IMG/VR virus record: IMGVR_UViG_2740892042_000003
Source of the DNA: a virus
Taxonomy: Duplodnaviria > Heunggongvirae > Uroviricota > Caudoviricetes
DNA length: 61,816 bases
Direction: 5' to 3' (one strand)
Notes under the pieces: model-generated
What the model was told of the DNA's origin: nothing
Database searches by the model: none
What the model saw: only the letters and a program-made list of their open reading frames with translations
Shown here: one piece after another, positions 1-61,816 of the stretch
Numbering within the stretch: the stretch's first letter is position 1
Layout of the letters: each line of letters starts with the position of its first letter
Program-made: the position numbers and the translations under genes

Positions 1-1143
1 CTATGCTGTTTTAATATCTACGATAACCCAGTCTTTACCACGATCATCATTGTATCGGTCGGTCATTTTTCTGGATTTATGACCTAACAACTTTTGCGTA
101 TCCAGACCCTGTTCCCGATATAACCGTTCTGACAGAGATCGCTGCTCATGAAATGTGGGCGCAGTTCCTTGCTCCCATTTTATGCCACATTTTTCCCGGG
201 CCTTTTTAAAAGCCGTTGTCAGAGTATTTGCAGAAACCTGGTCTCCTCTGTTTGCTTGAGAGGTAGTGTGACGGTAATGGACCAGATATTTACTAACAAC
301 AGCATCCCTGCACTGAGATATAACTTCACGAAGGGTAATATTCAGAGCATCGCATTTCAGGTTAAGCGGAATAGCAAGTTTTGAACCGGTTTTTTCCTGA
401 GTAATGTGCAACATGTCGTCCCATATATCAGAGAATTTCAAATTGCAGATATCGCCTAAACGTTGTCCAGTAACAAGAGCAAGTAGCATCCCGCATTTTA
501 AATAGGGCTGCCGTCTGCTTACGCTGTCAAATATTGCCTGCCATTCGGGCAGTGATAATCTTTGGCGGTTTACTCGATTTCGCGGTTGTTTTGTTGCCTG
601 CGCTGGGTTAAATCCTGGCGGAACATGTCCGGCGTGTTGTGCTTCTTTGAAGACGTCGATCAACACCATTCTCACGACTTGCGCCATCCTGTTATGACCT
701 TCAGCCTTTACAGCATCAATTATTTCGGCAATATCAAGTGCGGTAATATCCTTGAGGTGTTGCATTCCACAATGCTCACGGAAAAGACGAATGGGTTTGC
801 CTTTTTGCCGATAGGAGTTGGGTCTTAGTTCATTATGTTGCAGCCTGTCCTCCTGGATAGAAATATATTTATCAAGCCATTCTGTCACCGTAATGTCTGA
901 GCGCCTGCCTTTCATTCTTTCCAGACGCTCATTGACGCTTAATATTTGTCGGGTACGTTGTTCAGCAATAATGGTATTTGCTTCAGTAGCAACTTGTTTT
1001 GCTTCATTCTCATCAGTTCCTAAGCTATGAAAACGACCGGATAGTGGATGTTTGTATTGCCAATATACCTTTCCGGTTCGCTTATCTAATTTGCAATATA
1101 AATTGGGTATAGAGATTTTGTGAGATCGGGGTCTAGCAGCCAT
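1..1143 (-). CDS. int: lambda-family tyrosine integrase (DLP12 IntD-like)
   Basis: 380-aa ORF; C-terminus HEQRSLSERLY...LLGHKS...RYNDDRG matches lambda Int catalytic region; first gene of prophage left arm, overlapped by xis. Confidence 0.9.
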   Translation of the reverse strand: MAARPRSHKISIPNLYCKLDKRTGKVYWQYKHPLSGRFHSLGTDENEAKQVATEANTIIAEQRTRQILSVNERLERMKGRRSDITVTEWLDKYISIQEDRLQHNELRPNSYRQKGKPIRLFREHCGMQHLKDITALDIAEIIDAVKAEGHNRMAQVVRMVLIDVFKEAQHAGHVPPGFNPAQATKQPRNRVNRQRLSLPEWQAIFDSVSRRQPYLKCGMLLALVTGQRLGDICNLKFSDIWDDMLHITQEKTGSKLAIPLNLKCDALNITLREVISQCRDAVVSKYLVHYRHTTSQANRGDQVSANTLTTAFKKAREKCGIKWEQGTAPTFHEQRSLSERLYREQGLDTQKLLGHKSRKMTDRYNDDRGKDWVIVDIKTA

Positions 1144-1369
1144 CAGCGATTATCCGTTGGAGTTTTGGGTTTGCGTTTATTGGGAGTTGCGGTTCTGCAA
1201 GCGTTCCTACAAAACGGGAATTTCGGTCAATCATCCAGTAGCGACCAACTTTTATAGCGGGTGGGGCCATCATTTTCCCTTGCGCGTATTTTTTCAGAAC
1301 TCGCTCACTTGGTGCTAAGTCCCCAAATTCTTCTTTAGCCCAGTCCTGTAAAGTGATTAGTCGAGACAT
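1133..1369 (-). CDS. xis: excisionase
   Basis: 78-aa ORF overlapping int start by 11 nt; N-terminus LITLQDW resembles lambda Xis; int-xis synteny. Confidence 0.75.
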   Translation of the reverse strand: MSRLITLQDWAKEEFGDLAPSERVLKKYAQGKMMAPPAIKVGRYWMIDRNSRFVGTLAEPQLPINANPKLQRIIADGC

Positions 1370-1508
1370 TTGTCCTCCTCTTAGCTGCTGAGGGAGTTTG
1401 TGACCGATATATCTGACATGATATTAAGCTCATGGCAGGTACATCTCTTGACTGGTCATAGAGATAAATTTAATGCTGAGAAATGCAGTATTGAATTTAT
1501 CAATTTTT

Positions 1509-1748
1509 CTATTTCCTGCGTATGGCACGTAACTTCTTAATGTGTTCTGCCGTTTCGATCTCTTCTGCTATCCGATCTGCATCAGCTTTATTCACAGGTT
1601 CAAAGTCATGATTAAAGCGGAACATGCTGGCGATACATGTTCTGCCTTTTCGGATGTAGTGAACTTTGTTGTGGGTAGAACGCAGGATTCTGCAGGGAGT
1701 GCCGTGGTGGTCGACGTACCAGGTGTTAGGAAAAATGATTCTGAACAT
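1509..1748 (-). CDS. hypothetical early-left protein
   Basis: 79-aa ORF in the int-xis to exo interval, same strand as neighbours. Confidence 0.4.
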   Translation of the reverse strand: MFRIIFPNTWYVDHHGTPCRILRSTHNKVHYIRKGRTCIASMFRFNHDFEPVNKADADRIAEEIETAEHIKKLRAIRRK

Positions 1749-1795
1749 TTTTACACCTCAGTTGGACGATGTTGAAATTTACTGCTTTGAGGCCA

Positions 1796-2014
1796 TCACA
1801 GTCCCCATTGTTTGTTCTTAAGTTCGATCTCCTCCTGGCAACTTGCACAAGTCCGACAACCCTGAACAGCCAGGCGTCTTCGCTCATCTATCGGATCGCC
1901 ACATTCACAACAATGAGTTGCGGATACAGTCTGGTAGTTCAGACGACGCATTTTTATTGCTGTATTGCGCTGTAATTCTTCGATTTCTGATGCTGAATCA
2001 ATGATGTCTGCCAT
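1796..2014 (-). CDS. TraR/DksA-family C4 zinc-finger protein
   Basis: 72 aa with CxxC...CxxC (CCECGDPI...CRTCASC) arrangement typical of phage TraR-like proteins. Confidence 0.7.
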   Translation of the reverse strand: MADIIDSASEIEELQRNTAIKMRRLNYQTVSATHCCECGDPIDERRRLAVQGCRTCASCQEEIELKNKQWGL

Positions 2015-2112
2015 CTTTCATTAATCCCTGAATTGTTGGTTAATACGCTTGAGGGTGAATGCGAACAATAAAAAAGGAGCCTGTAGCTCCCTGATGATTT
2101 TGCTTTTCATGT

Positions 2113-2394
2113 TCACCGTTCCTTAAAGACGCCGTTTAACATGCCGATCGCCAGGCTTAAATGAGTCGGTGTGAATCCCATCAGCGTTACCGTTTCGCGG
2201 TGCTTCTTCAGTACGCTACGGCAAATGTCATCGACGTTTTTATCCGGAAACTGCTGTCTGGCTTTTTTGATTTCAGAATTAGCCTGACGGGCAATACTGC
2301 GAAGGGCGTTTTCTTGCTGAGGTGTCATTGAACAAGTCCCATGTCGGCAAGCATAAGCACACAGAATATGAAGCCCGCTGCCAGAAAAATGCAT
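2113..2394 (-). CDS. hypothetical protein (lambda orf61-like position)
   Basis: ORF in the lambda orf61 position; likely true start at internal MTPQQ. Confidence 0.4.
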   Translation of the reverse strand: MHFSGSGLHILCAYACRHGTCSMTPQQENALRSIARQANSEIKKARQQFPDKNVDDICRSVLKKHRETVTLMGFTPTHLSLAIGMLNGVFKER

Positions 2395-2404
2395 TCAGTG
2401 GTTG

Positions 2405-2596
2405 TCATACCTGGTCTCTCTCATCTGCTTCTGCTTTCGCCACCATCATTTCCAGCTTTTGTGAAAGGGATGTGGCTAACGTATGAAACTCTTCGTCTGT
2501 TTCTGCTGGTATTGGCACAAACCTGACTCCAATTTGAGCAAGGCTATGTGCCATCTCAATGCTCGTTCTTAACTCAACAGGAGATGCTTTGTGCAT
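2405..2596 (-). CDS. lambda orf63-like protein
   Basis: 63-aa ORF, sequence recalled as lambda orf63 ([23 protein letters not shown]...). Confidence 0.5.
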   Translation of the reverse strand: MHKASPVELRTSIEMAHSLAQIGVRFVPIPAETDEEFHTLATSLSQKLEMMVAKAEADERDQV

Positions 2597-2757
2597 ACAG
2601 CCCCTCGTTTATTATTTATCTCCTCAGCCAGCCGCTGGGCTTTCAGTGGATTTTGGATAACAGAAAGGCCGGGAAATACCCAGCCTCGCTTTGTAACGGA
2701 GTAGACGAAAGTGATCGCACCTCCCCGGATATTATCGTGAGGATGCTTCATCGCCAT
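2569..2757 (-). CDS. lambda orf60a-like protein
   Basis: 62-aa [14 protein letters not shown]... immediately upstream of exo as in lambda. Confidence 0.5.
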
Positions 2758-3428
2758 TGCTCCCCAAATACAAAACCAATTTCAGCCAGTGCCTCGTCCA
2801 TTTTTTCGATGAACTCCGGCACCATCTCGTCAAAACTCGCCATGTAATTTTCATCCCGCTCAACCACGACATAATGCAGGCCTTCACGCTTCATTCGTGG
2901 GTCATAGTTTGCAAAGTACCAGGCATCTTTTCGCGTCACCCACATGCTGTACTGCACCTGGGCCATGTAAGCCGACTTTATGGCCTCGAAACCACCGAGC
3001 CGGAATTTCATGAAATCCCGGGAGGTAAACGGGCATTTCAGTTCAAGGCCGTTGCCGTCACTGCATAAACCATCGGGAGAGCAGGCGGTGCGCATACTTT
3101 CGTCGCGATAGATGATCGGGGATTCAGTAACATTCACGCCGGAAGTGAACTCAAAGAGGGCTCTGGCGTCGTTCTCGTACTGTTTTCCCCAGGCCAGCGC
3201 CTTAGCGTTAACTTCCGGAGCCACACCGGTGCAAACCTCGGCAAGCAGGGTGTGGAAGTAGGACATTTTCATGTCAGGCCATTTCTTTCCGGAGCGGGGT
3301 TTTGCTATCACATTGTGAACTTCTGAAGCGGTGATGACGCCGAGCCGTAATTTGTGCCACGCATCATCCCCCTGTTCGACAGCTCTCACGTCGATCCCGG
3401 TACGCTGCAGGATAATGTCCGGTGTCAT
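2748..3428 (-). CDS. exo: lambda exonuclease (Red alpha)
   Basis: 226 aa, near-identical to lambda Exo ([40 protein letters not shown]...). Confidence 0.95.
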
Positions 3429-4210
3429 GCAGCCACCTTCTGTTCAGAGGCTTTCTGTTTCAGGAATCCAAGAGCTTTCATTGCTTCGGCCTGTGTCAGT
3501 TCTGACGATGCGCGAATGTCGCGGCGAAATATCTGGGAACAGAGCGGCAATAAGTCGTCATCCCATGTTTTGTCCAGGGCAATCAGCATAGTGTTAATCT
3601 CCTGCATGGTTTCATCGTTAACCGGAGTGATGTCGCGTTCCGGCTGACGTTCTGCAGTGTATGCGGTATTTTCGACAATGCGCTCGGCTTCATCCTTGTC
3701 ATAGATACCAGCAAATCCGAAGGCCAGACGGGCACACTGAATCATGGCTTTATGCCGTAACATCCGTTTGGGATGCGACTGCCACGGCCCCGTGATTTCT
3801 CTGCCTTCGCGGGTTTTGAATGGTTCGCGGCGGCATTCATCCATCCACTCGGTAACGCAGATCGGATGATTGCGGTCCTTGCGGTAAATCCGGCATGTGC
3901 AGGATTCATTGTCCTGCTCAAAGTCCATACCATCAAACTGCTGGTTTTCATTGATGATGCGGGACCAGCCATCAACGCCCACCACCGGAACGATGCCGTT
4001 CTGCTTATCAGGGAAGGCGTAAATTTCTTTCGTCCACGGATTAAGGCCGTACTGGTTGGCGACGATCAACAATGCGATGAACTGCGCATCGCTGGCATCA
4101 CCTTTAAATGCCGTCTGGCGAAGAGTGGTGATCAGTTCCTGTGGGTCGACAGAATCCATGCCGACACGTTCAGCCAGCTTCCCTGCCAGCGTTGCGAGTG
4201 CTGTACTCAT
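3425..4210 (-). CDS. bet: Red beta single-strand annealing protein
   Basis: 261 aa, near-identical to lambda Bet; 4-nt overlap with exo. Confidence 0.95.
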
Positions 4211-4215
4211 CCGTT

Positions 4216-4512
4216 TTATACCTCTGAATCAATATCAACCTGGTGGCGGGCAATAGTTTCAACCATGTACCGGATGTGTTCTGCCATGCGTTCCTGAAAC
4301 TCAACATCGTCATCAAACGCACGGGTAATGGCTTTTTTGCTGGCCCCGTGGCGTTGCAAATGATCGATGCATAGCGATTCAAACAGGTGCTGGGGCAGGC
4401 CTTTTTCCATGTCGTCTGCCAGTTCTGCCTCTTTCTCTTCACGGGCGATCTGCTGGTAGTGACGCGCCCAGCTCTGAGCCTCAAGACGATCCTGAATGTA
4501 ATAAGCGTTCAT
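4216..4512 (-). CDS. gam: Gam (RecBCD inhibitor), short form
   Basis: 98 aa matching the C-terminal 98 residues of lambda Gam ([21 protein letters not shown]...). Confidence 0.9.
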
Positions 4513-4587
4513 GGCTGAACTCCTGAAAATGGCTGTGAAAATATCGCCCGCGAAATGCCTGGCTGATTAGGAAAACAGGAAAGGGGA

Positions 4588-4830
4588 TTAGTGATTCAGG
4601 CCGTTACCGCGTCCGTCGAGAAAAACTTCTACGAGCAAATCACGGGTATAAGTGCGCTCGATGCCGCGATGCAGATAAAGCCGTCCGCGTAAATTAGCTG
4701 ATGCAGTCCAGGTACCATCTTTGTGTTTGACCAGCATTCCTGGCATGACCGCACCTCGATTAACGGTCTGCGTTCCGTAATGTTGATGAACCATAAAAAA
4801 CTCCTGCCCGTAAGCTGGGCTGCTGAACAT
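4588..4830 (-). CDS. hypothetical protein in kil position
   Basis: 80-aa ORF directly downstream of gam on the same strand; identity not recognised. Confidence 0.4.
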
Positions 4831-5240
4831 ATTGAGACTTCTGCGCGTATTCAGGCGGTGGATGGCCGCCGGTTGTCATAACTAAGTCGCCTCGTTGAAG
4901 CGACTGAGGTATGAAGTGTTGAGTTGATTTCAGCTGGTCATACCGACGTTCACGCGTCCGCTTCACCCCTCGCACTCCCCGGAGCCTGCTGAAATTCAAG
5001 CTGCGGATCTAAGCGGTCATCGCAACGGTGAATCAGGTGGTTGCCGTATCGTTGTGTTGTTGCGATATGGTGATAATAGCTATTGCTATTGGTGATATCA
5101 ATACTTATCGCTATTGGCTGATGTGTTTTGATATTAAATGTTTGATAGCAAAAAGAATTAATTTTGTGACTTGCATCGCATAGCGATAACTGAAGCGGGG
5201 GTTATGGTGGTTTTTCGAACGGTTTGTGTGATGAGGGGGA

Positions 5241-5270
5241 GGCAAAAGAAAACCCGGCACGGTGGCCGGG
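5241..5270 (-). terminator. rho-independent terminator ending the repressor operon
   Basis: 6-bp GC stem cccggc/gccggg (5253-5270) with adjacent A-run on plus strand (U-tract on minus) immediately 3' of the 310-aa ORF. Confidence 0.55.
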
Positions 5271-5278
5271 TAGCATCA

Positions 5279-6211
5279 CTATTCGATTTTTTTAACCATG
5301 TAGTTACGTCGTGATGTTCCTAATCTTTCATTGTGAATCTCAGAAACGCTTACTACGAGCGATATTCGTTCACCAACTTTATATTTACTTTGAATTTCTC
5401 CTAACATATCAATCGGATAAGAAGCCTTTATTTTTCCAAGCTCGCTTGCAATCTCCAATTTCCCGTACATGGATAAAATAGCAAGTTCGCCTGATATATG
5501 CTCATCCGGTAGCTGAATGACCTTCGTTAAAGCTAAGCGAGCATTCAGTTTTTTTATATCTTCTGAAGAAATTGACACTTGTCTGGTACCATCACTTAAA
5601 GGTCCAATCCAAGTAAGATCAAAGTTAAGACTATATTTTTCGCACTCATTTATGATGTTTTTTAGGTTAGCTGTTGATTGCGAACCAATTTCGGCAATTT
5701 TAGCCGTGAATGTTTCTTCATCAATGGATGAGAGTAGTGCAAAAATCTCCTTAACAGCATGACTGGATACTGTTTCGATGAGCTCGCAAGAACCAGTAGA
5801 AAAAGTAACACCTAACTTCGTCGAACCTGGACGCAAGTCTGCCAATCTCATGTCTAATGATTTTTTAACATCAATCGGCACACGACTAGAATCTTTCCCA
5901 GATCCAAGTCGGTAAACTGCTTTCTGTACAAGGGATGCGAGATTACCTGAAATTACAGATAGAATATCTAACGGAATAGACCCGAAATCGACCAAAACAC
6001 CTTTTAATCTCAACTCCATGAAATCACGTAAAGGATGTTGGTTATCGATTGCACGTTGTCTCTCTCGGAGATCGCTCAGATGGGAGTCAAGTGATCTAAA
6101 TATAATGTCATCAGCAAATGATCTCCCCTTATTTTGAGCAAGCAGATCCACATCGCGTTGAATGAACGCAATTCGCTCCTTGAGGGAGTTGAATGTTTTT
6201 TCTTCGCTCAT
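5279..6211 (-). CDS. hypothetical 310-aa protein, distal gene of repressor-linked two-gene operon
   Basis: long ORF, no recognised domain; start ATG overlaps stop of upstream ORF (ATGA); followed by terminator. Confidence 0.7.
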   Translation of the reverse strand: MSEEKTFNSLKERIAFIQRDVDLLAQNKGRSFADDIIFRSLDSHLSDLRERQRAIDNQHPLRDFMELRLKGVLVDFGSIPLDILSVISGNLASLVQKAVYRLGSGKDSSRVPIDVKKSLDMRLADLRPGSTKLGVTFSTGSCELIETVSSHAVKEIFALLSSIDEETFTAKIAEIGSQSTANLKNIINECEKYSLNFDLTWIGPLSDGTRQVSISSEDIKKLNARLALTKVIQLPDEHISGELAILSMYGKLEIASELGKIKASYPIDMLGEIQSKYKVGERISLVVSVSEIHNERLGTSRRNYMVKKIE

Positions 6212-6681
6212 AACATTACCCTCACGAGGCCTTTAGGATTCTCCTTCCGATCAAAACCAAACCACCCTCTCCAGTAACTTCGCCTTTCACTATAATCGAT
6301 TTCTGGATGATTTTCAGGCAGCAAAAGAACGTCAATGCTGTAGTTTTCTTTAATAAAATCTCTATTTAACAATGAGCTAACCAATGGCATCAGCGTGTTT
6401 GGCAAAGAGTTTAGGGCCAAATAATCGACGACCACGAGTATATCTATGTCATCAGGTTCAGGTTTCTCTGTAGTGAATGAACCATCGATCCACACTTCAG
6501 AGAAACATAGACACTGCTGATTAACAAGTTTAAATTGCTCAATAAGCTGTATAAAATTACAGTATAGCATACTTCTTCTAACGGATTTTGGGAAGGTGTC
6601 GACACAAAGAGACTTGATGCCATCACTATCCATATCATGAAATCCTGCTGTAAGAAGAGGTGGGAAGCTAGGCTTTTCCAT
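6208..6681 (-). CDS. minimal nucleotidyltransferase-like protein (Pol-beta superfamily motif)
   Basis: 157 aa with WIDGSF...PEPDDIDILVVVD...YSIDVLLL, fitting the GS-x(n)-DhD plus third acidic strand pattern of MNT/SMODS-type NTases; AAGGA RBS upstream; 81 bp downstream of repressor. Confidence 0.7.
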   Translation of the reverse strand: MEKPSFPPLLTAGFHDMDSDGIKSLCVDTFPKSVRRSMLYCNFIQLIEQFKLVNQQCLCFSEVWIDGSFTTEKPEPDDIDILVVVDYLALNSLPNTLMPLVSSLLNRDFIKENYSIDVLLLPENHPEIDYSERRSYWRGWFGFDRKENPKGLVRVML

Positions 6682-6762
6682 CCTAAGTCCTTGTTTATGC
6701 CATATAGCGTTCTATTTAATATTCTTGAAAAGAGTGTGCCTTAAAAAGCTACAGGCTAATTA

Positions 6763-7491
6763 TTAACCATGCTTCCTGTACGTCTGCGGCATGCTCCCAA
6801 TAACCTTACCGAAGATGAACACCCGGTTCATCTCGTCTTTCTCGATCGGGTCCCACGGTGAGTAGCTCTTGTTATCAGAGATAACCAGTAGCTTATCTTT
6901 CATCATTTGCAGGCGCTTTACATGGGCTGTGTCGTCGTACAGAAACGCATAGATACCATCACCGTCGAAAGATTTAACCGTGATATCAACGAACAGCAGA
7001 TCACCTGGTTCGATCGTTCCTGACATGCTGTCACCACGCACGTTAATGATGCGGATATTTTCCGCCTTCCTGCCATCGAACATGTGACGAGCATCGTCAA
7101 ACGAGTACTCAACCGAGCGTAGAACTTCTACAAACTCACGGTTGATTACACCCGGCCCGGCACTGACTTCTATATCAAGAACGTCAATTTTGAAGTATTT
7201 GGAATGGCTGACAGCAGGCTTCCCTGATTGTTGACCGTCATTTCTCATCGGGCCTATGCCTGATGAGAGCCATTCTGTTCGAACACCCAATGCATTAGCT
7301 ATTTCAACAATTTTTGTTGAGCCGCGCGCGTTGCCGCTTGTCAGTCTCCAGATTGTGGGTTGAGCTACGCCAGACGCCTTTGCAAGAGCGCCTTGAGACA
7401 TTCCAGATTGTTCCATCGCTAGGTTTAAGCGATCAGCAAGAGTTTCTTTTTTCATAAGTTTTAATTTATACGCTTGCGTATTGATGGTCAA
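6763..7491 (-). CDS. CI-type repressor (HTH plus S24 LexA-like autopeptidase)
   Basis: N-terminal HTH (MSQGALAKASGVAQPTIWRL), C-terminal GDSMSGTIEPGD with downstream KRL; divergent from cro-like gene; start may be internal ATG at 7455. Confidence 0.85.
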   Translation of the reverse strand: MTINTQAYKLKLMKKETLADRLNLAMEQSGMSQGALAKASGVAQPTIWRLTSGNARGSTKIVEIANALGVRTEWLSSGIGPMRNDGQQSGKPAVSHSKYFKIDVLDIEVSAGPGVINREFVEVLRSVEYSFDDARHMFDGRKAENIRIINVRGDSMSGTIEPGDLLFVDITVKSFDGDGIYAFLYDDTAHVKRLQMMKDKLLVISDNKSYSPWDPIEKDEMNRVFIFGKVIGSMPQTYRKHG

Positions 7492-7531
7492 AACACGTTT
7501 TGCTATTGCTTGGATTAATACGCATTGCTAT
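7468..7531. promoter_or_regulatory. operator/promoter region between repressor and cro
   Basis: palindrome atacgcttgcgtat (7468-7481) and related atacgcattgctat (7518-7531) in the divergent intergenic region. Confidence 0.5.
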
Positions 7532-7559
7532 TATTCATTCATTGCAATACCAGTAGGAA

Positions 7560-7793
7560 TTGATAATGACAAATCAAACCATTCAACTCGCAATCAGTAT
7601 TACAGGTAGTCAAAAACGACTGGCAGATCTATGCGGTGTAGCCCAACCCACTGTTTGGCGTTGGCTACACGGTGGCGGAATTGATGCCCGCTATGTAATG
7701 AAAATTGTCTCAGCCACTGGTGGAAAGATTAAACCAGCAGATATTCGTCCCGACCTCGCACCATTGTTTAACGCGAGTAATTCTGCCGCCTAA
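7560..7793 (+). CDS. Cro/YdaS-like HTH regulator
   Basis: 77 aa, HTH (QKRLADLCGVAQPTVWRW), divergently transcribed from repressor. Confidence 0.75.
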   Translation: MIMTNQTIQLAISITGSQKRLADLCGVAQPTVWRWLHGGGIDARYVMKIVSATGGKIKPADIRPDLAPLFNASNSAA

Positions 7794-7817
7794 ACTGCGG
7801 CGTTAACTGATAAGGCA

Positions 7818-8363
7818 ATGACTATGCAACCACTTACATACCAACAGACTAGCGGATTTATCCCGACTGCGGTGATAAATCGTTCTCAAATAAAACAGGT
7901 GCCAGGCCACGAAAAAATCCGTGATGCCATCCGCGCCTGGTCGGCTGTAGATAATCAGGATGTCGTTGCCGCACTCATTGTGAATGAGTATCGAGCACAG
8001 GGCGGCGGCACTATCGATTTTCCTGATGATGTCAGTCGTGCACGCCAGAAGCTGTTCCGCTTTCTCGATAACAAATTCGATTCTGAAAAATACCGAAATA
8101 ACGTGCGTGAACTGACTCCAGCAATTCTGGCAGTACTACCGCTGAAATATCGCGGCCACCTGGTTGAGCAGGATAGCTTCATGGCTCGGCTGGCTGAAAT
8201 GGAAAAGGAACTCAGTGAGGCAAAACAGGCTGTCATTCTCAACGCACCACGCCACCAGAAACTGAAGGAGATGAGTGAAGGCATTGTGTCGATGTTTCGT
8301 GTGGACCCGGATTTGGCTGGTCCACTGATGGCGATGGTCACCACCATGCTGGGGGCAATATGA
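7818..8363 (+). CDS. hypothetical protein in cII position
   Basis: 181-aa ORF between cro-like gene and O; no recognised domain. Confidence 0.45.
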   Translation: MTMQPLTYQQTSGFIPTAVINRSQIKQVPGHEKIRDAIRAWSAVDNQDVVAALIVNEYRAQGGGTIDFPDDVSRARQKLFRFLDNKFDSEKYRNNVRELTPAILAVLPLKYRGHLVEQDSFMARLAEMEKELSEAKQAVILNAPRHQKLKEMSEGIVSMFRVDPDLAGPLMAMVTTMLGAI

Positions 8364-8449
8364 CAGGTTCAGAAATGGCGAAAGCCGGTCTGCGCGAACA
8401 GAACCGACTTTCAGGTGCAAATCGTAACACACTCATTGCGGGAGGAATT

Positions 8450-9379
8450 ATGGCAAACACTGCTGAGATATTCAATTTTCCAGTGCCGGATGTGGCACAA
8501 AAGGAGCCGCGCGTGGCAGATCTCGATGATGGTTATACGCGCATTGCAAATGAGTTGCTGGAAGCTGTGATGCTGGCCGGATTAACACAGCACCAGCTTC
8601 TGGTCTTCCTGGCTGTCATGCGCAAAACATATGGCTTTAATAAAAAACTGGATTGGGTGAGCAACGAGCAACTTTCCGAATTGACCGGGATATTGCCGCA
8701 CAAGTGTTCTGCTGCAAAAAGCGTTCTGGTAAAGCGTGGGATTCTTATTCAGAGCGGGCGGAATATCGGCATTAATAATGTGGTCAGTGAATGGTCAACA
8801 TTACCCGAATCAGGTAAGAAAAATAAAGTTTACCTGAAAGAGGTAAATTTACCTGAATCAGGTAAGAAAAGTTTACCCAAATCAGGTAAAGGCGTTTACC
8901 CGAATCAGGTAAACACAAAAGACAAACTAACAAAAGACAATATAAAACCTTTTTCGTCCGAGAATTCTGGCGAATCCTCTGACCAACCAGAAAACGATCT
9001 TCCTGTGGAGAAGCCAGATGCTGCAATTCAGAGCGGCAGCAGGTGGGGGACAGCAGAAGACCTGACCGCCGCAGAGTGGATGTTTGACATGGTGAAGACC
9101 ATCGCGCCATCAGCCAGAAAACCGAATTTTGCAGGGTGGGCTAACGATATCCGCCTGATGCGTGAACGTGACGGACGTAACCACCGCGACATGTGCGTGC
9201 TGTTCCGCTGGGCATGCCAGGACAACTTTTGGTCTGGTAACGTGCTGAGCCCGGCCAAACTTCGCGACAAGTGGACCCAACTCGAAATCAACCGTAACAA
9301 ACAACAGGCTGGCGTGACAGCCGGAAAACCAAAACTCGACCTGACAAACACAGACTGGATTTACGGGGTGGATCTATGA
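8450..9379 (+). CDS. O: replication initiator O-like protein
   Basis: ATG at 8450 preceded by GGAGG; contains in-gene iterons; followed by P with 4-nt overlap; C-terminus resembles lambda O P-binding region. Confidence 0.8.
   Translation: MANTAEIFNFPVPDVAQKEPRVADLDDGYTRIANELLEAVMLAGLTQHQLLVFLAVMRKTYGFNKKLDWVSNEQLSELTGILPHKCSAAKSVLVKRGILIQSGRNIGINNVVSEWSTLPESGKKNKVYLKEVNLPESGKKSLPKSGKGVYPNQVNTKDKLTKDNIKPFSSENSGESSDQPENDLPVEKPDAAIQSGSRWGTAEDLTAAEWMFDMVKTIAPSARKPNFAGWANDIRLMRERDGRNHRDMCVLFRWACQDNFWSGNVLSPAKLRDKWTQLEINRNKQQAGVTAGKPKLDLTNTDWIYGVDL
8803..8910 (+). repeat. replication origin iterons inside O
   Basis: four copies of palindromic core acc[c/t][g/a]aatcaggt at 8803, 8851, 8875, 8898 plus one degenerate copy. 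Confidence 0.65.
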
Positions 9380-10077
9380 AAAACATCGCCGCACAGATGA
9401 TTAACTTTGACCGTGAGCAGATGCGTCGGATCGCCAACAACATGCCGGAACAGTACGACGAAAAGCCGCAGGTACAGCAGGTAGCGCAGATCATCAACGG
9501 TGTATTCAGCCAGTTGCTGGCAACTTTCCCTGCGAGCCTGGCTAACCGTGACCAGAACGAACTGAACGAAATTCGCCGCCAGTGGGTTCTGGCTTTCCGG
9601 GAAAACGGGATCACCACAATGGAACAGGTTAACGCTGGAATGCGCGTAGCCCGTCGGCAGAATCGACCATTCCTGCCATCACCCGGGCAGTTTGTCGCCT
9701 GGTGCCGGGAAGAAGCATCCGTTACCGCCGGGCTGCCAAACGCCAGCGAGCTGGTTGATATGGTTTACGAGTATTGCCGGAAGCGCGGGCTGTATCCGGA
9801 TGCAGAGTCTTATCCGTGGAAATCAAACGCGCACTACTGGCTGGTTACCAACCTGTATCAGAACATGCGGGCTAATGCGTTGACTGACTCGGAATTACGG
9901 CGCAAGGCTGCCGATGAACTTGCCCATATGACTGCGAGAATTAACCGTGGTGAGGCTATACCTGAACCAGTAAAACAACTTCCTGTCATGGGCGGTAGAC
10001 CTCTAAATCGTGCACAGGCTCTGGCGAAGATCGCAGAAATCAAAGCTAAGTTCGGACTGAAAGGAGCAAGTGTATGA
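9376..10077 (+). CDS. P: replication protein P (DnaB loader)
   Basis: 233 aa, near-identical to lambda P. Confidence 0.95.
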   Translation: MKNIAAQMINFDREQMRRIANNMPEQYDEKPQVQQVAQIINGVFSQLLATFPASLANRDQNELNEIRRQWVLAFRENGITTMEQVNAGMRVARRQNRPFLPSPGQFVAWCREEASVTAGLPNASELVDMVYEYCRKRGLYPDAESYPWKSNAHYWLVTNLYQNMRANALTDSELRRKAADELAHMTARINRGEAIPEPVKQLPVMGGRPLNRAQALAKIAEIKAKFGLKGASV

Positions 10078-10378
10078 CGGGCAAAGAGGCAATTATTCAT
10101 TACCTGGGGACGCATAATAGCTTCTGTGCGCCGGACGTTGCCGCGCTAACAGGCGCAACAGTAACCAGCATAAATCAGGCCGCGGCTAAAATGGCACGGG
10201 CAGGTCTTCTGGTTATCGAAGGTAAGGTCTGGTGAACGGTGTATTACCGGTTCGCTACCAGAGAAGAACGGGAAGGAAAGGTGAGCACGAATCTGATTTT
10301 TAAGGAGTGTCGCCAGAGTGCCGCGATGAAACGGGTATTGAGGGTATATAAAAGAACATCAATGGGTACACAATGATG
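10074..10378 (+). pseudogene. ren: ren, inactivated by in-frame TGA after codon 53
   Basis: MTGKEAIIHYLGTHNSFCAPDVAALTGATV...GKVW then TGA at 10233-10235 where lambda Ren has Arg; downstream Ren codons continue in frame. Confidence 0.75.
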
Positions 10379-10443
10379 AAACAGGTGAGTTGAGTTCAAA
10401 CTGTAGTACAATTCTCTCCAGTTTGAACAGGAAAGAATATGTT

Positions 10444-10776
10444 ATGAACCCTTATATTTATCTTGGTGGTGCAATACTTGCAGAGGTCATTGGTACAACC
10501 TTAATGAAGTTTTCAGAAGGTTTTACACGGTTATGGCCATCTGTTGGTACAATTATTTGTTATTGTGCATCATTCTGGTTATTAGCTCAGACGCTGGCTT
10601 ATATTCCTACAGGGATTGCTTATGCTATCTGGTCAGGAGTCGGTATTGTCCTGATTAGCTTACTATCATGGGGGTTTTTCGGCCAACGGCTGGACCTGCC
10701 AGCCGTTATAGGCATGATGTTGATTTGTGCCGGTGTGTTGGTTATTAATTTATTGTCACGAAGCACACCACATTAA
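10444..10776 (+). CDS. emrE: small multidrug resistance efflux transporter EmrE
   Basis: 110 aa MNPYIYLGGAILAEVIGTTLMKFSEGF... matches E. coli EmrE; AT-rich flanks. Confidence 0.95.
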   Translation: MNPYIYLGGAILAEVIGTTLMKFSEGFTRLWPSVGTIICYCASFWLLAQTLAYIPTGIAYAIWSGVGIVLISLLSWGFFGQRLDLPAVIGMMLICAGVLVINLLSRSTPH

Positions 10777-11020
10777 AAATAATTTCTTTTAAAAGACTGA
10801 AATATGGCGGTTCATATCTTTACATGGGCCGCTTTTGTTAATGTTTTTAGTTTTTGTGTATTCTTTTGTGCCTTCAAGATTATTGCGTAAGCAAATTGCA
10901 ATACGATTATTGTTGTATATTCAAAAGAATGTGATCGTAATTGTCTTTTTAAATAAAAATTAAACAAAAATTATATCTCACCACTAAGGTTTATAAAAGC
11001 ATACGTTAGCAGGTGTCACC

Positions 11021-12547
11021 ATGAAAAAAGCCATAGCATATATGCGATTTTCATCACCAGGTCAGATGTCTGGCGACTCATTAAACCGACAGAGAAGACT
11101 TATTGCTGAATGGTTAAAGGTAAATAGTGATTATTATCTTGATACCATAACATATGAAGATTTAGGATTAAGTGCATTCAAAGGAAAGCATGCACAATCA
11201 GGAGCTTTTTCGGAATTTTTAGATGCTATAGAGCATGGTTATATATTGCCAGGAACTACATTGCTAGTTGAAAGTCTGGACAGACTTTCAAGAGAAAAAG
11301 TCGGTGAAGCGATTGAGCGTCTGAAATTGATTTTGAATCACGGTATTGATGTTATAACTCTTTGCGATAATACAGTCTATAATATTGACTCTTTGAATGA
11401 TCCATATTCATTAATAAAAGCCATACTTATAGCACAAAGGGCAAATGAAGAAAGCGAGATAAAGTCAAGTCGGGTTAAATTATCATGGAAGAAAAAACGG
11501 CAGGATGCACTGGAGTCAGGCACGATTATGACGGCGTCTTGTCCGAGATGGCTCTCATTGGATGACAAAAGAACAGCTTTTATTCCAGACCCCGACAGGG
11601 TGAAAACGATTGAGCTAATTTTTAAACTCAGGATGGAAAGGCGATCATTGAATGCAATAGCCAAGTATTTAAATGATCATGCTGTAAAAAATTTCTCAGG
11701 AAAAGAAAGTGCATGGGGGCCTTCTGTAATTGAAAAATTATTAGCGAATAAAGCTCTGATAGGTATATGCGTACCTTCATATCGTGCAAGAGGTAAAGGA
11801 ATAAGTGAAATCGCTGGCTATTATCCCAGAGTCATATCAGATGATTTGTTTTACGCTGTGCAGGAAATTCGGTTGGCACCTTTTGGTATTAGCAATAGTA
11901 GCAAAAATCCTATGTTGATAAATCTACTTCGAACAGTTATGAAGTGCGAGGCTTGTGGTAATACCATGATTGTTCATGCGGTATCTGGAAGTTTGCATGG
12001 CTATTATGTTTGTCCGATGAGAAGACTGCATCGATGTGGCAGGCCATCAATAAAGAGAGATTTGGTTGATTATAATATCATTAATGAGTTGCTTTTTAAT
12101 TGTAGTAAAATCCAACCAGTTGAAAACAAGAAAGATGCTAATGAAACTTTAGAGTTGAAAATTATTGAGCTCCATATGAAAATTAATAATTTAATTGCTG
12201 CATTATCTGTTGCGCCTGAAGTTACCGCTATAGCAGAAAAAATCAGAGTATTAGATAAGGAATTACGAAGGGCTTCTGTATCATTAAAAACTTTGAAGAG
12301 TAAAGCGGTGAGCTCACTTGGTGATTTTCATGCTATTGACTTAACCAGTAAAAATGGGCGAGAGCTATGTCGTACACTTGCCTATAAAACATTCGAAAAA
12401 ATCATAATCAATACAGATAATAAAACCTGTGATATCTATTTTATGAATGGCATTGTTTTTAAACACTATCCTTTAATGAAAACAATATCCGCCCAGCAGG
12501 CGATAAGTACTCTCAAATATATGGTTGATGGTGAGGTTTATTTTTGA
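11021..12547 (+). CDS. ybcK: large serine recombinase YbcK
   Basis: 508 aa; N-terminal resolvase-type catalytic domain (AYMRFSSPGQ), large C-terminal domain with Cys cluster; matches DLP12 YbcK. Confidence 0.9.
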   Translation: MKKAIAYMRFSSPGQMSGDSLNRQRRLIAEWLKVNSDYYLDTITYEDLGLSAFKGKHAQSGAFSEFLDAIEHGYILPGTTLLVESLDRLSREKVGEAIERLKLILNHGIDVITLCDNTVYNIDSLNDPYSLIKAILIAQRANEESEIKSSRVKLSWKKKRQDALESGTIMTASCPRWLSLDDKRTAFIPDPDRVKTIELIFKLRMERRSLNAIAKYLNDHAVKNFSGKESAWGPSVIEKLLANKALIGICVPSYRARGKGISEIAGYYPRVISDDLFYAVQEIRLAPFGISNSSKNPMLINLLRTVMKCEACGNTMIVHAVSGSLHGYYVCPMRRLHRCGRPSIKRDLVDYNIINELLFNCSKIQPVENKKDANETLELKIIELHMKINNLIAALSVAPEVTAIAEKIRVLDKELRRASVSLKTLKSKAVSSLGDFHAIDLTSKNGRELCRTLAYKTFEKIIINTDNKTCDIYFMNGIVFKHYPLMKTISAQQAISTLKYMVDGEVYF

Positions 12548-12658
12548 GTAATAATCACTTTTTCAACCGTGCTATAGTAAGAAAGTTAGGTAAGTACAAT
12601 AAAATTATCTATCCTGAACGAAGCGTCCTGAGCTATGGTTTTACTATAGGGACTGCCA

Positions 12659-12982
12659 ATGGATGCTGGCGTTCTCGTTCTAGCAGTTCAACAATCCCCA
12701 ATCACAAAACAATTCACTGATAACGAACTTTGCACACTCGCCTGGTTATGGCGAGCAGGGAATGTGATGTTAATTGCCTACCAGAACGTTACTCATCTTC
12801 TTCAGGATGCGGAGCATGGTGAAGCTGGTCACTTCACTTCCATCGAGCAAGAATATCCCCAGATACTCAACAGAGCGCGAGCAATCCTCGTCCGAGAAAC
12901 GGCACATGTAAAACTTCAGCCGTGGCAGGATGATAAGTGGAGTCGAGTATTGCCGCATTTACCTCAGAATCTGTTTCAATAA
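12659..12982 (+). CDS. hypothetical protein
   Basis: 107-aa ORF, no recognised domain. Confidence 0.35.
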   Translation: MDAGVLVLAVQQSPITKQFTDNELCTLAWLWRAGNVMLIAYQNVTHLLQDAEHGEAGHFTSIEQEYPQILNRARAILVRETAHVKLQPWQDDKWSRVLPHLPQNLFQ

Positions 12983-13156
12983 AGGCGCTAGTTAGTAAGG
13001 CTTCCGTCATTCTGCGATGACGGAAGTGCGGGCTGCGTACGGGAGAGCAATTGCATGAATAATATAAATATTCCGCTCACTCCATATAGCGATTTCTGAT
13101 ACAAACTTATCTATTGTGGTAAAATTATAGAAACAAACTTATAGCGTACTAACCAT

Positions 13157-13939
13157 ATGGACAATATTAATAAACACGGGCTCTCAAGAAGAATACCTGA
13201 GACAATAAAACGTCAGATAAGGCAAAGGTGCGGCTTTGGCTGTGTAATTTGTGGATTTGGATTTTATGATTATGAGCATTTTAAACCTGACTTCGTTGAT
13301 GCCAAAGTACATGATCCGAATGGAATGACACTTCTTTGCTCCCAATGCAATCAAAAAAGAGCTCGTGGTAGACTTTCAGCACAGACAGTGGAAATAGCTG
13401 ACAGAAATCCCAAGTGCTTACAGGCTGGTTTTGCAAATGAAATGTTTGATTTTCATAATGAGCCTATAACAGTAAAATTTGCAGGAGTGACGTTTCATAA
13501 CTGTCAAAATTTGATTGTAGTCAACGAACAACCCATTCTTTCTGTGAAACCTTCACCCATACCACATGGACCGATGCTTTTATCAGGAATTTTCTGTAAT
13601 TCTATTGGTAAGGAGACTTTACTGATAGATGAAAATGAATGGAAAGCTAAATCAGACAATTGGGATGTGGAGTGTACCGGCCCGCGTATAACAATACGAC
13701 GTGGGCCAGGAGAGTTTGCCCTCGTTCTAAAAATGGAACCTCCAACAGGATTGATTGTTGAGCGTCTTGATATGTTGTATGAAGGGGTCAGGATGAAAGG
13801 AGATAAAGATCTGCTGGAAGTTTCGATTAATGGAGGTCCCTTGCACAGATGGCAATCATGCTCAATGTCAAATTGCCATACAGGGCTTGCGATTCAGGGC
13901 GGTATTAGAGCTGCTAATGATCCTTTGTATTGCGCCTAA
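13157..13939 (+). CDS. HNH endonuclease-domain protein with uncharacterised C-terminal domain
   Basis: N-terminus CGFGCVICGF...YEHFKPDF...HDPNGMTLLCSQCN fits the HNH CxxC...H...N...CxxC pattern; 260 aa. Confidence 0.65.
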   Translation: MDNINKHGLSRRIPETIKRQIRQRCGFGCVICGFGFYDYEHFKPDFVDAKVHDPNGMTLLCSQCNQKRARGRLSAQTVEIADRNPKCLQAGFANEMFDFHNEPITVKFAGVTFHNCQNLIVVNEQPILSVKPSPIPHGPMLLSGIFCNSIGKETLLIDENEWKAKSDNWDVECTGPRITIRRGPGEFALVLKMEPPTGLIVERLDMLYEGVRMKGDKDLLEVSINGGPLHRWQSCSMSNCHTGLAIQGGIRAANDPLYCA

Positions 13940-14131
13940 ATCCACTAAATTGATTTTCAACAATCAACTTGCCATAATTAAGTCACCGGAGTTTGAACTC
14001 CTCCGGTGACTTCTGCGCTAAACGGGGACGTTTATGCGCACATACAATCCAACCTCTCTTCTCCATTCACAGATGCAGAAATGCACCTGCGATATTTTGC
14101 ATCCAGCGTTTGATCTCTGCGGAGGTGAAGC

Positions 14132-14587
14132 GTGAACCTCCCACAAGATGGTATCAAATTGCATCGCGGTAACTTCACCGCTATCGGTCGGCAGATCCAG
14201 CCTTATCTGGAGGACGGCAAATGCTTTCGCATGGTGCTTAAACCGTGGCGCGAGAGACGCAGTCTTTCCCAGAATGCACTCAGCCACATGTGGTACAGCG
14301 AAATCAGTGAATACCTCATCAGCAAGGGTAAAACGTTCGCCACTCCAGCTTGGGTAAAAGATGCTCTCAAACACACATATCTCGGTTATGAAACCAAAGA
14401 CCTGGTTGATGTCGTAACCGGTGATATCACCACTATCCAGTCGTTACGCCATACCTCCGATCTTGATACCGGAGAGATGTATGTCTTCCTGTGTAAGGTT
14501 GAAGCCTGGGCGATGAATATTGGCTGCCACCTGACTATTCCGCAGAGCTGCGAGTTCCAGCTGCTGCGTGATAAGCAGGAGGCGTAA
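14132..14587 (+). CDS. ybcN: YbcN (DLP12 nin-region protein)
   Basis: 151 aa, matches remembered E. coli YbcN. Confidence 0.85.
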
Positions 14588-14757
14588 TGGCTACACCGCT
14601 TATTCGTGTCATGAACGGACACATCTACAAAGTACCAAATCGTCGTAAGCGTAAGCCTGAGCTGAAACCATCCGAAATACCAACACTGCTCGGATATACC
14701 GCCAGCCTGGTTGATAAAAAATGGTTGCGACTGGCAGCAAGGAGGAATCATGGCTGA
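14587..14757 (+). CDS. ninE: NinE family protein
   Basis: 56-aa ORF ([26 protein letters not shown]...) starting in the TAATG overlap with ybcN; below the ORF-track length cutoff. Confidence 0.7.
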   Translation: MATPLIRVMNGHIYKVPNRRKRKPELKPSEIPTLLGYTASLVDKKWLRLAARRNHG

Positions 14758-15040
14758 TTTGAGAAAAGCAGCGCGTGGTCGGGAATGCCAGGTAAGAATC
14801 CCTGGCGTATGTAATGGCAATCCTGAAACGTCAGTACTGGCACATATCCGGCTGGCTGGATTGTGCGGTACCGGTATCAAACCGCCAGACCTGATTGCCA
14901 CCATTGCATGTTCTGCCTGCCACGACGAAATCGACCGTCGCACGCATTTTGTTGACGCTGGATATGCAAAAGAATGTGCGCTGGAAGGTATGGCGAGAAC
15001 ACAGGTTATCTGGCTGAAAGAGGGGGTAATTAAGGCGTGA
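14750..15040 (+). CDS. ybcO: YbcO (DUF1364)
   Basis: 96 aa from [23 protein letters not shown]..., AGGAGG RBS; Cys-rich. Confidence 0.8.
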
Positions 15041-15399
15041 ATACTTACAGCATCACATTACCCTGGCCTCCGAGCAATAATCGCTATTACCGCCATAATC
15101 GCGGGCGCACGCACATCAGCGCAGAGGGGCAGGCATACCGCGATAACGTCGCCCGAATCATCAAAGGCTCCATGCTGGATATCGGCCTGGCTATGCCAGT
15201 GAAAATCCGTATTGAGTGCCACATGCCGGATCGCCGTCGCCGTGACCTGGATAATCTGCAAAAAGCCGCTTTTGACGCACTCACCAAAGCAGGTTTCTGG
15301 CTGGATGATGCTCAGGTCGTTGATTACCGCATTGTGAAGATGCCTGTTACCAAAGGTGGGAGGCTGGAACTGACCATCACCGAAATGGGGAATGAATGA
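15037..15399 (+). CDS. rusA: Holliday junction resolvase RusA
   Basis: 120 aa matching RusA ([18 protein letters not shown]...). Confidence 0.9.
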
Positions 15400-15536
15400 T
15401 GTTTGAGTTTTATATGGCAGAACTTCTTCGCCACCGCTGGGGGCGTCTGCGCTTATATCGTTTCCCCGGTTCTGTTTTGACCGATTACCGAATACTGAAG
15501 AATTACGCCAAAACCCTGACAGGAGCAGGAGTATGA
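15396..15536 (+). CDS. ylcG: YlcG small protein
   Basis: 46-aa [18 protein letters not shown]... overlapping rusA stop. Confidence 0.6.
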
Positions 15537-15621
15537 AGTCAGAGATAACAATCAACTAATACTGTTTTGTTGATTTTTGCTTGTAATTGGCGTTCTGGTC
15601 TGATTTTTGTGGAGTAAGTTG

Positions 15622-15999
15622 ATGCGTGATATTCAGATGGTTCTTGAGCGTTGGGGAGCGTGGGCGGCTAATAATCATGAAGATGTGACCTGGTCGTCCA
15701 TTGCCGCCGGTTTTAAGGGATTAATTCCTTCAAAAGTAAAATCTCGCCCACAATGTTGTGACGATGACGCGATGATCATTTGCGGGTGCATGGCCCGTCT
15801 GAAAAAGAACAACAGCGATTTGCATGATTTATTGGTGGACTATTATGTCGGCGGCATGACTTTTATGGCGCTTGCACGTAAGCATGGGCGATCTGATTGT
15901 TGGGTTGGCAGGATGCTCCAGAAAGCTGAGGGCGTAGTGGAGGGTATGCTGATGGTGTTGGATCTCCGATTGGAGATGGATGCTGATTGTTCGAAATAA
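15622..15999 (+). CDS. quuD: late antiterminator Q
   Basis: matches DLP12 QuuD from [14 protein letters not shown]...; Cys cluster [12 protein letters not shown]. Confidence 0.8.
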
Positions 16000-16098
16000 T
16001 TAAAGGAAAAGTTGCTGTCTGATTGTCATTAGTCTAACATTTTAAATGTTGGAATCGCAACGTAGTTATTATCATATAACAGCTTGTTTCCTGATTTA

Positions 16099-16126
16099 GC
16101 CAGCCTCCCCAAAGGCTGGTTTTTTC
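16099..16126 (+). terminator. tR'-like rho-independent terminator downstream of Q
   Basis: stem gccagcc/ggctgg with loop tccccaaa followed by ttttttc about 100 nt after Q stop. Confidence 0.5.
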
Positions 16127-16153
16127 TAATAAGTATCATTTCGGGTAGGGATT

Positions 16154-16678
16154 TTATTGTTTAACCCATAATAATTCATTGACATTGAATCCCAACTTTT
16201 GAGCGGTTCGCACATAGTCTGCTTTTACTTTATCTGGAATAGTTGAGGTCCTTGCCAGAATCCATAGGTATTCTCTGTTCGGACCACTGACAAGAGCATA
16301 CTTATACTCATCATCCAGTTTGATTACATTATAGCCACCATAGAAGGGGCCAAAAAACGAAACCTTCAACGCTGCAGTTTTAGTATCTCCAGTAAAGTAT
16401 GCTTTACCTTCGCTCTCGCTCCATTTATTTTTCGTTGGATCGTATCCACGGTTAAGTACACGAATCCCTCCGTCGTTCCGTTTTCCATAAGTAGCGCTGA
16501 CCTGTTCCAGACCACGTTCGAACCGGTTCTCGAGGCGAGCTATTTCATACCATTTTCCGAGGTAGCGGTTGGCGTCAAAATTTGTAATCGGCTGCACACC
16601 TTTAGGTGGTGTCGGGGCCTTACATGCTATAAGAGTGAAAGAGAGCGCAATGCCAGTCAACACAGGCCATAACTTCAT
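16154..16678 (-). CDS. Blc-like outer-membrane lipocalin lipoprotein
   Basis: 174 aa with lipobox LIAC and lipocalin signature NFDANRYLGKWYEIARLENRFERG; homologous to, not identical with, E. coli Blc. Confidence 0.85.
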   Translation of the reverse strand: MKLWPVLTGIALSFTLIACKAPTPPKGVQPITNFDANRYLGKWYEIARLENRFERGLEQVSATYGKRNDGGIRVLNRGYDPTKNKWSESEGKAYFTGDTKTAALKVSFFGPFYGGYNVIKLDDEYKYALVSGPNREYLWILARTSTIPDKVKADYVRTAQKLGFNVNELLWVKQ

Positions 16679-16870
16679 AATAAATCCTGTACTTTTGATA
16701 GTTGAGAGTAAGTATGAAAGATAGATGATTACGACCGATCACTTAAAGAACTTTCATACTATATTAGGAATAGTCCATAACAGAAAAATTGTCAGTGATG
16801 ACGCCAGAAAGGCAATTTATTCCGTGCACTACACAGTTTATGTGTTAATGAATTAGTCAAGGGGGAGGAT

Positions 16871-17830
16871 ATGATAAAAAAACCTGTGATTGGAATCAGC
16901 GGTTGTTTGGCCGGTTCTGCTGTTCGTTTTGATGGTGGTCACAAAAGAGCTGACTTTTTAATGGACAAATTAGTGGAATGGGTAACATTCAGACCAGTAT
17001 GTCCGGAAATGGCTATAGGGCTGCCAGTTCCGCGTCCTGCTCTACGTCTTGTGCGCTCGACGCAAGGAAATATACGGATGTGTTTCAGCCACGACCAGAA
17101 TGAGGATGTGACAGAGAGAATGACAGAGTTTAGTCGTTCTTATATGGACAAATTAAAGGATGTATCGGGGTTTGTGGTTTGTGCTAAATCTCCCAGCTGT
17201 GGCATGGAGCGCGTGCGTGTCTATGATGAAAATGGTAATCGAGGTCGTAAAGATGGAGTGGGACTATTTACGAGCACTTTGATGGAAAAGTTTTCCTGGC
17301 TACCGGTTGAAGAGGATGGGCGATTACATGATCCAGTGCTTCGTGAGAATTTTGTTGAAAGAGTTTTTGCTTTGCATGAGCTCAATCACCTTTACAAGGA
17401 GAAATTATCAAGAAGAGAGTTATTGGCTTTTCATAGTCGTTATAAGCTTCAGTTGTTGGCGCATAGTCAGACAGGCTATAAAGATATGGGACCATTTGTG
17501 GCTGCAATACACGAGTGGGCGGATCTTGAATCATACTTTGAGGTGTATCGTGATAAGCTGATGGCGATTCTCAGAAAACCTGCATCACGTAAAAATCACA
17601 CGAATGTGCTGATGCATATACAGGGGTATTTTAGTAACTACTTAAGTACACGCCAGCGTAAAGAGTTGAGCGAGGTTATACTTAACTATCGTTCTGGCAC
17701 ATTACCTCTTCTTGCGCCGTTGACTCTGCTGAAGCATTATCTGGGTGAGTATCCTAATGATTACTTGCTTACACAGAATTACTTCGATCCCTATCCGGAC
17801 GAACTGGCTCTAAGACTGATGGTAAATTAA
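16871..17830 (+). CDS. DUF523-DUF1722 fusion protein (TudS/YbgA-like)
   Basis: N-terminal GISGCLAGSAVRFDGGH...CPE...CGMER Cys pattern (DUF523) followed by YbgA-like C-terminal region. Confidence 0.65.
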   Translation: MIKKPVIGISGCLAGSAVRFDGGHKRADFLMDKLVEWVTFRPVCPEMAIGLPVPRPALRLVRSTQGNIRMCFSHDQNEDVTERMTEFSRSYMDKLKDVSGFVVCAKSPSCGMERVRVYDENGNRGRKDGVGLFTSTLMEKFSWLPVEEDGRLHDPVLRENFVERVFALHELNHLYKEKLSRRELLAFHSRYKLQLLAHSQTGYKDMGPFVAAIHEWADLESYFEVYRDKLMAILRKPASRKNHTNVLMHIQGYFSNYLSTRQRKELSEVILNYRSGTLPLLAPLTLLKHYLGEYPNDYLLTQNYFDPYPDELALRLMVN

Positions 17831-18172
17831 TTGTATGCGATATCATCCAAAAGGATGAGTTCCTGCATACAGGATATTTACAATCGTAAAAACTACACTA
17901 TGATACCCAGAGTGTCAGTTTGTATAAAAACTCTGTTTACGCTGAAGAAACCATTGAGATGCAACTTAAATTTGGTAAACATGCCAGTCAAAATATATGA
18001 TATTATGATTCCACGCAGCTATATATAATATAACAGATTGGTTTAATAATTTGTCTTTGTGAGTTAAATACATAATTTTATACTTGTGATGCAATGAGAT
18101 TTTCCTTATTGTTGAACTGGCGAATATTGATTTTCCACCTATACTTACCTGGTGTAACCCCAATGATATCAG

Positions 18173-18913
18173 GTGGATAATATGCCATACATATGTTCTA
18201 TCATTTTGGTGTTGAACTCGTTTGATGTCCGAATTGGTAAAGAAGATATTTTGTTTAAAAAAGGAAGTGCTGTTCTCATTGATTACAATTTAAAAGATTT
18301 TTTTTCATCAAATATAGATCATGTAATGATCGTAGATGTTGAAGAGAAAACAGTTAATGATTTCTTTAAAAGCAACACACTCTCACCTTTTTCTGTAAGA
18401 AGGTTTTATCCGGCATACTTGATGGTGGAATGTGAAGATTTTTCATTGTTAAAGAACTTGATTGCATGCTTGAATTGTGATGGCAGAACTGTGGATTTTG
18501 TTAGAAATCAAATATCACTTGCATGTCTTGCTATCTTATCTTCAGAGAAAATAGTGCAAAGTTTTTTATTTGGATGTCTTAATAGTTTAGGAAGTAAAGT
18601 TAAGGCTATTATTCACACGGATATATCTGCAACATGGAGACTTTGTGATATATCTTCAAGACTGTATCTGAGTGAAAGTCTGTTAAAAAGAAAATTAAAG
18701 CACGAAGGCTTATCATTTAGTAAATTAATTCTTGAAGAGCGAATGGTGATGGCGGAAAGGTTATTAAGCTACAATTTATATTCTGTTGGAAAAGTTGCTG
18801 AGATATGCGGTTATGAAAACACGTCATATTTTGTAAGTGTTTTCAGAAGATATTTTGGTGTTCCTCCCCATCAATATTCATCAAGATTTTTTTTAGAAAA
18901 AGACATGATGTAA
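18173..18913 (+). CDS. AraC-family transcriptional regulator
   Basis: C-terminal AraC HTH (KVAEICGYENTSYFVSVFRRYFGVPPHQY); architecture like AppY/YbcM. Confidence 0.75.
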   Translation: MDNMPYICSIILVLNSFDVRIGKEDILFKKGSAVLIDYNLKDFFSSNIDHVMIVDVEEKTVNDFFKSNTLSPFSVRRFYPAYLMVECEDFSLLKNLIACLNCDGRTVDFVRNQISLACLAILSSEKIVQSFLFGCLNSLGSKVKAIIHTDISATWRLCDISSRLYLSESLLKRKLKHEGLSFSKLILEERMVMAERLLSYNLYSVGKVAEICGYENTSYFVSVFRRYFGVPPHQYSSRFFLEKDMM

Positions 18914-18974
18914 CGTGATGCGTTTTAATGATTTTGTAATTTTCGTATTTGATAATTGTATGATGCTTTCAGCT

Positions 18975-19006
18975 ACGCCAGAATAATCGCTGGCGTTTTT
19001 CTTTTT
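18975..19006 (+). terminator. rho-independent terminator
   Basis: stem acgccag/ctggcgt, loop aataatcg, then ttttctttt. Confidence 0.55.
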
Positions 19007-19101
19007 GAATAGATGTTCAAGCCTTACGCTAATGTAACTTCTATACCTTTCCTCTTCGTTCCGAACCGTGTACACCATCCGTTATTTGCGGAGGTGAGGC
19101 T

Positions 19102-19317
19102 ATGAAATCCATGGATAAGTTAACAACGGGCATTGCCTACGGCACCTCCGCAGGCAGTGCTGGCTACTGGTTTTTACAGCTGCTCGATAAAGTCACGCCC
19201 TCACAGTGGGCAGCAATAGGTGTGCTGGGTAGCCTGGTATTTGGCCTGCTGACGTACCTGACAAACCTTTATTTCAAGATTAAAGAAGATAAGCGCAAGG
19301 CTGCGAGAGGTGAATAA
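19102..19317 (+). CDS. essD: holin
   Basis: 71 aa with one hydrophobic helix and charged C-terminus, immediately upstream of lysozyme. Confidence 0.85.
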
Positions 19318-19814
19318 TGCCTCCATCATTACGAAAAGCCGTTGCTGCTGCTATTGGTGGCGGAGCAATTGCTATAGCATCAGTGTTAATCACTGGCCCA
19401 AGTGGTAACGATGGTCTGGAAGGTGTCAGCTACATACCATACAAAGATATTGTTGGTGTATGGACTGTATGTCACGGGCATACAGGAAAAGACATCATGC
19501 TCGGTAAAACGTATACCAAAGCAGAATGCAAAGCCCTCCTGAATAAAGACCTTGCCACGGTCGCCAGACAAATTAACCCGTACATAAAAGTTGATATACC
19601 GGAAACAATGCGCGGCGCTCTTTACTCGTTCGTTTACAACGTGGGCGCTGGCAATTTCAGAACATCGACGCTTCTTCGCAAAATAAACCAGGGCGATATC
19701 AAAGGCGCATGTGATCAGCTACGTCGCTGGACATATGCTGGCGGTAAGCAATGGAAAGGTCTCATGACTCGTCGTGAGATTGAGCGTGAAATCTGTTTGT
19801 GGGGTCAGCAATGA
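19317..19814 (+). CDS. rrrD: phage lysozyme (T4 lysozyme family)
   Basis: 165 aa matching DLP12 RrrD. Confidence 0.9.
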
Positions 19815-20269
19815 ACAGAGTAACCGCGATTATCTCCGCTCTGGTTATCTGCATCATCGTCTGCCTGTCATTGGCTGTTAATCATTACCGTGATAACGCA
19901 ATCGCCTACAAAGAGCAGCGCGATAACAAGGCCAGTGAACTGGAGAAGGCGAACGCCACCATCGCTGACATGCGGAAGCGTCAACGTGATGTAGCAGAAC
20001 TCGACGCAAGATACACAAAGGAGCTTGCTGATGCTAACGCGACTATCGAAAGTCTCCGTGCTGATGTTTCTGCTGGGCGTAAGCGCCTGCAAGTCGCCGC
20101 CACCTGTGCAAAGTCAACGACCGGAGCCAGCGGCATGGGCGATGGAGAAAGCCCAGGACTTACAGCAGATGCTGAACTCAATTATTACCGTCTCCGAAGT
20201 GGAATCGACAAGATAACCGCGCAGGTTAACTACCTGCAGGAATACATCAGGACGCAATGCCTGAAATAA
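19811..20269 (+). CDS. rzpD: i-spanin Rz
   Basis: N-terminal TM helix and coiled coil; ATG at 19811. Confidence 0.85.
20025..20216 (+). CDS. rzoD: o-spanin Rz1 lipoprotein, nested in Rz in +1 frame
   Basis: 63 aa with lipobox LLGVSAC and Pro-rich region, embedded entirely within Rz. Confidence 0.75.
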
Positions 20270-20470
20270 TTTTTTTGCAAATCACAAAGTCCATTTAATG
20301 AGCCTCGCGATGCGGGGCTTTTTGCAATAAATGCGTACCGCAACGCATGTTTTTTACACCGAACCTGCCCCTTTGGAATGGGCCTTTGAGGATACCAGTT
20401 AGTGCTGGCGAGCCTCGGTGGGCTGGTTTCCTGTGCGGCAAAGGTTCATTTCAAAGAGTAGGTACACGCT

Positions 20471-20968
20471 ATGAAATCATTAACCCTCTTCAATCAACCA
20501 ATTCGTATCGGTGAAGATGGCATGATCTGCCTCACTGATATGTGGAAAGCCAGTGGTAAAAGTGAATCTGAATCGCCTTACCACTACCTGCGAAACAAGC
20601 AGACCAAAGAGTTCTTAGCCGAGCTGGAGAAAAACCACGAATCTGTGGTTTTTACTGAGCGCGGTGTACACGGTGGAACATATGGCGGGAAGTTTGTTGC
20701 TTACGATTATGCGGCTTGGTTAAACCCCGGGTTCAAGTACGCGGCCTATAAAGTCCTCGATGACTACTTCACCGGAGAACTTCAGCATCGCAACAGCTTA
20801 AGTGCGCAGCTCAACATGAAATGTCATGAGTTTGACCAGAAGAAAGACATGGCGAGCTTCTGCGGACAAGGGCTGGCAGCATGGCGCTATACGAAGCCAG
20901 TGTTGGTCGCTGAGATTAACTCCCTGGCTAACCAGCTGCAGATTACGATCCCCGGGCTTCCGGGATGA
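20471..20968 (+). CDS. KilA-N domain protein
   Basis: ICLTDMWKASGK...GTYGGKFVAYDYAAWLNPGF pattern typical of KilA-N domains. Confidence 0.65.
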   Translation: MKSLTLFNQPIRIGEDGMICLTDMWKASGKSESESPYHYLRNKQTKEFLAELEKNHESVVFTERGVHGGTYGGKFVAYDYAAWLNPGFKYAAYKVLDDYFTGELQHRNSLSAQLNMKCHEFDQKKDMASFCGQGLAAWRYTKPVLVAEINSLANQLQITIPGLPG

Positions 20969-21246
20969 GTGATCGGGTTATTGAATGCGCCTCCAGAGCG
21001 GGGCGCGACTTCTCAGAGTTCATGAAAGGCGAGAAGGGCATGATGGAAGCATTGGCCTCGGTGGATGAGTTTGGCGAGCAGCTGCGCCTCAACGGCTGTG
21101 TCAATCATCACTTTGTTAGCTACATGATGCGGAACTCGATCATGCAGGCATTCATGGACATGGCAAAAGCCGAGAGGAAAGAAGAGCGCCGGCGTAAGCG
21201 AGCGGAAGCAAAAGCAAAAGCAAAAGCAAAAGCAAAAGTGAAGTAG
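20965..21246 (+). CDS. hypothetical protein with C-terminal (AK)n repeat
   Basis: 93 aa; C-terminus encoded by (gcaaaa)x5 at 21208-21237. Confidence 0.4.
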   Translation: MSDRVIECASRAGRDFSEFMKGEKGMMEALASVDEFGEQLRLNGCVNHHFVSYMMRNSIMQAFMDMAKAERKEERRRKRAEAKAKAKAKAKVK

Positions 21247-21834
21247 CCATTACAAAGCCCATTTACGGGTGGGCTTGATAATGAAACCGGAATTTATTCT
21301 GGGCCACCAGTTAACGGCAGTACCACGAAACAACCCAAGCCAGTAAGTGGGGAAATAACACCGGCAGCCACTGAAAGATGAACCTCCTGCCTTATGGCAA
21401 AAAAGATTCTTTGTGGTGGCGGACTGATGGAAAGACATCCTAATTTCAGCCAAACATTGAAGGAGTTGTTATGTCAGCAGAAGGTTTCAATAACCCATCA
21501 AAATTTCGGGATGAGTGGGATAGCAGCGTAAAGAGTAAGTGATGCCATCACAAAAGCCATTCCCTACAGAGTGGCTTTGATAATGGCTTATACCCTACAC
21601 GGGATAACTTAACTGATATCCCTTTTAAAGGATAAAGGTATTCAAGCCTGACACATCATGCGCTGTATCGTCGCCGTATTCCCGTATTAACAGAGACCGT
21701 AGCCCGACGGGGAATTCCTTCTGCGTGAGTGTGCGGGAATAATCAAAAACGATGCACACCGGGGTTACCGGGTACACATATTTCATCATGCCAGCGAGTC
21801 CGGTTCTGGCGCGGAAGAAACCGGACGTTATGAT

Positions 21835-22245
21835 TTAGTGCGGAAATATTTGTGTAGTGTTCTGAATGTTCTCAGTAAATAGTAATGAATTATCAAAGGT
21901 ATAGTAATACCTTTTGTTTTCGTGGATATTTGTAATCCATCTGAAAACCCCTGCTGTAGCAAGATTTTTCCTGTATTCGTAAAATGATAACTCTCCTGAT
22001 TTGAATCCTTTTAAGGTGGCTTCTATAAGGCATTTATTTTTTGAAAATCTTACATTTACAACCTTACCCTGTCCTTTTATTAAAACCGTATTATCGTTTT
22101 CAAGAACAAGATGAATATTCTCTGTGGCTAAATAGTAAATGTAATGTGAGACATTGTGACGTTTTAGTTCAGAATAAAACCAGTGATAGTTTAAATTATT
22201 TCGCACTTTATCGAATATTTGTTTAAAAATGGCAACCTGAGCCAT
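21835..22245 (-). CDS. DUF1398 family protein (YbcV-like)
   Basis: resembles DLP12 YbcV from [23 protein letters not shown]... Confidence 0.55.
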
Positions 22246-22302
22246 TGTAGTACCTTCCATGTGATATGATGGGGCGTAGTCTGCACGATTATCTAAATTG
22301 CT

Positions 22303-22536
22303 TCAATCTGGTCTGACCTGTTTTCTGAGCAATTCAGTAATGTCACTCTTTTCTTTGTTTGCTTCAGGCGAAACTCTTTTTTCTGAGCACAGTCTCCGGC
22401 GGCAGGCTTCAATGACCCAGGCTGAGAAATTCCCGGACCCTTTTTGAACAAGAGCGATGTTAATTTGTTCAATCATTTGGTTAGGAAAGCGGATGTTGCG
22501 GGTTGTTGTTCTGCGGGTTCTGTTCTTCGTTGACAT
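22303..22536 (-). CDS. small DNA-binding-like protein (YlcI/DUF3950-like)
   Basis: 77 aa Arg-rich N-terminus and RHH-like segment NIRFPNQMIEQINIALVQKGSGNFSAWVIEAC. Confidence 0.4.
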   Translation of the reverse strand: MSTKNRTRRTTTRNIRFPNQMIEQINIALVQKGSGNFSAWVIEACRRRLCSEKRVSPEANKEKSDITELLRKQVRPD

Positions 22537-22726
22537 GAGGTTGCCCTGTATTCAGTGTCGCTGATTTGTATTGTCTGAAGTTGTTTTTACGTTAAGTTGA
22601 TGCAGATCAATTAATACGATACCTGCGTCATAATTGATTATTTGACGTGGTTTGATGGCGTAGATGCACGTTGTGACATGTAGATGATAATTATTATCAT
22701 TTTGCGGGTCCTTTCCGGCGATCCGA

Positions 22727-22760
22727 CAGGTTACGGGGCGGAAGGCGCGCGGGTTTTCGC
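22727..22760. other. helper prophage cos site with divergent cosN
   Basis: flanks match lambda cosQ/cosN/cosB (cgggtcctttccggcgatccgacaggttacgggg ... cgcgggttttcgctatttatgaaaattttccgg) but central 12 nt read gggcggaaggcg instead of lambda gggcggcgacct. Confidence 0.6.
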
Positions 22761-22924
22761 TATTTATGAAAATTTTCCGGTTTAAGGCGTTTCCGTTCTT
22801 CTTCTCCGTAACTTAATGTTTTTATTTAAAACACCCCCTGAAAAGAAAGGAAACGACAGGTGCTGAAAACAGGCCTTTTGGCCTCTGTCGTTTCCTTTCT
22901 CTGTTTTTGTCCGTGGAATGAACA

Positions 22925-23444
22925 ATGGAAGTCAACAAAAAGCAGCTGGCTGACATTTTCGGTGCGAGTATCCGTACCATTCAGAACTGGCAGGAGCAGG
23001 GAATGCCCGTTCTGCGAGGCGGTGGAAAGGGTAATGAGGTGCTTTATGACTCTGCCGCCGTCATAAAATGGTATGCCGAAAGGGATGCTGAAATTGAGAA
23101 CGAAAAGCTGCGCCGGGAGGTTGAAGAATTACGGCTGGCCAGCGAGGCAGATCTTCACCCCGGAACACTTGAATTTGAGCGCCATCGCCTGACTCGTGCT
23201 CAGGCGACGGCGCAGGAACTGAAAAATGCCAAAGAATCGGCTGAAGTGGTGGAAACCGCATTCTGTACTTTCGTGCTGTCGCGTATAGCAAGGGAAATAT
23301 CCAGTATTCTCGACGGTATTCCTCTGTCGGTGCAGCGACGTTTTCCTGAGCTGGATAACCGGCATATTGATTTCCTGAAACGGGATATCATCAAAGCCAT
23401 GAACAAAGCAGCCGCGCTGGATGAACTGATACCGGGGTTGCTGA

Positions 23445-23470
<26 letters not shown>
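22925..23470 (+). CDS. Nu1: terminase small subunit Nu1
   Basis: 181 aa near-identical to lambda Nu1. Confidence 0.95.
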
Positions 23471-26451
<2,981 letters not shown>

Positions 26452-26528
26452 AACCCTTGCTGCGTCTGGAATGTCGTTTTCCATGCTTTTGATGACCGTT
26501 CATCACCCTTCCAGTTTTTCGCGGTTTT

Positions 26529-26581
26529 GTGTATTGCAATGTGTATTGCAAATTGGCGATCGGGATGGGTGTGTATTGCAA
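26529..26581 (+). repeat. integrase arm-type repeats (left end of island)
   Basis: gtgtattgcaa at 26529, 26541, 26571, directly upstream of island int. Confidence 0.55.
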
Positions 26582-26599
26582 ATCTCTTGAGGGCTTTTA

Positions 26600-27841
26600 A
26601 TGGCTATTGAAAACAAACTCAGTGACAAACTGTTAAAGAGTCTTGTCGGAAAACGGCAGGACAAACAAAAAACAATAGCGGATGGGCGCGGGTTGTCTGT
26701 GCGTGTAAGCATGGTTGGGGGGATCAGCTTTGTTTTTTACTATCGTCTTGGTGGCAGGGAATCCCCTCCGGTATGGCTTACACTTGGTCGCTATCCTGAC
26801 ATGTCTCTTGCAACGGCCAGGCGCATGCGTGATCAGTGCCGTGAATGGCTGGCTGAAAATCTGGACCCCCGCAGGCAAATAAAACTTGCTGCCGAAAAAA
26901 CTATGCAACCAGTGACCGTAAGGGATGCGCTGTTTTACTGGTACGACAATCACGCCACAACAGCCAGAAAAGAGCATGAATATTTAATAAAACGATTTGA
27001 AAAGCATATCTTCCCCTATATCGGTGATATGGCTATAGAACAGTGCAAATTACACACATGGCTTACCGTCTTTGACAGGATCAAAAAAAATGCGCCTGTT
27101 ATGTCTGGTGCAATTTTTCTTGATATCAAACAGGCGTTGCGTTTTTGTCGCGTCAGGCAATACATCGCGTGCGATCCCTTTGGAGATATTAACGTAAGTT
27201 ATGTCGGGCGCTCATCCGGTATAAGGGATCGCGTTCTTAATATCAATGAAACCGCTGATGTATGGTCTTATGCTTACGGTAATAATTTGCTAACTCTGTC
27301 ATCAATATATAACCGAAGAATAATGGTTATCTGCCTGGTGTTTGGTTGCCGACAGCAGGAGGCGAGGCTATCCACCTGGGACGAATGGGATTTAAAAAAC
27401 TGGGTATGGACAGTCCCAAAAGAGCACAGCAAAAACAAGGAGGCTATAGTAAGGCCTGTTCCTGACGGAATAAAACAATGGATCGTTAATCTTTACGCAG
27501 AAACAAAAAATCGCGGTTATGTTGTCGGTTGTGCTTTGCAAAGGGCGACAATAACAGGGGCTGCAAACAGAATATGCAGGCGTCTTGGTCATGATACTAA
27601 TGGCTTGTGGTGCATACATGATTTCAGGCGCACATTTTCCACTACGCTTAATGATATGGGGGCGGATCCTTATATTGTCGAACTTCTTTTAGGTCATAAA
27701 GTGAAAGGGGTTGCTGGTGTTTACAATAAAAGCAGGCATATAAAGAAAAAACTTGAGGTGCTTAATATGTGGGTTAATTACCTTAATACGATAGCAGGAT
27801 TTAACAACAACGTTATCGAGCTTAATAAAGAGGTGGTGTGA
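26600..27841 (+). CDS. tyrosine integrase (P4/PICI-type)
   Basis: 413 aa; C-terminal HDFRRTFSTTL...LLGHK...GVAGVY catalytic region. Confidence 0.9.
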   Translation: MAIENKLSDKLLKSLVGKRQDKQKTIADGRGLSVRVSMVGGISFVFYYRLGGRESPPVWLTLGRYPDMSLATARRMRDQCREWLAENLDPRRQIKLAAEKTMQPVTVRDALFYWYDNHATTARKEHEYLIKRFEKHIFPYIGDMAIEQCKLHTWLTVFDRIKKNAPVMSGAIFLDIKQALRFCRVRQYIACDPFGDINVSYVGRSSGIRDRVLNINETADVWSYAYGNNLLTLSSIYNRRIMVICLVFGCRQQEARLSTWDEWDLKNWVWTVPKEHSKNKEAIVRPVPDGIKQWIVNLYAETKNRGYVVGCALQRATITGAANRICRRLGHDTNGLWCIHDFRRTFSTTLNDMGADPYIVELLLGHKVKGVAGVYNKSRHIKKKLEVLNMWVNYLNTIAGFNNNVIELNKEVV

Positions 27842-27842
27842 T

Positions 27843-28100
27843 ATGGCAATTTATTCTCTTGTTGATGAAAACGATTTGCGCACAATGAAGGACATTGATC
27901 GGTTCATTCGTGAAAAAGAGTGCATAGCACTTACCACGCTGGCAAACTCAACACGCTGGAAAATGGAGCAGGCAGGTAAATTCCCGCGACGTATCAAGAT
28001 CGGTGAACGTGCTGCAGGGTATCGACTTTCAGAGGTTCAGGCATGGATCCGTGGTGAGTGGCATCCTGGATGGAAACCTGGAAAAACAAAACAGCAATAA
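27843..28100 (+). CDS. AlpA-family regulator/excisionase
   Basis: 85 aa; directly after int; AlpA-like HTH region. Confidence 0.7.
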   Translation: MAIYSLVDENDLRTMKDIDRFIREKECIALTTLANSTRWKMEQAGKFPRRIKIGERAAGYRLSEVQAWIRGEWHPGWKPGKTKQQ

Positions 28101-28156
28101 CCAGTAAATAATGCCCCTCATCACGAGGGGTTTTTTGTCTATAAGGTAAAAACGCG

Positions 28157-28735
28157 ATGAATAAAAATATTGCCGTGACGGGCAAGGGGTACGCTCGTCC
28201 AGTGAAAAAATTCTGCGATATTCGTGATCTCGTCGTTCTGCGCTTTGATAGTGTGAACGTTCGTGTGGTGTATCTGAACGGCGATCCGTGGTTTGTTGCA
28301 AAAGATGTTTGTGCTGCGCTGGAACTAACCAATTCGCGTACGGCGTTGCAGATGCTTGATGATGATGAAAAGGGAGTAAATTTAACTTACACCCCAGGAG
28401 GAAATCAGAATATGAGAATTATCTCTGAGTCAGGTTTCTACAAACTAATAGCCCGCAGCCGCAAAGCAACGACGCCTGGCACATTTGCTCATCGTTTCAG
28501 TAACTGGGTATTCAGAAATGTGATACCAGGTATCAGAAAAACGGGGACTTATGGTATCCCGTGGGGTGCATTACAGGATTTTTCCCGCCGTAAAGAGCAA
28601 TATCAAATAAGTGCCAGCGAGAAGGGGAGGGAGCTACAGGCATGTAAGCGCAAAAAGCGTGAGCTGGAGGAAGAAGAAAAAACGCTGATACGTGAATATC
28701 AGCCTGAGTTTTACTTTGGTAACCGCATTCAGTGA
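28157..28735 (+). CDS. Bro-N domain antirepressor-like protein
   Basis: VVYLNGDPWFVAKDVCAALEL... Bro-N signature. Confidence 0.7.
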   Translation: MNKNIAVTGKGYARPVKKFCDIRDLVVLRFDSVNVRVVYLNGDPWFVAKDVCAALELTNSRTALQMLDDDEKGVNLTYTPGGNQNMRIISESGFYKLIARSRKATTPGTFAHRFSNWVFRNVIPGIRKTGTYGIPWGALQDFSRRKEQYQISASEKGRELQACKRKKRELEEEEKTLIREYQPEFYFGNRIQ

Positions 28736-29068
28736 CAAAACAAAGGCGACCGCAAAAGGGTCGCCAGTGGGAACAAGGGAAAACAAAAGCATCACCAACA
28801 ATGCCACATTTGCGGCTGGTGGGCAATGTGATCAGTCAGATTTGGTTCGTTCCAAGGTTTGCAACGAGAGCTTTTTCCTGTGCTCTTTAAGGAATTTCTC
28901 AAGAGCAAACGAACAAGGTGCGAATCTTTCTGATTCATGTTCATGCGCTATATTTTTGCGTCGCCTCTTACGAGTTGGTGATGGTGTTTTGGTTGATTCT
29001 GTGTCGCTCATGGTGCTGTCCTGTAAAGCAATGCGCCTGCGTTCCTCAAACTATGGCGCTGATATTGG

Positions 29069-29374
29069 CTATTCATGCTCTTTGACCTTGCGTCGCTGGA
29101 GTTCTTCACGCGCGACGGTGACGAGTTGCCCGATCTCCTCGGCTGCTTTGATGCCGATTTGTTCGACCTTAGCCAGGGCATCCAGTGACGACACAAGGGG
29201 ATTTTCTCCGCTGCCTTCTGCTTGGCGGCGGGCTATTTCTCCGCGCATGGCGGTTACGATAAATCCGGCATTGCTTTCACCGTCCAGCTTAACGGATTCC
29301 ATCCCTTGCATAACATCTAGTGGGACTCTGACAGTTGTCAGTTGTGATTTTGCGTTTTTGTTAGCCGTTGCCAT
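29069..29374 (-). CDS. putative ribbon-helix-helix repressor
   Basis: 101 aa; N-terminal QLTTVRVPLDVMQGME beta-strand/helix pattern; divergent from promoter/operator at 29436-29473. Confidence 0.45.
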   Translation of the reverse strand: MATANKNAKSQLTTVRVPLDVMQGMESVKLDGESNAGFIVTAMRGEIARRQAEGSGENPLVSSLDALAKVEQIGIKAAEEIGQLVTVAREELQRRKVKEHE

Positions 29375-29435
29375 TTCTGAAACTCCTAATCATCGGTGTG
29401 TTTCAGTATACACAAAAAAAGAAATACAAAAAGCC

Positions 29436-29473
29436 TTGACGTGTGTTTCATGCGCTCATAACATGAAACACAC
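29436..29473 (+). promoter_or_regulatory. sigma70-like promoter overlapped by a 12-bp perfect inverted-repeat operator
   Basis: ttgacg-17 nt-taacat; inverted repeat gtgtgtttcatg (29441-29452) / catgaaacacac (29462-29473). Confidence 0.5.
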
Positions 29474-29564
29474 CGAAAGGATTGTTGAAATACAAAGAGC
29501 AACGCCCCGCAGTGCTGGGAACACATACGGGGCGTCTAACCAACAACGTAAACTAGGAGCCGTT

Positions 29565-29762
29565 ATGGTTGCTGTAAATCATATACCACACCTTGTACAC
29601 ACACAAACGGCCTTTGTGTGGCGTTTTCTGGCACTGAGTGCCGGAGAATCTCAAATCATCCACGTAACCGCCTGGACGGAACGCGAAGCGCGTAGCCGTT
29701 GCCCGTCCGGTTGTGTTGCTGTATTCGCTGCAAAAATCCGCCAGGGAGTGAGTCATGCTTAA
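29565..29762 (+). CDS. small Icd-like protein (host cell-division inhibitor family)
   Basis: 65 aa MVAVNHIPHLVHTQTAFVWRF..., AGGAG RBS; pattern of P4-type Icd-like proteins. Confidence 0.5.
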   Translation: MVAVNHIPHLVHTQTAFVWRFLALSAGESQIIHVTAWTEREARSRCPSGCVAVFAAKIRQGVSHA

Positions 29763-29940
29763 AACCTTCCGTGTATTTGCCCGAGCTGTTAACCCAATAG
29801 GCCACACAATTGGTATCGCTCAGAATGTGAAGGCTGTTAATGTTCAGACGGCTATTGCTGCGGTGAGAAGCGAATCATCAGAATATGGCTTATCACAAGT
29901 CATTATTTCAGCAGTGTATGAATTAAAAGAGGTGCATTAA
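29755..29940 (+). CDS. hypothetical protein
   Basis: 61-aa ORF in island early operon. Confidence 0.3.
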   Translation: MLKTFRVFARAVNPIGHTIGIAQNVKAVNVQTAIAAVRSESSEYGLSQVIISAVYELKEVH

Positions 29941-30131
29941 TGCAGGAAATTACATTACACGAAGCCGCTGAACGTGCGCACCAGACAGAAATTATTTGCC
30001 GCCTTCTTGAGGTATACCCGAACAAAATTACAGATGCTGATATATCCGCACTGGCGAGCCTACTGGCGCGTCTTTCGGGAAGTGTCGCTAGTTTTTTGAT
30101 TGAGGAAGAAAGTAAGCTGGTGGGGGATTAA
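29940..30131 (+). CDS. hypothetical protein
   Basis: 63-aa ORF, tightly packed in operon. Confidence 0.3.
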   Translation: MQEITLHEAAERAHQTEIICRLLEVYPNKITDADISALASLLARLSGSVASFLIEEESKLVGD

Positions 30132-30353
30132 ATGAATACAGAACGGGAAGTCTTTTTTAAATTGTTAGCATGTGCAGAAAGTTCATTAACTTTAAATAAT
30201 TCAGCAAAAGCAATATTAAATATGTGGCTTGATTGCATAAATGACAATGAAGATGCAAATATTGCTTATGGCCTGTTGTCACTTATTGATGAATCAGCAG
30301 AAAAACTCAATGACGCAATAAATAGTGCCCTGCTATCAAATAAGTCGAGTTAA
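30132..30353 (+). CDS. hypothetical protein
   Basis: 73-aa ORF, AT-rich codon usage unlike neighbours. Confidence 0.3.
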   Translation: MNTEREVFFKLLACAESSLTLNNSAKAILNMWLDCINDNEDANIAYGLLSLIDESAEKLNDAINSALLSNKSS

Positions 30354-30370
30354 GTCGAGGAATAAATAAT

Positions 30371-30670
30371 ATGGAAATGAAAAATTCTGGCTTTATTGCT
30401 AGCGGCCCCGCTCGACCTGAATTTATGAACGGCGATATTTACCGCGATAAATACGGCGGCACGGTAACGATTAAAGGCGTGGCAGAACGGCGCATCACTT
30501 ACCGCCGTGAGGGGTATAGCTATGACTGCGTGATGCCTGTTTATCAGTTCCGGCGTGATTTTTCCCTGGTATATGCCGCACCCCGCAGTAAGCCCATCAG
30601 CAGGGAAAAAGCGTGGGGAAATATCCAGAAAATGAAAACCATGATTAACGGATTCAGAGGTAAAAAATGA
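30371..30670 (+). CDS. hypothetical protein
   Basis: 99-aa ORF overlapping primase start. Confidence 0.4.
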   Translation: MEMKNSGFIASGPARPEFMNGDIYRDKYGGTVTIKGVAERRITYRREGYSYDCVMPVYQFRRDFSLVYAAPRSKPISREKAWGNIQKMKTMINGFRGKK

Positions 30671-32418
30671 AACTGGCACCGAACTTAAAAAAACAGCCAC
30701 GCGACAGACTGACAGAGATAATCATCTTTGCAGGTAGTGATGCGTGGAGCCATGCGAAAGAGTGGCAGGAATGGGCGGGTAAACATATTGCCGCCGACGA
30801 TGTGCCGCCTGTCGTGTTGGCTGATGAGCAACTGAAAAACATCACCGATTACCGGATCATTGATGAAGATCGTCAGTGTGTGCGTGTTTACCGCGCAGGA
30901 CATATCACAGAGCACAGCATGACGCAGATTGTTACGTTACTGGCTGTGGCTGGAGTGAAGACCGTACACGAATACGCGGGGATTACTGACACCAGCCCAG
31001 TGGATTTATCCGACCAGTTGCCGCGACTCAAAGAGGAATGCGAGCGTGGGGAAAGCCTGGTGCTTAATCTTCCGACGAAGCAAAAGGCGCAACTTTCACA
31101 GATGGCAGACAGTGAGCGCGCGCAGCTGCTTGCCGAGCGCTTTGATGGCGTTTGTGTGCATCCGGAAAGTGAAATCGTTCACGTATGGCGCGGCGGGGTA
31201 TGGTGTCCGATCAGCACAATGGAGCTGAGCCGCGAAATGGTGGCGATCTATTCAGAGCACAGGGCCACTTTCAGCAAACGCGTGATCAATAACGCCGTTG
31301 AAGCGTTAAAAGTTATTGCCGAACCAATGGGCGAGCCGTCCGGCGATTTGCTGCCGTTCGCCAATGGTGCGCTTGACCTGAAAACGGGGGAATTTTCCCC
31401 GCACACGCCGGAGAACTGGATCACCACGCACAACGGCATTGAGTACACGCCACCAGCACCAGGGGAGAACATCCGCGATAACGCGCCAAACTTTCATAAA
31501 TGGCTTGAGCACGCAGCCGGAAAAGACCCGCGCAAGATGATGCGTATATGTGCCGCGCTGTACATGATTATGGCGAACCGGTACGACTGGCAGATGTTCA
31601 TTGAGGCCACCGGAGACGGGGGAAGCGGTAAGAGTACATTTACCCATATTGCCACCCTGCTTGCTGGCAAACAGAACACCGTAAGCGCAGAGATGACATC
31701 ACTCGATGATGCAGGAGGGCGCGCGCAGGTTGTCGGGAGTCGTCTTATCGTCCTTGCCGATCAGCCGAAATATACGGGGGAAGGCACGGGCATCAAGAAA
31801 ATCACGGGAGGCGATCCCGTTGAAATCAACCCGAAATATGAGAAGCGATTCACGACGATAATAAGGGCGGTGGTACTGGCAACCAATAACGACCCGATGA
31901 TCTTTACCGAACGGGCCGGAGGTGTGTCACGCCGTCGGGTGATTTTCCGGTTCGACAACATTGTAAGGGAGGACGAAAAAGACAAGGAATTACCGGAAAA
32001 GATAGCGGCAGAAATCCCCGTAATTATCCGCCGCTTGCTGGCTAATTTTGCTGACCCTGAAAAGGCACGGGCTTTATTACTGGAACAGCGTGACGGTGAT
32101 GAAGCTCTGGCAATAAAGCAGCAAACGGATCCGGTTGTTGAGCTTTGCGCGGCGCTGGAGTTTCTGGAGGAAGCTCGTGGGCTAATGATGGGCGGTGGTG
32201 GTGACACCGTGAAGTACACGACCAGAAACAGCCTTTACCGTGTCTATATGGCCTTCATGGCATATACAGGAAAGGGGAAATGTTTGAGCGTGAATGAGTT
32301 CGGAAAGGCTATGAGGTCAGCGGCGAAAGTTTACGGATATGAATATATTACGCGAAAAGTTAAGGGAGTCACGCAGACCAACGCAACGACTACTGATGAT
32401 TGCGATGCGTTTTTATAA
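30667..32418 (+). CDS. primase-helicase (P4 alpha/PICI Pri-Rep-like)
   Basis: 583 aa; Walker A GDGGSGKST and D5/P4-type helicase region. Confidence 0.85.
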   Translation: MKLAPNLKKQPRDRLTEIIIFAGSDAWSHAKEWQEWAGKHIAADDVPPVVLADEQLKNITDYRIIDEDRQCVRVYRAGHITEHSMTQIVTLLAVAGVKTVHEYAGITDTSPVDLSDQLPRLKEECERGESLVLNLPTKQKAQLSQMADSERAQLLAERFDGVCVHPESEIVHVWRGGVWCPISTMELSREMVAIYSEHRATFSKRVINNAVEALKVIAEPMGEPSGDLLPFANGALDLKTGEFSPHTPENWITTHNGIEYTPPAPGENIRDNAPNFHKWLEHAAGKDPRKMMRICAALYMIMANRYDWQMFIEATGDGGSGKSTFTHIATLLAGKQNTVSAEMTSLDDAGGRAQVVGSRLIVLADQPKYTGEGTGIKKITGGDPVEINPKYEKRFTTIIRAVVLATNNDPMIFTERAGGVSRRRVIFRFDNIVREDEKDKELPEKIAAEIPVIIRRLLANFADPEKARALLLEQRDGDEALAIKQQTDPVVELCAALEFLEEARGLMMGGGGDTVKYTTRNSLYRVYMAFMAYTGKGKCLSVNEFGKAMRSAAKVYGYEYITRKVKGVTQTNATTTDDCDAFL

Positions 32419-32434
32419 AAAATGGCAATGGTTA

Positions 32435-32670
32435 TCTACCTTGTCTACCTGACTGAAATAAAATACTTTTATTTCAATGTATTAATGCAGGTAGATAACT
32501 ATTTTTCACTGTCTACCTGTTATCTACCTTATCTACCCATTTTTGTAGACAGGTAAGGAGACGGGTAGAGATGAGGTAGACAGCTATTTGGGGCTGTCTA
32601 CCTCCCTGAAACCCGCGCCATTACTGGCCTGATAACTAATCAAGTAGACAAGGTAGACAAGGTGGTGGTG
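32435..32670. repeat. island replication origin iterons
   Basis: more than 12 copies of gtctacc / ggtagac in both orientations immediately 3' of the primase gene. Confidence 0.65.
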
Positions 32671-32707
32671 CACAAAAAACTTTTTAAACGAGGGGGTAAA
32701 AATAAAA

Positions 32708-32965
32708 ATGCACACATCAGGAAAACTGAACAAACATATAAAGCCACATTACCGCGCCCTTGATATGGCTGAACACTGGCTAAGGGTGGCGATTAAGGCA
32801 ATAGACCGCAACGCCGGGGAAGGATACGCGAAAGCACATCCCGAACTGATAAGCGCATTCATGACAACGGCGGCTGCAAACTTTGCCACGCTGACCGAAC
32901 GGGAGATTGCCGAAGCGGAACAGGTGACAACCATCAATGTTAAAACCGGAGAGCAGACAGCATGA
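32708..32965 (+). CDS. hypothetical protein
   Basis: 85-aa ORF overlapping ssb start. Confidence 0.35.
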   Translation: MHTSGKLNKHIKPHYRALDMAEHWLRVAIKAIDRNAGEGYAKAHPELISAFMTTAAANFATLTEREIAEAEQVTTINVKTGEQTA

Positions 32966-33384
32966 CAGCACAGATAGCGGCTTACGGGCGGCTGGTGGCT
33001 GACCCGCAGTTAAAGACCACCAGCAAAGGGACACAAATGGCGATGGCGAGTATGGCGGTTCCCCTGCCGTGCAGCCAGGCAGATGACGGAACGGCGACGA
33101 TGTGGTTATCCGTCCTGGCGTTTGGCAGACAGGCCGACGCACTGGCAAAACACCACAAAGGCGAACTGGTGAGCGTGGCGGGTAACATGCAGGTAAGCCA
33201 GTGGACAGGCCAGAACGGCGAAACGCGGCGGGGCTGGCAGGTTATCGCAGACAGCGTAATCAGTGCGCGAACGGCGCGACCGGGCGGCAAAAAAGGCCAG
33301 CAGGGGCAGGCCACTGACGCACTGAACAGGGCAAAACAACAGTCGGGGAATGATGATCCGTACGGCGATAATATACCGTTTTAA
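32962..33384 (+). CDS. ssb: single-stranded DNA-binding protein
   Basis: 140 aa; OB-fold N-terminus, Gly/Gln-rich linker and C-terminal ...DDPYGDNIPF tail. Confidence 0.8.
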   Translation: MTAQIAAYGRLVADPQLKTTSKGTQMAMASMAVPLPCSQADDGTATMWLSVLAFGRQADALAKHHKGELVSVAGNMQVSQWTGQNGETRRGWQVIADSVISARTARPGGKKGQQGQATDALNRAKQQSGNDDPYGDNIPF

Positions 33385-33595
33385 ATTCTGCAAACAAAAA
33401 GATGCCGGAAAAAAATAGATTTTCCGGCATGCTACATAAATCCCGACCAAAGGAAGTAAATACATTAACACGAATTATCAGCACTGAAGTTGTTACGGCA
33501 TATTTTATACAACATTGCACTTGGTTGCATGTATTCGCATAGCAGACATCGGTAATAGAATATATTCACAATTATTTGTAATGAATGTAAAGAGG

Positions 33596-34643
33596 ATGAG
33601 TATGGTTGATTTATATTCGCCTACACAGCTTGTGCAGGTGGCTAATGCTGAAGATGTGCAAAAAAAAATTAAATGCGTTGTTTACCAGTTTGTTTTTCAC
33701 TCGCTCGGTAATGTTTGAATCGAGAGACATTATTCTTGATACGATCGACGATCCAAATATCCCGATCGCGGCGTTTTGCTCTCCTATGGTGGGCAGTAAA
33801 GTTTCACGAGATGAGGGATACGAATCAAAAACAATTCGTCCAGGTTATATGAAGCCGAAAAGCAGCATTGATCCAAATAAGTTAGCTGTGCGCCCTGCTG
33901 GTGTGTCACCTGAGCAATACAATGCTTTTGGGGCGCGTAATATTAAAGTTAAACAGGCGATTGTAAATCAGGCTAAAGCTATTCGTGCACGTATTGAATG
34001 GCTTGCTGTTCAGGCAATCACAACGGGGAAAAATATCATTGAGGGCGATGGTATTGAACGTTATGAGCTGGACTGGAATATAAAACCACAAAATATCATC
34101 ACTCAGTCTGGCGGTACTGAGTGGTCAGGTAAGGATAAAGAAACTTTTGATCCAAATGATGATATTGAGAGCTACGCAGAATTTAGTGAGGGCGTCACTA
34201 ATATCATCATTATGGGTGGTAATGTATGGAAGAAATACCGTTCATTCAGAGCGATAAAAGAGGCTTTGGATACCCGTCGTGGTTCTAATTCCGAACTGGA
34301 AACGGCCCTTAAAGACCTTGGTGATTCGGTGAGTTTTAAAGGGTATATGGGCGATGTTGCGATTGTTGTTTACAGCGGGCGTTATACCGACGAGGACGGA
34401 ACAGAAAAACATTTCCTTGATCCTGATTTGATGGTGCTTGGCAATACGGCTCTTCAGGGGATTGTCGCCTATGGCGGTATTCAGGATCCGGAGCTAATCC
34501 GAATGGGGCTGACTAAAGCCGAACTTGCACCGAAAAACTATATTGTGCCTGGTGATCCGGCTATTGAATATGTGCAGACACATTCAGCACCACAGCCAAT
34601 ACCGGCCCGCATCAATCGTTTTGTTACCGTTCGCATTGGCTAA
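33596..34643 (+). CDS. gpE-like major capsid protein, frameshifted at an A9 tract
   Basis: AAGAGG RBS and ATG at 33596; MSMVDLYSPTQLVQVANAEDVQKK aligns with lambda E N-terminus, then homology continues in +1 frame after A9 run 33660-33668 (LNALFTSLFFTRS... to end); about 40 percent similar to prophage E. Confidence 0.75.
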
Positions 34644-34652
34644 GGGGGAGCA

Positions 34653-34994
34653 ATGGCTACTCATTACACTGAACTCATGGCTGGCACTGAAGCACTGGTG
34701 ACTACGCTGGGGATATTTTCAGCTAATAAAGGGGTAATTCCTGCATTTACGCCACTGATGCAGGAAGATGCAACAGGTGCACTGGTGGTATGGGATGGTT
34801 CGAGCGTAGGTAAAGCGGTTTATGTTTCCGCTGTACAAATCGACACAGCGAAAAAAACACAGGCACAGGTTTATAAGACAGGTGTTTTAAATGTTGATGC
34901 TCTGAACTGGCCTGAGTCTGTAAAAGAACTGTCGGCAAAGGTTGCCGCGTTTGTTGGCTCAGGTATTTCTGTTCAGCCGCTGGCTCGTGTGTAA
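34653..34994 (+). CDS. gpD-like head decoration protein
   Basis: 113 aa; TPLMQEDATGALVVWDGSS aligns with lambda [21 protein letters not shown]. Confidence 0.7.
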   Translation: MATHYTELMAGTEALVTTLGIFSANKGVIPAFTPLMQEDATGALVVWDGSSVGKAVYVSAVQIDTAKKTQAQVYKTGVLNVDALNWPESVKELSAKVAAFVGSGISVQPLARV

Positions 34995-35005
34995 AGGGGG
35001 ATACA

Positions 35006-35389
35006 ATGCAGAATCATTACAATGACCTTAAGCCAATTGCCGAAATGATGTATCCGGATCCAGCAGTAGAGGAATTAAAGGCTATTGCTGACAAAATGCG
35101 TTTAAGTGAACGCCTTGTTGATATGAATCAGGTGATGGAACTTACTACCCTTAGCCGTCGCACATTGCTAAACCTTGAGGCTCGCGGAGAGTTCCCCGAA
35201 CGCGTACAGGTTACGGAAGGGCGTAAGGCCTGGTATTTAAGTGAAGTGATCGACTGGATAAACAATATTCCTCGATCTTCTGAATATTGCCGCGTACCTG
35301 TCCCAAAAAAGCCAGATGCGGCGCTATGCCTCAAGATTGAGCGTGTACGTCGCAATGCACGGGATGGTCGCTATAAGTTGATTGGTTGA
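35006..35389 (+). CDS. AlpA-family transcriptional regulator
   Basis: ELTTLSRRTLLNLEARGEFPERVQVTEGRKAWYLSEVIDWI AlpA-type HTH. Confidence 0.6.
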   Translation: MQNHYNDLKPIAEMMYPDPAVEELKAIADKMRLSERLVDMNQVMELTTLSRRTLLNLEARGEFPERVQVTEGRKAWYLSEVIDWINNIPRSSEYCRVPVPKKPDAALCLKIERVRRNARDGRYKLIG

Positions 35390-35445
35390 TGAAATTAGGG
35401 CCCGTTCTGGCTGGCGGGTCCTTTCCGGCGATCCGGTAGGCTACG

Positions 35446-35479
35446 GGGCGGCGACCTCGCGGGTTTTCGCTATTTATGA
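35446..35479. other. island cos site with lambda-identical cosN
   Basis: gggcggcgacctcgcgggttttcgctatttatga, preceded by cosQ-like cgggtcctttccggcgatccggtagg. Confidence 0.65.
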
Positions 35480-35590
35480 GCCTTTTTCGGGTGCTGGTGG
35501 TGGTTTTGTTGCTCGCTCTATCTCTATGAATAAAAAGGAAAAGATAAAGCCAATACACCAACCTGAAACATTACTTAAGTGGGGATATTG

Positions 35591-36133
35591 ATGAAATCGC
35601 ACCTGATGAACAAAAAAAACATGGCGCAAAGCTGCCGTGTAAGTGCGACAGCGTTCGACAAGTGGGGAGTGACTCCCGTTGAACGTAAAGGCCGCGAGGC
35701 GTTTTATGATGTTGCCAGCGTAATAGACAATCGGGTTAGCAATGCAATTAACCAGATTACAGACGACAAAGGCGAGATTGATGATGATGAACTCCTACGA
35801 GTCAGGATCAGATTGCTGACAGCACAGGCAGAGGCGCAGGAGCTTAAAAACGAGCGCGAACGCGGCGACGTTATTGATACAGCGTTTTGTATATACGTGC
35901 TTTCAAAATTGGCGAGTCAGATTTCTTCAATCATGGACAGCCTGCCGCTTGCCATGACAAGGAAGTTTCCCGACATGAAGCCGTCTATGCTGGATGGACT
36001 GAAAAAAGAAGTTATCAGAGCCTGTAACGCATGCGCAAAACTTGACGAAAACATACCGCTGATGCTGTCCGATTATCTGATGGAAACTGCCGGAAACGTA
36101 CCGGATAAGTTGCAGCCGAATAAAGATAAGTAA
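35591..36133 (+). CDS. Nu1-like terminase small subunit
   Basis: aligns with lambda Nu1 (NKKQ...; ELKN...VIDTAFCIYVLSKLASQISSIMDSLPLAMTRKFPDM vs ELKNAKESAEVVETAFCTFVLSRIAREISSILDGIPLSVQRRFPEL). Confidence 0.7.
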   Translation: MKSHLMNKKNMAQSCRVSATAFDKWGVTPVERKGREAFYDVASVIDNRVSNAINQITDDKGEIDDDELLRVRIRLLTAQAEAQELKNERERGDVIDTAFCIYVLSKLASQISSIMDSLPLAMTRKFPDMKPSMLDGLKKEVIRACNACAKLDENIPLMLSDYLMETAGNVPDKLQPNKDK

Positions 36134-36144
36134 CGTAGTACGCT

Positions 36145-36426
36145 ATGACTGAATCCGAAATACTGCGATTAATCCGCCGTGCTTGTGGAATCAGCAAGCA
36201 GCATGACGAACAGGCCACGCAGCCGGACAGCGTGACCGCAGATAATTATGTGCGTGTAGTGGCTGAGGTGATGCGCCGTGACGGTATTGAGCTTAACGGC
36301 GTGGATATGCGCAACATACGAACAAGAGTCCTTGAGTTGCTGGCATATCGTCGCCGTTCTCAACAACGGAGGGAGAGCGCGAAAAATACTTACCAGTGGA
36401 AGAAGCCGGAACGATTGCGGCGGTAA
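36145..36426 (+). CDS. hypothetical Arg-rich protein
   Basis: 93-aa ORF directly after island terS. Confidence 0.35.
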   Translation: MTESEILRLIRRACGISKQHDEQATQPDSVTADNYVRVVAEVMRRDGIELNGVDMRNIRTRVLELLAYRRRSQQRRESAKNTYQWKKPERLRR

Positions 36427-36680
36427 CTTGCTGATATTCCCGATAACGCAAAATTGCGCTGGCTGACTTGTTGCATTGCAAAAAGTTAAGCAGGAAGGCA
36501 CGGCCTGTAAGATGGGATGCAGTAAGTAGTTCAAGGCTACCTTGTGCTGGCACGCACAGTTAAGCCGTCGGTGCTGGATATCCCCCACTGGGGGAAAAGC
36601 TGGCTACATCCCTCACATCTGAGGACTGATAACGCGACATTGCGCTGGCTGGCAAAGTGCAAAATTGCACGATGGCCTAA

Positions 36681-36817
36681 CCCATTGATTATTTCGAAAA
36701 CCTGCAATGCAGGAAATCGGGGAAGTAAGCCTAAGCTATTGATTGTTTCGAAAACCCCCATTGGGGGATGTCGGGAAAGTAAGACTAACCCATTGATTCT
36801 TCCACAATCCTCAATTT
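36681..36817 (+). repeat. three direct repeats near island right end (candidate TerS/cosB-like binding sites)
   Basis: cccattgattatttcgaaaacc, gctattgattgtttcgaaaacc, cccattgattcttccacaatcc, each near a G5/C5 hairpin. Confidence 0.45.
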
Positions 36818-37140
36818 GAGGAGGCCGGAACGTCTACATAGCTGCATCGCCGTAATGATGATTCAGCCCACCAGTCAAATCAGCACAGCAACGACAGAAT
36901 AGCCCGACACAGAAAAACCACGAATATGGGGTTTTTGTTATGACATGGTCATGATGACCACTCATACAAAACAGGTAAAGCCCACCAGCCTGATTAAAGG
37001 TTAACCGGAAAAAAGCCAGGTATCCAATCTCGATATGGGGATCCCTATATCGACATTAACGCCCACTAAAACTGTGCATATATGCATAGAAAAAGCATCC
37101 ACCAGCTTTATGACGGATGCCGCTCATCTTATAAATAATC

Positions 37141-37162
37141 GTGTATTGCAGTGTGTATTGCG
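37141..37162 (+). repeat. integrase arm-type repeats (right end of island)
   Basis: gtgtattgca gtgtgtattgcg, same motif as left-arm repeats. Confidence 0.55.
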
Positions 37163-37235
37163 ACTCCTTTAAACGATAGGTCTGAGCATTCGTAATGTAC
37201 TGTTTTTAAATTTTATTTTTTCCTGTCTTTTCATA

Positions 37236-38015
37236 AAGGCGATGTATGCCGCCACCATTGAGAGTGAGCTGGATACGCAGTCAGCGATGGATTTTATTCT
37301 GGGCGCGAACAGTAAGGAGCAGCGGGACAAGCTGACCGGCTGGATTGGTGAAATTGCCGCGTATTACGCCGCAGCACCGGTCCGTCTGGGAGGCGCAAAA
37401 GTGCCGCACCTGATGCCGGGGGACTCACTGAACCTGCAGACGGCTCAGGACACGGATAACGGCTACTCCGTGTTTGAGCAGTCACTGCTGCGGTATATCG
37501 CTGCCGGACTGGGTGTCTCGTATGAGCAGCTTTCCCGGAATTACGCCCAGATGAGCTACTCCACGGCACGGGCCAGCGCGAACGAGTCGTGGGCGCACTT
37601 TATGGGGCGGCGAAAATTCGTCGCATCCCGTCAGGCGAGCCAGATGTTTCTGTGCTGGCTGGAAGAGGCCATCGCCCGCCGCGTGGTGACGTTACCTTCA
37701 AAAGCGCGCTTCAGTTTTCAGGAAGCCCGCAGTGCCTGGGGGAACTGCGACTGGATAGGCTCCGGTCGTATGGCCATCGATGGTCTGAAAGAAGTTCAGG
37801 AAGCGGTGATGCTGATAGAAGCCGGGCTGAGTACCTACGAGAAAGAGTGTGCAAAACGCGGCGATGACTATCAGGAAATTTTTGCCCAGCAGGTCCGTGA
37901 AACGATGGAGCGTCGTGCAGCCGGTCTTAAACCACCCGCCTGGGCGGCTGCGGCATTTGAATCCGGGCTGCGACAATCAACAGAGGAGGAGAAGAGTGAC
38001 AGCAGAGCTGCGTAA
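37236..38015 (+). pseudogene. B: portal protein B, C-terminal 257 codons
   Basis: MYAATIESELDTQSAMDF... matches lambda gpB residues 277-533; 276 + 257 = 533. Confidence 0.85.
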
Positions 38016-39327
38016 TCTCCCGCATATTGCCAGCATGGCCTTTAATGAGCCGCTGATGCTTGAACCCGCCTATGCGCGGGTTTTCTTTTGTGCGCTTGCA
38101 GGCCAGCTTGGGATCAGCCGCCTGACGGATGCGGTGTCCGGCGACAGCCTGACTGCCCAGGAGGCACTCGCGACGCTGGCATTATCCGGTGATGATGACG
38201 GACCACGACAGGCCCGCAGTTATCAGGTCATGAACGGCATCGCCGTGCTGCCGGTGTCCGGCACGCTGGTCAGCCGGACGCGGGCGCTGCAGCCGTACTC
38301 GGGGATGACCGGTTACAACGGCATTATCGCCCGTCTGCAACAGGCTGCCAGCGACCCGATGGTGGACGGCATTCTGCTCGATATGGACACGCCAGGCGGA
38401 ATGGTGGCGGGGGCATTTGACTGCGCTGACATCATCGCCCGTGTGCGTGACATAAAACCGGTATGGGCGCTGGCCAACGACATGAACTGCAGTGCAGGTC
38501 AGCTGCTTGCCAGTGCCGCCTCCCGGCGTCTGGTCACGCAGACCGCCCGGACAGGCTCCATCGGCGTCATGATGGCTCACAGTAATTACGGTGCTGCCCT
38601 GGAGAAACAGGGTGTGGAAATCACGCTGATTTACAGCGGCAGCCATAAGGTGGATGGCAATCCCTACAGCCATCTTCCGGATGACGTCCGGGAGACACTG
38701 CAGTCCCGGATGGACGCAACCCGCCAGATGTTTGCGCAGAAGGTGTCGGCATATACCGGCCTGTCTGTGCAGGCTGTGCTGGATACCGAGGCTGCAGTGT
38801 ACAGCGGTCAGGAGGCCATTGATGCCGGACTGGCTGATGAACTTGTTAACAGCACCGATGCGATCACCGTCATGCGTGATGCACTGGATGCGCGTAAATC
38901 CCGTCTCTCAGGAGGGCGAATGACCAAAGAGACTCAATCAACAACTGTTTCAGCCACTGCTTCGCAGGCTGACGTTACTGACGTGGTGCCAGCGACGGAG
39001 GGCGAAAACGCCAGCGCGGCGCAGCCGGACGTGAACGCGCAGATCACCGCAGCGGTTGCGGCAGAAAACAGCCGCATTATGGGGATCCTCAACTGTGAGG
39101 AGGCTCACGGACGCGAAGAACAGGCGCGCGTTCTGGCAGAAACCCCCGGAATGACCGTGGAAACGGCCCGCCGCATTCTGGCTGCAGCACCACAGAGTGC
39201 ACAGGCGCGCAGTGACACTGCGCTGGATCGTCTGATGCAGGGTACACCGGCACCGCTGGCTGCAGGTAACCTGGCATCTGATACCAATAAAGAATTACTT
39301 AATACACCTGAAGCTTTACCGGTATAA
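37996..39327 (+). CDS. C: capsid protease/scaffold C (Nu3 nested in frame)
   Basis: near-identical to lambda gpC from GTG start (V)TAELRNLPHIASMAF... Confidence 0.9.
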   Translation: MTAELRNLPHIASMAFNEPLMLEPAYARVFFCALAGQLGISRLTDAVSGDSLTAQEALATLALSGDDDGPRQARSYQVMNGIAVLPVSGTLVSRTRALQPYSGMTGYNGIIARLQQAASDPMVDGILLDMDTPGGMVAGAFDCADIIARVRDIKPVWALANDMNCSAGQLLASAASRRLVTQTARTGSIGVMMAHSNYGAALEKQGVEITLIYSGSHKVDGNPYSHLPDDVRETLQSRMDATRQMFAQKVSAYTGLSVQAVLDTEAAVYSGQEAIDAGLADELVNSTDAITVMRDALDARKSRLSGGRMTKETQSTTVSATASQADVTDVVPATEGENASAAQPDVNAQITAAVAAENSRIMGILNCEEAHGREEQARVLAETPGMTVETARRILAAAPQSAQARSDTALDRLMQGTPAPLAAGNLASDTNKELLNTPEALPV

Positions 39328-39336
39328 GAGGCAGTT

Positions 39337-39669
39337 ATGGCGACAAAAGAAGAGTTTAACCATTACCAGCCGCTGGGTAACAGTGATCCGGCTCATACAG
39401 CAATTGCGCCTGGCGGATTGAGTGCGAAAACGCCTGCAATGACCCCGCTGATGCTGGATGGCACTACCCGTAAGCTGGTTGTGTGGGATGGCACCACCGA
39501 CGGTGCAGCCGTTGGCATTCTGGCGGTTGCTGCTGACCAGACCAGCACCACACTGACGTTCTACAAGTCCGGCTCGTTTCGTTATGAGGATGTGCTCTGG
39601 CCGGAGGCTGCCAGCGACGAGACTAAAAAACGGACCGCGTTTGCCGGAACGGCAATCAGCATCGTTTAA
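39337..39669 (+). CDS. D: head decoration protein D
   Basis: 110 aa matching lambda gpD. Confidence 0.95.
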
Positions 39670-39724
39670 TCTTCCCCTTCATCAACAAAGGCCGCCTGTG
39701 CGGCTTTTTTTATGGAAATAATTT

Positions 39725-40750
39725 ATGTCTGTATATACAACTGCAGAATTACTGGCATCGACCCAGCATCACTTTAAGTTCGATCCGCTGTTTCTGCGCC
39801 TGTTTTTCCGTGAAACCTATCCTTTCACCACGGAAAAAGTCTATCTCTCACAAATTCCGGGACTGGTAAACATGGCGCTGTACGTTTCGCCGATTGTTTC
39901 CGGTGAGGTTATCCGATCCCGTGGCGGCTCCACCTCTGAATTTACGCCGGGTTATGTCAAACCCAAGCATGAGGTGAATCCGCAGATGACCCTGCGTCGC
40001 CTGCCGGATGAAGATCCGCAGAACCTGGCTGACCCGGCTTACCGTCGTCGCCGTATTATTCGGCAGAATATGCTGGATGAAAATCTGGCGATTGCCCAGG
40101 TCGAAGAGATGCAGGCAGTTTCTGCCGTGCTTAAGGGCAAATACACCATGACCGGTGAAGCCTTCGATCCGGTTGAGGTGGATATGGGCCGCAGTGCGGC
40201 GAATAACATCACGCAGTCCGGCGGCACAGAGTGGAGCAAGCGTGACAAGTCCACGTATGACCCGACCGACGATATCGAAGCCTACGCGCTGAACGCCAGC
40301 GGTGTGGTGAATATCATCGTGTTTGATCCGAAAGGCTGGGCGCTGTTCCGTTCCTTCAAGGCCGTCAAGGAGAAGCTGGATACCCGTCGCGGCTCTCATT
40401 CCGAGCTGGAGACAGCGGTAAAAGACCTGGGCAAAGCGGTGTCTTATAAGGGAATGTATGGCGATGTGGCCATCGTCGTGTATTCCGGACAGTACGTGGA
40501 AAACGGCGTCAAAAAGAACTTCCTGCCGGACAACACGATGGTGCTGGGGAACACTCAGGCACGCGGTCTGCGCACCTATGGTTGCATTCAGGATGCGGAC
40601 GCACAGCGCGAAGGCATTAACGCCTCTGCCCGTTACCCGAAAAACTGGGTGACCACCGGCGACCCGGCGCGTGAGTTCACCATGATTCAGTCAGCACCGC
40701 TGATGCTGCTGGCTGACCCTGATGAGTTCGTGTCCGTTCAACTGGCGTAA
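39725..40750 (+). CDS. E: major capsid protein E
   Basis: 341 aa matching lambda gpE. Confidence 0.95.
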   Translation: MSVYTTAELLASTQHHFKFDPLFLRLFFRETYPFTTEKVYLSQIPGLVNMALYVSPIVSGEVIRSRGGSTSEFTPGYVKPKHEVNPQMTLRRLPDEDPQNLADPAYRRRRIIRQNMLDENLAIAQVEEMQAVSAVLKGKYTMTGEAFDPVEVDMGRSAANNITQSGGTEWSKRDKSTYDPTDDIEAYALNASGVVNIIVFDPKGWALFRSFKAVKEKLDTRRGSHSELETAVKDLGKAVSYKGMYGDVAIVVYSGQYVENGVKKNFLPDNTMVLGNTQARGLRTYGCIQDADAQREGINASARYPKNWVTTGDPAREFTMIQSAPLMLLADPDEFVSVQLA

Positions 40751-40791
40751 TCATGGCCCTTCGGGGCCATTTTCTCTCTGTGGAGGAGTCC

Positions 40792-41187
40792 ATGACGAAA
40801 GATGAACTGATTGCCCGTCTCCGGTCGCTGGGTGAGCAACTGAACCGTGATGTCAGCCTGACGGGGACGAAAGAAGAACTGGCGCTCCGTGTGGCAGAGC
40901 TGGAAGAGGAGCTTGATGACACGGATGACGCAGCCGGTCAGGACACGTCTGTCAGCCCGGAAAATGCGCTGACCGGACATGAAAATGAGGTGGTATCAGC
41001 ACAGACGGATACCGTGACTGATACGGCTGCTCTGGTCACGGTTGTGGCACTGGTGACGCTGCATACCGATGCACTTCACGCCACGCGGGATGAGGCTGTG
41101 GCATTTGTGCTGCCGGGAACGGCGTTTCGTGTCTCTGCCGGTGTGGCAGCCGAAATGACAGAACGTGGCCTGGCCAGAATGCAATAA
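40792..41187 (+). CDS. FI: DNA packaging protein FI
   Basis: matches lambda FI from MTKDELIARLRSLGEQL... Confidence 0.85.
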   Translation: MTKDELIARLRSLGEQLNRDVSLTGTKEELALRVAELEEELDDTDDAAGQDTSVSPENALTGHENEVVSAQTDTVTDTAALVTVVALVTLHTDALHATRDEAVAFVLPGTAFRVSAGVAAEMTERGLARMQ

Positions 41188-41198
41188 CGGGAGGCGCT

Positions 41199-41552
41199 GT
41201 GGCTGATTTCGATAACCTGTTCGATGCTGCCATTGCCCGCGCCGATGAAACGATACGCGGGTACATGGGAACGTCAGCCACCATGACATCCGGTGAGCAG
41301 TCCGGCGCAGTAATACGTGGTGTTTTTGATGACCCTGAAAATATCAGCTATGCCGGACAGGGCGTACGCGTTGAAGGCTCCAGCCCGTCCCTGTTTGTCC
41401 GGACTGATGATGTGCGGCAGCTGCGGCGCGGCGACACGCTGACCATCGGTGAGGAAAACTTCTGGATAGACCGGATTTCGCCGGATGATGGCGGAAGCTG
41501 TCATCTCTGGCTTGGGCGGGGCGTACCGCCTGCCGTTAACCGTCGCCGCTGA
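41199..41552 (+). CDS. FII: head completion protein FII
   Basis: 117 aa matching lambda FII. Confidence 0.9.
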   Translation: MADFDNLFDAAIARADETIRGYMGTSATMTSGEQSGAVIRGVFDDPENISYAGQGVRVEGSSPSLFVRTDDVRQLRRGDTLTIGEENFWIDRISPDDGGSCHLWLGRGVPPAVNRRR

Positions 41553-41563
41553 AAGGGGGATGT

Positions 41564-42142
41564 ATGGCCATAAAAGGTCTTGAGCAGGCCGTTGAAAACC
41601 TCAGCCGTATCAGCAAAACGGCGGTGCCCGGTGCCGCCGCAATGGCCATTAACCGCGTTGCTTCATCCGCGATATCGCAGTCTGCGTCACAGGTTGCCCG
41701 TGAGACAAAGGTACGCCGGAAACTGGTAAAGGAAAGGGCCAGGCTGAAAAGGGCCACGGTCAAAAATCCGCAGGCCAGAATCAGGGTTAACCGGGGGGAT
41801 TTGCCCGTAATCAGGCTGGGTAACGCACGGGTTGTCCTGTCCCGCCGCAGGCGTCGTAAAAAGGGGCAGCATTCATCCCTGAAAGGTGGCGGCAGCGTGC
41901 TTGTGGTGGGTAACCGTCGTATTCCCGGCGCGTTTATTCAGCAACTGAAAAATGGCCGGTGGCATGTCATGCAGCGTGTGGCCGGGAAAAACCGTTACCC
42001 CATTGATGTGGTGAAAATTCCGATGGCGGTGCCGCTGACCACGGCGTTTAAACAGAATATTGAGCGGATACGGCGTGAGCGTCTTCCGAAAGAGCTGGGC
42101 TATGCGCTGCAGCATCAACTGAGAATGGTAATAAAGCGATGA
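41564..42142 (+). CDS. Z: tail completion protein Z
   Basis: 192 aa matching lambda gpZ. Confidence 0.9.
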   Translation: MAIKGLEQAVENLSRISKTAVPGAAAMAINRVASSAISQSASQVARETKVRRKLVKERARLKRATVKNPQARIRVNRGDLPVIRLGNARVVLSRRRRRKKGQHSSLKGGGSVLVVGNRRIPGAFIQQLKNGRWHVMQRVAGKNRYPIDVVKIPMAVPLTTAFKQNIERIRRERLPKELGYALQHQLRMVIKR

Positions 42143-42534
42143 AACATACTGAACTCCGTGCAGCCGTACTGGATGCACTGGAGAAGCATGACACCGGGGC
42201 GACGCTTTTTGATGGTCGCCCCGCTGTTTTTGATGAGGAAGATTTTCCGGCAATTGCCGTTTATCTCACCGGCGCTGAATACACGGGCGAAGAGCTGGAC
42301 AGCGATACCTGGCAGGCGGAGCTGCATATTGAAGTTTTCCTGCCTGCTCAGGTGCCGGATTCAGAGCTGGATTCGTGGATGGAGTCCCGGATTTATCCGG
42401 TGATGAGCGATATCCCGGCACTGTCAGATTTGATCACCAGTATGGTGGCCAGTGGCTATGACTACCGGCGCGACGATGATGCGGGCCTGTGGAGTTCAGC
42501 CGATCTGACTTATGTCATTACCTATGAAATGTGA
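42139..42534 (+). CDS. U: tail terminator U
   Basis: 131 aa matching lambda gpU. Confidence 0.9.
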
Positions 42535-42541
42535 GGACGAT

Positions 42542-43282
42542 ATGCCAACACCAAATCCTCTGGCACCGGTGAAAGGGGCCGGGACCACACTGTGGGTTTA
42601 TAACGGGAGCGGCGACCCTTATGCAAACCCGCTTTCAGACAATGACTGGTCGCGTCTGGCAAAGGTTAAAGACCTGACGCCCGGCGAACTGACCGCTGAG
42701 TCCTATGACGACAGTTATCTCGATGATGAAGATGCGGACTGGACCGCGACCGGACAGGGGCAGAAATCTGCCGGAGATACCAGCTTCACGCTGGCGTGGA
42801 TGCCCGGAGAGCAGGGGCAGCAGGCGCTGCTGGCGTGGTTTAATGAAGGTGATACCCGTGCCTATAAAATCCGCTTCCCGAACGGCACGGTCGATGTGTT
42901 CCGCGGCTGGGTCAGCAGTATCGGTAAGGCGGTGACGGCGAAGGACGTGATCACCCGCACGGTGAAAGTCACCAACGTAGGACGTCCGTCGATGGCAGAA
43001 GATCGCAGCACGGTAACAGCGGCAACCGGTATGACCGTGACGCCAGCCAGCGCTTCCGTAGTGAAAGGGAAGAGCACCACGCTGACCGTGGCATTCCAGC
43101 CGGAAGGCGCAACCGACAAGAGCTTCCGTGCGGTGTCAGCGGATAAAACAAAAGCCACCGTGTCGGTCAGTGGTATGACCATCACCGTGAATGGCGTTGC
43201 TGCAGGTAAGGTCAACATTCCGGTCGTATCCGGTAATGGTGAGTTTGCTGCGGTTGCAGAAATCACCGTCACCGCCAGTTAA
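42542..43282 (+). CDS. V: major tail protein V
   Basis: 246 aa from [14 protein letters not shown]..., matches lambda gpV including C-terminal Ig-like domain. Confidence 0.9.
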
Positions 43283-43297
43283 TCCGGAGAGTCAGAG

Positions 43298-43720
43298 ATG
43301 TTCCTGAAAACCGAATCATTTGAACATAACGGTGTGACCGTCACGCTTTCTGAACTGTCAGCCCTGCAGCGTATTGAGCATCTCGCCCTGATGAAACGGC
43401 AGGCAGAACAGGCGGAGTCAGACAGCAACCGGAAGTTTACTGTGGAAGACGCCATCAGAACCGGCGCGTTTCTGGTGGCGATGTCCCTGTGGCATAACCA
43501 TCCGCAGAAGACGCAGATGCCGTCCATGAATGAAGCCGTTAAACAGATTGAGCAGGAAGTGCTTACCACCTGGCCCACGGAGGCAATTTCTCATGCTGAA
43601 AACGTGGTGTACCGGCTGTCTGGTATGTATGAGTTTGTTGTGAATAATACCCCTGAACAGACAGAGGACGCCGGGCCTGCAGAGCCTGTTTCTGCGGGAA
43701 AGTGTTCGACGGTGAGCTGA
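43298..43720 (+). CDS. G: tail assembly chaperone G
   Basis: 140 aa matching lambda gpG. Confidence 0.9.
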   Translation: MFLKTESFEHNGVTVTLSELSALQRIEHLALMKRQAEQAESDSNRKFTVEDAIRTGAFLVAMSLWHNHPQKTQMPSMNEAVKQIEQEVLTTWPTEAISHAENVVYRLSGMYEFVVNNTPEQTEDAGPAEPVSAGKCSTVS

Positions 43721-44136
43721 GTTTTGCCCTGAAACTGGCGCGTGAGATGGGGCGACCCGACTGGCGTGCCATGCTTGCCGGGATGTCATCCACGGAGTAT
43801 GCCGACTGGCACCGCTTTTACAGTACCCATTATTTTCATGATGTTCTGCTGGATATGCACTTTTCCGGGCTGACGTACACCGTGCTCAGCCTGTTTTTCA
43901 GCGATCCGGATATGCATCCGCTGGATTTCAGTTTGCTGAACCGGCGCGAGGCTGACGAGGAGCCTGAAGATGATGTGCTGATGCAGAAAGCGGCAGGGCT
44001 TGCCGGAGGTGTCCGCTTTGGCCCGGACGGGAATGAAGTTATCCCTACTTCCCCGGATGTGGCGGACATGACGGAGGATGACGTAATGCTGATGACAGTA
44101 TCAGAAGGGATCGCAGGAGGAGTCCGGTATGGCTGA
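43702..44136 (+). CDS. T: T segment of G-T fusion made by -1 frameshift
   Basis: -1-frame ORF matching lambda T; slippery gggaaag at about 43694-43700. Confidence 0.8.
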   Translation: MFDGELSFALKLAREMGRPDWRAMLAGMSSTEYADWHRFYSTHYFHDVLLDMHFSGLTYTVLSLFFSDPDMHPLDFSLLNRREADEEPEDDVLMQKAAGLAGGVRFGPDGNEVIPTSPDVADMTEDDVMLMTVSEGIAGGVRYG

Positions 44137-46708
44137 ACCGGTAGGCGATCTGGTCGTTGATTTGAGTCTGGATGCGGCCAGATTTGACGAGCAGATGGCC
44201 AGAGTCAGGCGTCATTTTTCCGGTACGGAAAGTGATGCGAAAAAAACAGCGGCAGTCGTTGAACAGTCGCTGAGCCGACAGGCGCTGGCTGCACAGAAAG
44301 CGGGGATTTCCGTCGGGCAGTATAAAGCCGCCATGCGTATGCTGCCTGCACAGTTCACCGACGTGGCCACGCAGCTTGCAGGCGGGCAAAGTCCGTGGCT
44401 GATCCTGCTGCAACAGGGTGGTCAGGTTAAGGACTCCTTCGGCGGGATGATCCCCATGTTCAGGGGGCTTGCCGGTGCGATCACCCTGCCGATGGTGGGG
44501 GCCACCTCGCTGGCGGTGGCGACCGGTGCGCTGGCGTATGCCTGGTATCAGGGCAACTCAACCCTGTCCGATTTCAACAAAACGCTGGTCCTTTCCGGCA
44601 ATCAGGCGGGACTGACGGCAGATCGTATTCTGGCCCTGTCCAGAGCCGGGCAGGCGGCAGGGCTGACGTTTAACCAGACCAGCGAGTCACTGACGGCGCT
44701 GGTGAATGCCGGTGTGCGTGGTGGTGAGCAGTTTGAGGCGATCAGCCAGAGTGTGGCGCGTTTCTCCTCTGCATCCGGCGTGGAGGTGGACAAGGTCGCT
44801 GAAGCCTTCGGGAAGCTGACCACAGACCCGACGTCGGGACTGACAGCGATGGCACGTCAGTTCCATAACGTGACGGCGGAGCAGATTGCGTATGTTGCTC
44901 AGTTGCAGCGTTCCGGAGATGAAGCCGGGGCATTGCAGGCGGCGAACGAGGCCGCAACGAAAGGGTTTGATGACCAGACCCGCCGCCTGAAAGAGAACAT
45001 GGGCACGCTGGAGACCTGGGCAGACAGGACAGCACGGGCATTCAAATCCATGTGGGATTCGGTGCTGGATATTGGTCGCCCGGACACTGCCCGGGAAATG
45101 CTGGAGAAAGCAGAAAAGGCTTTTGATGAGGCGGACAAAAAATGGCAGTGGTATCAGAGCCGGAGCCACCGGCGCGGTAAAACATCCGCATTTCTTGCCA
45201 ATCTCCGGGGAGCATGGGAGGACAGAGCGAATGCGCAACTTGGGCTTTCAGCCGCCACGTTGCAGGCCGATCTTGAAAAGGCCAGAGAGATGGCAGCAAA
45301 GGACTGGGCCGAGTCTGAGGCATCACGGCTGAAATATACCGAAGAGGCGCAGAAGGCTTATGAACGCCTGCAGACGCCGCTGGAGAAATATACCGCCCGT
45401 CAGGAAGAACTGAACAAGGCACTGAAGGACGGGAAAATTCTGCAGGCAGATTACAACACGCTGATGGCGGCGGCGAAAAAGGACTATGAAGCGACGCTGA
45501 AAAAGCCGAAACAGTCCGGCGTGAAGGTGTCTGCGGGCGATCGTCAGGAAGACAGTGCTCATGCTGCCCTGCTGACGCTTCAGGCTGAACTCCGGACGCT
45601 GGAGAGGCATGCCGGAGCAAATGAGAAAATCAGCCAGCAGCGCCGGGATTTGTGGAAGGCGGAGAGTCAGTTCGCGGTACTGGAGGAGGCGGCGCAACGT
45701 CGCCAGCTGTCTGCACAGGAGAAATCCCTGCTGGCGCATAAAGATGAGACGCTGGAGTACAAACGCCAGCTGGCTGCACTTGGCGACAAGGTTACGTATC
45801 AGGAGCGCCTGAACGCGCTGGCGCAGCAGGCGGATAAATTCGCACAGCAGCAACGGGCAAAACGGGCCGCCATTGATGCGAAAAGCCGGGGGCTGACTGA
45901 CCGGCAGGCAGAACGGGAAGCCACGGAACAGCGCCTGAAGGAACAGTATGGCGATAATCCGCTGGCGCTGAATAACGTCATGTCAGAGCAGAAAAAGACC
46001 TGGGCGGCTGAAGACCAGCTTCGCGGGAACTGGATGGCAGGCCTGAAGTCCGGCTGGAGTGAGTGGGAAGAGAGCGCCACGGACAGTATGTCGCAGGTAA
46101 AAAGTGCAGCCACGCAGACCTTTGATGGTATTGCACAGAATATGGCGGCGATGCTGACCGGCAGTGAGCAGAACTGGCGCAGCTTCACCCGTTCCGTGCT
46201 GTCCATGATGACAGAAATTCTGCTTAAGCAGGCAATGGTGGGGATTGTCGGGAGTATCGGCAGCGCCATTGGCGGGGCTGTTGGTGGCGGCGCATCCGCG
46301 TCAGGCGGTACAGCCATTCAGGCCGCTGCGGCGAAATTCCATTTTGCAACCGGAGGATTTACGGGAACCGGCGGCAAATATGAGCCAGCGGGGATTGTTC
46401 ACCGTGGTGAGTTTGTCTTCACGAAGGAGGCAACCAGCCGGATTGGCGTGGGGAATCTTTACCGGCTGATGCGCGGCTATGCCACCGGCGGTTATGTCGG
46501 TACACCGGGCAGCATGGCAGACAGCCGGTCGCAGGCGTCCGGGACGTTTGAGCAGAATAACCATGTGGTGATTAACAACGACGGCACGAACGGGCAGATA
46601 GGTCCGGCCGCTCTGAAGGCGGTGTATGACATGGCCCGCAAGGGTGCCCGTGATGAAATTCAGACACAGATGCGTGATGGTGGCCTGTTCTCCGGAGGTG
46701 GACGATGA
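44129..46708 (+). CDS. H: tape measure protein H
   Basis: 859 aa matching lambda gpH. Confidence 0.95.
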   Translation: MAEPVGDLVVDLSLDAARFDEQMARVRRHFSGTESDAKKTAAVVEQSLSRQALAAQKAGISVGQYKAAMRMLPAQFTDVATQLAGGQSPWLILLQQGGQVKDSFGGMIPMFRGLAGAITLPMVGATSLAVATGALAYAWYQGNSTLSDFNKTLVLSGNQAGLTADRILALSRAGQAAGLTFNQTSESLTALVNAGVRGGEQFEAISQSVARFSSASGVEVDKVAEAFGKLTTDPTSGLTAMARQFHNVTAEQIAYVAQLQRSGDEAGALQAANEAATKGFDDQTRRLKENMGTLETWADRTARAFKSMWDSVLDIGRPDTAREMLEKAEKAFDEADKKWQWYQSRSHRRGKTSAFLANLRGAWEDRANAQLGLSAATLQADLEKAREMAAKDWAESEASRLKYTEEAQKAYERLQTPLEKYTARQEELNKALKDGKILQADYNTLMAAAKKDYEATLKKPKQSGVKVSAGDRQEDSAHAALLTLQAELRTLERHAGANEKISQQRRDLWKAESQFAVLEEAAQRRQLSAQEKSLLAHKDETLEYKRQLAALGDKVTYQERLNALAQQADKFAQQQRAKRAAIDAKSRGLTDRQAEREATEQRLKEQYGDNPLALNNVMSEQKKTWAAEDQLRGNWMAGLKSGWSEWEESATDSMSQVKSAATQTFDGIAQNMAAMLTGSEQNWRSFTRSVLSMMTEILLKQAMVGIVGSIGSAIGGAVGGGASASGGTAIQAAAAKFHFATGGFTGTGGKYEPAGIVHRGEFVFTKEATSRIGVGNLYRLMRGYATGGYVGTPGSMADSRSQASGTFEQNNHVVINNDGTNGQIGPAALKAVYDMARKGARDEIQTQMRDGGLFSGGGR

Positions 46709-47034
46709 AGACCTTCCGCTGGAAAGTGAAACCCGGTATGGATGTGACATCGGCTCCTTCTGTCAGGGAGGTGCGCTTTGGTGATGGCTATTCCCAGCGT
46801 GCGCCTGCCGGGCTGAACGCTGACCTGAAAACGTACAGCGTGACGCTGTCTGTCTCCCGTGAGGAGGCCACGGCGCTGGAGTCGTTTCTGGCTGAGCACG
46901 GGGGCTGGAAGGCCTTTCTGTGGACGCCGCCTTATGGTTACAGGCAGATAAAGGTGACCTGCGCAAAATGGTCGTCGCAGGTCAGTATGTTGCGTGTTGA
47001 GTTCAGCGCAGAGTTTAAACAGGTGGTGAACTGA
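46705..47034 (+). CDS. M: minor tail protein M
   Basis: 109 aa matching lambda gpM. Confidence 0.9.
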   Translation: MKTFRWKVKPGMDVTSAPSVREVRFGDGYSQRAPAGLNADLKTYSVTLSVSREEATALESFLAEHGGWKAFLWTPPYGYRQIKVTCAKWSSQVSMLRVEFSAEFKQVVN

Positions 47035-47732
47035 TGCAGGATATCCGGCAGGAAACACTGAATGAATGCACCCGTGCGGAGCAGTCGGCCAGCGTGGTGC
47101 TCTGGGAAATCGATCTGACAGAGGTCGGTGGTGAACGTTATTTTTTCTGTAATGAGCAGAACGAAAAAGGTGAGCCGGTTACCTGGCAGGGGCGACAGTA
47201 TCAGGCGTATCCCATTCAGGGGAGCGGTTTTGAACTGAATGGCAAAGGCACCAGTACGCGCCCCACGCTGACGGTTTCTAACCTGTACGGTATGGTCACC
47301 GGGATGGCGGAAGATCTGCAGAGTCTGGTCGGCGGAACGGTGGTCAGGCGTAAGGTTTACGCCCGTTTTCTGGATGCGGTGAACTTCGTCAACGGAAACA
47401 GCGACGCCGATCCGGAGCAGGAGGTGATCAGCCGCTGGCGCATCGAGCAGTGCAGCGAACTGAGCGCAGTCAGTGCCTCTTTTGTACTGTCCACGCCGAC
47501 GGAAACGGACGGCGCTGTTTTTCCGGGACGTATCATGCTGGCCAACACCTGCACCTGGACCTATCGCGGTGATGAGTGCGGTTATAGCGGTCCGGCGGTC
47601 GCGGATGAATATGACCAGCCAACGTTCGATATCACGAAGGATAAATGCAGCAAATGCCTGAGTGGCTGTAAGTTCCGCAATAACGTCGATAACTTTGGCG
47701 GCTTCCTTTCCATTAACAAACTTTCGCAGTAA
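47034..47732 (+). CDS. L: minor tail protein L
   Basis: 232 aa matching lambda gpL. Confidence 0.9.
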   Translation: MQDIRQETLNECTRAEQSASVVLWEIDLTEVGGERYFFCNEQNEKGEPVTWQGRQYQAYPIQGSGFELNGKGTSTRPTLTVSNLYGMVTGMAEDLQSLVGGTVVRRKVYARFLDAVNFVNGNSDADPEQEVISRWRIEQCSELSAVSASFVLSTPTETDGAVFPGRIMLANTCTWTYRGDECGYSGPAVADEYDQPTFDITKDKCSKCLSGCKFRNNVDNFGGFLSINKLSQ

Positions 47733-47737
47733 ATCTC

Positions 47738-48481
47738 ATGACAGAGACAGAATCAGCGATTCTGGCGCACGCCCGGCGATGTGCGCCAGCGGAGTCGTGC
47801 GGCTTCGTGGTGAGAACGCCGGAGGGGGAAAGATATTTTCCCTGCGTGAATATTTCCGGTGAGCCGGAGGAGTATTTCCGGATGGCTCCGGAGGACTGGC
47901 TGCAGGCAGAGATGCAGGGTGAGATTGTGGCGCTGGTCCACAGCCACCACGGTGGTCTGCCCTGGCTGAGTGAGGCCGACAGGCGGCTGCAGGTGCAGAG
48001 TGATTTGCCGTGGTGGCTGGTCTGCCGGGGTGAGATTCATAAGTTCCGCTGTGTGCCGCATCTCACCGGGCGGCGCTTTGAGCACGGGGTGACGGACTGT
48101 TACACGCTGTTCCGGGACGCTTACCATCTGGCGGGGATTGAGATGCCGGACTTTCATCGTGAGGATGACTGGTGGCGTCACGGTCAGAATCTCTATCTGG
48201 ATAATCTGGAGGCAACGGGGCTGTATCAGGTGCCGTTGTCAGCGGCGCAGCCGGGCGATGTGCTGCTGTGCTGCTTTGGTTCATCGGTGCCGAATCATGC
48301 CGCCATTTACTGTGGTGACGGCGAGCTGCTGCACCATATTCCTGAACAACTGAGCAAACGAGAGAGGTATACCGACAAATGGCAGCGACGCACACACTCC
48401 CTCTGGCGTCACCGGGCATGGCGCGCATCTGCCTTTACGGGGATTTACAACGATTTGGTCGCCGCATCGACCTTCGTGTGA
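47738..48481 (+). CDS. K: tail assembly protein K
   Basis: 247 aa matching lambda gpK; overlaps I. Confidence 0.9.
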   Translation: MTETESAILAHARRCAPAESCGFVVRTPEGERYFPCVNISGEPEEYFRMAPEDWLQAEMQGEIVALVHSHHGGLPWLSEADRRLQVQSDLPWWLVCRGEIHKFRCVPHLTGRRFEHGVTDCYTLFRDAYHLAGIEMPDFHREDDWWRHGQNLYLDNLEATGLYQVPLSAAQPGDVLLCCFGSSVPNHAAIYCGDGELLHHIPEQLSKRERYTDKWQRRTHSLWRHRAWRASAFTGIYNDLVAASTFV

Positions 48482-49050
48482 AAACGGGGGCTGAAGCCAT
48501 CCGGGCACTGGCCACACAGCTCCCGGCGTTTCGTCAGAAACTGAGCGACGGCTGGTATCAGGTACGGATTGCCGGGCGGGATGTCAGCACGTCCGGGTTA
48601 ACGGCGCAGTTACATGAGACTCTGCCTGATGGCGCTGTGATTCATATTGTTCCCAGAGTCGCCGGGGCCAAGTCAGGTGGTGTATTCCAGATTGTCCTGG
48701 GAGCAGCCGCCATTGCCGGATCATTCTTTACCGCCGGAGCCACCCTTGCAGCATGGGGGGCTGCCATTGGTGCCGGTGGTATGACCGGCATTCTGTTTTC
48801 TCTCGGTGCCAGTATGGTGCTCGGCGGTGTGGCTCAGATGCTGGCACCGAAAGCCAGAACTCCCCGCACACAGACAACGGATAACGGTAAGCAGAACACC
48901 TATTTCTCCTCATTGGATAACATGGTTGCCCAGGGCAATGTCCTGCCTGTTCTGTACGGTGAAATGCGCGTGGGGTCACGTGTGGCATCTCAGGAGATCA
49001 GCACGGCAGATGAAGGGGACGGTGGTCAGGTTGTGGTGATTGGTCGATGA
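48379..49050 (+). CDS. I: tail assembly protein I
   Basis: 223 aa matching lambda gpI. Confidence 0.85.
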   Translation: MAATHTLPLASPGMARICLYGDLQRFGRRIDLRVKTGAEAIRALATQLPAFRQKLSDGWYQVRIAGRDVSTSGLTAQLHETLPDGAVIHIVPRVAGAKSGGVFQIVLGAAAIAGSFFTAGATLAAWGAAIGAGGMTGILFSLGASMVLGGVAQMLAPKARTPRTQTTDNGKQNTYFSSLDNMVAQGNVLPVLYGEMRVGSRVASQEISTADEGDGGQVVVIGR

Positions 49051-49110
49051 TGCAAAATATTTTATGTGAAACCGCCTGCGGGCGGTTTTGTCGTTTATGG
49101 AGCATGACGA

Positions 49111-52100
49111 ATGGGTAAAGGCAGCAGTAAGGGGCATACCCCGCGCGAAGCGAAGGACAACCTGAAATCCACGCAATTACTGAGTGTGATCGATGCCATC
49201 AGCGAAGGGCCGATTGAAGGTCCGGTGGATGGATTAAAAAGCGTGCTGCTGAACAGTACACCGGTGCTGGACAGTGAGGGGAATACCAACATCTCCGGTG
49301 TTACGGTGGTGTTCCGGGCAGGTGAGCAGGAGCAGACACCGCCGGAGGGATTTGAATCCTCCGGTTCCGAGACGGTGCTGGGTACGGAAGTGAAATACGA
49401 CACGCCGATCACCCGGACCATCACGTCTGCAAACATCGACCGTCTGCGCTTTACCTTCGGTGTGCAGGCACTGGTGGAAACCACCTCAAAGGGTGACAGG
49501 AATCCGTCGGAAGTCCGCCTGCTGGTTCAGATACAACGTAACGGTGGCTGGGTGACGGAAAAAGACATCACCATTAAGGGCAAAACCACCTCGCAGTATC
49601 TGGCCTCGGTGGTGGTGGGTAACCTGCCGCCGCGCCCGTTTAATATCCGGATGCGCAGGATGACGCCGGACAGCACCACAGACCAGCTGCAGAACAAAAC
49701 GCTCTGGTCGTCATACACTGAAATCATCGATGTGAAACAGTGCTACCCGAACACGGCACTGGTCGGCGTGCAGGTGGACTCGGAACAGTTCGGCAGCCAG
49801 CAGGTGAGCCGTAATTATCATCTTCGCGGGCGCATTCTGCAGGTGCCATCGAACTATAACCCGCAGACGCGGCAATACAGCGGTATCTGGGACGGGACGT
49901 TTAAACCGGCATACAGCAACAACATGGCCTGGTGTCTGTGGGATATGCTGACCCACCCGCGCTACGGCATGGGGAAACGTCTTGGTGCGGCGGATGTGGA
50001 CAAATGGGCGCTGTATGTCATCGGCCAGTATTGCGATCAGTCAGTGCCGGATGGCTTTGGTGGCACGGAGCCGCGCATCACCTGTAACGCTTACCTGACC
50101 ACACAGCGTAAGGCGTGGGATGTGCTCAGTGATTTCTGTTCGGCGATGCGCTGTATGCCGGTATGGAACGGGCAGACGCTGACGTTCGTGCAGGACCGAC
50201 CGTCGGATAAGGTGTGGACCTATAACCGCAGTAATGTGGTGATGCCGGATGATGGCGCGCCGTTCCGCTACAGCTTCAGCGCCCTGAAGGACCGCCATAA
50301 TGCCGTTGAGGTGAACTGGATTGACCCGAACAACGGCTGGGAGACGGCGACAGAGCTTGTTGAAGATACGCAGGCCATTGTCCGTTACGGTCGTAATGTC
50401 ACGAAGATGGATGCCTTTGGCTGTACCAGCCGGGGGCAGGCACACCGCGCCGGGCTGTGGCTGATTAAAACTGAACTGCTGGAGACGCAGACCGTGGACT
50501 TCAGCGTGGGTGCCGAAGGGCTTCGCCATGTACCGGGCGATGTCATTGAAATCTGTGATGATGACTATGCCGGTATCAGCATCGGTGGTCGCGTGCTGGC
50601 GGTGAACAGCCAGACCCGGACGCTGACGCTCGACCGTGAAATCACGCTGCCATCCTCCGGCACCACGCTGATAAGCCTGGTTGACGGAAGTGGCAATCCG
50701 GTCAGCGTGGAGGTTCAGTCCGTCACCGACGGCGTGAAGGTAAAAGTGAACCGGGTTCCTGACGGTGTTGCCGAATACAGCGTATGGGGGCTGAAGCTGC
50801 CGACGCTGCGCCAGCGCCTGTTCCGCTGTGTGAGTATCCGTGAGAACGATGACGGCACGTATGCCATCACTGCCGTGCAGCATGTGCCGGAGAAAGAAGC
50901 CATCGTGGATAACGGGGCGCACTTTGACGGCGACCAGAGCGGAACGGTGAACGGTGTCACGCCGCCAGCAGTGCAGCACCTGACCGCAGAAGTCACCGCA
51001 GACAGCGGGGAATACCAGGTGCTGGCGCGCTGGGATACGCCGAAGGTGGTGAAGGGGGTGAGCTTTATGCTTCGCCTGACCGTGGCAGCGGATGACGGCA
51101 GTGAGCGGCTGGTCAGCACGGCCCGGACGACGGAAACCACATACCGCTTCAGGCAACTGGCGCTGGGAAACTACAGACTGACGGTCCGGGCGGCAAATGC
51201 CTGGGGGCAGCAGGGCGATCCGGCGTCGGTATCGTTCCGGATTGCCGCACCGGCAGCACCGTCGCAGATTGAGCTGACGCCGGGCTATTTTCAGATAACC
51301 GCCACGCCGCATCTTGCCGTTTATGATCCGACGGTACAGTTTGAGTTCTGGTTCTCGGAAAAGCGGATTGCGGATATCAGGCAGGTTGAAACCACAGCCA
51401 GCTATCTTGGCACGGCGCTGTACTGGATAGCTGCCAGTATCAATATTAAGCCGGGTCATGATTATTATTTTTACGTTCGCAGTGTGAACACCGTTGGCAA
51501 ATCGGCATTCGTGGAGGCTGTCGGTCGGGCGAGCGATGATGCGGAAGGTTACCTGGATTTTTTCAAAGGCCAGATAACCGAATCCCATCTCGGCAAGGAG
51601 CTGCTGGAAAAAGTCGAGCTGACGGAGGATAACGCCAGCAAACTGGAGGAGTTTTCGAAAGAGTGGAAAGACGCCAACGATAAATGGAATGCCATGTGGG
51701 GCGTCAAAATTGAGCAGACCGAAGACGGCAGGCATTATGTCGCGGGGCTTGGCCTCAGCATGGAGGATACAGAGGAAGGCAAACTGAGCCAGTTCCTGGT
51801 TGCCGCTAACCGTATCGCGTTTATTGACCCGGCAAACGGGAATGAAACGCCGATGTTTGTGGCGCAGGGCAACCAGATATTCATGAACGACGTGTTCCTG
51901 AAGTATCTGACGGCTCCCACCATTACCAGCGGCGGCAATCCTCCGGTATTTTCCCTGACACCGGACGGGCGGCTGACGGCGAAAAATGCCGATATCAGCG
52001 GTAACGTGAATGCGAACTCCGGGACGCTCAACAACGTCACGGTAAATGAAAACTGTACGATTAAGGGCATGCTGGAGGCGAACCAGGTCAGAGGTGACTT

Positions 52101-52524
52101 CGTTAAAACTGTATCCAAACCATTTCCGAAAAAGGCTGGTACGTGGGGTAACACGGAAACACCAAACGGGACGGTTACAGTCACCATCAGTGATGATCAT
52201 AACTTTGACCGTCAAATCATTATTCCGCCCATTATCTTTAACGGAATAGCGTATAGCGATCCGGGAAGTGGTAATAACCCGGGAGGTACAAGATACACGG
52301 GTTATGGTTTTGAAGTTCGCAAAAACGGTGTATTAATCGCATCCAGAGAAACTAAAGGGGCCATTCCCGGTAGCTACAGTGCGGTTATTGATATGCCGAG
52401 TGGCAGGGGAAGCGTCACTCTGGAGTTTAAGATTTTCCAGAAAGGCAATCAGTGGGCAGGTAATATCACCGATTGTACGGTGATTGTGACCAAAAAAGCC
52501 GCTTCCGGCATCAGTATTCGTTGA
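49111..52524 (+). CDS. J: central tail fibre / host specificity protein J
   Basis: 1137 aa matching lambda gpJ over most of its length. Confidence 0.95.
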
Positions 52525-52593
52525 AATTGTTATAACCCATATAAGGGCACCAGAAATGGTGCCTTTTTTATTGCAGAAAAGCGAGAGGTAATT

Positions 52594-53193
52594 ATGCGTA
52601 AACTTTATGCCGCCATTTTTTCCGCAGCCATCTGTCTGGCCGTATCCGGTGCGCCTGCATGGGCATCTGAACATCAGTCCACGCTGAGCGCGGGGTATCT
52701 TCATGCCTCGACGAACGTTCCCGGCAGCGATGATCTTAACGGGATTAACGTGAAATACCGTTATGAGTTTACGGACACACTGGGGCTGGTGACGTCATTC
52801 AGCTATGCAGGAGACAAGAATCGCCAGCTTACCCGTTACAGCGATACCCGCTGGCATGAAGATTCCGTGCGTAACCGCTGGTTCAGCGTGATGGCGGGGC
52901 CGTCTGTGCGCGTGAATGAATGGTTCAGTGCTTATGCGATGGCGGGTGTGGCTTACAGCCGTGTTTCGACGTTCTCCGGGGATTATCTCCGCGTAACTGA
53001 CAACAAGGGGAAAACGCACGATGTGCTGACCGGAAGTGATGACGGTCGCCACAGCGACACGTCTCTGGCGTGGGGAGCTGGCGTGCAGTTTAACCCGACC
53101 GAATCCGTGGCCATTGATATTGCTTATGAAGGTTCCGGCAGTGGCGACTGGCGTACTGACGGTTTCATCGTGGGTGTCGGTTATAAATTCTGA
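52594..53193 (+). CDS. lom: outer membrane protein Lom (Ail/Lom family)
   Basis: 199 aa with signal peptide and beta-barrel, C-terminal F; matches lambda Lom. Confidence 0.9.
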
Positions 53194-53257
53194 TTAGCCA
53201 GGTAACACAGTGTTATTACAGCCCGCCGGTTCAGGCGGGCTTTTTTGTGGAGTGGAT

Positions 53258-55615
53258 ATGGCAGCAGTAAAAATCTCAGGTGTGCTGAAAGATGGTGCGG
53301 GAAAACCAATACAGAACTGCACTATTCAACTGAAGGCAAAGCGTAACAGCACCACGGTACTGGTGAACACGGTGGCCTCTGAAAATCCGGATGAAGCCGG
53401 GCGTTACAGCATGGATGTTGAGTATGGCCAGTACAGCGTCACCCTGCTGGTTGAAGGTTTTCCGCCTTCACATGCCGGGATCATTACCGTCTATGAAGGT
53501 TCCAGACCCGGTACGCTGAATGATTTTCTCGGTGCCATGACGGAAGATGACGTCATGCCGGAGGCATTGCGTCGTTTTGAGGCAATGGTGGAAGAAGCGG
53601 CACGCAACGCCGAAGCCGCCTCTCAGAGCGCAGCGGCGGCAAAGAAATCCGAAACGGCTGCGGCATCATCGAAGAACGCGGCGAAAACCTCAGAAACGAA
53701 TGCAGCTAACAGCGCACAGGCGGCAGCGGCCTCGCAGACTGCATCGGCAAACTCCGCGACAGCAGCCAAAAAATCAGAAACCAACGCGAAAAATAGCGAG
53801 ACAGCCGCAAAGACGAGCGAAACCAACGCAAAGTCCAGCCAGACGGCAGCGAAAACCAGCGAAACGAATGCCAAAGCCAGTGAAACTGCGGCGAAAAATA
53901 GCCAGAATGCAGCAGCCGAAAGCGAGAGTGCGGCAGCTGGTTCTGCGACTTCAGCAGCTGGATCAGCAACTGCTGCGGCTAACAGCCAGAAAGCAGCGAA
54001 GACGAGCGAAACTAACGCAAAGTCCAGCCAGACGGCAGCGAAGACCAGCGAAACGAATGCCAAAGCCAGCGAAACTGCGGCGAAAAGCAGTCAGGATGCA
54101 GCAGCTGAAAGCGAGAGTGCCGCAGCTGGTTCTGCAACAGCGGCAGCTAATAGCCAAAAAGCTGCAAAAACCAGTGAAACTAACGCAAAGACGAGTGAAA
54201 CAAAAGCAGCAGCTAGCGAGACAGAAGCAACGTCAGCCGCAACAAGAGCAGAGAATGCAGCCCGGATTGCAGAAGATGCCGCTGATCCTGCTTCTGTCCC
54301 TCCGCTTCCTGATATCTGGCTACCCTTGAATGATTCTCTGGAAGCGATAACAGGGTATGCCCCGGGCTATAAAACAATAACCATCGGCAGTGATGAAATA
54401 ACAATGCCTGTTAATGGCATATGCCAATTTAGCCGGGCTTCATCTGCAACGTATATTGATAAGTCCGGGCATATTACCGTGGCAGGGAATAACGTTCCTC
54501 GTTTTGAAAAATATGGTTTGCTGATAGAGAATCAGCGAACAAACATGTTCGTAAATAGTTTTAATCCTGATGCCTGGAATAAAAGCGGTGGTATATCTGT
54601 AACATCATCAACAGATGAATTTGAGTTTAAATATGGACGTTTCACGGTAGGAAGCGATATAGCAGGAACGACAACAGGGAGAAATATATGCACAGTTGCT
54701 GGTAACAAAGGCATAGATGTGACTGGCGATGATCAGTACAGTAAAGGTCCGTATGTTACCGCGTCGTTCAGGGTAAGAAGTGATCTCAATGTTCGCGCAC
54801 GTATCCGTTTTGAACGGTATAACTCGGAAGGATACACCTTCCTTTGCGACGCCTATTTGTCATTACAGACCCATGAACTACAAATTACTGGTGGCAATGC
54901 CCAGCTATTAACAGCAAACTTTGAAATCGATCCTGGTAGTGGATGGATATACTTTCAGGCAACACTGAAATGTCTGCCAGAATGGGGAATGGTTGGTACG
55001 CAGCTGCAAATTGCAGCCGACAGAGCTGTGGGGTCTTTTGCAACAGGTGACTGGATAGAAGTAACCACCCCGCAATTCGAGTATGGTGCTTGTGCAACTT
55101 CCTTCATCATAACGACAACAGAGCCAGCGACTCGTGCATCAGATTTATGTAAATTTCCGCTGATGAAAAATATGTATACCATGCCTTTTACGTTCATGGT
55201 GGAAGTCCATAAAAACTGGTTTATTTCTCATAATGCTGCACCGCGTGTCATTGATTCAGAAAATCACCAGTCCGGAGGCCCATTTATTATGGGGTTTGGT
55301 TCTTCTGGAACTATTAGTCAGGACGGTTATTCGTATTGCGATATAGGCGGGGCTAACCGACGTGTATATGAATCATGCGGAGTAAGGGATCTCGTTATGG
55401 GATTCAGGGTTAAGGCTGACGGCATGACATGCTCATTTGCAAATAAGCATATAAGCACTGAAACAAAAACAGTATGGAAATATATTCGTGAAGCAGCCGT
55501 GATTCGTATCGGGGGGCAAACGACGACAGGATTACGACACCTTAATGGTCATATAAAAAACCTCCGTTTCTGGAACAGAGCATTGTCAGATACGCAGCTT
55601 AAGGAATACGTATAA
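53258..55615 (+). CDS. stf: side tail fibre protein Stf
   Basis: N-terminus MAAVKISGVLKDGAGKPIQNCTIQLKA... as lambda Stf; long tandem-repeat region; divergent C-terminal domain. Confidence 0.85.
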   Translation: MAAVKISGVLKDGAGKPIQNCTIQLKAKRNSTTVLVNTVASENPDEAGRYSMDVEYGQYSVTLLVEGFPPSHAGIITVYEGSRPGTLNDFLGAMTEDDVMPEALRRFEAMVEEAARNAEAASQSAAAAKKSETAAASSKNAAKTSETNAANSAQAAAASQTASANSATAAKKSETNAKNSETAAKTSETNAKSSQTAAKTSETNAKASETAAKNSQNAAAESESAAAGSATSAAGSATAAANSQKAAKTSETNAKSSQTAAKTSETNAKASETAAKSSQDAAAESESAAAGSATAAANSQKAAKTSETNAKTSETKAAASETEATSAATRAENAARIAEDAADPASVPPLPDIWLPLNDSLEAITGYAPGYKTITIGSDEITMPVNGICQFSRASSATYIDKSGHITVAGNNVPRFEKYGLLIENQRTNMFVNSFNPDAWNKSGGISVTSSTDEFEFKYGRFTVGSDIAGTTTGRNICTVAGNKGIDVTGDDQYSKGPYVTASFRVRSDLNVRARIRFERYNSEGYTFLCDAYLSLQTHELQITGGNAQLLTANFEIDPGSGWIYFQATLKCLPEWGMVGTQLQIAADRAVGSFATGDWIEVTTPQFEYGACATSFIITTTEPATRASDLCKFPLMKNMYTMPFTFMVEVHKNWFISHNAAPRVIDSENHQSGGPFIMGFGSSGTISQDGYSYCDIGGANRRVYESCGVRDLVMGFRVKADGMTCSFANKHISTETKTVWKYIREAAVIRIGGQTTTGLRHLNGHIKNLRFWNRALSDTQLKEYV
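53620..54240 (+). repeat. tandem in-frame repeats within stf
   Basis: repeated units encoding KTSETNAKxSxTAAK and AAESESAAAGSATAAANSQKAAKTSETNAK; one approximately 200-bp unit is duplicated. Confidence 0.65.
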
Positions 55616-55884
55616 TGCGGGATATAACATTACGATTCGATAACAGAGAACAGTTTAACGCAATTGTATATGACAGTGGCCTGTTCAGTCTTGAAGAAGA
55701 AAACGGGGTTCTTGTTGATGTTATTGGCTGCATTATCGATTACGAGGAGCCAGAAAACGAAAGATGTACAGGCATTGATCGCGGTGGTTTTTTCGTAAAC
55801 ATGAGGATTGTTGATAGCAGTAAAAACATATCTTCTTTAATGCCTTTCATTACGACAGATCAGCATGTAAGGACATGGGCTTAA
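55615..55884 (+). CDS. hypothetical protein
   Basis: 89-aa ORF overlapping stf stop (TAATG). Confidence 0.35.
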   Translation: MRDITLRFDNREQFNAIVYDSGLFSLEEENGVLVDVIGCIIDYEEPENERCTGIDRGGFFVNMRIVDSSKNISSLMPFITTDQHVRTWA

Positions 55885-55896
55885 TGGAGTAAGACA

Positions 55897-56937
55897 ATGG
55901 TTACAAAAACAGTAATTCCTGATGACATCAAAACGCTAAAATCCGATGTTAGTAAACTAAAAACTGATCAAGGAAGCTATGCAACAAAATCATATGTAGA
56001 CAATAAAACAACATGGAATAGTTATTGCAATGTAATCTATGATCAAAAGGCATTGCCGACCACTGGAACTATATTTAGCGGTAAGATTCACTTGTCAAAT
56101 AAGGCAGGAGAAACCGAAAACGCTTATAGCGAGATGTACACCAGAAAAAATATTGACGGCACTAAAGATACAATGACAAGGATTGTCACACACAACGGAA
56201 CAAAAGGTATCTTCTGGGATTTTAGCGATCTTTACGGTGGGACATTGATTTTCCCAGGAAATGAAGGTTACTTAAAAATGGGTAAGTGCCTCATGTCTTA
56301 TGGGAATCGTGTTGATAACGCCATTATTAAATTTGATTACACAGACACATTACAAATCAAATACGCTAATCATGGGTCAACCATGACATTAAACACACAG
56401 GGAACCGCTCACGCTGGCGTAACAACTAGACTATGGGGTAGTTCTAGCCGTCCGGTTGTTTATGAAGTTGGCGTAGATGAGGCTCTGTATATGTTCTACG
56501 CACAGAAAACTACCAGCAATACCTACGAATTAACGGTTAACGGCGCGTGCAATGCAAGTGCATTTAATCAAGGCTCTGACCGGGATCTGAAAGACAATAT
56601 TCAGGTGATCGATAATGCAACCGACCGCATTCGTAAAATGAACGGCTATACATACACGCTTAAAGAAAACGGTATGCCTTACGCTGGTGTTATTGCACAA
56701 GAAACCCTGGAAGCCATCCCCGAAGCCGTAGGGGCTATGATGAAATATCCAGACGGCGGGAGTGGATTAGATGGAGAAGAAGGTGAACGGTATTACACTG
56801 TAGATTATTCTGGTGTTACTGGCTTGCTTGTTCAGGTAGCCAGAGAGTCAGACGACAGGATAACAGCACTGGAAGAAGAAAACGCAGAATTAAGACAAAG
56901 ATTATCTGCAATTGAGGCGGTGCTTGCGTCTAAATAA
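55897..56937 (+). CDS. tail fibre protein with C-terminal intramolecular chaperone (peptidase S74-like) domain
   Basis: C-terminal SDRDLKDNIQ...YTYTLKENG...AGVIAQE...LEEENAELRQRL pattern of self-cleaving fibre chaperone domains. Confidence 0.7.
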   Translation: MVTKTVIPDDIKTLKSDVSKLKTDQGSYATKSYVDNKTTWNSYCNVIYDQKALPTTGTIFSGKIHLSNKAGETENAYSEMYTRKNIDGTKDTMTRIVTHNGTKGIFWDFSDLYGGTLIFPGNEGYLKMGKCLMSYGNRVDNAIIKFDYTDTLQIKYANHGSTMTLNTQGTAHAGVTTRLWGSSSRPVVYEVGVDEALYMFYAQKTTSNTYELTVNGACNASAFNQGSDRDLKDNIQVIDNATDRIRKMNGYTYTLKENGMPYAGVIAQETLEAIPEAVGAMMKYPDGGSGLDGEEGERYYTVDYSGVTGLLVQVARESDDRITALEEENAELRQRLSAIEAVLASK

Positions 56938-56964
56938 TATTAAGGGGCCGAGCGCCCCATTTTA

Positions 56965-57273
56965 TTGGGTAGGATGAAAATGGATATAACACCTTTCCTT
57001 CATGCACTTTGTGCTGTGGCTGCGCAGCTACTGATTGGTCTTTTTACCGGGAACTGGGCTTACGGAGCGATAGCCGGTTGTACGTTCTTCATTGCGCGTG
57101 AACACACCCAGGCAGAATATCGCTGGATCGAAATGTTCGGGCATGGCAAGCGAATGAATATGCCGTGGTGGGGCGGTTTTGATACACGTGCATGGGATGT
57201 GGCAAGCCTGATGGATTTTGCTGTGCCGGTGGTGGCGTGTCTGCTGGTCTGGCTGTTGGTTAATCGTGGGTGA
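56965..57273 (+). CDS. hypothetical membrane protein
   Basis: 102-aa ORF with two hydrophobic segments. Confidence 0.35.
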   Translation: MGRMKMDITPFLHALCAVAAQLLIGLFTGNWAYGAIAGCTFFIAREHTQAEYRWIEMFGHGKRMNMPWWGGFDTRAWDVASLMDFAVPVVACLLVWLLVNRG

Positions 57274-57949
57274 AAAAAGGTGAGCTGTATATGCAACGGA
57301 GGAAGAAACCCCGTTGCTGGAAGCCTGGAAAAAGTATCGGATGCTGCTAAACCGTGTGGACACTTCCGTAGCACCAGATATCGAGTGGCTTATTCAACCA
57401 TAATAAACAGTATGTATATCATAGGTTATTAATTGTGAGTTTTTTCGGTGTGTTATTTGTTTGTTTGATGTTATGCTTTTGCGCCCCAAAAGGTTGTTTA
57501 GATGTATTTTATCAATTGATTTTCAATATCGTTTAATAAAGAAAAATTAAGCAAGCTGGATGTTGGTTTTTTGTTAATTGAATGGTTCTAATAATGTTTT
57601 TTTACTGTTGTTGAATGTGACTTGATAAGAAATGCAAGTAAAAATGATACTCTTTTTATTTTAAATTCAAACGGTTGACATATATATAGCAAGAGGTTTC
57701 AGGTGCGTTGTAGTGAGTTTATGTTAATAAAAAGCATAGTAATCGTTGAAAAAATGTAACTTTGAAATACGTTAGAATAAAAAACAATATACATATAATA
57801 ATTTAATCTTAAATGAAATTTATTAAAATTTGCAAACTATAATTTTGTGTATAAAAATATAAATGCACATCATCCTGATTATGATTGTGTATTTAATTGG
57901 TTGTTATTTGACTACTATCAACTTGTTTTAATTTTATGATAGGTGCAAG

Positions 57950-58699
57950 ATGGATTATGTTTGCTCCGTAGTTTTCATCTGTCAATCATTTGATTTAATT
58001 ATAAACAGGAGAGTTATCTCGTTCAAAAAAAATTCATTGTTTATTGTAAGCGACAAAATTAGAAGAGAGTTACCAGTATGCCCCTATAAACTAAGAATTG
58101 TTGATATAGATAAGAAAACATGTTTATCCTTTTTTATCGACGTGAATAATGAGTTGCCTGGCAAATTTACTCTTGATAAGAATGGCTATATTGCTGAAGA
58201 GGAACCTCCATTATCGCTTGTTTTTTCTCTGTTTGAAGGGATTAAAATAGCAGACTCACACTCCCTTTGGTTAAAAGAAAGACTATGTATATCCTTACTT
58301 GCCATGTTCAAAAAACGCGAAAGTGTAAATTCATTTATACTAACAAATATAAATACATTTACCTGTAAAATTACTGGAATAATCAGTTTTAATATTGAGC
58401 GGCAATGGCATTTAAAAGATATTGCGGAATTGATTTATACGAGTGAAAGTTTAATAAAAAAAAGATTAAGGGATGAAGGAACGTCATTTACTGAAATATT
58501 GAGAGATACTAGGATGAGGTATGCAAAAAAACTCATAACTTCAAACTCTTATTCTATCAATGTCGTAGCCCAGAAATGTGGCTATAACAGTACTTCATAT
58601 TTCATATGTGCATTTAAAGATTATTATGGTGTCACGCCATCTCATTATTTTGAGAAAATAATCGGCGTCACAGATGGAATAAACAAAACAATTGACTGA
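57950..58699 (+). CDS. appY: AraC-family regulator AppY
   Basis: 249 aa matching E. coli AppY; AT-rich upstream region. Confidence 0.9.
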
Positions 58700-58948
58700 T
58701 AATATTTATTACAAGTTGTCTACATGTTAATTATAATATTATACAGCGTGTTTTTTGATGTGATATTCTGGAACCATTAATTTGTAATTGGGTTGCTGTC
58801 GCCTATTTTATACACACTATAATTGATGGTTTTCTATGTGATTTAGTTAATAACCTTCTGGGTTTATTTTAAGGGTTAATTGTTACATTGAAATGGCTAG
58901 TTATTCCCCGGGGCGATTTTCACCTCGGGGAAATTTTAGTTGGCGTTC

Positions 58949-59902
58949 TTAAAATGTGTACTTAAGACCAGCAGTAGTGATGAAGTTATAGTTTTCTATG
59001 CCTGCTCCATTTTTGCTGTAGTCTGAAGTGTTATTATTGTGATCATAAAGTGAAGTATTACCTTTTTTATTCGTAACCCGATTCCATGCGCCTTCAACAT
59101 AAACTTTTGCGTTAGGTGTGACGTAATAACCTGCATTGACTGCAACAGAATAGTAATTTTGGTCTTTGACCTTACTGCGATAAGTGATTCTTTTTCCCGG
59201 GTCATAGTGTTCATCGTTATCAGATGATTCCACCCAGCCGCTGTATTTAAATGTGCCACCTAGCTCAAAATCTTCATAACGATAACTTCCAGTCAAGCCA
59301 ATGTAGGGCATTTTAAAACGTTGTTTGTAGCCGATTGCTCTTTCTCCATTCGGGAAGGAGCCGATATCATCTCTGAATCCCTCCTCAGAACTGTAGATAT
59401 AGGAACCACCTCTGGCTGTAAAGCTATAACGGCTTTCCTGATATCCGGCCATGAGTCCCAGGCGGTAATTGGGTTCGTTGAGGAGCCAGCCTTTGATATT
59501 CAGATCAAATTCGTTGGCATAATTGAGTTGTGTATCAGGATGTCTACTTTCATCCGTCCAGGTTCCGGGGTTACTGGAATCCATCCAGTCCTGATCGACC
59601 ATATTGCCACCTCGGCTGCCGAGTGTTGTCCAGCCAGCAGCCCCGATAGATATCTGAGGCATCAAATCCCAATTAATTGCACCTTTAATAATTGCAGCGT
59701 TATTGAATTTCCAGTCAAGTTGACTGACTTTTCGGCTTCCTTCTTCGGCTAGATAAACACGCTCTTTTGTTTTTCCGCTCAGAGTTCCAAGACTAATGTC
59801 CGCATTTATGTTGTCAGGAGTAAACGATAAAGTCTCGGTAGAAGCAAAAGAGTTGATCGCAATAGGGGTTGTCAGGACTATTCCCAGAAGTTTCGCCCGC
59901 AT
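58949..59902 (-). CDS. ompT: outer membrane protease OmpT (omptin)
   Basis: 317 aa matching E. coli OmpT. Confidence 0.95.
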   Translation of the reverse strand: MRAKLLGIVLTTPIAINSFASTETLSFTPDNINADISLGTLSGKTKERVYLAEEGSRKVSQLDWKFNNAAIIKGAINWDLMPQISIGAAGWTTLGSRGGNMVDQDWMDSSNPGTWTDESRHPDTQLNYANEFDLNIKGWLLNEPNYRLGLMAGYQESRYSFTARGGSYIYSSEEGFRDDIGSFPNGERAIGYKQRFKMPYIGLTGSYRYEDFELGGTFKYSGWVESSDNDEHYDPGKRITYRSKVKDQNYYSVAVNAGYYVTPNAKVYVEGAWNRVTNKKGNTSLYDHNNNTSDYSKNGAGIENYNFITTAGLKYTF

Positions 59903-60446
59903 AAAAGTTCTCCATTCAATCGTTTTAATGATTGAATATGTATTTTTTATATCTAACTTAATGAGTCAATTACATATTGCTCCACTGTTTATATTTTGTT
60001 TAGTATTGAATGATTATCACAATGCGCTATCTGTTTTTGGTTTAATTATCTGTTATTGTTTCATATTGCGGTTTTACTGTGTGGTTTTTTTATGATTTTG
60101 TGGTGCTTTTATCTATTTAAGTGCCATGCCTTTAGAGGCATATAAGCGAAAATAGCATGAGGTTTATCCTCAATTACTATGTTTTTTAGTACAAAAAAGA
60201 GGGACAAAACTGAGACACATAAGGCCTCACAAAGGTCTGCAAGGCCTCACATGTATTGAGATGTTAATAAAATGTAGGCTTGTAATTTTGATATAAATGG
60301 TAGATAAAACCTTTCCCCAAAATAAAAACGAACGTCAATGAAATCAAACGGTTGAATAAAGTTGATTTTGGCTAATAAAAAGACAATAAAATAATTTTTA
60401 TCATTAAATATCAATGAATTGAACTTAATGTTTTTATATACTGCTG

Positions 60447-60605
60447 CGCCATATGGGCTGGACTGAAGCCGCAGACCTGATTGTTAAAGGTATGGAAGGC
60501 GCAATCAATGCGAAGACCGTAACCTATGACTTCGAACGTCTGATGGAAGGCGCTAAGCTGCTGAAATGTTCAGAGTTTGGCGATGCGATCATCAAGAACA
60601 TGTAA
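60447..60605 (+). pseudogene. icd: 3' fragment of isocitrate dehydrogenase gene icd
   Basis: encodes (M)[49 protein letters not shown], the last 52 codons of Icd, with no upstream icd body. Confidence 0.7.
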
Positions 60606-60868
60606 TTACTATATGTGTTAAATATTATAACGGGCGTATAACACGCCCGTTGTTTTATGTAAGTTTTCTAACGGTTATCAAAATAAGTTATCAAAACCTC
60701 TTAGTTGTTTGGGGTCGGTTGGTCAGTCAGATGACAGTTCTACGGCCAGGTTCCTATTAGACATTCCTCTATTTGGTGGACGCTCGTTAATATTTAGATC
60801 CGCTATGTGTCAGGTGCGGACATTGTTATAAATGCCAATTGATATAACGTCAGCTCGTTTATCTCATC

Positions 60869-61429
60869 TTACAGAACCTCAACAACTTCAAACTCTTCCA
60901 TAATCAACTCCATATCTTCAGAAAAATGACCTTCCTGGGTGAAAAATCGTTGATGCTCTCTCTGCCAATATTCAAGGCTCAAATCGCCTTCACCTTCCTT
61001 GCGAGCTAACTCGGCAGTAACATCACAAAAACACACCAGTTGCATCGACACCAGCCTGGTCACTCATACCGGTACATCCTGGCCGTCAAGGATGATGTTA
61101 TAGCTCCCAATCCTTGGGGCAAATTCTTCCTTCTGATAAGAGGCATAAGAGCCACAGGAGGCCGTTTTAATCCCTTTTTCTATAAGTGCTGCAAGCTCGT
61201 TAGCCAGTTCAGGGCTGTCGCCCATTTGCCAGGCATTCGCGTCCGGATATTTCATCTTTAGTTCATCAACCTTACCCATTACACGTCCTTTCTGATTGTA
61301 AATAATAGAGAAATAGCTGAGCATTAATTGTTCGAATATTAACAGTGATGCTTTCTTGCTAATATCATAGTTCGTTTTTCGCTCAAAGCGGGCTGTTTGG
61401 TTCTTTTTCATGTGGGGTGAGAAATTCAA
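60869..61429 (-). pseudogene. ASCH-domain protein interrupted by in-frame TGA
   Basis: two adjacent ORFs in the same frame separated only by TGA at 61064-61066; C-terminal EGEGDLSLEYWQREHQRFF resembles ASCH proteins. Confidence 0.55.
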
Positions 61430-61479
61430 GGAGGCGTTGAGACGTTTAAATTTTCACAACGCTACTTTGCGCCATTCTT

Positions 61480-61816
61480 TACCTCAATTATCATGATAAC
61501 GATCGGTTTGACGAAAGTGATCGCGCCTACGCGGATATTATCGTGAGTATGCTTCATCGCCATTGCTCCCCAAATACAAAACCAATTTCAGCCAATGTCT
61601 CGTCCATTTTTTTGATGAACTCCGGCACCATCTCGTCAAAACTCGGCATGTACTTCTCATGTCAGGCTACTTATTTCCTGAACGGGGTTTTGCTATCACG
61701 TTGTGAATTTCAGAAGCGGTAATGACGCTGAGCCGTAATTTGTGCCACGCATTATCTCCCTGTTTGACAGCCCTCATGTCGATCCCGGTACGCAGCAGGA
61801 TAATGTCCGGTGCCAT
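61480..61816 (-). pseudogene. exo: second copy of orf60a/exo with internal deletion (runs off window)
   Basis: 61495-61650 is about 90 percent identical to 2700-2850 and 61680-61816 to 3290-3428, with the intervening exo body missing; exo N-terminus [29 protein letters not shown]. Confidence 0.7.

Follow-up and report, generated by a model that had tools for sequence, protein, structure and literature searches.

The window analysed here, a stretch of 61,816 nucleotides from a virus of the class Caudoviricetes (IMG/VR record IMGVR_UViG_2740892042_000003), represents a lambda-like E. coli prophage and carries on its minus strand a CI-type repressor gene (6763..7455) and, directly downstream in the same orientation, two genes encoding proteins of 157 aa (gene A, 6208..6681) and 310 aa (gene B, 5279..6211). 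The stop codon of A (TGA, 6210-6208) and the start codon of B (ATG, 6211-6209) share four nucleotides (ATGA) and, judging from this arrangement, B is translationally coupled to A. Rechecking of the coordinates reproduced the open reading frame pair of a first-pass annotation made from the DNA letters, including lengths, strand and overlap. As hundreds of homologs were found for each protein, A and B are regarded as real genes and not as chance open reading frames. The repressor comprises 230 aa when read from its ATG codon and matched the Pfam families Peptidase_S24 (E = 1.5e-18), HTH_3 (1.5e-06) and Phage_CI_repr (0.0028), and the gene carries the annotation cI in PV340558; the TTG start at 7491 given in the open reading frame list coincides with a −35 hexamer.

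A promoter scan identified a pRM-like promoter at this hexamer (TTGACC-17-TAAATT, 7463..7491, minus strand), and the cI ATG follows the −10 hexamer by 7 nt, so that the cI-A-B mRNA is probably leaderless. Since promoter-like sites are no more frequent here than expected by chance (8 found vs. 6.9 expected), the site is assigned as the putative promoter of cI-A-B by its position, in analogy to lambda pRM. For the same reason, two sites running from 6335 to 6307 and from 6317 to 6289 were rejected as an internal B promoter resembling lambda pLIT. The terminator scan detected no minus-strand terminator-like site in the 81 nt that separate cI from A, and a strong intrinsic terminator ends the operon behind B (5242..5271, minus strand). 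The hairpin and U-tract proposed earlier were recovered here by fold energy and a stem/tract scan as a 7-bp stem at 5271-5252 (minus strand) with six G-C pairs and a loop of 6, followed by TTTTCTTTTG down to 5242; the fold energy is −18.3 kcal/mol (z = −2.9 vs. shuffles), and the sequence is kept at about 95% in four sister phages. Just past the terminator lies an oL/pL-like region (5073..5151, minus strand), in which TTGCTATT-like operator motifs are clustered at 5075-5151 (6 matches vs. 81 in the entire 61.8-kb window), together with a leftward-pointing pL-like promoter (TTGATA-17-TATTAT, 5101 to 5073, minus strand); the exact TTGCTATT 8-mer also occurs between cI and cro, at 7500 and 7525. 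An Rfam scan of positions 4000-9000 returned chance-level matches only and no put, nut or sRNA family.

In lambda, rexA-rexB lie between cI and oL/pL, co-oriented with cI and followed by a terminator, and are expressed in the lysogen. The operator motifs and the pL-like promoter just past the terminator thus place the A-B pair, likewise co-oriented with cI, in the rexAB slot, as the first-pass annotation had proposed. A and B are probably co-transcribed with cI from the pRM-like promoter, with transcription stopping at the terminator.

Comparison with the four sister phages by blastn delimited an exchangeable cargo cassette (5272..6762, minus strand) that consists of A and B with their own 81-nt leader: homology of 95-99% ends at 5270-5273 and picks up again at 6761-6767, and the G+C content of the cassette is 39-40% vs. 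48-52% in the flanks. As the sister-phage homology reaches 5270-5273, the terminator is assigned to the conserved phage backbone and not to the cassette. The cI genes of the sister phages share 96-99% DNA identity, yet different cargo, either PDC-M11AB or an MqsA-containing module, is held between the cI stop codon and the common terminator. Five cargos were seen in this slot, two of which gave no PADLOC or Pfam match. Based on these alignments, the slot behind cI is a precise exchange site, a hotspot that is newly reported here, and this clean natural plug-in slot could be mined systematically for lysogen-expressed defence genes.

Protein A was assigned to Pfam family DUF6932 (PF22014; E = 4.1e-26, 92.5 bits, cut-off 27), to PADLOC family PDC-M63A (PDLC04744; E = 7.4e-43, residues 1-156) and to phrog_9194 (2e-69), while the match to Pfam Polbeta (PF18765) was weak and, with 14.6 bits, stayed under the gathering cut-off of 26.9. 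The hG[GS] ... Dh[DE]h plus third carboxylate pattern of the Pol-beta superfamily is present, with the catalytic motif D66-G67-S68 ... D78-I-D80 encoded at 6442..6486 (minus strand; codons checked). Across 42 homologs, down to 35% identity, D66, G67, S68, T71, K73, D78 and D80 are invariant, and the third carboxylate D117 (6331-6333, minus strand), which sits on strand 116-123 of the predicted model, is at least 90% conserved. The AF2 model is confident (pLDDT 96), and its top Foldseek PDB matches are all minimal nucleotidyltransferases (NTases), led by 2rff and the MNT antitoxins 7ae2_B and 7ae9_G (probability 0.90-0.93) and including 1no5_B and 8xeo_B; HI0073, AadA and CdnC were also among the best matches. 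As the scores are weak (E = 4e-3 to 1e-1, TM 0.3-0.4), the MNT analogy denotes a fold class and not a close relationship, and a PDB sequence search with the A profile revealed no significant relative. Taken together, the profile, conservation and model data support the view that A is a minimal Pol-beta NTase with an intact catalytic site, so that the fold proposed from the GS/DxD pattern in the first-pass annotation was upheld by both profile and Foldseek searches.

Protein B matched PADLOC family PDC-M63B (PDLC04749; E = 4e-42), with five further M63B HMMs giving six in total, as well as phrog_6603 (5e-177), and no Pfam family was assigned to it. Among 1.84e9 cluster representatives, 270 family representatives were found at E ≤ 1e-3, nearly all of 300-325 aa. 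A maximum Kyte-Doolittle 19-residue mean of 1.54, below membrane-segment level, agrees with the previous description of B as a protein without membrane segments. In the predicted structure, the C-terminal third (about residues 229-309; 5285..5527, minus strand) is an OB fold of the kind known from SSB, RPA and aaRS anticodon-binding domains, in which five strands form a closed beta-barrel and a helix connects strands 3 and 4; its structural neighbours comprise the anticodon-binding domains of AsnRS and LysRS, SSBs and ExoVII. The N-terminal 228 residues gave no match to any solved structure or family, and PDB sequence searches with three profiles returned nothing significant. The earlier statement that B matches nothing recognisable therefore stands for the N-terminal 228 residues and for Pfam and was wrong for the C-terminal OB fold and for the PADLOC and PHROG families. 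In 65 diverse representatives, S130 (codon 5822..5824, minus strand) and W201 are conserved to 100% and G129 to 98%. Within the G129-S130-T131 motif, S130 is the only invariant polar residue of the family, which makes it a candidate modification or ligand site; its loop (residues 121-150) is of low confidence in the model (pLDDT 53-60).

Neither family conservation nor Pfam or PDB searches revealed a recognisable toxin, nuclease or other catalytic motif in B. Reading B as a degenerate NTase relative of A was rejected at an hhalign probability of 0.2%. The HEPN-like hint that had been drawn from an R-x5-H spacing (RAIDNQH) was likewise dropped: R53 is variable in close homologs and H59 is lost in distant ones, no Rx4-6H instance is conserved across the 65 members, and HEPN Pfam matches were each confined to one of these 65 (E = 0.005-0.016).

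The two-gene order and the strong HMM matches of both proteins identify the pair as a member of PDC-M63, a phage-defence candidate of PADLOC that is listed as cassette CAS_00189 (FAM_00167>>FAM_00523; Payne et al., bioRxiv 10.1101/2024.01.29.577857). PDC-M63 emerged from a guilt-by-embedding screen, which detected the family inside BREX, DISARM or type I RM loci, and is a computational candidate without domain description, mechanism or validation (bioRxiv 10.1101/2024.01.29.577857); the table of Payne et al. also pairs FAM_00167 with FAM_01519 in a cassette that was rejected. As far as the PDC-M63 papers and their supplements could be searched, they describe neither the link to repressors nor the limits of the cassette, and they mention neither an OB fold in B nor a conserved S130; the searchable literature contains no mention of DUF6932, of the RefSeq/GenBank accessions or of PhiR30_1. 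The claim that the operon is undescribed thus had to be withdrawn, given its matches to PDC-M63A/B and to both PHROG families and its RefSeq annotation in E. coli genomes, and the pair, already catalogued as PDC-M63, is a real but only moderately new lead. In the only published test, deletion of PDC-M63AB in the native host E. coli NILS69 resulted in no defence phenotype against 10 virulent phages, with both EOP and liquid-culture lysis unchanged; temperate phages were not part of the panel, and the authors of that study noted that PDC-M63 had never previously been verified.

In the RefSeq annotation, 98 of 5426 complete E. coli genomes (about 2%) carry the cassette, which could affect phage-therapy host range, although the sole test was negative. 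The 4-nt overlap from A to B is kept in six of six species genomes and in nearly all of 57 viral loci, and the two genes stayed coupled in all distant contexts sampled, where B identity falls to about 20-25%. Neither fusions nor alternative architectures occur among the 270 B representatives, and all 12 independent DUF6932 contexts sampled contain a B homolog. The persistence of A-B coupling to about 20% identity, as read from these alignments, is new here. A search for natural knock-outs yielded one IS3 insertion between A and B, which gives no information on toxicity. The identities of A and of B to the window pair are incongruent between clades.

The pair also recurs beside other prophage repressors, a check that the first-pass annotation had suggested. 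Among 47 distinct upstream neighbours, 33 contain HTH_3 and 29 Peptidase_S24, and these repressors fall into at least three clusters at <35% identity. In the cultured phages mEpX1 and vB_EhrS_59, for which a literature search listed no title or abstract about the A-B genes, the pair follows a cI-type repressor in the same layout, with nutL and N downstream, and a distant metagenomic prophage again carries it directly behind a cI-type repressor. Recurrence behind at least three unrelated repressor families, as defined by these sequence clusters, is also new here. The mobile carriers of the pair include prophages, an smpB-linked integrase island and a Tn3/mer element, while plasmids contributed only three records, none of them a mobilisable plasmid. 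Members of the family reside in integrase islands and adjoin NACHT, Mrr, GmrSD-like, AbiE and YoeB genes, and one distant pair shares its island with an AbiEii/AbiEi pair.

From this context, a role of the pair in defence or exclusion is plausible, and A and B most likely act as a complex. The model that we tentatively put forward, and consider possible rather than probable, is that A restrains the OB-fold effector B, as in MntA-HepT, Hailong and Clover, and that the pair provides lysogen-expressed exclusion or abortive infection; in this model, the roles of regulator and regulated protein, the residue that accepts the mark, the signal that lifts the restraint and the effect on phages are all inferred. 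The cassette would be a lysogen-expressed accessory module of the PDC-M63 family, transcribed with cI, and B a soluble two-part protein with a novel N-terminal alpha/beta region and a C-terminal OB fold. In the uninfected lysogen, A would hold B inactive, most likely through covalent nucleotidylylation with S130 as candidate acceptor, or alternatively by making a nucleotide or oligonucleotide that is bound by the OB fold. When a second phage infects, this restraint could be lifted, for instance by a shift in nucleotide pools, by a nuclease or hydrolase of the phage or by the disappearance of A, upon which freed B would use its OB fold to bind single-stranded nucleic acid and would stop replication or gene expression, with superinfection exclusion or abortive infection as the end result. 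The restraint model is favoured by the intact active site and the confident structure of A with MNT antitoxins as nearest solved folds, by the role of the NTase as negative regulator of its partner in the two-gene systems cited, by obligate A-B pairing, by the defence-type context, by the lysogen expression expected directly behind cI-type repressors and by the precise exchange with PDC-M11AB or an MqsA-containing module in sister phages. Against it stand the negative NILS69 deletion, the low TM scores of A and the clade-incongruent identities of A and B, which would not be expected of a toxin-antitoxin interface under tight co-evolution. Moreover, as B lacks a toxin or nuclease motif and its N-terminal region is unmatched, the effector role is assigned purely by inference.

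Other explanations account for parts of the same evidence. The negative native-host test would fit a selfish addiction (TA-like), lysogenic-conversion or regulatory module without direct anti-phage role, which would be retained for stabilising the mobile element or for altering host physiology, and so would the many kinds of mobile element that carry the pair, the MqsA-containing TA-like module in the same slot of sister phages and the plain TA modules that are also included among RM/BREX-embedded cassettes. We nevertheless judge this rather unlikely: the position behind at least three unrelated repressor families, as for rexAB, argues for a lysogen-phase function against other phages, a TA role is compatible with one in abortive infection, and the test panel was restricted to virulent phages. 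Strong conservation of the A active site, as if its chemistry were the output, would also suit a holoenzyme in which B, through its OB fold, brings in a single-stranded substrate (for example a tRNA end, ssDNA or a phage replication intermediate) and A adds nucleotides to it, with toxicity to phage or cell as for MenT and AbiEii. The anticodon-binding, SSB and ExoVII neighbours of the OB fold and the missing catalytic motif would fit a targeting subunit, and incongruent A and B alleles would be tolerable given a conserved interface. However, A has no DUF1814/AbiEii-type match in Pfam or PADLOC and lies nearest in fold to regulatory MNTs and small-molecule NTases, an enzyme that tags nucleic acids and is expressed constitutively in a lysogen would have to be held in check by a control step, of which none is evident, and the NILS69 result applies equally, so that this arrangement appears unlikely.

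The idea of A as an SMODS-like signal generator, raised in the first-pass annotation, would require an activating synthase of the CBASS, SMODS or CD-NTase-like type whose product switches on B as receptor-effector. The weaker Foldseek matches of A do include CdnC and CdnE (ranks 9, 23, 28 and 32), an OB fold could bind an oligonucleotide signal, and B residues 63-98 once gave a very weak match to the SAVED-domain chain 9r8s_A (E = 1.2). This match is not significant and vanishes with a broader profile, for which reason a SAVED/CARF reading of the central domain was rejected; furthermore, A is a single lobe of 157 aa without the second lobe of CD-NTases, neither Pfam nor PADLOC assigns it to an SMODS or CD-NTase family, and B has no CBASS-type effector domain (nuclease, phospholipase, TIR or transmembrane). 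We therefore regard an activating synthase as highly improbable.

Returning to restraint of B by A, an extended claim, which we consider doubtful, is that PDC-M63 constitutes a new prophage immunity class, in which a minimal NTase guards an OB-fold effector with an unseen N-terminal domain through serine nucleotidylylation or an OB-held oligonucleotide, and the effector is freed when a phage perturbs this mark. Its wiring into the repressor operon, on only in the lysogen and off upon induction, would give the carrier phage built-in self-immunity. If active, the cassette would add an immune module that is regulated by an NTase and has as its effector an OB-fold protein containing a domain not seen elsewhere.

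Among known systems, lambda RexA-RexB shares with A-B the genomic slot and the expected lysogen expression. RexB, however, is a polytopic membrane protein, whereas B is predicted to be soluble, and no Rex match was obtained for A or B in Pfam or PADLOC at E ≤ 1, consistent with the earlier remark that neither resembles RexA or RexB. AbiE (AbiEi/AbiEii) and MenA-MenT, abortive-infection or TA modules, also consist of two genes with a Pol-beta-fold NTase at the core, but theirs is a DUF1814 toxin of roughly 290 aa with a wHTH or kinase-like antitoxin as partner, while A is a DUF6932 protein of 157 aa and B has no HTH; neither A nor B matched DUF1814 (AbiEii/MenT), AbiEi or MenA in Pfam or PADLOC. 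No SMODS, CD-NTase or CBASS HMM in these two collections matched the pair.

With the type VII TA system MntA-HepT, the pair has in common that a small minimal Pol-beta NTase with the same GS/DxD chemistry comes first, followed by an overlapping downstream partner, and the MNT antitoxins 7ae2_B, 7ae9_G and 8xeo_B are the best solved structural neighbours of A. MNT antitoxins AMPylate HEPN toxins; B, in contrast, is not a HEPN protein, has 310 aa with an OB fold and lacks a conserved Rx4-6H motif, and A belongs to DUF6932 and falls under the Polbeta/MNT Pfam threshold. HalB and CloB, the NTases of Hailong and Clover, were absent among the 50 Foldseek PDB matches of A listed. In Hailong (HalB-HalA) and Clover (CloB-CloA), the effector is held off by an inhibitory ligand, a nucleotide or oligo-dA, that the NTase produces constitutively (PMC13434031). 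Both are two-gene anti-phage operons, and the OB fold of B would be a plausible oligonucleotide receptor, although HalA is a membrane channel and CloA a dGTPase (dNTPase) and B is neither. If active, PDC-M63 would thus widen the theme of the NTase as a brake that is common to MntA-HepT, Hailong and Clover.

The region is part of a lambda-like E. coli prophage, and over window 5100-7600 it matches Escherichia phage PhiR30_1 (PV340558.1) at 99.9% identity. Genes are annotated there in the order int ... exo, bet, gam, kil, two hypothetical genes, cI, then cro, cII, O, P, ren ... Q, lysis and lambda-type head and tail genes. The ORF list places A (157 aa, 6208-6681(-)) downstream of a gene for a CI-type repressor (HTH_3 and Peptidase_S24, Pfam) and ahead of B (310 aa, 5279-6211(-)), with the stop of A and the start of B sharing an ATGA (read ...GTA ATG TTA TGA GCG...). 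The 81 nt separating cI from A contain no minus-strand terminator; 8 nt past the B stop a terminator starts (stem 5271-5252(-), 6/7 pairs G-C, then TTTTCTTTTG; fold energy -18.3 kcal/mol, z = -2.9). The overlapping two-gene operon with a terminator behind a CI-type repressor, as described in the first-pass annotation, was thus recovered by ORF list, ATGA read, terminator scan and Pfam. Promoter scan and sequence gave a minus-strand pRM-like promoter (site 7453-7491; -35 TTGACC at 7491, -10 TAAATT ending 7463), although the number of promoter-like sites in the cI-A-B region is not above chance. The cI ATG at 7455 lies 7 nt past the -10 hexamer, and the TTG at 7491, listed as the "start" of the longest cI ORF, is the -35 hexamer. 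These positions suggest that the cI promoter resembles lambda pRM and that the cI mRNA may be leaderless.

In lambda, rexA-rexB sit between cI and oL/pL. Past the terminator, 8-mers resembling TTGCTATT are grouped at 5075-5151 (6 matches vs 81 across the 61.8-kb window), with exact copies between cI and cro at 7500 and 7525, and the promoter scan identified a leftward (-) pL-like promoter, TTGATA-17-TATTAT, at 5101->5073. A-B therefore lies between cI and an oL/pL-like region, which confirms the proposed rexAB slot. The annotation shows no N-type antiterminator gene from the pL-like promoter to 'kil' (4760-5151); in mEpX1 and vB_EhrS_59, in contrast, nutL boxA and N directly follow A-B. The N-terminus of the ORF at 4760-4999(-) is rich in Arg (RGVKRTRERRYDQ), and this ORF is without a PHROG match. 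Further morons of the prophage follow ren (an acyltransferase and lipoprotein pair) and Q (an OmpD-like porin); the others are Bor, Lom, a 494-aa hypothetical protein and an OmpT-like protease near the right end. Their positions are about 10850-11860, 14100-15270 and about 44000-46600 in the window, corresponding to PV340558 11151-12160, 14414-15572 and 44293-46917.

Comparison with four sister phages (PhiR68_2, PhiR70_1, 4A7 and Perceval), whose cI regions are 96-99% identical at the DNA level, revealed 95-99% identity up to the terminator stem at 5270-5273 and renewed homology from the cI stop codon at 6761-6767, with different cargo in between (n=4). As judged from these alignments, the stretch from the cI stop codon to the shared terminator (5272-6762) is a precise cargo-exchange slot. 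Since the homology runs into its stem, the terminator belongs to the backbone rather than to the cargo, and the insertion of cargo between cI and cI's terminator provides the strongest sequence-level argument for co-transcription. The G+C content of A-B is 39-40% vs 48-52% in the flanks. The alternative cargo comprises PDC-M11A/B in 4A7 (353 aa and ASCH) and, in PhiR70_1, a three-gene module including an MqsA-type antitoxin; PhiR68_2 (341 and 149 aa) and Perceval (340 aa and a 168-aa protein annotated as transmembrane) each carry an unknown pair.

The pair recurs beside other prophage repressors. Among 47 distinct proteins encoded directly upstream, HTH_3 was detected in 33 and Peptidase_S24 in 29, and these proteins form three or more clusters that share less than 35% identity and span 54 of 65 loci, in a viral-contig sample seeded with Enterobacterales patterns and skewed toward prophages. 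mEpX1 and vB_EhrS_59 are laid out as cro <- / cI -> A -> B -> nutL/N, and a metagenomic prophage with an only 38% identical A has the same repressor-linked layout. Elsewhere the pair neighbours Mrr in an smpB-linked integrase island, a GmrSD-like gene in a Tn3/mer element, a NACHT/STAND gene, and imuA-imuB-dnaE2; it also shares an island with a DUF3427 helicase, YoeB/YefM and AbiEii/AbiEi. These neighbourhoods show that its setting is mobile elements and defence islands as well as a lysogen-expressed slot. The same cassette (at least 99% identity) is present in 98/5426 complete E. coli genomes, always on the chromosome and labelled "hypothetical protein | DUF6932 family protein"; the pair is nearly absent on plasmids, and only three of 50,697 phage records contain it (PhiR30_1, mEpX1 and Erwinia phage vB_EhrS_59). 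In E. coli OkiPb01716 (NZ_AP042701.1 621731-622893), an IS3 element lies between the genes, with the 3' end of A shortened (465 nt vs 474 nt) and an intact B cut off from the operon promoter.

The order A-B and its 4-nt overlap are preserved in 6 species-representative genomes and 57 IMG/VR loci, with two or three exceptions. Distant DUF6932 genes (35-45% identity to A), sampled in Pseudoalteromonas, Bermanella, Thioalkalivibrio and metagenomes, always have an overlapping or abutting downstream gene of 303-324 aa, which was a B homolog (22-29% identity) wherever aligned or searched, and two of the most remote B representatives have a DUF6932 gene directly upstream, uncalled in one. These data show that the pairing is obligate and the translational coupling strict. 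Exchange slot, recurrent repressor linkage and obligate pairing are a stronger context than the first-pass annotation knew. Relative to the window pair, the identities of A and of B disagree from clade to clade (L039-L082, L006-L011), e.g. A 60%/B 72% at L046 vs A 69%/B 60% at L051, suggesting recombination between both genes or unequal rates.

A matches Pfam DUF6932 over threshold (E 4e-26) and DNA_pol_B_palm and Polbeta below it. Over 42 homologs, down to 35% identity, G13, R36, W64, D66, G67, S68, T71, K73, D78, D80, W137, R145, K150 and G151 are invariant and D117 is at least 90% conserved, which by sequence is the hG[GS]...DxD plus third-carboxylate signature of Pol-beta nucleotidyltransferases (NTases). 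The very confident AF2 model (pLDDT 96) found its best Foldseek matches among solved structures exclusively in minimal NTases (2rff, 7ae2_B, 7ae9_G, 8xeo_B, HI0073 and AadA/AAD(9)), matches that are statistically weak (probability at most 0.93, E no better than 4e-3, TM 0.3-0.4); 7ae2_B, 7ae9_G and 8xeo_B are MNT antitoxins from HEPN-MNT systems, and CdnC appears further down the list. A profile search against PDB sequences gave no match. Signature conservation, model and structural matches thus identify A as a divergent but catalytically intact minimal NTase, in agreement with its initial reading. GenBank calls A as 141 aa from M17 (PV340558.1 6506-6931, window 6208-6633); we favour the 157-aa start at 6681 because of the RefSeq call (474 nt, 157 aa) and the conserved N-terminal motif FPPLL-PGFHD with invariant G13. 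The vB_EhrS_59 homolog is also annotated too short (119 aa). In a metagenomic variant (L083, 39-1047), the DUF6932 gene has H for the third Asp in the alignment and is overlapped by an upstream 188-aa gene without a Pfam family, and this locus may be a three-gene variant of the pair.

B is unrelated to A and has no Pfam or NCBIfam family match, and 65 diverse members gave no consistent Pfam family. Among 1.84 billion cluster representatives, a profile search recovered no more than 270 relatives at E<=1e-3; almost all measure 300-325 aa, and there are no fusions. In the AF2 model (pLDDT 79), residues 10-56 form a helical hairpin, 62-228 an alpha/beta region and 229-309 a well-modelled C-terminal beta-barrel; residues 1-228 matched nothing. 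Only S130 (within G129-S130-T131, in a low-confidence loop of the model) and W201 are invariant among the 65 representatives, with D/E63, K/R68, G77, P80, G105 and G176 at least 90% conserved. No membrane-type segment was found, as stated originally, while the HEPN-like R-x5-H hint was not sustained: R53 is not constant among close homologs, and distant ones have lost H59. B is an OB-fold partner without a catalytic signature.

The pair had been regarded as undescribed, which does not stand, since A and B match the PADLOC PDC-M63A/B models (7e-43/4e-42) and PHROGs 9194 and 6603. According to Payne et al. (bioRxiv 10.1101/2024.01.29.577857), candidates are cassettes that lie inside BREX, DISARM or type I RM loci, and PDC-M63 is cassette CAS_00189 (FAM_00167>>FAM_00523, count 45); Table S8 also pairs the NTase family FAM_00167 with FAM_01519 in a more abundant two-gene cassette (count 269), which was rejected as a candidate. 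PDC-M63AB, noted as prophage-encoded, was deleted in E. coli NILS69, leaving the infectivity of 10 virulent phages unchanged; its authors stated that the system had never been verified before. This deletion is the only experiment on PDC-M63 found in the searchable literature, where no paper mentioning DUF6932 or the A/B protein accessions was found. A-B is an already catalogued, unvalidated candidate with one negative test.

MntA AMPylates HepT, and MNT structures are the best solved matches of A. HalB makes oligo-dA, which keeps the HalA channel shut, and CloB makes p3diT, an inhibitor of CloA (PMC13434031). In all three of these characterised two-gene systems the NTase is a brake on its partner, and for this reason we tentatively favour A holding B in check until infection lifts the restraint. 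The activating-signal model proposed originally, with a product of A switching B on, is very improbable, because A is a single-lobe 157-aa enzyme without SMODS or CD-NTase signal and B is without a CBASS-type effector domain. Like the HEPN hint, the SMODS suggestion fails. An A-B holoenzyme tagging nucleic-acid 3' ends, like MenT or AbiEii, seems unlikely. A plain addiction or conversion module without an anti-phage role is supported by the negative NILS69 deletion, and we regard it as a doubtful though credible reading.

If A restrains B, this would most likely occur by covalent nucleotidylylation, for which S130 is the obvious candidate site, or alternatively through an oligonucleotide held by the OB fold of B. 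Freed B would sequester single-stranded nucleic acid, and infection would be aborted or excluded. Induction of the carrier phage would turn the module off, because A-B expression would depend on the repressor operon. Compared with the characterised systems, the pair would vary the theme of an NTase and its partner, the partner here being a new OB-fold protein.

Follow-up and report, generated by a model that had tools for sequence, protein, structure and literature searches.

Why does a lambdoid prophage with an integrase of its own carry an intact gene for a large serine recombinase, next to an efflux pump gene, between ren and the nin genes? The 61,816-nucleotide stretch of DNA analysed here (hereafter the window) is in its entirety one complete lambdoid prophage, inserted at icd, that encodes a tyrosine integrase and an excisionase of its own and ends in an icd' remnant; positions 9800–14200 are 100% identical to E. 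coli strain 582. A first-pass annotation had proposed that emrE and ybcK form one AT-rich cassette, perhaps a nested integrative or invertible element and not ordinary phage cargo. Our answer is plainer. emrE and ybcK are two separately acquired cargo modules of the DLP12 type, which is already annotated, and the whole of 10341–13949 is probably mosaic accessory cargo ('morons') lodged in the gap between ren and ninB (Table 1).

Table 1. Features of the ren–ninB gap and its borders, in window coordinates.
Feature	Position	Strand	Basis or remark
ren pseudogene	10074–10376	+	'internal stop' annotation in strain 582; translation compared with locus L004
Left mosaic joint of the variable patch	10341–10366	.	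blastn and sequences
emrE module, single-gene unit	10367–10784 (CDS 10444–10776)	+	also beside fliE without ybcK
Smallest ybcK block common to all E. coli arrangements	10785–12556	+	236 nt upstream to 9 nt downstream of the ORF
ybcK leader, 29% GC	10785–11020	+	holds a 40-aa ylcJ-like ORF at 10841–10963
Intrinsic terminator hairpin 3' of emrE, within the ybcK block	10806–10833	+	terminator scan
ybcK, intact 508-aa large serine recombinase	11021–12547	+	domain, profile and structure searches
107-aa ORF, P22 antirepressor C-terminal domain (P22AR_C)	12659–12982	+	domain searches, locus comparison
260-aa ORF, PHROG 6544, weak HNH-like N-terminus	13157–13939	+	in the variable patch
Common right rejoin: small ylcH-like ORF and ybcN (ninB homologue)	13950–14587	+	sequence comparison

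Much of the first-pass description held up. ren is inactivated by a nonsense codon (TGA at 10233–10235, where an intact allele has CGA); the efflux gene is present, its product matching NCBIfam SMR_efflux_EmrE at 240 bits (cut-off 226) and Pfam PF00893; and the 508-aa recombinase gene is there and intact. The DNA is indeed foreign in composition. The GC content of 10777–11020 is 0.287 and that of 12548–12658 is 0.360; ybcK stands at 0.361 and emrE at 0.417, whereas the flanking phage genes reach 0.506 (O–P) and 0.496 (ybcN–Q). The AT-richness is therefore real and spans the two genes as well as the spacers, and a composition so unlike that of the host phage (0.29–0.42 against ∼0.50) is one of the marks of a moron. 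An Rfam scan of the window gave no match.

Comparison with prophages that lack the cassette, which had been suggested as a way to define insertion boundaries, gives clear outer limits. By blastn, homology to a prophage with neither emrE nor ybcK stops at 10340 and resumes at 13950; the variable patch runs on to 13949 and takes in the 260-aa ORF. Homology to the chromosomal emrE locus begins at 10367, and the final 11 codons of ren are unlike between patch-bearing and patch-free phages.

Within these limits, the proposed single cassette comes apart into separate units. In 2627 of 5426 complete E. coli genomes, emrE occurs without ybcK and is joined straight to ybcL at fliE–yedK. In about half of complete E. 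coli genomes, the chromosomal emrE lies within the stump of a lambdoid phage. Matches to emrE-only genomes stop at window position 10783–10784. Moreover, prophages of two genomes (one of which, Rb-50, we read in detail) have emrE joined straight to an alpha/beta hydrolase gene. ybcK and its leader form a clean present/absent block directly after the emrE stop codon, and the left joint of this block, 10784/10785, is identical everywhere compared. The terminator hairpin just inside it carries compensatory changes in both arms between alleles, and the final ∼150 nt of the leader are near-invariant across alleles. A scan for a promoter of the module's own returned 16 promoter-like matches, which is not above the level in shuffles (12.4 ± 3.8).

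The right edge is a different matter. Its breakpoints fall into at least seven classes (12556/12586, 12613, 12832, 12873/12878, 12962, 12970/12975 and 13033), or there is none at all, and yet homology resumes at 13950 in every compared phage, whatever the right breakpoint. The first-pass annotation had allowed that its cassette would fall if comparative alignments gave no discrete boundaries. Discrete joints exist, so it does not fall on that account: the boundaries are sharp on the left (10340–10367 and 10784/10785) and at the rejoin (13950), whereas the right edge of ybcK is ragged. The P22AR_C ORF, on which the first-pass annotation was silent although it lies inside the interval described there, lies 3' of ybcK at the majority of E. 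coli loci; Perceval-type phages have it cut at 12832, and the K-12 type lacks it. In Perceval/LF82-type phages, what is left of the P22AR_C ORF runs into a duplicate of the final codons of emrE. This fusion is exactly the product expected of out-of-register recombination between a window-type and an Rb-50-type phage. Because the P22AR_C ORF is truncated in the Perceval/LF82 type, the intact arrangement of the window is ancestral.

ybcK does not appear to move about within E. coli. It is present in 1427 of the 5426 complete genomes (about a quarter), in 80 viral contigs and in 12 lambdoid phage isolate records. The median number of copies per genome is one and the maximum two. The same emrE–ybcK junction, in the same orientation, is found in 1399 of the 1427 genomes; it is kept in all 76 of the 80 IMG/VR contigs whose sequence extends left of the block, and it is the position of ybcK in all three isolate records inspected. 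Arrangement and orientation are the same in 80 of 80 IMG/VR loci, broken only by IS insertions. No second insertion site was seen in the 1427 genomes, and the several copies or sites within a species that mark a serine transposon are not found for ybcK.

Nor do the ends of the block look like those of an element. Direct and inverted repeats over 10200–14100, a range that takes in the flanks of 10390–12600 where the first-pass annotation had suggested a search, are short, chance-level matches only. Terminal inverted or direct repeats at seven cassette ends do not exceed those of shuffles. We identified no attP, attB or directionality factor for YbcK, and ybcK does not have the layout of an integrase gene beside attP in an element bounded by attL and attR; the ends of the prophage are made by the tyrosine integrase at icd. 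With a fixed junction, a tyrosine int and xis of the prophage's own and no repeats above chance, the nested integrative element of the first-pass annotation is not supported. The joints resemble those of ordinary lambdoid mosaic recombination, and the view that this is something other than ordinary phage cargo is not supported either.

The recombinase itself is no fragment. YbcK has, in order, a catalytic domain, a recombinase domain, a zinc ribbon with a coiled coil and a small C-terminal beta domain. It matches Resolvase (PF00239, E 5e-19), Recombinase (PF07508) and Zn_ribbon_recom (PF13408), and PHROG 95 'integrase' at E 2e-119. The catalytic residues R9, S11 (the nucleophile), D87, R88 and R91 are invariant across genera, in 18 relatives that are 40–60% identical; the zinc residues C309, C312, C331 and C339 are likewise invariant in relatives of that identity. 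The zinc ribbon region aligns with the C-terminal domain of A118 integrase, and the AlphaFold model (pLDDT 78.6) places paired helices at 370–397 and 402–430, the predicted coiled-coil arm within the zinc ribbon domain. The best Foldseek matches of the model are full-length serine integrases (E 4e-19 and below). Selection has evidently acted on the gene: dN/dS is 0.06–0.10 (dS reaching 0.18), each of the nine alleles examined is full length, and the main YbcK protein cluster has 6144 full-length members. On this comparative evidence, YbcK is a complete large serine recombinase kept intact by selection, and it is probably active as a recombinase.

We found no biochemical or genetic study of YbcK recombination in a literature search, and no function or target in the literature searched. 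A PADLOC scan of YbcK, the P22AR_C ORF, the 260-aa ORF, EmrE and the small ORF returned no match, and we rejected a defence role for YbcK and its neighbours. A Rho/NusG-dependent terminator has been reported within the untranslated leader of K-12 ybcK (PMC4150792). Combining the K-12 literature with lambda biology, we infer that ybcK would not be expressed in the lysogen, owing to the Rho-dependent terminator in its AT-rich leader, and would be read from pR along with the rest of the nin genes as soon as antitermination by N sets in. The recombinase would then work at some DNA site at an early stage of infection or induction. Its most plausible role is that of an accessory or alternative integrase, which we offer as a tentative suggestion.

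Our preferred reading of the patch as mosaic cargo implies the following history. The patch would have grown step by step out of three or more independent modules, one with emrE, one with ybcK and its leader, and one with the P22AR_C ORF and the 260-aa ORF. The builder would have been recombination between related phages, with pairing in the shared P–ren–emrE stretch on the left and illegitimate joining on the right. Neither the patch nor the emrE–ybcK pair would have been moved or flipped by YbcK. Some observations count against the cargo reading. It does not account for the strong purifying selection on a recombinase that has no visible substrate. The clean 2.0–2.1 kb present/absent block at a stop codon is also the trace expected of site-specific insertion. 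And sharply bounded single-gene recombinase cassettes in unrelated contexts hint at some mobility of their own.

That last point leads to the relatives of YbcK. Three pairs of loci share only the recombinase gene and short flanks: L028 and L038 (1808 bp, 94% identical, reaching 223 nt 5' and 56 nt 3' of the ORF), L017 and L033 (1649 bp at 83%) and L011 and L101 (1602 bp at 77%). The contexts are varied, comprising nin regions, the right ends of prophages beyond genes for tail-fibre assembly, plasmids and a defence-type island with a tyrosine recombinase. Several relatives in other genera sit at prophage right ends adjoining host genes (the ends that we read) and may serve there as the integrase of the prophage. 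YbcK-family genes are usually more AT-rich than their flanks, and diverged partial gene duplications border several of the blocks. No motif upstream of the recombinase gene is conserved across subfamilies; some members have a palindromic operator-like sequence, which E. coli ybcK lacks. A gene pair that adjoins the recombinase in other genera, encoding a UmuD'-like protein and an unknown 80-aa protein, looks like unrelated cargo.

From these contexts one might suppose that YbcK-type genes are recombinase-only selfish cassettes of ∼1.6–2.1 kb that move themselves between phages, islands and plasmids of Enterobacterales, the E. coli copy being one landed example. We consider this unlikely. The cassette ends lie at no constant distance from the ORF (62–236 nt on the upstream side, 0–405 nt on the downstream side) and have no repeats, and E. 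coli has one copy per genome at a fixed site. Moreover, joints at gene boundaries and single-gene modules are a normal outcome of phage mosaicism under selection. A broader version gets a similarly low rating from us: the family would be solo large serine recombinases travelling as single-gene cassettes among phages, islands and plasmids, and kept either for self-mobilization, as a recombinase-only mobile element, or as the early-expressed recombinase of the carrier phage, acting on a target elsewhere (for example, as a second integration route).

A narrower proposal is that the ybcK block (∼10785 to 12556–12832) is a small integrative element that YbcK put into a site overlapping the stop codon of emrE and that is now fixed in the phage lineage. 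Two independent pairs of empty and filled sites (fliE-type and K-12-type; Rb-50 and LF82/Perceval) do have the same left joint at the emrE stop. In the second pair, the ybcK block is flanked by a 38-bp imperfect target duplication that includes an identical 15-nt stretch, CATTAAAAATAATTT. Dyad symmetry is weak at the empty Rb-50 site (12 of 17 pairs, a score reached by 25 of 500 shuffles), and in E. coli, L101 and L038 alike the recombinase gene reads inward, 150–350 nt in from the left joint. However, next to the right joint the two filled types have unrelated element-side sequences and hence lack a shared att arm; the right end interrupts an ORF left whole in the window type, a sign that this joint is secondary; and the second empty site, in HH45, has no dyad symmetry (score reached by 489 of 500 shuffles). 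Together with the lack of terminal repeats and of a second insertion site noted above, this makes the proposal improbable.

Could ybcK instead be a dead integrase, the relic of an old phage fusion with no present function? No att site, partner gene or defence-family match was found for it, and the gene is silenced by Rho in K-12 (PMC4150792). The selection, the full-length alleles and cluster members and the invariant catalytic residues described above all speak against decay, as does the retention of ybcK in plaque-forming phages. A phenotype of both knock-out and overexpression of ybcK has been reported in BL21 (PMC7181518). We regard a dead relic as very unlikely. A Hin/Gin/Pin-like switch in which YbcK flips emrE or adjoining DNA, the invertible cassette of the first-pass annotation, is already contradicted and extremely unlikely: serine recombinases of cryptic prophages such as PinQ can invert DNA (PMC12529663), but the best inverted repeats around emrE and ybcK are imperfect, 15–17 nt long, lie in AT-rich DNA and belong to a set of 76 such pairs over 3.9 kb, a single orientation prevails in the genomes and viral contigs, and YbcK, a large recombinase of the integrase type with a coiled coil, is no ∼190-aa invertase.

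As mosaic cargo, the ren–ninB gap is a well-resolved case of lambdoid cargo build-up, with both parent and product arrangements recovered from genomes. If active, YbcK would count as a new serine recombinase native to E. coli and as a possible genome-engineering tool.

How does the locus compare with known systems? Lambdoid morons and mosaic modules, as in the model of Hendrix and Juhala and in lambda bor and lom, are among the closest. The patch shares with them a deviant composition, joints that fall at gene boundaries, a variable presence among phages that are collinear elsewhere, and a terminator, here the one 3' of emrE. It differs in what it carries: not a surface or resistance protein but a recombinase with no evident benefit to phage or host. 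TnpX of Tn4451, TndX of Tn5397 and the IS607-type transposases are serine recombinases that move compact DNA segments via circles; the IS607 enzymes are small, with an N-terminal DNA-binding domain. Like these, YbcK is a serine recombinase, and its family occurs as single-gene cassettes in varied contexts, but ybcK lacks conserved ends, multiple copies and alternative sites within E. coli. With the integrases of phiC31, Bxb1, A118/LI and SPbeta (SprA), YbcK shares the domain order, Ser11 and the Arg/Asp set, and its best structural matches are full-length integrase–DNA complexes, although it is only 14–20% identical in sequence to solved integrases. Those integrases adjoin attP and define the ends of their prophages, whereas the ends of the window are made by a tyrosine integrase. 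Pin, Gin and Hin (PinQ: PMC12529663) resemble YbcK as serine recombinases in a lambdoid prophage; they are ∼190 aa with inverted crossover sites and both orientations, none of which we found for ybcK.

The matching known locus is that of DLP12 of E. coli K-12 (renD–emrE–ybcK–ybcL–ybcM). The locus is this long-annotated arrangement, and the finding is therefore an ordinary one. Both prophages have the same genes, emrE and ybcK with its ylcJ-like leader, arranged and oriented alike and 94–96% identical in nucleotides, and the nin genes ybcN–ninE–ybcO–rusA–ylcG–Q lie downstream in both. DLP12 is cryptic, whereas the window prophage is complete, at icd; ren is interrupted by an IS in the former and by a nonsense codon in the latter. 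K-12-type homology ends at 12586, and the ybcL–ybcM of DLP12 are replaced in the window by the P22AR_C ORF and the 260-aa ORF.

The window holds a complete lambda-like prophage of ~49.7 kb, as indicated by its match to E. coli strain 582 (100% identity over 9800-14200) and by the annotation of that record. Tyrosine integrase and excisionase genes are followed by bet/exo/gam, a CI/Cro-type switch, O, P, the nin region and Q, and then by lysis, head and tail genes, appY, ompT and an icd' remnant. Because ompT lies inside the prophage, with the icd duplicate beyond it, the OmpT protease is prophage cargo. Genes for a DUF6932 protein and a 310-aa hypothetical protein adjoin the CI-like repressor gene, apparently in the slot of lambda rexAB, and are possible exclusion genes. 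Lipocalin (Blc-like), YbgA-family and helix-turn-helix genes lie between the Q antiterminator and the lysis genes, the slot that stx occupies in Shiga-toxin phages.

Between P and ybcN (the ninB homologue) lies the ren-emrE-ybcK region. The first-pass annotation had proposed that emrE and ybcK may form a single nested integrative or invertible cassette, flanked by AT-rich DNA and lying next to an inactivated ren. Its description of the region was accurate: both genes are present, ren carries a stop codon, and GC content is 28.7% and 36.0% in the two spacers it named, 36.1% in ybcK and 41.7% in emrE, against ~50% in neighbouring phage genes. It omitted the P22AR_C and 260-aa ORFs of the same variable patch. 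The latter has no match in Pfam or PADLOC; it fills a gap where other phages have HEPN or SIR2-type genes.

Features of the window and of the fetched comparison loci (L-numbers; each locus in its own coordinates)
Locus	Feature	Position	Details
Window	Tyrosine integrase and excisionase genes	2-1370	adjoining icd
Window	DUF6932 and 310-aa protein genes	~5279-6681	- strand
Window	ren	10074-10376	CGA to TGA at 10233-10235
Window	emrE	10444-10776	
Window	ybcK	11021-12547	508 aa; Resolvase, Recombinase, zinc-ribbon domains
Window	P22AR_C ORF	12659-12982	107 aa; same variable patch as emrE/ybcK
Window	260-aa ORF	13157-13939	PHROG 6544; Cys-rich, weakly HNH-like N-terminus; same patch
Window	Lipocalin, YbgA-family, helix-turn-helix genes	16154-18900	
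Window	appY, ompT	~47100-49758	prophage right end
Window	icd' remnant	~49591-49758	partial icd duplicate, marks attR
L003; L020	fliE-yedK locus, emrE-ybcL-ybcM without ybcK	6001-8154; 5884-8038	other E. coli strains
L028 / L038	Shared recombinase block	9778-11583 / 9780-11583	1808 bp, 94%; 223 nt upstream to 56 nt downstream of ORF
L017 / L033	Shared recombinase block	7874-9522 / 9885-11522	1649 bp, 83%; 127 nt upstream to 4 nt downstream of ORF
L011 / L101	Shared recombinase block		1602 bp, 77%; 68 nt upstream of ORF to stop codon
L101	DUF1367 5' end duplicates at recombinase block	9623-9851; 12609-12831	first 60 codons; 97% amino-acid, 82.5% nucleotide identity
L023	DUF1367 5' end duplicates at recombinase block		
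L038	Duplicates	9281-9657; 12216-12592	part of lambda-P-like gene
L011; L015; L102; L103	UmuD'-like/80-aa gene pair	7092-7684; 10207-10772; 9325-9890; 9212-9845	
L147	Insertion	1-447	just past emrE terminator; reads as IS1 InsB
L141, L149	Insertions	window 10154-10162	~1.3-2.4 kb, assumed IS
L132	Insertion	window 12596-12598	~1.3-2.4 kb, assumed IS
L144	Insertion	window 12812-12825	~1.3-2.4 kb, assumed IS

The proposed single cassette is not supported: emrE without ybcK is common, the emrE-ybcK junction and its orientation are nearly constant, and no att-like repeats were seen in the window. A repeat search around the genes (10200-14100) returned only short imperfect matches, as expected in AT-rich DNA. 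The related EC45 prophage, which has neither gene, is collinear with the window as far as 10340, with collinearity returning at 13950, and a fliE-side chromosomal locus, emrE-ybcL-ybcM without ybcK, has only 10367-10784 in common with it. Counted with an artificial emrE-to-ybcL junction query that had to align as a single piece, the ybcK-less joint occurs in 2627 of 5426 complete E. coli genomes, about half. At the HH45 fliE locus an nmpC-like porin is also kept, after emrE-ybcL-ybcM, and the locus therefore has the look of a DLP12-like prophage reduced to a stump in which only cargo genes were kept.

Comparison gives a sharp boundary to the left of ybcK and a ragged one to its right. Relative to the ybcK-less locus, the K-12 type contains a clean additional block of 2083 bp (ylcJ, ybcK and a further 309 bp), whose left edge falls within ~15 nt past the emrE stop codon. 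On the right the edge varies: across 80 IMG/VR contigs plus ten annotated genomes and phages, homology with the window stops at 12556/12586 (K-12 type), 12613, 12832, 12873/12878, 12962, 12970/12975 or 13033, or does not stop, and it always picks up again at 13950. The block common to all arrangements is 10785-12556, the recombinase gene with a 236-nt leader.

Within E. coli, ybcK is present in 1427 of the 5426 genomes (median one copy, maximum two; identity at least 94%), and the emrE-ybcK junction query is covered in 1399 of these. All IMG/VR contigs that reach left of the block (76/80) agree in left flank and orientation, and the few exceptions to the fixed arrangement among the 80 are insertions that are, or are assumed to be, IS elements. 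In different strains such insertions break homology at various places in the ren-emrE-ybcK region. Twelve lambdoid phage records hold ybcK; in the three inspected (Perceval, PhiR34_1, Turner) it lies in the nin region, in the order ren-emrE-ybcK. Neither inversion nor alternative sites were seen in the surveyed genomes and contigs, nor att-like repeats in the window.

In the Perceval/LF82 type, the P22AR_C ORF is cut at codon ~58 and fused to a second emrE 3' copy (the last codons plus 30 nt downstream, slightly damaged), after which comes an alpha/beta hydrolase gene. This fusion led us to predict a parent phage in which emrE and the hydrolase gene adjoin directly, and to search for it. Indeed, the predicted joint was found in two genomes, and the order in Rb-50 is ren-emrE-hydrolase-ybcN. 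Given this parent, the Perceval type fits an out-of-register recombination product of a window-type (emrE-ybcK-P22AR_C) and an Rb-50-type phage, which would have paired on the left and joined illegitimately on the right. The window arrangement is the older of the two, because its P22AR_C is intact and that of the Perceval-type product is truncated. Alternatively, the 38-bp duplication flanking the block could be attL and attR. However, the element-side sequences at the right joint are unrelated between the K-12 and Perceval types, the empty site has marginal dyad symmetry in Rb-50 and none in HH45, and the cassette ends have no repeats above shuffles.

In other genomes the YbcK family is found in nin-like regions of other lambdoid phages (L017, L101), at prophage right ends past the tail-fibre assembly gene, in shufflon/Mob surroundings, on plasmids and in small islands. 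Pairs of these loci have only the recombinase gene and short flanks in common, and at several recombinase blocks a neighbouring gene recurs on both sides as diverged partial copies. The cassette ends have neither constant positions nor repeats. The shared single-gene blocks and bracketing duplicates are compatible with selfish single-gene mobility, but no less with mosaic exchange plus selection that favours joints at gene boundaries. The sharply bounded cassettes sit in unrelated surroundings: the P-gene region of a phage, a small island, and an island of defence type that also has an AIPR-like protein and a tyrosine recombinase. In four genera, the recombinase at prophage right ends is accompanied by a gene pair, one UmuD'-like (N-terminus MGFPSPA..DY) and one a conserved 80-aa gene, placed upstream of it in three genera and downstream in one.

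None of nine E. coli ybcK alleles is truncated; their dN/dS is 0.06-0.10, at dS up to 0.18. Relatives of ~509 aa and 40-61% identity occur in Atlantibacter, Yersinia, Erwinia, Pantoea, Kluyvera, Ewingella and Citrobacter; across 18 of them, aligned, R9, S11, D87, R88, R91 and the four zinc cysteines do not vary. In the AlphaFold model (pLDDT 78.6), the catalytic domain is followed by a long E helix, a recombinase domain, a zinc ribbon that carries a coiled coil of two helices and, at the C-terminus, a small beta domain; in the PDB the model best matches full-length serine integrases in complex with DNA, including those of phiC31, Bxb1 and A118. By its domains, invariant residues and low dN/dS, YbcK is a structurally complete serine integrase-type enzyme, kept intact by selection. 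PADLOC gave no defence match for YbcK, and literature searches found no paper on it as a recombinase.

In K-12, a Rho/NusG-dependent terminator in the untranslated region upstream of ybcK keeps the gene off (PMC4150792). The leader is near-invariant among the alleles compared, which fits such a terminator; we infer that, in this phage, N antitermination would let ybcK be expressed along with the nin genes. After emrE, a predicted terminator hairpin (10806-10833) differs between alleles in both arms (GGCGGTTCAT...ATGGGCCGC versus GGAGGCTCTT...ATGAGCCTC), and because these changes are compensatory they support a real structure. In BL21, sabinene tolerance rises on ybcK overexpression and falls on knock-out, in a paper that gives no mechanism (PMC7181518).

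An intact, conserved serine integrase-like enzyme is present here in phages that already carry a tyrosine integrase. The patch itself is layered phage cargo, of the kind already annotated in DLP12, a cryptic prophage of K-12 with the order renD-emrE-ybcK-ybcL-ybcM.

Follow-up and report, generated by a model that had tools for sequence, protein, structure and literature searches.

A blc-rudS-araC block, probably including a tRNA 4-thiouridine desulfidase gene, as swappable late-operon cargo of an icd-adjacent lambdoid prophage

Here we describe the DNA between the late antiterminator gene Q and the lysis genes of an icd-adjacent lambdoid E. coli prophage, analysed as a 61,816-nucleotide viral stretch (IMGVR_UViG_2740892042_000003; hereafter the window). 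With a probability of roughly 0.8, we read positions 15982-19090 as the swappable PR'-to-S cargo of this phage and as one allele of a widespread module of fixed order, Q-PR'/tR'-blc-rudS-araC-terminator-holin. The module would encode RudS, an eraser of tRNA 4-thiouridine (s4U), would be expressed in the lysogen and read through again late after induction, and would descend in part from blc and rudS captured as a pair. Although real, the locus is for the most part accounted for by earlier work. The enzyme family, the copy of this phage lineage (1H12) and the blc moron have all been published, so that the enzyme suggested in an earlier note, made from the sequence alone, is not a new lead. New here are the prevalence of RudS in E. 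coli prophages, against a literature in which E. coli lacks RudS, and a probable shared chromosomal origin of blc-rudS with a separate addition of araC.

The cargo block itself (16154-18913) consists of three genes, one reverse and two forward, lying between the Q antiterminator and the holin, lysozyme and Rz genes (Table 1). Its base composition is unlike that of the phage, a criterion for morons: GC content is 44 % in blc, 43 % in rudS, 31 % in araC and 32-34 % in the spacers, compared to 48 % for the window. Homology to phages carrying nmpC or ompC ends at 15981, inside the 3' end of Q, and returns at 19091, leaving 11 nt to the holin ATG. The same slot holds nmpC, ompC or ompD in sibling phages and in DLP12 of K-12, and tRNAs with stx2AB downstream of Q in 933W, which bears out the earlier comparison with the nmpC and toxin-gene positions of DLP12 and Stx phages. 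Window Q is 88 % identical to K-12 QuuD and 81 % to 933W Q. 933W (Q, pR', qut, tR', tRNAs, stx2AB, S), DLP12 (quuD, nmpC, essD) and the window share a related Q, a slot for cargo and a terminator soon after the late promoter, which in the window is a candidate, while the cargo of 933W and DLP12 is unrelated to that of the window. DLP12-type phages resemble the window in that their first cargo gene, too, is on the reverse strand and codes for an envelope protein.

Table 1. Features in and around the cargo block (window coordinates)
Feature	Position	Strand	Evidence and remarks
Q late antiterminator, DLP12 QuuD / 933W Q type	15622..15999	+	125 aa from the RefSeq start (15622; the ORF lister starts at TTG 15607); Pfam Phage_antitermQ E 2.5e-51
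Probable PR' and qut leader	16045..16097	+	Alignments with 933W, DLP12, ev243
Intrinsic terminator, probable tR'	16098..16121	+	Terminator scan; 9-bp GC-rich stem, then TTTTTT
blc paralogue, 174 aa, predicted outer-membrane lipocalin lipoprotein	16154..16678	-	Lipocalin_2 E 7e-43
Region between the divergent genes blc and rudS, 192 bp, 34 % GC	16679..16870	.	Presumed site of both genes' promoters
rudS, TudS (DUF523) + DUF1722 fusion, 319 aa	16871..17830	+	Pfam; 93 % identity to 1H12 gp66
AT-rich spacer, 32 % GC	17831..18181	.	Candidate araC promoter within
AraC/XylS-family regulator, YdeO/AppY/PatE-like group, 243 aa, 31 % GC	18182..18913	+	HTH_18, HTH_AraC; ORF start 18173/18182, 243 aa counted from the RefSeq ATG
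Intrinsic terminator 3' of araC	18975..19006	+	Scan; 7-bp stem, then TTTTTCTTTTT; hairpin with T-run at 18975-18996
Lysis cassette	19102..20269	+	Pfam; downstream limit of the cargo
P21-type holin	19102-19317	+	Pfam
Lysozyme	19317-19814	+	Pfam
Rz	19799-20269	+	Pfam; Rz1-like ORF embedded at 20025-20216

The fusion of DUF523 and DUF1722 that the earlier note had proposed for the middle gene is confirmed by Pfam. The 2-thiour_desulf domain (PF04463, formerly DUF523) spans residues 7-149 with its full profile (1-141/141, E 3.1e-40), and DUF1722 (PF08349) follows in the same polypeptide at residues 192-309 (profile 1-117/117, E 2.2e-40). Such TudS-DUF1722 fusions are RudS, [4Fe-4S] tRNA 4-thiouridine desulfidases that convert s4U to U (Jamontas et al., NAR 2024, PMC11417400). 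The window protein aligns ungapped with RudS_vir, the tested gp66 of phage 1H12 (H3V29_gp66), and shares its two domains, its length and the numbering Cys12/Cys44/Cys110, which Table 1 of PMC11417400 gives for both RudS_vir and RudS_ST. These three [4Fe-4S] ligands, the conserved Cys cluster of the earlier note, are invariant across 10 RudS sequences, as are catalytic Glu46, Arg55, Ser107 and Ser109 together with Arg19, Ser239 and Arg240. Matched through a constant offset from the Cys positions and not through an alignment with RudS_KT itself, they correspond to residues studied by mutagenesis in RudS_KT, where Glu51, Ser111, Ser113 and Arg60 are catalytic and Arg24, Ser243 and Arg244 bind tRNA (PMC11417400). 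In the N-terminal alignment to TudS (PDB 6Z92), Cys12 falls on Cys10 and Cys44/Glu46 on Cys43/Glu45. The PF04463 match with its Cys ligands kept agrees with the earlier note, which counted Fe-S thiouracil desulfidases in the family.

Overexpression of 1H12 gp66 in E. coli reduced tRNA s4U (PMC11417400). Extending the activity of this 93 %-identical orthologue to the present allele, we infer that window rudS encodes a tRNA 4-thiouridine desulfidase, and the suggested bearing on tRNA thiolation fits the published function. The window allele differs from RudS_vir by 22 substitutions. It lies in another prophage backbone, integrated at icd and with a DLP12-like nin region, although Q, blc, araC and holin surround rudS in both. 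The work of Jamontas et al. was done by overexpression, with phage context, neighbours and E. coli prevalence outside its scope (PMC11417400). Two of its results count against our reading: RudS_vir, assayed by overexpression only, was less active relative to protein level, and the RudS Fe-S cluster is oxygen-labile. RudS overexpression also made the UVA-induced growth delay milder (PMC11417400). The relevance of near-UV in the gut is doubtful, a further point counted against the preferred reading.

Several relatives place the enzyme more precisely. RudS_ST (ORF319, STM1389, Salmonella SPI-2) and the chromosomal RudS of Enterobacter, Citrobacter and Klebsiella have the same 319-aa architecture at 70-76 % identity. 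Chromosomal copies resemble the phage block in having a divergent blc upstream in many genera; they adjoin a MerR-family regulator (MlrA-like, possibly light-responsive), whereas the phage copy lacks this regulator and has an unrelated AraC-family gene on its 3' side. Stand-alone TudS (6Z92), a DUF523 thiouracil/s4UMP desulfidase, has the [4Fe-4S] ligands and the CPE motif in common with the window protein but is only weakly similar to it (E 2e-4), has no DUF1722 and acts on free bases and nucleotides instead of tRNA. E. coli YbgA (b0707), a stand-alone DUF1722 protein encoded upstream of the photolyase gene phr, is 49 % identical to RudS residues 164-315; it has no catalytic domain and does not alter tRNA s4U (PMC11417400). 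The RefSeq name of the window protein is 'YbgA family protein'; against the NCBIfam YbgA equivalog the protein scores 190.8, under the cutoff of 237.

The reverse-strand gene encodes, as had been noticed, a Blc-like lipocalin lipoprotein. It scores 313.5 bits against NCBIfam NF007786 (PRK10477, 'outer membrane lipoprotein Blc'; cutoff 267), besides its Pfam match (Lipocalin_2, PF08212), and PDB Blc chains match at E about 1e-67. The lipoprotein signal peptide, as read from the sequence, is MKLWPVLTGIALSFTL-I-A-C19-K, with the lipobox L16-I17-A18-C19 and Lys at +2, and carries no inner-membrane retention signal. E. coli Blc is located in the outer membrane and binds lipids or lysophospholipids. 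By its sequence, the window blc product is predicted to be an outer-membrane lipocalin lipoprotein. It is 59 % identical over its full length to K-12 Blc, 97 % to 1H12 gp65 and about 80 % to the Blc encoded beside rudS in Enterobacter. The window gene is a paralogue and not the sigma-S-dependent chromosomal blc (b4149) beside ampC. A gene named blc is listed as a frequent lambda moron, present in >50 % of infant-gut lambda phages (Mathieu et al. 2020, PMC6969025); judged by the 97 %-identical copy in 1H12, that moron is the same gene as window blc.

The third gene was called an AraC-family regulator, and its product ends in a double helix-turn-helix (HTH_18 E 1.1e-14, residues 161-237; HTH_AraC E 2.3e-11). 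Its best NCBIfam model, YdeO, aligns over the full length but scores 127.2 bits where the cutoff is 348, and GadX reaches 85.7 against 500; with both equivalog scores below cutoff, assignment as YdeO or GadX was rejected and the protein is a relative only. Identity is 82 % to 1H12 gp67, 54 % to the sole AraC protein of CP-933H in EDL933 and 32 % to both YdeO and AppY. The CP-933H protein (WP_000246059.1) is presumably PatE, because its gene is the only AraC gene in that island. PatE and PsrB are reported to activate the gadE/hdeAB acid-resistance promoters (review PMC10877973). PatE (z0321, OI-8/CP-933H), PsrA/PsrB, YdeO and AppY, AraC-like GAD/hdeAB regulators that are prophage-borne or horizontally acquired, match the window protein in size and align over its full length, the C-terminal DNA-binding half being visibly better conserved in the alignment with the CP-933H protein. 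Low GC and a prophage location are common to window araC, PatE, Psr and AppY. Window araC occupies the Q-S slot and not a prophage end, and it is an orthologue of none of those characterised. The 54 % identity to presumed PatE is the sole basis on which window AraC could possibly rewire acid-stress regulation.

Both terminators said to bracket the cargo were recovered by scan and folding, but the upstream one most likely belongs to the late operon as its tR', just after the probable PR', and not to the cargo. This element (16098-16121) lies 99 nt past the Q stop and 33 nt past the blc stop. As RNA it folds at -15.6 kcal/mol on the plus strand (z -4.05, 0/200 shuffles as good) and at -13.3 kcal/mol on the minus strand (z -2.46). 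We read it as tR' because the annotation of 933W, whose Q is related, puts pR', qut and a terminator at the same place. It may also end blc transcripts, on a strand without a T-run. The terminator at 18975-19006 (-11.3 kcal/mol, z -2.33, 7/200 shuffles as good) is conserved in 1H12 and in a Qin-type copy. Alignment to 933W, DLP12 and ev243 gives TTGGAA (16049-16054) and TATCAT (16070-16075) as candidate PR' hexamers; their spacing is irregular, so the exact late promoter is uncertain. The annotated pR' of 933W is TTTACG-16-TATCAT, followed by qut and the terminator, and the window aligns only partially to 933W and DLP12. An ATAACAG block in the window leader is common to DLP12 and ev243 and reads ATAAGAG in 933W. 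The best promoter-like site of the region is TTTACA-16-TATGAT (17877-17904, 10/12), a candidate araC promoter, and the blc/rudS intergenic region has only a weak sigma-70-like match (16702-16729, 9/12). Promoter-like sites in the region are not above chance (14 versus 12.2 +/- 3.8), which counts against our reading.

The proposed mechanism has two phases. In lysogens, cargo genes would be transcribed from their own promoters as lysogenic-conversion functions, and the terminator at 18975 would shield the lysis genes from this transcription. RudS would convert 4-thiouridine at tRNA position 8(9) to uridine with a [4Fe-4S] cluster on Cys12/Cys44/Cys110 plus Glu46, Ser107 and Ser109, tRNA binding being the job of DUF1722. 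The predicted effect is less tRNA s4U and hence less near-UV cross-linking and growth delay, accompanied by an envelope lipocalin from blc and possibly by altered acid-stress regulation through araC. After induction, Q-modified RNA polymerase from PR' would pass through tR' and the entire segment to S/R/Rz. From this layout it can soundly be expected that rudS and araC would be co-expressed with the late genes, as had been suggested, with blc read antisense. A tentative and on balance doubtful extension is that about 1 in 5 E. coli strains are epitranscriptomically converted: native prophage RudS, perhaps under the neighbouring PatE-like regulator in place of an ancestral switch of MerR type, would reduce s4U in tRNA, and rudS on the late transcript would keep phage translation going. 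If true, prophage RudS would alter the tolerance of near-UV, stringent-response signalling or the stability of tRNA.

The block is widespread. We found rudS in 1136 of 5426 complete E. coli genomes (~20 %), in a prophage setting in every case inspected; 94 % of the copies span 80 % or more of the gene, and 72 of the 1136 span less. At least 80 % of the region is held in one piece by 981 E. coli genomes and, at the same share of the query, by 12 phage records, including the isolated phage IdasGreatGrand (98 %). The order Q+ Blc- RudS+ AraC+ holin+ recurs in 74 of 80 IMG/VR loci and in 1H12, and prophage contexts include icd-site lambda-like, Qin-type and iss-carrying prophages. Two located IS3-family insertions, one in rudS at window 17018 and one at about 17987-18058, flank the candidate araC promoter; in several other genomes IS transposases lie within the cassette match. 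BL21 keeps a 147-nt remnant. The IS insertions and truncated copies show that the block is dispensable.

Dispensability and the slot's tolerance of unrelated cargo (nmpC, ompD, stx, tRNAs) would suit a functionless hitch-hiker that is slowly decaying. This is improbable, since dN/dS against 1H12 is 0.07 for blc, 0.11 for rudS and 0.28 for araC (at dS 0.2-0.34). By this sequence comparison all three cargo genes are maintained by purifying selection between diverged alleles, and most rudS copies are near full length, the order is fixed and the catalytic residues are intact. RudS might serve mainly as a lytic auxiliary: produced from Q-antiterminated late transcription, it would clear host tRNA of s4U, and UV, classically the inducing signal, could then not cross-link s4U8-C13 and stall late translation. 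The sense orientation of rudS on the single route by which transcription from PR' reaches the lysis and structural genes, the constant linkage of the block to one Q allele and the eased UVA growth delay on overexpression (PMC11417400) speak for such a role. We nevertheless consider it unlikely: rudS is preceded by an intergenic region of its own and followed by a terminator, the usual moron layout; the late period leaves little time to clear s4U from a stable tRNA pool; and SOS induction answers to UVC or DNA damage, while it is UVA that targets s4U. Moreover lambda replication is mildly but significantly reduced on delta-thiI hosts, which lose s4U (PMC3296357), and this slightly worse growth argues against a simple lytic-growth benefit of rudS. 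The same defect could instead be taken as a hint that the cargo guards the lysogen from other phages, through s4U depletion or an AraC- or lipocalin-dependent surface change, in a slot whose other cargo, the nmpC/ompD porins, is likewise envelope-related. That role is quite improbable, as PADLOC defence models match 0 of the 3 cargo proteins, the delta-thiI effect is small and ascribed to sulfur-flux competition and not to s4U itself (PMC3296357), and the resident phage would be handicapped too.

Salvage or detoxification of free thiolated bases or nucleotides (2-/4-thiouracil, s4UMP), the activity of stand-alone TudS, in place of tRNA erasure is very improbable. The N-terminal part is a genuine TudS/PF04463 domain with the ligands of TudS, and s4UMP is recycled by TudS enzymes (PMC10611767). 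However, none of six RudS fusions, the 1H12 one included, rescued a uracil auxotroph, unlike TudS, and all six lowered tRNA s4U, which stand-alone TudS did not (PMC11417400); DUF1722 and the tRNA-binding residues Ser239 and Arg240 are conserved in the window. That the locus is host core rather than phage cargo can be practically discounted. Enterobacter, Leclercia, Lelliottia and some Citrobacter carry a blc-rudS pair on the chromosome, but about 80 % of complete E. coli genomes lack the locus; in the others it occupies differing chromosomal places, always between Q and phage lysis genes in the loci inspected, and isolated phage genomes carry it as well. The description of the locus as phage cargo stands.

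The divergent blc-rudS arrangement on the chromosomes of Enterobacter, Leclercia and some Citrobacter is the reason why we think the two genes were probably captured as a pair. A Blc homologue lies upstream on the opposite strand at 42 of 62 chromosomal RudS loci of other Enterobacterales, within 2 kb at 41, and these homologues are 68-82 % identical to the window protein, mostly 76-82 %. An AraC gene accompanies none of the 62, and the 31 %-GC araC appears to be a separate addition to the block. In the history that we propose, the pair would have left an enterobacterial chromosome, the MerR-type regulator would have been lost and the low-GC araC would have joined separately. Two observations count against this: the blc/rudS intergenic DNA, kept in phage 1H12, is unrelated in chromosomal blc-rudS loci, and even the nearest relatives on chromosomes reach no more than about 76 % (RudS) and about 81 % (Blc) identity. 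The Enterobacter hormaechei locus examined has a MerR/MlrA-type regulator and a transthyretin-like gene between blc and rudS. In Citrobacter sedlakii blc and rudS are directly adjacent, with a gap of 187 bp compared to 192 bp in the window.

The DNA between the antiterminator gene Q and the lysis genes holds a reverse-strand lipocalin gene (blc), a forward DUF523-DUF1722 fusion (rudS) and a forward AraC-like regulator gene (araC). Listing of open reading frames recovered all three at the positions that an earlier note, made from sequence alone, had named. Pfam searches bear out their placement, with a Phage_antitermQ protein as the 5′ neighbour and a P21-type holin, lysozyme and Rz as the 3′ neighbours, and both domains of the fusion were matched (see table). 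GC content is about 48 % in the phage versus 44 % in blc, 43 % in rudS and 31 % in araC. The original observation is confirmed, and its interpretation has support; the locus represents one allele of a phage cargo block that had been sequenced, and in part characterised, before. PHROGs returned families of "unknown function" only, and none of Blc, RudS or AraC matched a PADLOC defence model. No known RNA family emerged when 15000-20500 was searched against Rfam at E <= 1; the three matches, all sub-threshold, are put down to chance. Literature searches turned up no account of the three genes as one block.

Coordinates of the cargo genes, flanking signals and other prophage features in the window
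Feature	Position	Strand	Details
blc (lipocalin)	16154-16678	-	174 aa; Pfam Lipocalin_2, E 7e-43
rudS	16871-17830	+	319 aa; Pfam 2-thiour_desulf (PF04463), E 3.1e-40, and DUF1722, E 2.2e-40
araC-like	18173-18913	+	Pfam HTH_18/HTH_AraC; RefSeq ATG start at 18182 gives 243 aa
TATCAT hexamer	16070-16075		same as the 933W -10
Upstream hairpin and T-run	16098-16121		-15.6 kcal/mol, z -4.05
Downstream hairpin and T-run	18975-18996		-11.3 kcal/mol, z -2.33
Overlapping gene pair	5279-6211; 6208-6681	-	matches both parts of PADLOC candidate PDC-M63
Repressor gene	6763-7491		beside the overlapping pair
Orphan nin-region ORF	13157-13939	+	260 aa; GC about 39-42 %

TudS-DUF1722 fusions have been named RudS and take sulfur off tRNA 4-thiouridine (s4U) (Jamontas et al. 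2024, PMC11417400). On overexpression in E. coli, all six RudS proteins tested lowered tRNA s4U, including the copy from phage 1H12, while stand-alone TudS and YbgA did not (PMC11417400). The window RudS aligns to the 1H12 protein, gp66, at 93 % identity without gaps. The Cys cluster noted earlier for the fusion is kept, which removes the alternative, raised in the earlier note, that its ligands are lost: Cys12, Cys44 and Cys110, together with Glu46, Arg55, Ser107, Ser109, Arg19, Ser239 and Arg240, are invariant between the window protein and nine other RudS. These ten residues match RudS_KT positions by a constant offset from Cys, and mutating the corresponding residues of RudS_KT abolished or reduced activity (PMC11417400). 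The N-terminal part of the window protein aligns to the TudS crystal structure 6Z92, whose Cys10 corresponds to its Cys12 and whose Cys43-Pro-Glu45 to its Cys44-Pro-Glu46. The suggestion that a phage enzyme here bears on tRNA thiolation is thus correct but already in print (PMC11417400). Phage 1H12 has the same layout of Q, reverse-strand lipocalin, gp66, a 243-aa "hypothetical protein" and holin, with identities to the window of 97 % for Blc, 93 % for RudS and 82 % for AraC. The enzyme class, and the copy found in this phage lineage, have been characterised before, so no new kind of system is added.

The lipocalin scores 313.5 against the NCBIfam Blc subfamily (cutoff 267), shares 59 % identity with K-12 Blc and carries the lipobox L-I-A-C19; its matches to solved Blc structures reach E of about 1e-67. 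More than half of the lambda phages in an infant-gut collection that includes 1H12 were already reported to carry blc as a moron (PMC6969025). For the AraC protein the best named model is YdeO, aligned over its full length at 127 bits, far below the equivalog cutoff of 348, with 32 % identity to YdeO and 32 % to AppY. A closer relative, 54 % identical over the full length, is WP_000246059.1, the sole AraC-family gene of the EDL933 thrW prophage remnant CP-933H (OI-8). A review describes PatE as a prophage-encoded activator of gadE/hdeAB (PMC10877973); from that description and the EDL933 island map, we infer that WP_000246059.1 is PatE. Other lambdoid phages carry 52-53 %-identical AraC copies at other genome positions. 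These comparisons place the window protein in a known group of prophage AraC-like regulators, as a member yet to be characterised. Its gene falls into two allele classes in E. coli genomes (544 at 99 % or above, 433 at 80-90 %). Between the window and 1H12 alleles, dS is 0.20-0.34 and dN/dS is 0.07 for blc and 0.11 for rudS versus 0.28 for the faster-evolving araC, values that indicate that purifying selection acts on each of the three.

E. coli strain 582 has a prophage identical to the window. It is integrated beside icd and carries int/xis, exo/bet/gam, a repressor region, O/P, a DLP12-like nin region (emrE, ybcK, ybcN, ninE, ybcO, rusA, ylcG), Q, the cargo, lysis genes and head and tail genes resembling those of lambda. 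Compared with ev243, mEp332 and Turner, which have nmpC, ompC or ompD in this slot, DNA homology ends 18 nt ahead of the Q stop (15981) and returns 11 nt ahead of the holin ATG (19091). The exchangeable unit therefore comprises the late promoter region, both terminators and the three genes. By annotation, DLP12 has the same slot layout as these siblings. The order Q+ Blc- RudS+ AraC+ holin+ is found in 74 of 80 IMG/VR contigs, the rest being without at least one of the five genes. At least 80 % of 15600-19400 is present in one piece in 981 complete E. coli genomes, and at least 80 % of it in 12 phage records, with the isolated phage IdasGreatGrand at 98 %.

In every locus inspected rudS lies 3′ of Q, and complete blocks always have it between Q and the lysis genes. 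Besides the complete block of the icd-site lambda-like prophage, it occurs in a Qin-type prophage of strain MB20 (with ydfU, rrrQ and cspI), where IS3-family elements interrupt it, in iss-carrying lambda-like prophages at two other chromosomal positions, and in a Qin-type remnant of BL21 (locus L078, NZ_CP010816.1 1552354-1562500), where the same Q and an intact blc remain and an IS3 truncates rudS after its first 147 nt. Given these varied backbones, the block is accessory phage cargo in E. coli and not part of the core host chromosome, the alternative raised in the earlier note. E. coli is stated to lack RudS, both in the primary paper (PMC11417400) and in reviews. However, rudS is present in 1136 of 5426 complete E. 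coli genomes, 1064 of them at coverage of at least 80 %, which contradicts these statements; a prophage gene in about 20 % of genomes matters when s4U levels or UVA responses of strains are compared. BL21, the usual expression host, has a prophage blc and a dead rudS stub; BL21(DE3) served for expression in the RudS study (PMC11417400), so that host has the stub too. RefSeq annotates IS1, IS2, IS3 or ISEc52 transposases under the cassette match in several E. coli genomes (matches H6 and H19-H24). In one examined locus, L004, an IS3-family element lies in the AT-rich rudS-araC spacer (window 17831-18181) and another splits the Q 3′ end.

In one-per-species genomes, chromosomal RudS relatives of 66-76 % identity occur in Citrobacter, Enterobacter, Leclercia, Lelliottia, Klebsiella, Pectobacterium and others. 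Of 62 such loci, 42 have an upstream Blc homologue on the other strand, 41 of them within 2 kb, and these partners are 68-82 % (mostly 76-82 %) identical to the phage Blc. The two genes are directly adjacent in the Citrobacter sedlakii locus examined (gap of 187 bp vs 192 bp in the window), and in that of Enterobacter hormaechei they are separated by a gene for a MerR/MlrA-type regulator and by a transthyretin-like gene. The RudS paper linked the MerR-type regulator to light-induced expression (PMC11417400). None of these chromosomal loci has the araC gene. The phage probably captured blc and rudS together from such a chromosome, losing the MerR-type regulator, and the 31 %-GC araC would be a separate arrival. 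Among GTDB species representatives the best candidates reach 76 % for RudS and about 81 % for Blc; no donor can be named because only the coding regions are similar to the phage (65-76 % nucleotide identity), with unrelated DNA between the genes. Two short contigs assigned to 'Candidatus Nanosynbacter' (L057 and L062), matching at 93-100 %, were rejected as a donor of the pair: they also carry Q, Blc, AraC and holin and are evidently E. coli prophage binning contamination.

A terminator scan found both hairpins that had been proposed to bracket the cargo, but we read the upstream one as the probable late-leader terminator tR′ rather than as the cargo's own. The window Q is 88 % identical to DLP12 QuuD and 81 % to the Q of Stx2 phage 933W. 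In the 933W record, the annotated pR′ overlaps the end of Q and is followed by qut and, about 30 nt on, by a terminator, an order resembled in the window by the TATCAT hexamer, an ATAACAG block and the hairpin. The block is common to the window and DLP12/ev243, and reads ATAAGAG in 933W. Alignment with 933W, DLP12 and ev243 for exact PR′ hexamers gave short shared blocks and discordant -35/-10 spacings (15, 16 and 19 nt), so we commit to no PR′. A sigma-70 scan was not enriched (14 sites vs 12.2 +/- 3.8 in shuffles) and we base no promoter claim on it. Homology to sibling phages restarts only at the holin ribosome-binding site, hence no shared promoter lies immediately 5′ of the holin gene S and, from the layout, late transcription would have to cross the cargo. 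Such a transcript would read rudS and araC in sense and blc in antisense. The terminator after araC, kept in 1H12 and in the Qin-type copy, would hold lysogenic transcription of the cargo back from the lysis genes.

This arrangement bears on whether the cargo serves the lysogen or the lytic cycle. The moron-like layout, the purifying selection on blc, rudS and araC and the UVA protection given by overexpressed RudS (PMC11417400) make lysogenic conversion a candidate function. The sense orientation of rudS within a late transcript points to a lytic role as the other candidate. Three points speak against a simple benefit to lytic growth: lambda does slightly less well on delta-thiI hosts, which are without s4U (PMC3296357), it is doubtful that UVA matters in the gut, and the RudS cluster is oxygen-labile (PMC11417400). 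What is left as new is modest: how common rudS is in E. coli, the probable origin of blc and rudS as a chromosomal pair, the probable exchange of a MerR for an AraC regulator and the block's native role. The locus offers a tractable case of a host tRNA-modification eraser within a phage late operon that has probably undergone this regulator swap.

Elsewhere in the prophage, the overlapping gene pair occupies the lambda rexAB place and matches PDC-M63 at E 4e-42 for part B and 7e-43 for part A (DUF6932). The low-GC orphan nin-region ORF, another cargo gene, has no Pfam or PADLOC match and belongs to a PHROG of unknown function only (phrog_6544). As in DLP12, an SMR efflux pump gene (emrE) and a serine recombinase gene of the ybcK type lie in the nin region, at about 10440-12550 (14845-16948 of locus L001); ren carries an internal stop and a pseudogene annotation. 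Near the icd integration site (window 1-4400, L001 1-4400), the host gene mnmA, for a tRNA 2-thiouridine synthase, lies about 3 kb off, which we take to be a positional coincidence with no functional link.

Follow-up and report, generated by a model that had tools for sequence, protein, structure and literature searches.

Doubled repeats at both ends of a helper-embedded PICI in a lambdoid prophage portal gene as probable arm-type sites of the island integrase

The attP of phage lambda carries the arm-type sites P1, P2 and P'1-P'3, and lambda Int binds both arm-type and core sites. Arm repeats in the attP of the satellite P4 were reportedly described by Pierson and Kahn in 1987. The closest described system is that of the helper-embedded PICIs (HE-PICIs), for which Tommasini, Mageeney & Williams (2023; NAR Genom Bioinform 5:lqad036; PMC10111431) described the motif tgTGTATTGCantgTGTATTGCa, present in two co-oriented copies per attP, one 81+/-2 bp upstream and the other 132+/-2 bp downstream of the attP centre. 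These authors counted four half-sites, called the motif unique to HE-PICIs and left undecided whether it is bound by the arm domain of Int, by AlpA or by another protein. In genomic-island integrases the DUF4102 domain is annotated as arm-binding. A further system is KplE1 (CPS-53) with its integrase IntS, where, according to Panis et al. (2010, PMC2951348), int lies beside attL with arm-type sites between core and int ATG, an arrangement which gives autoregulation of Int.

The window, i.e. the whole analysed stretch of 61,816 nucleotides, carries an island at 26392-37248 (10,844 bp) whose insertion at the core AAGGCGAT has interrupted a lambda-like portal gene. The features needed for the comparison are the following.

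25570-26404, plus strand: 5' fragment of helper-prophage gene B, a lambda-like portal gene split by the island (ORF list, RefSeq label)
26392-26404, plus strand: attL core AAGGCGATTTATG (alignment of attL, attR and two intact attB)
26529-26538, plus strand: Int-proximal (P') candidate arm-type repeat, copy 1, GTGTATTGCA, exact 10-mer
26541-26550, plus strand: Int-proximal (P') candidate arm-type repeat, copy 2, exact GTGTATTGCA, 12 bp after copy 1
26571-26580, plus strand: Int-proximal candidate arm-type repeat, copy 3, exact GTGTATTGCA, a singlet 30 bp after copy 2
26600-27841, plus strand: island tyrosine integrase (Int), 413 aa, with N-terminal Arm-DNA-bind_3 (Pfam PF13356, E=3e-17; PF00589, E=1.7e-14)
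27843-28100, plus strand: AlpA-family small DNA-binding protein (Pfam PF05930, E=5e-14)
37141-37150, plus strand: far (P) arm candidate repeat, copy 1, GTGTATTGCA, exact 10-mer
37153-37162, plus strand: far (P) arm candidate repeat, copy 2, GTGTATTGCG, 12 bp after far copy 1
37236-37248, plus strand: attR core AAGGCGATGTATG (alignment of attL, attR and two intact attB)
37249-38015, plus strand: 3' part of the interrupted portal gene (ORF list, RefSeq, frame restoration)

The 5' portal ORF continues past the junction into island DNA up to a stop at 26451, and RefSeq labels this part 'phage portal protein, missing C-terminus' in a genome of 99.9% identity. Joining 26404 to 37249 gives an open portal frame again (...IVKAIYAATIESELD...), and the rejoined junction aligns over its full length, at 95-99% identity, with uninterrupted portal genes in 80 lambda-like phage records. 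The four-sequence alignment which defined the att cores also gives attB as TTGTGAAGGCGATGTATGCCGCC. The attL/attR identity block is AAGGCGAT (26392-26399), and the T/G difference between the att cores places strand exchange within it. The same block, 'aaggcgat', is listed in the supplement of PMC10111431 for the site group B_Phage_portal_2_241, and the island is accordingly an HE-PICI of the published group B:Phage_portal_2:241. The preliminary description had taken the repeats as backing for the island boundaries, and in this it was right: rejoining the junctions restores the portal frame, and the repeats lie at the published positions around the core. A search for the IHF consensus WATCAANNNNTTR with up to one mismatch gave no hit in the reconstructed 350-bp attP, and the island had no match in Rfam at E<=0.1.

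The gene content is that of a PICI (int, alpA, Bro-N, primase, capsid E-like, D-like and Nu1-like genes); the element lies inside a helper late gene (portal B) in the same orientation as that gene, and its integrase falls in the HE-PICI clade. Besides its N-terminal domain Int has a central and a catalytic domain, and its residues 11-103 match the solved N-terminal integrase fragments PDB 3JU0 and 3JTZ (E ~3e-7). The AlpA-family protein is a probable excisionase or regulator. Further genes encode an Icd-like protein, a D5/P4-type primase, an SSB, a second AlpA-like protein, homologues of the lambda capsid protein E and decoration protein D, and a Nu1-like small terminase. Probable origin repeats of the GGTAGACA type are found at 32427-32660, and the cos site at 35446-35457. 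At least 80% of the island is present in 53 complete E. coli genomes, and in all three of those inspected it occupies the same portal site.

Matches to the doubled tgTGTATTGCantgTGTATTGCa are located at 26527-26551 and 37139-37163, both co-oriented with int. Their distances, ~78.5 bp before and ~134.5 bp after the core, were measured between the edges of the 8-mers and the middle of the identity block and are consistent with the published values, whose reference points are not stated. Sequence, two co-oriented doublets, distances, element type and site group are thus all those of the published system. The doubled motif at the island ends is a feature already known for HE-PICIs and, as it was published for exactly this family, there is nothing new in the motif itself.

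Of the five copies of the 10-mer listed in the preliminary description (26529, 26541, 26571, 37141 and 37153) the first four are exact, while the one at 37153 has a mismatch, ending in G, with its 8-bp core TGTATTGC unbroken. All five share one orientation; measured start to start, the successive int-side copies are 12 and 30 bp apart and the two far copies 12 bp. Dinucleotide-preserving shuffles of the window (n = 100) give an expectation of ~0.18 exact copies of GTGTATTGCA per window. The whole-window search located the clusters at the island ends, as had been described, and also one exact copy that had been overlooked, at 17503-17512 on the minus strand inside the ORF 16871-17830 (DUF1722 / 2-thiouracil-desulfurase). 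Being alone, without a partner and within coding sequence, it is read as chance, and was rejected as a helper-side Int site. The 8-mer TGTATTGC occurs 12 times in the window against 2.7 expected; the att copies account for five, and the other seven stand singly at scattered places, never in a 12-bp tandem, so that the tandem arrangement is confined to the two island ends and a similar density elsewhere, the finding named in advance as refuting, was not observed. An inverted TGTATTGC 8-mer lies inside int at 27157 and is kept in three related islands (L006, L009, L010); it was treated as conservation of the coding sequence.

For comparison, 80 loci from other species were gathered by an integrase profile. 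The islands compared in detail, in order of falling similarity, have an Int of 88% (Edwardsiella), 77% (Serratia, a decayed remnant), 70% (Erwinia), 69% (a metagenome), 55% (Citrobacter, with a different portal type), 54% (E. coli, within the capsid gene E) and 49-53% identity (Kosakonia, Cedecea, Rahnella, Kluyvera and Arsenophonus). The int-side doublet is present in all of them, from 88% down to 49% identity, and its first copy is kept in L006, L007, L009, L011, L012 and L014-L019. The far-side doublet is present in nearly every compared island with its far end within reach (in the corresponding place in L006, L009, L011, L012, L015, L016 and L017), the exception being L062, with one exact and one imperfect copy. 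Conservation is footprint-like: the 8-mers and the 12-bp spacing are kept across islands with an Int of 88%, 77%, 69% and 55-50% identity, and the flanking and intervening DNA is mostly unalignable. Relative to the centre of the core identity block, the far doublet has its end 77-83 bp upstream and the proximal doublet its start 133-137 bp downstream, in agreement with the published distances, and this holds over six cores at five target sites (AAGGCGAT, AAAAGCCAT, ATTAAGGATTAT, AACCCAAGCA, AACCAAA and ATGATGATCCA). Among the 80 loci, none with an Int below 49% identity to that of the window has the TGTATTGC doublet.

Only the portal-241 subgroup has the third int-side copy. It stands 30 bp (start to start) after copy 2, and 20 nt separate the end of its 8-bp core from the int ATG; the same 12/30 spacing is found in E. 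coli, in Edwardsiella (L006), in Serratia (L007/L008) and in metagenomic islands (L009/L010), and in Erwinia (L014) the copy is degenerate, with one mismatch (TGTATTGT). The 18-22 nt between the copies are almost wholly divergent across the portal-241 relatives. Other subgroups have no copy 3, though some show a weaker G[TC]GTTGC[AG] match ~20 bp before the doublet. This conserved fifth site is a small addition to the four published half-sites. A scan of 26350-26700 found neither a sigma-70-like promoter nor an intrinsic terminator. That the stretch from the truncated portal ORF to int has neither agrees with the published view of late transcription of the helper running into the satellite.

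Outside the HE-PICIs the layout persists with other words. Most Int relatives at 35-47% identity have a 12-bp-spaced doublet of their own, usually 20-75 bp before the int ATG and further out, at ~130-145 bp, in L024 and L045. The words are clade-specific, among them GTGTATCAC, GGTGTATCAC, TGTATAAACA, GTGTAGTC, GGTGTAGTC, GTGGGGTA, GGTGTGTAGCA, GGGGTACAT, GTGTGTCACAT, GTGCAGTCAG and GTGCGCTACA. For most non-HE loci the 10-kb flank stops short of the far end; where this end was in reach a matching, co-oriented far-arm doublet was found (L028, L029, L069, L078, L088 and the E. coli IAI39 cf-PICI), and, L028 excluded, the far and proximal distances are 73-82 and 131-140 bp. Three of these loci (L029, L069 and L078) have one core in common, TTCATGCCGTATT, which we take as the published fis site, and carry different arm words, and in the HE-PICIs the arm word is common and the cores differ. 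Arm and core specificities are therefore uncoupled, as expected of an integrase with separate arm-reading and core-reading domains. Site number on the int side ranges from two to four in the P4/PICI integrase family, given three tandem copies in L051 and L060, four in L071, and the count in P4.

P4 itself (NC_001609) has co-oriented doublets of 12-bp units, annotated as 'attP arm sequence repeat', on both sides of its core, as in the window; 15 bp separate its int-side doublet from the int ATG, and the integrase is of the same domain type. It differs in its word (TGGGGGCAT against TGTATTGC), in the distances (63.5 and 122.5 bp against ~78 and ~135), in an Int only 22% identical to that of the window, in a tRNA gene as target instead of a phage gene, and in the extra arm copy at the start of int, which is inverted in P4 and co-oriented in the window. 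The HE-PICI motif is thus, on these comparisons, one variant of an arm architecture found across the P4 family and not a layout of HE-PICIs only.

Within the HE-PICIs AlpA is 44-78% and the Int N-domain 60-89% identical, about equally conserved, and this clade alone cannot separate the two proteins as readers of the word. More informative, as far as sequence alone can go, are natural chimeras, such as the pair L045 (Proteus mirabilis) and L051 (P. columbae), with 91% DNA identity through the core up to the doublet. Their Int proteins are 97% identical from about codon 58 on (also 97% for residues 101 to the end) and their AlpA proteins 98% identical, and they differ in Int residues 1-57 and in the doublet, GTGGGGTAC versus TGTATAAACA. 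Arm words are also different in L074/L076 (Int from residue 101 to the end 92%, AlpA 98% identical), L030/L058 (50% and 100%) and L024/L031 (60% and 98%). In these four pairs, with AlpA 98-100% identical, the word does not follow the identity of AlpA, the likely directionality factor. The switch of word in the chimeric pairs was seen at the proximal arm, the far arm lying outside the fetched DNA. Over all pairs of the 80 loci, with 13 motif classes, segment identity predicted a common motif best for Int 1-58 (AUC 0.95-0.97), followed by Int 59-100 (0.82-0.87), AlpA (0.85) and Int 101 to the end (0.77-0.79), values which are descriptive only, as locus pairs are phylogenetically non-independent. 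The word thus co-varies with the arm-binding domain of Int and not with other proteins or domains, the proximal arm being linked to the 5' end of int; since this arm is directly upstream of the codons for Int 1-58, joint exchange by simple linkage is possible. Taken together, the comparisons favour the Int N-terminus over AlpA as reader of the word.

The five TGTATTGC copies are best explained as arm-type Int-binding sites in the attP of an HE-PICI integrated in a lambdoid prophage portal gene, a reading to which we give a probability of about 85%. The word is distinct from the core AAGGCGAT, occurs on both attP arms (three copies on the int side, two on the far side), keeps a fixed distance from the crossover site whatever the core sequence, and has a cognate integrase with an N-terminal arm-binding domain. 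The preliminary description had proposed the same function, and position relative to att, the arm domain of Int and the tracking of Int 1-58 by the word all point the same way. The sequences establish where the sites lie, how they are spaced, that relatives keep them and that they co-vary with the N-terminus of Int; that Int binds them, how many N-domains do so, how the DNA bends and what AlpA and copy 3 do are inferred as follows. The excised circle would carry, in order, the P-arm doublet, ~78 bp, the core CATAAAGGCGATTTATG with exchange within AAGGCGAT, ~135 bp, the P'-arm doublet, 30 bp (start to start), the third copy, 20 nt and the int ATG. Int would read two kinds of site, the arm word by its first ~58 residues (the start of Arm-DNA-bind_3) and the core by its central and catalytic domains, and each 12-bp-spaced doublet would hold two N-domains side by side. 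With the DNA bent, an Int tetramer would bridge arms and cores, and the assembly so formed would insert the satellite into the portal gene and, with AlpA as likely directionality factor, excise it. Copy 3, beside the int ribosome-binding site, may be an extra P' site like lambda P'3 or a site for autoregulation by Int.

It is conceivable that the repeats are instead sites of AlpA, oligomerising on direct repeats and bending the arms or activating int-alpA. The alpA gene directly follows int, its product is well conserved within the HE-PICIs (the 44-78% given above), AlpA was among the candidates of the authors of the motif (PMC10111431), and directionality factors are described, in PMC7498355, as typically binding direct repeats about one helical turn apart. 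Against this stand the four pairs with near-identical AlpA and different words, and at least ten loci with a clear doublet that gave no tblastn match to the AlpA of the window within ~10 kb, although a divergent homologue could escape such a search. Moreover the repeats occupy both arms, and P4 annotates the same layout as attP arm repeats. Xis-like factors are not known to have sites on both arms. We consider binding by AlpA improbable. Slightly less probable still is that the int-side copies are merely a promoter or operator of int, with TTGCAA as a -35-like hexamer, and the far-side copies incidental. These copies do lie 20-70 bp upstream of the int ATG, and PMC2951348 describes arm-type sites of KplE1 and P4 which overlap the int promoter and through which Int represses it; in P4, Int does so by binding the DNA directly, at comparable positions (Piazzolla et al. 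2006, cited there). The scan of 26350-26700 found no promoter of the sigma-70 type, and the far doublet has no gene to regulate, yet it keeps its distance to the core in nearly every relative with a reachable far end. Regulation is in any case an added role and no true alternative, being compatible with Int arm sites and, in P4 and KplE1, derived from them. The negligible remainder falls to chance repeats, replication iterons or packaging signals. Short words do repeat by chance, as the seven other scattered copies of the 8-mer illustrate, but none of the 100 shuffles reached five copies of the 10-mer, and the origin repeats and the cos site are different sequences elsewhere in the island; conservation and geometry refute this explanation.

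With the copies read as Int arm-type sites, the locus resembles lambda in having arm words unrelated to the core, two far and three int-side sites and a spacing of about one helical turn. It differs from lambda in the word itself, in an arm-binding domain that belongs to another family (the DUF4102 type, which has an additional strand and helix) and in having no detectable IHF consensus site in attP. It shares with KplE1 the place of int and of the int-side sites, but IntS is 23% identical to the Int of the window, its arm sites share a TAAA motif with no obvious likeness to TGTATTGC, and intS has a clear sigma-70 promoter, which the int region of the window lacks. IntS/KplE1 of E. coli K-12 was therefore rejected as a close comparator and retained as an architectural analogy only.

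The general picture of tyrosine integrases binding arm and core sites is unchanged by these data. What is added is that the Int N-terminus is favoured over AlpA as reader of the word, that the architecture is recognised across the P4 family, and that a fifth site is conserved. For the genome at hand, the satellite is identified as a helper-embedded PICI, the portal gene of the helper is blocked until excision, and the repeats confirm the island ends independently and precisely. A wider proposal, which taken as a whole we hold at slightly below even odds, is that in the P4/PICI integrase family the arm word and the first ~58 int codons form an exchangeable cassette, an 'arm code' independent of the core-binding and catalytic part; that HE-PICIs kept the TGTATTGC cassette as their cores were redirected to 14 late-gene sites in prophages; and that the third site of the portal subgroup may allow Int to hold down its own synthesis from late read-through transcription of the helper, thereby timing excision. 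The rule suggested is that the first ~58 residues of Int go with a word of 8-10 bp. If confirmed, such a residue-word rule would serve the prediction of att sites for P4/PICI-type islands and the design of orthogonal integrases.

Judged from its sequence, the island, a PICI satellite of the helper-embedded kind (HE-PICI), has a lambda-type cos site of its own. This site and further sequence features of the window are as follows.

Sequence features in the island, and the helper counterpart of cos
26490-26505, palindrome TGATGAccgtTCATCA, about 25 bp upstream of the int-side doublet of arm repeats
32427-32660, clustered GGTAGACA/TCTACCT repeats in both direct and inverted orientation, immediately 3' of the primase gene
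35446-35457, lambda-type island cos, GGGCGGCGACCT, identical to the cohesive-end sequence of lambda
36675-36836, three tandem units of 54 nt, with one hairpin per unit
22735-22750, counterpart of cos in the helper prophage, GGGCGGAAGGCG

The island cos lies approximately 130 bp 5' of the gene (35579-36133) for the Nu1-like small terminase of the island, and the helper counterpart is found at the equivalent place upstream of the helper's own Nu1. The island cos is embedded in about 75 bp homologous to the helper cos region. The cohesive-end bases differ between island and helper at 6 of 12 positions.

The repeat cluster next to the primase gene is probably the replication origin of the island. 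The 54-nt units follow the final ORF of the island and precede its far att arm (37141-37162); their hairpin stems vary from unit to unit (CCTGCAATGCAGG, CCCCCATTGGGGG and CCTCAATTTGAGG) with self-complementarity kept. Directly 5' of these units are further small palindromes (36442-36671), and neither stretch of this hairpin region had a match in Rfam.

The palindrome close to the int-side doublet is conserved, with an altered spacer, in Edwardsiella, Serratia and metagenomic relatives, and other HE-PICI subgroups carry a different palindrome at a similar position. Candidates for binding there are AlpA, a small DNA-binding protein of the island, or a host bending protein. The attP core, when rebuilt from 37232-37248 and 26400-26404, is itself a near-perfect palindrome (CATAAA-GGCGA-TTTATG), and related islands with other cores also retain the CAT and ATG-like flanks. 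The palindromic core and the retained flanks would fit core-type Int sites in inverted arrangement.

In many non-HE relatives a conserved element, ATGAACT(G/A)A, follows the arm doublet and precedes the start codon of int (loci L024, L029, L032, L034, L038, L041, L045, L047, L050, L055 and L080, with two copies in L045). A Zobellella island (L076) has a P-arm-like doublet upstream of the attL core, at about 4265-4290 and some 80 bp 5' of the fis-type core, the two units of which each resemble a different arm class (GTGTGCTACGT and GGGGTATCACGT). This arrangement suggests a tandem or remnant island together with a mixed arm.

The helper prophage of the window is mosaic when compared to NZ_CP120567.1 (strain A0 34/86), the host of a 99.9%-matching island. 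The window has a DUF1722/2-thiouracil-desulfurase ORF (16871-17830) some 5 kb 5' of the terminase genes, whereas A0 34/86 has lambdoid Q-region genes in this place. The helper of A0 34/86 is integrated at icd, as is the published model helper.

At 33606-34994 and 35579-36133 the satellite has E-like capsid, D-like decoration and Nu1-like small terminase homologues, and these match the type of the helper in which it is embedded. In the comparison with loci L011 and L012, the Citrobacter relative is found in a different phage type and has, in place of these genes, homologues of the ClpP-capsid fusion and the DUF1441 terminase of that phage. Late-gene capture as a general point has already been described (PMC10111431).

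Follow-up and report, generated by a model that had tools for sequence, protein, structure and literature searches.

The region between the divergent genes ylcI and icd, in the 61,816-nucleotide stretch of viral DNA analysed here (the window), probably constitutes a repressor/operator switch that controls the replication ("early") operon in a helper-embedded PICI. The candidate repressor is the small protein YlcI, and its putative targets are short boxes that span the promoters of both genes. An operator function for these boxes is supported because, from locus to locus, all of them change together and in step with residues 12-15 of YlcI. The divergent repressor/operator arrangement and the operator function anticipated by the sequence-only reading of this DNA are thereby retained, while the scope that it assigned to the switch has to be reduced.

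The island (26452-37241), ~10.8 kb long, is inserted in a lambdoid prophage, whose portal gene it divides into an N-terminal part (25570-26451) and a C-terminal part (about 37242-38015), both of which are annotated as partial portal in an identical locus (L001). The island is co-oriented with the helper terminase genes, its integrase gene lying on the same strand as terminase, and the stretch carrying the genes of integrase, AlpA and the Bro-N protein (26600-28735) runs in the direction of the helper late operon. The annotation of an identical island in E. coli A0 34/86 includes primase, SSB, major capsid, decoration protein and small terminase, and the genes for integrase, AlpA and primase follow the Integration-Bro-Replication-Late order of HE-PICIs. 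With its seat in a lambdoid portal gene, the island belongs to the helper-embedded PICIs described in 2023 (PMC10111431), which likewise occupy a lambdoid late gene, run in its direction and are divided into Integration, Bro, Replication and Late zones. The helper prophage encodes a YlcI/YnfO-family protein of its own (77 aa; 22303-22536, minus strand) just upstream of the terminase genes; it scores 35 bits against NF041551, above the cutoff, its homologues carry Pfam DUF3950, and the gene is without annotation in the identical genome record. The island genes and transcript elements around the switch are the following:

26600-27841, plus strand: integrase (Pfam Phage_integrase)
27843-28100, plus strand: AlpA (Pfam Phage_AlpA)
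28157-28735, plus strand: Bro-N protein (Pfam Bro-N)
28745-28765, minus strand: terminator-like hairpin followed by a T-run (terminator scan)
28832-29011, minus strand: basic 59-aa ORF downstream of ylcI (phrog_21027, E 5e-15)
29069-29374, minus strand: ylcI, 101-aa YlcI/YnfO-family protein and candidate repressor (NCBIfam NF041551)
29500-29541, plus strand: icd leader hairpin, ACGCCCCG...CGGGGCGT, then UCUAACCA (RNAalifold)
29565-29762, plus strand: Icd-like gene of 65 aa, first of the rightward operon (NCBIfam NF033153, E 1.2e-17)
29755-32418, plus strand: remainder of the operon, with three small ORFs, a DUF4222 gene and primase (ORF list, Pfam, annotation of the identical island)
30371-30670, plus strand: DUF4222 gene, a member of the operon
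30667-32418, plus strand: primase gene, the end of the operon

The genes from icd to primase are considered one operon because they overlap or abut. An Icd-like small protein does stand at its head, as the sequence-only reading had it, although the gene starts at 29565 and not at 29566; the divergent 101-aa gene of that reading is ylcI itself. The 59-aa ORF is probably co-transcribed with ylcI, and the hairpin at 28745-28765 would end the common transcript. Homologues of this ORF occupy the same position in four other loci (L010, L012, L093 and L095), and it is missing from some.

The rightward promoter, P_icd, comprises a −35 element TTGACG (29436-29441) and a −10 element TAACAT (29459-29464) with a spacer of 17 nt, so that the earlier reading of this promoter proved accurate. 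A consensus promoter scan also picks the site, with 9 of 12 matches; by itself the match is not significant, because the scan found 6 sites where 10.4 were expected. The perfect 12-bp inverted repeat claimed to overlap the promoter is likewise present, with its arms GTGTGTTTCATG (29441-29452) and CATGAAACACAC (29462-29473) separated by 9 nt. The whole window contains three perfect 12-bp inverted repeats with a spacer of up to 20 nt, where 100 Markov-shuffled windows have 0.06 on average, and chance is excluded as the origin of the one at P_icd. This repeat belongs to an array of five boxes of the TGTGTTTCA type, their centres 21-24 bp apart, spanning both divergent promoters. The 10-mer GTGTGTTTCA occurs exactly three times in the 61.8 kb, every copy within 29396-29473, and no further boxes were found in the island outside the ylcI-icd intergenic region. 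From left to right, the elements of the array and its promoters are:

29396-29405, plus strand: box S1, exact GTGTGTTTCA, directly downstream of the leftward −10 and over the region of the ylcI transcript start
29406-29411, minus strand: proposed −10 of the ylcI promoter, TATACT, read from the sequence and not called by the promoter scan
29420-29429, minus strand: box S1′, degenerate (AGAAATACAA / GAAATACA), between the two promoters
29436-29464, plus strand: rightward promoter P_icd, TTGACG, 17 nt, TAACAT (sequence read and consensus scan)
29441-29450, plus strand: box S2, exact, in the left arm of the 12-bp inverted repeat, filling the P_icd spacer beside the −35
29464-29473, minus strand: box S3, exact, in the right arm of the repeat, covering the end of the −10 together with the site where transcription is expected to start
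29486-29495, minus strand: box S4, degenerate (TGAAATACAA), in the early transcribed region

The third exact box, the two degenerate boxes, the leftward −10 and the conserved leader hairpin are additions to the sequence-only reading. The degeneracy of S1′ recurs in other loci whose YlcI carries the same residues 12-15 (LTTV). No good −35 is recognisable for the −10 at 29406-29411; its position is occupied in relatives by TATAAT, TATATT, TATAGT or TAATGT, and TATACT at 29411-29406 appears to be the best candidate for the ylcI −10.

The leader hairpin at 29500-29541 has a consensus fold over 17 loci (RNAalifold) with four pairs showing compensatory changes; its fold z-score is only −1.19, an energy that is not unusual. 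Having no U-run, it was rejected as an intrinsic terminator; it matches no Rfam family and is not a C4 or isrK RNA. The hairpin marks the start of the similarity to other islands (L093), and this region may be a recombination junction. A second small hairpin lies near the icd ribosome-binding site (29553-29567) and by eye seems to co-vary (CGATA/TATCG versus CGTTA/TAACG).

The evidence that carries the operator reading comes from a comparison of about 90 loci, 7 from other genera, 4 from other E. coli islands and 80 from metagenomes. In all collected loci ylcI is divergent from an Icd-like gene, and the P_icd hexamers with their 17-nt spacing are found in the same place in relatives as distant as those of Photorhabdus, Yersinia, Pantoea and Xenorhabdus, among others; with the anchor set correctly, hexamers and spacing are kept in 16 of 18 representative loci. 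The box sequence, in turn, differs between loci, but within one locus all copies change together, and in other classes the position equivalent to S1 holds the locus-specific box. In most of the 18 representative loci, which cover 11 strand classes, the most repeated 8-mer has 4-6 copies, and in four of them three, where shuffling gives a mean of ~2.4; of the 20 loci tested, 4 showed no significant motif enrichment. The copies recur in many loci at offsets of ~22, 45, 67, 90 and 112 nt, counted from the start codon of ylcI.

A probe-by-locus matrix shows diagonal blocks that correspond to the strand classes, which are defined by the residues at positions 12-15 of YlcI. LTTV, the class of this island, pairs with box TGTGTTTCA, QISI with TGTGATTCA, S[LV]TA with TGTAAGAC or GTAATTAC, MTTI with TGTATATCA and QLNA with GGTATTCAC. 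Two loci, L009 and L011, encode proteins whose C-terminal halves are almost identical to that of the window YlcI but which have another strand segment and another box. Conversely, within one class (the window, L002 and L028) the boxes are retained but the 9 nt between the arms have diverged. The strand codons and the boxes are only ~40 bp apart, and physical linkage could account for part of the association; it is not a full explanation, because three to five separate boxes change in concert. Taken with the placement of the boxes within the promoter cores, this concerted change is good indirect evidence that YlcI binds the boxes and represses P_icd and its own gene, and the pattern supports immunity-like specificity classes of a repressor/operator switch.

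It might be argued that the boxes are sites for another factor, such as AlpA or a host protein, or a chance product of shared ancestry, and that the role of YlcI is unrelated to them. AlpA is indeed a known activator in these elements. Nevertheless, the box sequence follows the strand segment of YlcI and neither AlpA nor the Icd variant, both of which assort independently of the YlcI class, and we regard this explanation as extremely unlikely. The assignment of the boxes to YlcI as repressor is well supported, if indirectly.

YlcI belongs to the YlcI/YnfO family, with 63.3 bits over residues 9-50 against model NF041551 (curated cutoff 30, E 1.6e-17). No Pfam family scored above cutoff, the best of the ribbon-helix-helix families being PF07704 at E 0.022, and separate Pfam searches with the N- and C-terminal halves at E≤10 gave nothing; a search of a phage collection with the switch (blastn) and with YlcI (tblastn) gave no match either. 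In an AlphaFold model built on 32 homologues (pLDDT 84) an extended N-terminus is followed by helices 19-28 and 35-54 and by a long helix 59-100, and the predicted strand of the N-domain comprises approximately residues 11-17. The two top Foldseek matches of the model in the PDB, with E-values that are not significant, are NikR and Arc, both ribbon-helix-helix (RHH) proteins, and the closest compact structural matches are the RHH antitoxins Rv0298, TacA1 and MazE7. Alignments of YlcI with Arc, Mnt and the Arc-family profile by hhalign are consistent in register, the best one with Arc placing YlcI TTVRVPLDV on Arc FNLRWPREV, but their scores are not significant (probability 7-9%; 9% for the Arc-family profile). 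The predicted fold hence supports an RHH-like N-domain, unproven by sequence. As for the C-terminal half, the profile search against PDB sequences yielded nothing beyond a weak match to Hef (1x2i, E 0.003), helix-hairpin-helix-like and covering residues 45-86, whereas the AlphaFold model has one continuous helix there; this half may be either a single long helix or weakly helix-hairpin-helix-like. By analogy with Mnt, it presumably serves as an oligomerisation element.

A close parallel in design is offered by Arc and Mnt of P22 immI. Like YlcI, these are small phage-type repressors with an N-terminal strand-helix-helix, which in YlcI is predicted, and their operators overlap the promoter cores of a divergent pair, as the YlcI boxes do; Mnt, in addition, ends in a helical tetramerisation domain (1qey). 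The likeness has limits beyond the lack of significant sequence similarity: the C-terminal half of YlcI is different, and Arc and Mnt use one 21-bp operator, whereas the YlcI boxes form an array of five at intervals of ~21-24 bp.

The structural likeness to antitoxins suggests another function for the locus, in which ylcI and the 59-aa ORF would form a type II toxin-antitoxin pair whose boxes autoregulate the pair only, the overlap with P_icd being incidental. A small gene behind an RHH gene on the same strand matches the order in which antitoxin and toxin genes usually occur. However, the 59-aa ORF matches no toxin family in Pfam or NCBIfam, lies 57 nt away from ylcI and does not occur in several loci that retain ylcI and the boxes, while the two strongest boxes are in the core of P_icd and not in that of the ylcI promoter. 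A toxin-antitoxin pair is therefore highly improbable.

We infer binding, repression, autoregulation, tetramerisation and the route of induction in the following model of the YlcI switch. In the quiescent state, a weak leftward promoter with its −10 at 29411-29406 would transcribe ylcI. Dimers of YlcI, as RHH proteins, would read the TGTGTTTCA boxes, of 9-10 bp, through the N-terminal strand, the specificity being set by residues 12-15. The two strong boxes S2, in the spacer, and S3, at the −10 and start site, bracket the P_icd −10, and YlcI bound there would exclude RNA polymerase, keeping the genes from icd through DUF4222 to primase silent. Occupation of S1, just downstream of the ylcI −10, would produce negative autoregulation, and the two weaker boxes, together with the spacing of about two turns, would allow the array to be filled cooperatively through the C-terminal helix. 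Induction would take place in cis: helper late transcription would pass through int, alpA and bro, cross ylcI in the antisense direction and go on into the operon, AlpA would drive excision, and replication would titrate the remaining repressor. Since the island is inside the helper late operon and co-oriented with it, such read-through seems to be the most likely way of inducing the operon, and late transcription that is driven by the helper and enters the satellite is reported by Tommasini, Mageeney and Williams 2023 (PMC10111431).

YlcI could instead be repressed or inactivated in trans by an anti-repressor, either the Bro-N protein of the island or a helper protein, as is the case with SaPI Stl; this is rather unlikely. 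Among the PHROG families, the Bro-N protein hits those labelled "anti-repressor" (phrog_2593, E 4e-85), AntA/AntB genes occupy the Bro-N slot of other islands, and the YlcI/YnfO-family protein of the helper (22303-22536) could in principle interfere with YlcI. On the other hand, nine islands (L010, L017, L019, L021, L022 and L025-L028) have no Bro-N homologue between AlpA and ylcI and yet carry a YlcI that is 98-100% identical, with the same operator, and the helper protein has hardly any sequence in common with YlcI (BLASTP E 0.1) and has a different strand segment. The distribution rules out Bro-N as a dedicated, conserved partner of YlcI, and with it falls the suggestion of the sequence-only reading that the Bro-N protein upstream mediates a helper-sensing derepression. 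Induction in cis by helper read-through is the route we favour; the sequence-only reading had overlooked that the island lies within the helper late operon and in its orientation.

The comparison with Stl (Rpr) of SaPIs and Gram-positive PICIs is instructive in other respects. Stl is a satellite repressor divergent from the replication operon that keeps the island silent until the helper is active (PMC6092414), and YlcI is likewise divergent from its operon, but Stl is not a relative of YlcI. In the Stl islands int lies on the side of the repressor, whereas here int and alpA are upstream, on the strand opposite to ylcI and co-oriented with the operon; the arrangement of a Stl/Rpr-type module, with int on the side and strand of the repressor, is thus not that of the ylcI locus. 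Moreover, the relief of Stl by a helper protein is an experimental result, whereas for YlcI it would be hypothetical.

A different type of control over the same kind of operon is exerted by the P4 CI and P1 C4 immunity RNAs, which likewise govern an early operon with an Icd-like gene that ends in primase. In the C4/isrK systems an RNA mediates termination, whereas in this island control is apparently exerted by a protein at the promoter. The Rfam models of C4/isrK (RF01695 and RF01394) found no match in 26400-37400 even at E≤1, while the positive controls L094 and L009 were detected. In related islands C4/isrK RNAs occur at the corresponding place near icd, in L094 and, in addition to ylcI, in L009. 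In L009 a set of C4, isrK and c4-a1b1 RNAs (6885-7089) lies inside a second Icd-like gene, alongside the ylcI switch, an arrangement that would place two layers of control in series.

The slot of ylcI can also hold a different gene. In O157:H7-type PICIs it is filled by a 57-aa ORF on the minus strand (L093, 3270-3443; also L095, 3499-3672) which is without annotation and matches Arc and YlcI_YnfO_N weakly, and the −10 of the same promoter lies between two GGTAATTACC palindromes. That a different Arc-like ORF with palindromes of its own fills the slot elsewhere, at the same promoter, argues for the slot being a repressor cassette. Of 5426 complete E. coli genomes, 800 carry the ylcI module, Nissle 1917 and O104:H4 among them, and 589 of the 5426 carry the 57-aa Arc-like cassette; strain RM9131 has both in tandem. 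In most of the matches listed, the 57-aa ORF is overlaid by a plus-strand annotation as "Icd-like pseudogene".

The scope of the switch has to be delimited against AlpA, the required (master) activator of Gram-negative PICIs (PMC6092414, PMC11773190). The reach of the YlcI switch is most likely confined to the icd-to-primase operon and ylcI, because the boxes occur only in that intergenic region. It can hardly be, as had been suggested, the master switch of the whole island, which also carries AlpA (27843-28100). Nevertheless, a global repressor in Gram-negative PICIs was called "unclear" by Fillol-Salom et al. (PMC6092414), and the YlcI switch could be the repressor missing so far from Gram-negative satellites of this type. 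The word "repressor" is absent from the capsid-forming PICI preprint, and a recent survey lists YlcI/YnfO merely as an accessory gene of cf-PICIs (PMC13612085). PMC10111431 deals, in its available part, with AlpA, Bro-network proteins and C4/isrK immunity RNAs, that part making no mention of ylcI, its boxes or a protein repressor. A search of the literature on YlcI/YnfO or RHH regulators in PICIs, with incomplete journal coverage, found no paper on this switch.

A wider reading can be put forward tentatively, at slightly less than even chances: YlcI/YnfO proteins would be the repressors that have long been sought in a large group of Gram-negative PICIs, capsid-forming and helper-embedded islands among them; four strand residues and matched boxes would set many hetero-immune classes; the swappable slot would also hold unannotated Arc-like genes, misread by current pipelines as Icd-like pseudogenes; and control would be shared by repressor and AlpA instead of belonging to AlpA alone. 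If this is true, an operator-matched repressor before the replication operon changes the AlpA-only picture for many islands, the YlcI/YnfO family acquires its first function, the natural series of strand/box pairs becomes available for studying how ribbon-helix-helix DNA specificity changes, and the Arc-like/icd locus carries a systematic annotation error in hundreds of genomes. The mechanism itself is conventional and the type of element has already been described; the novelty would reside in a function for an uncharacterised family and in a candidate repressor.

Other elements of the island lie apart from the switch. Three copies of TGTGTATTGCAA are found upstream of int (26533-26580) and a further GTGTGTATTGC near the other island end (37151-37161); they may be arm-type sites of the integrase or sites for AlpA. 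The late zone contains a second gene for an AlpA-like helix-turn-helix protein (127 aa, 35006-35389; phrog_2790, "excisionase and transcriptional regulator"), flanked by the decoration gene and the small-terminase gene. A perfect 12-bp inverted repeat (GAGGTAGACAGC, 8 nt, complement) at 32573-32604, a short way downstream of the primase gene, is probably part of the replication origin of the island.
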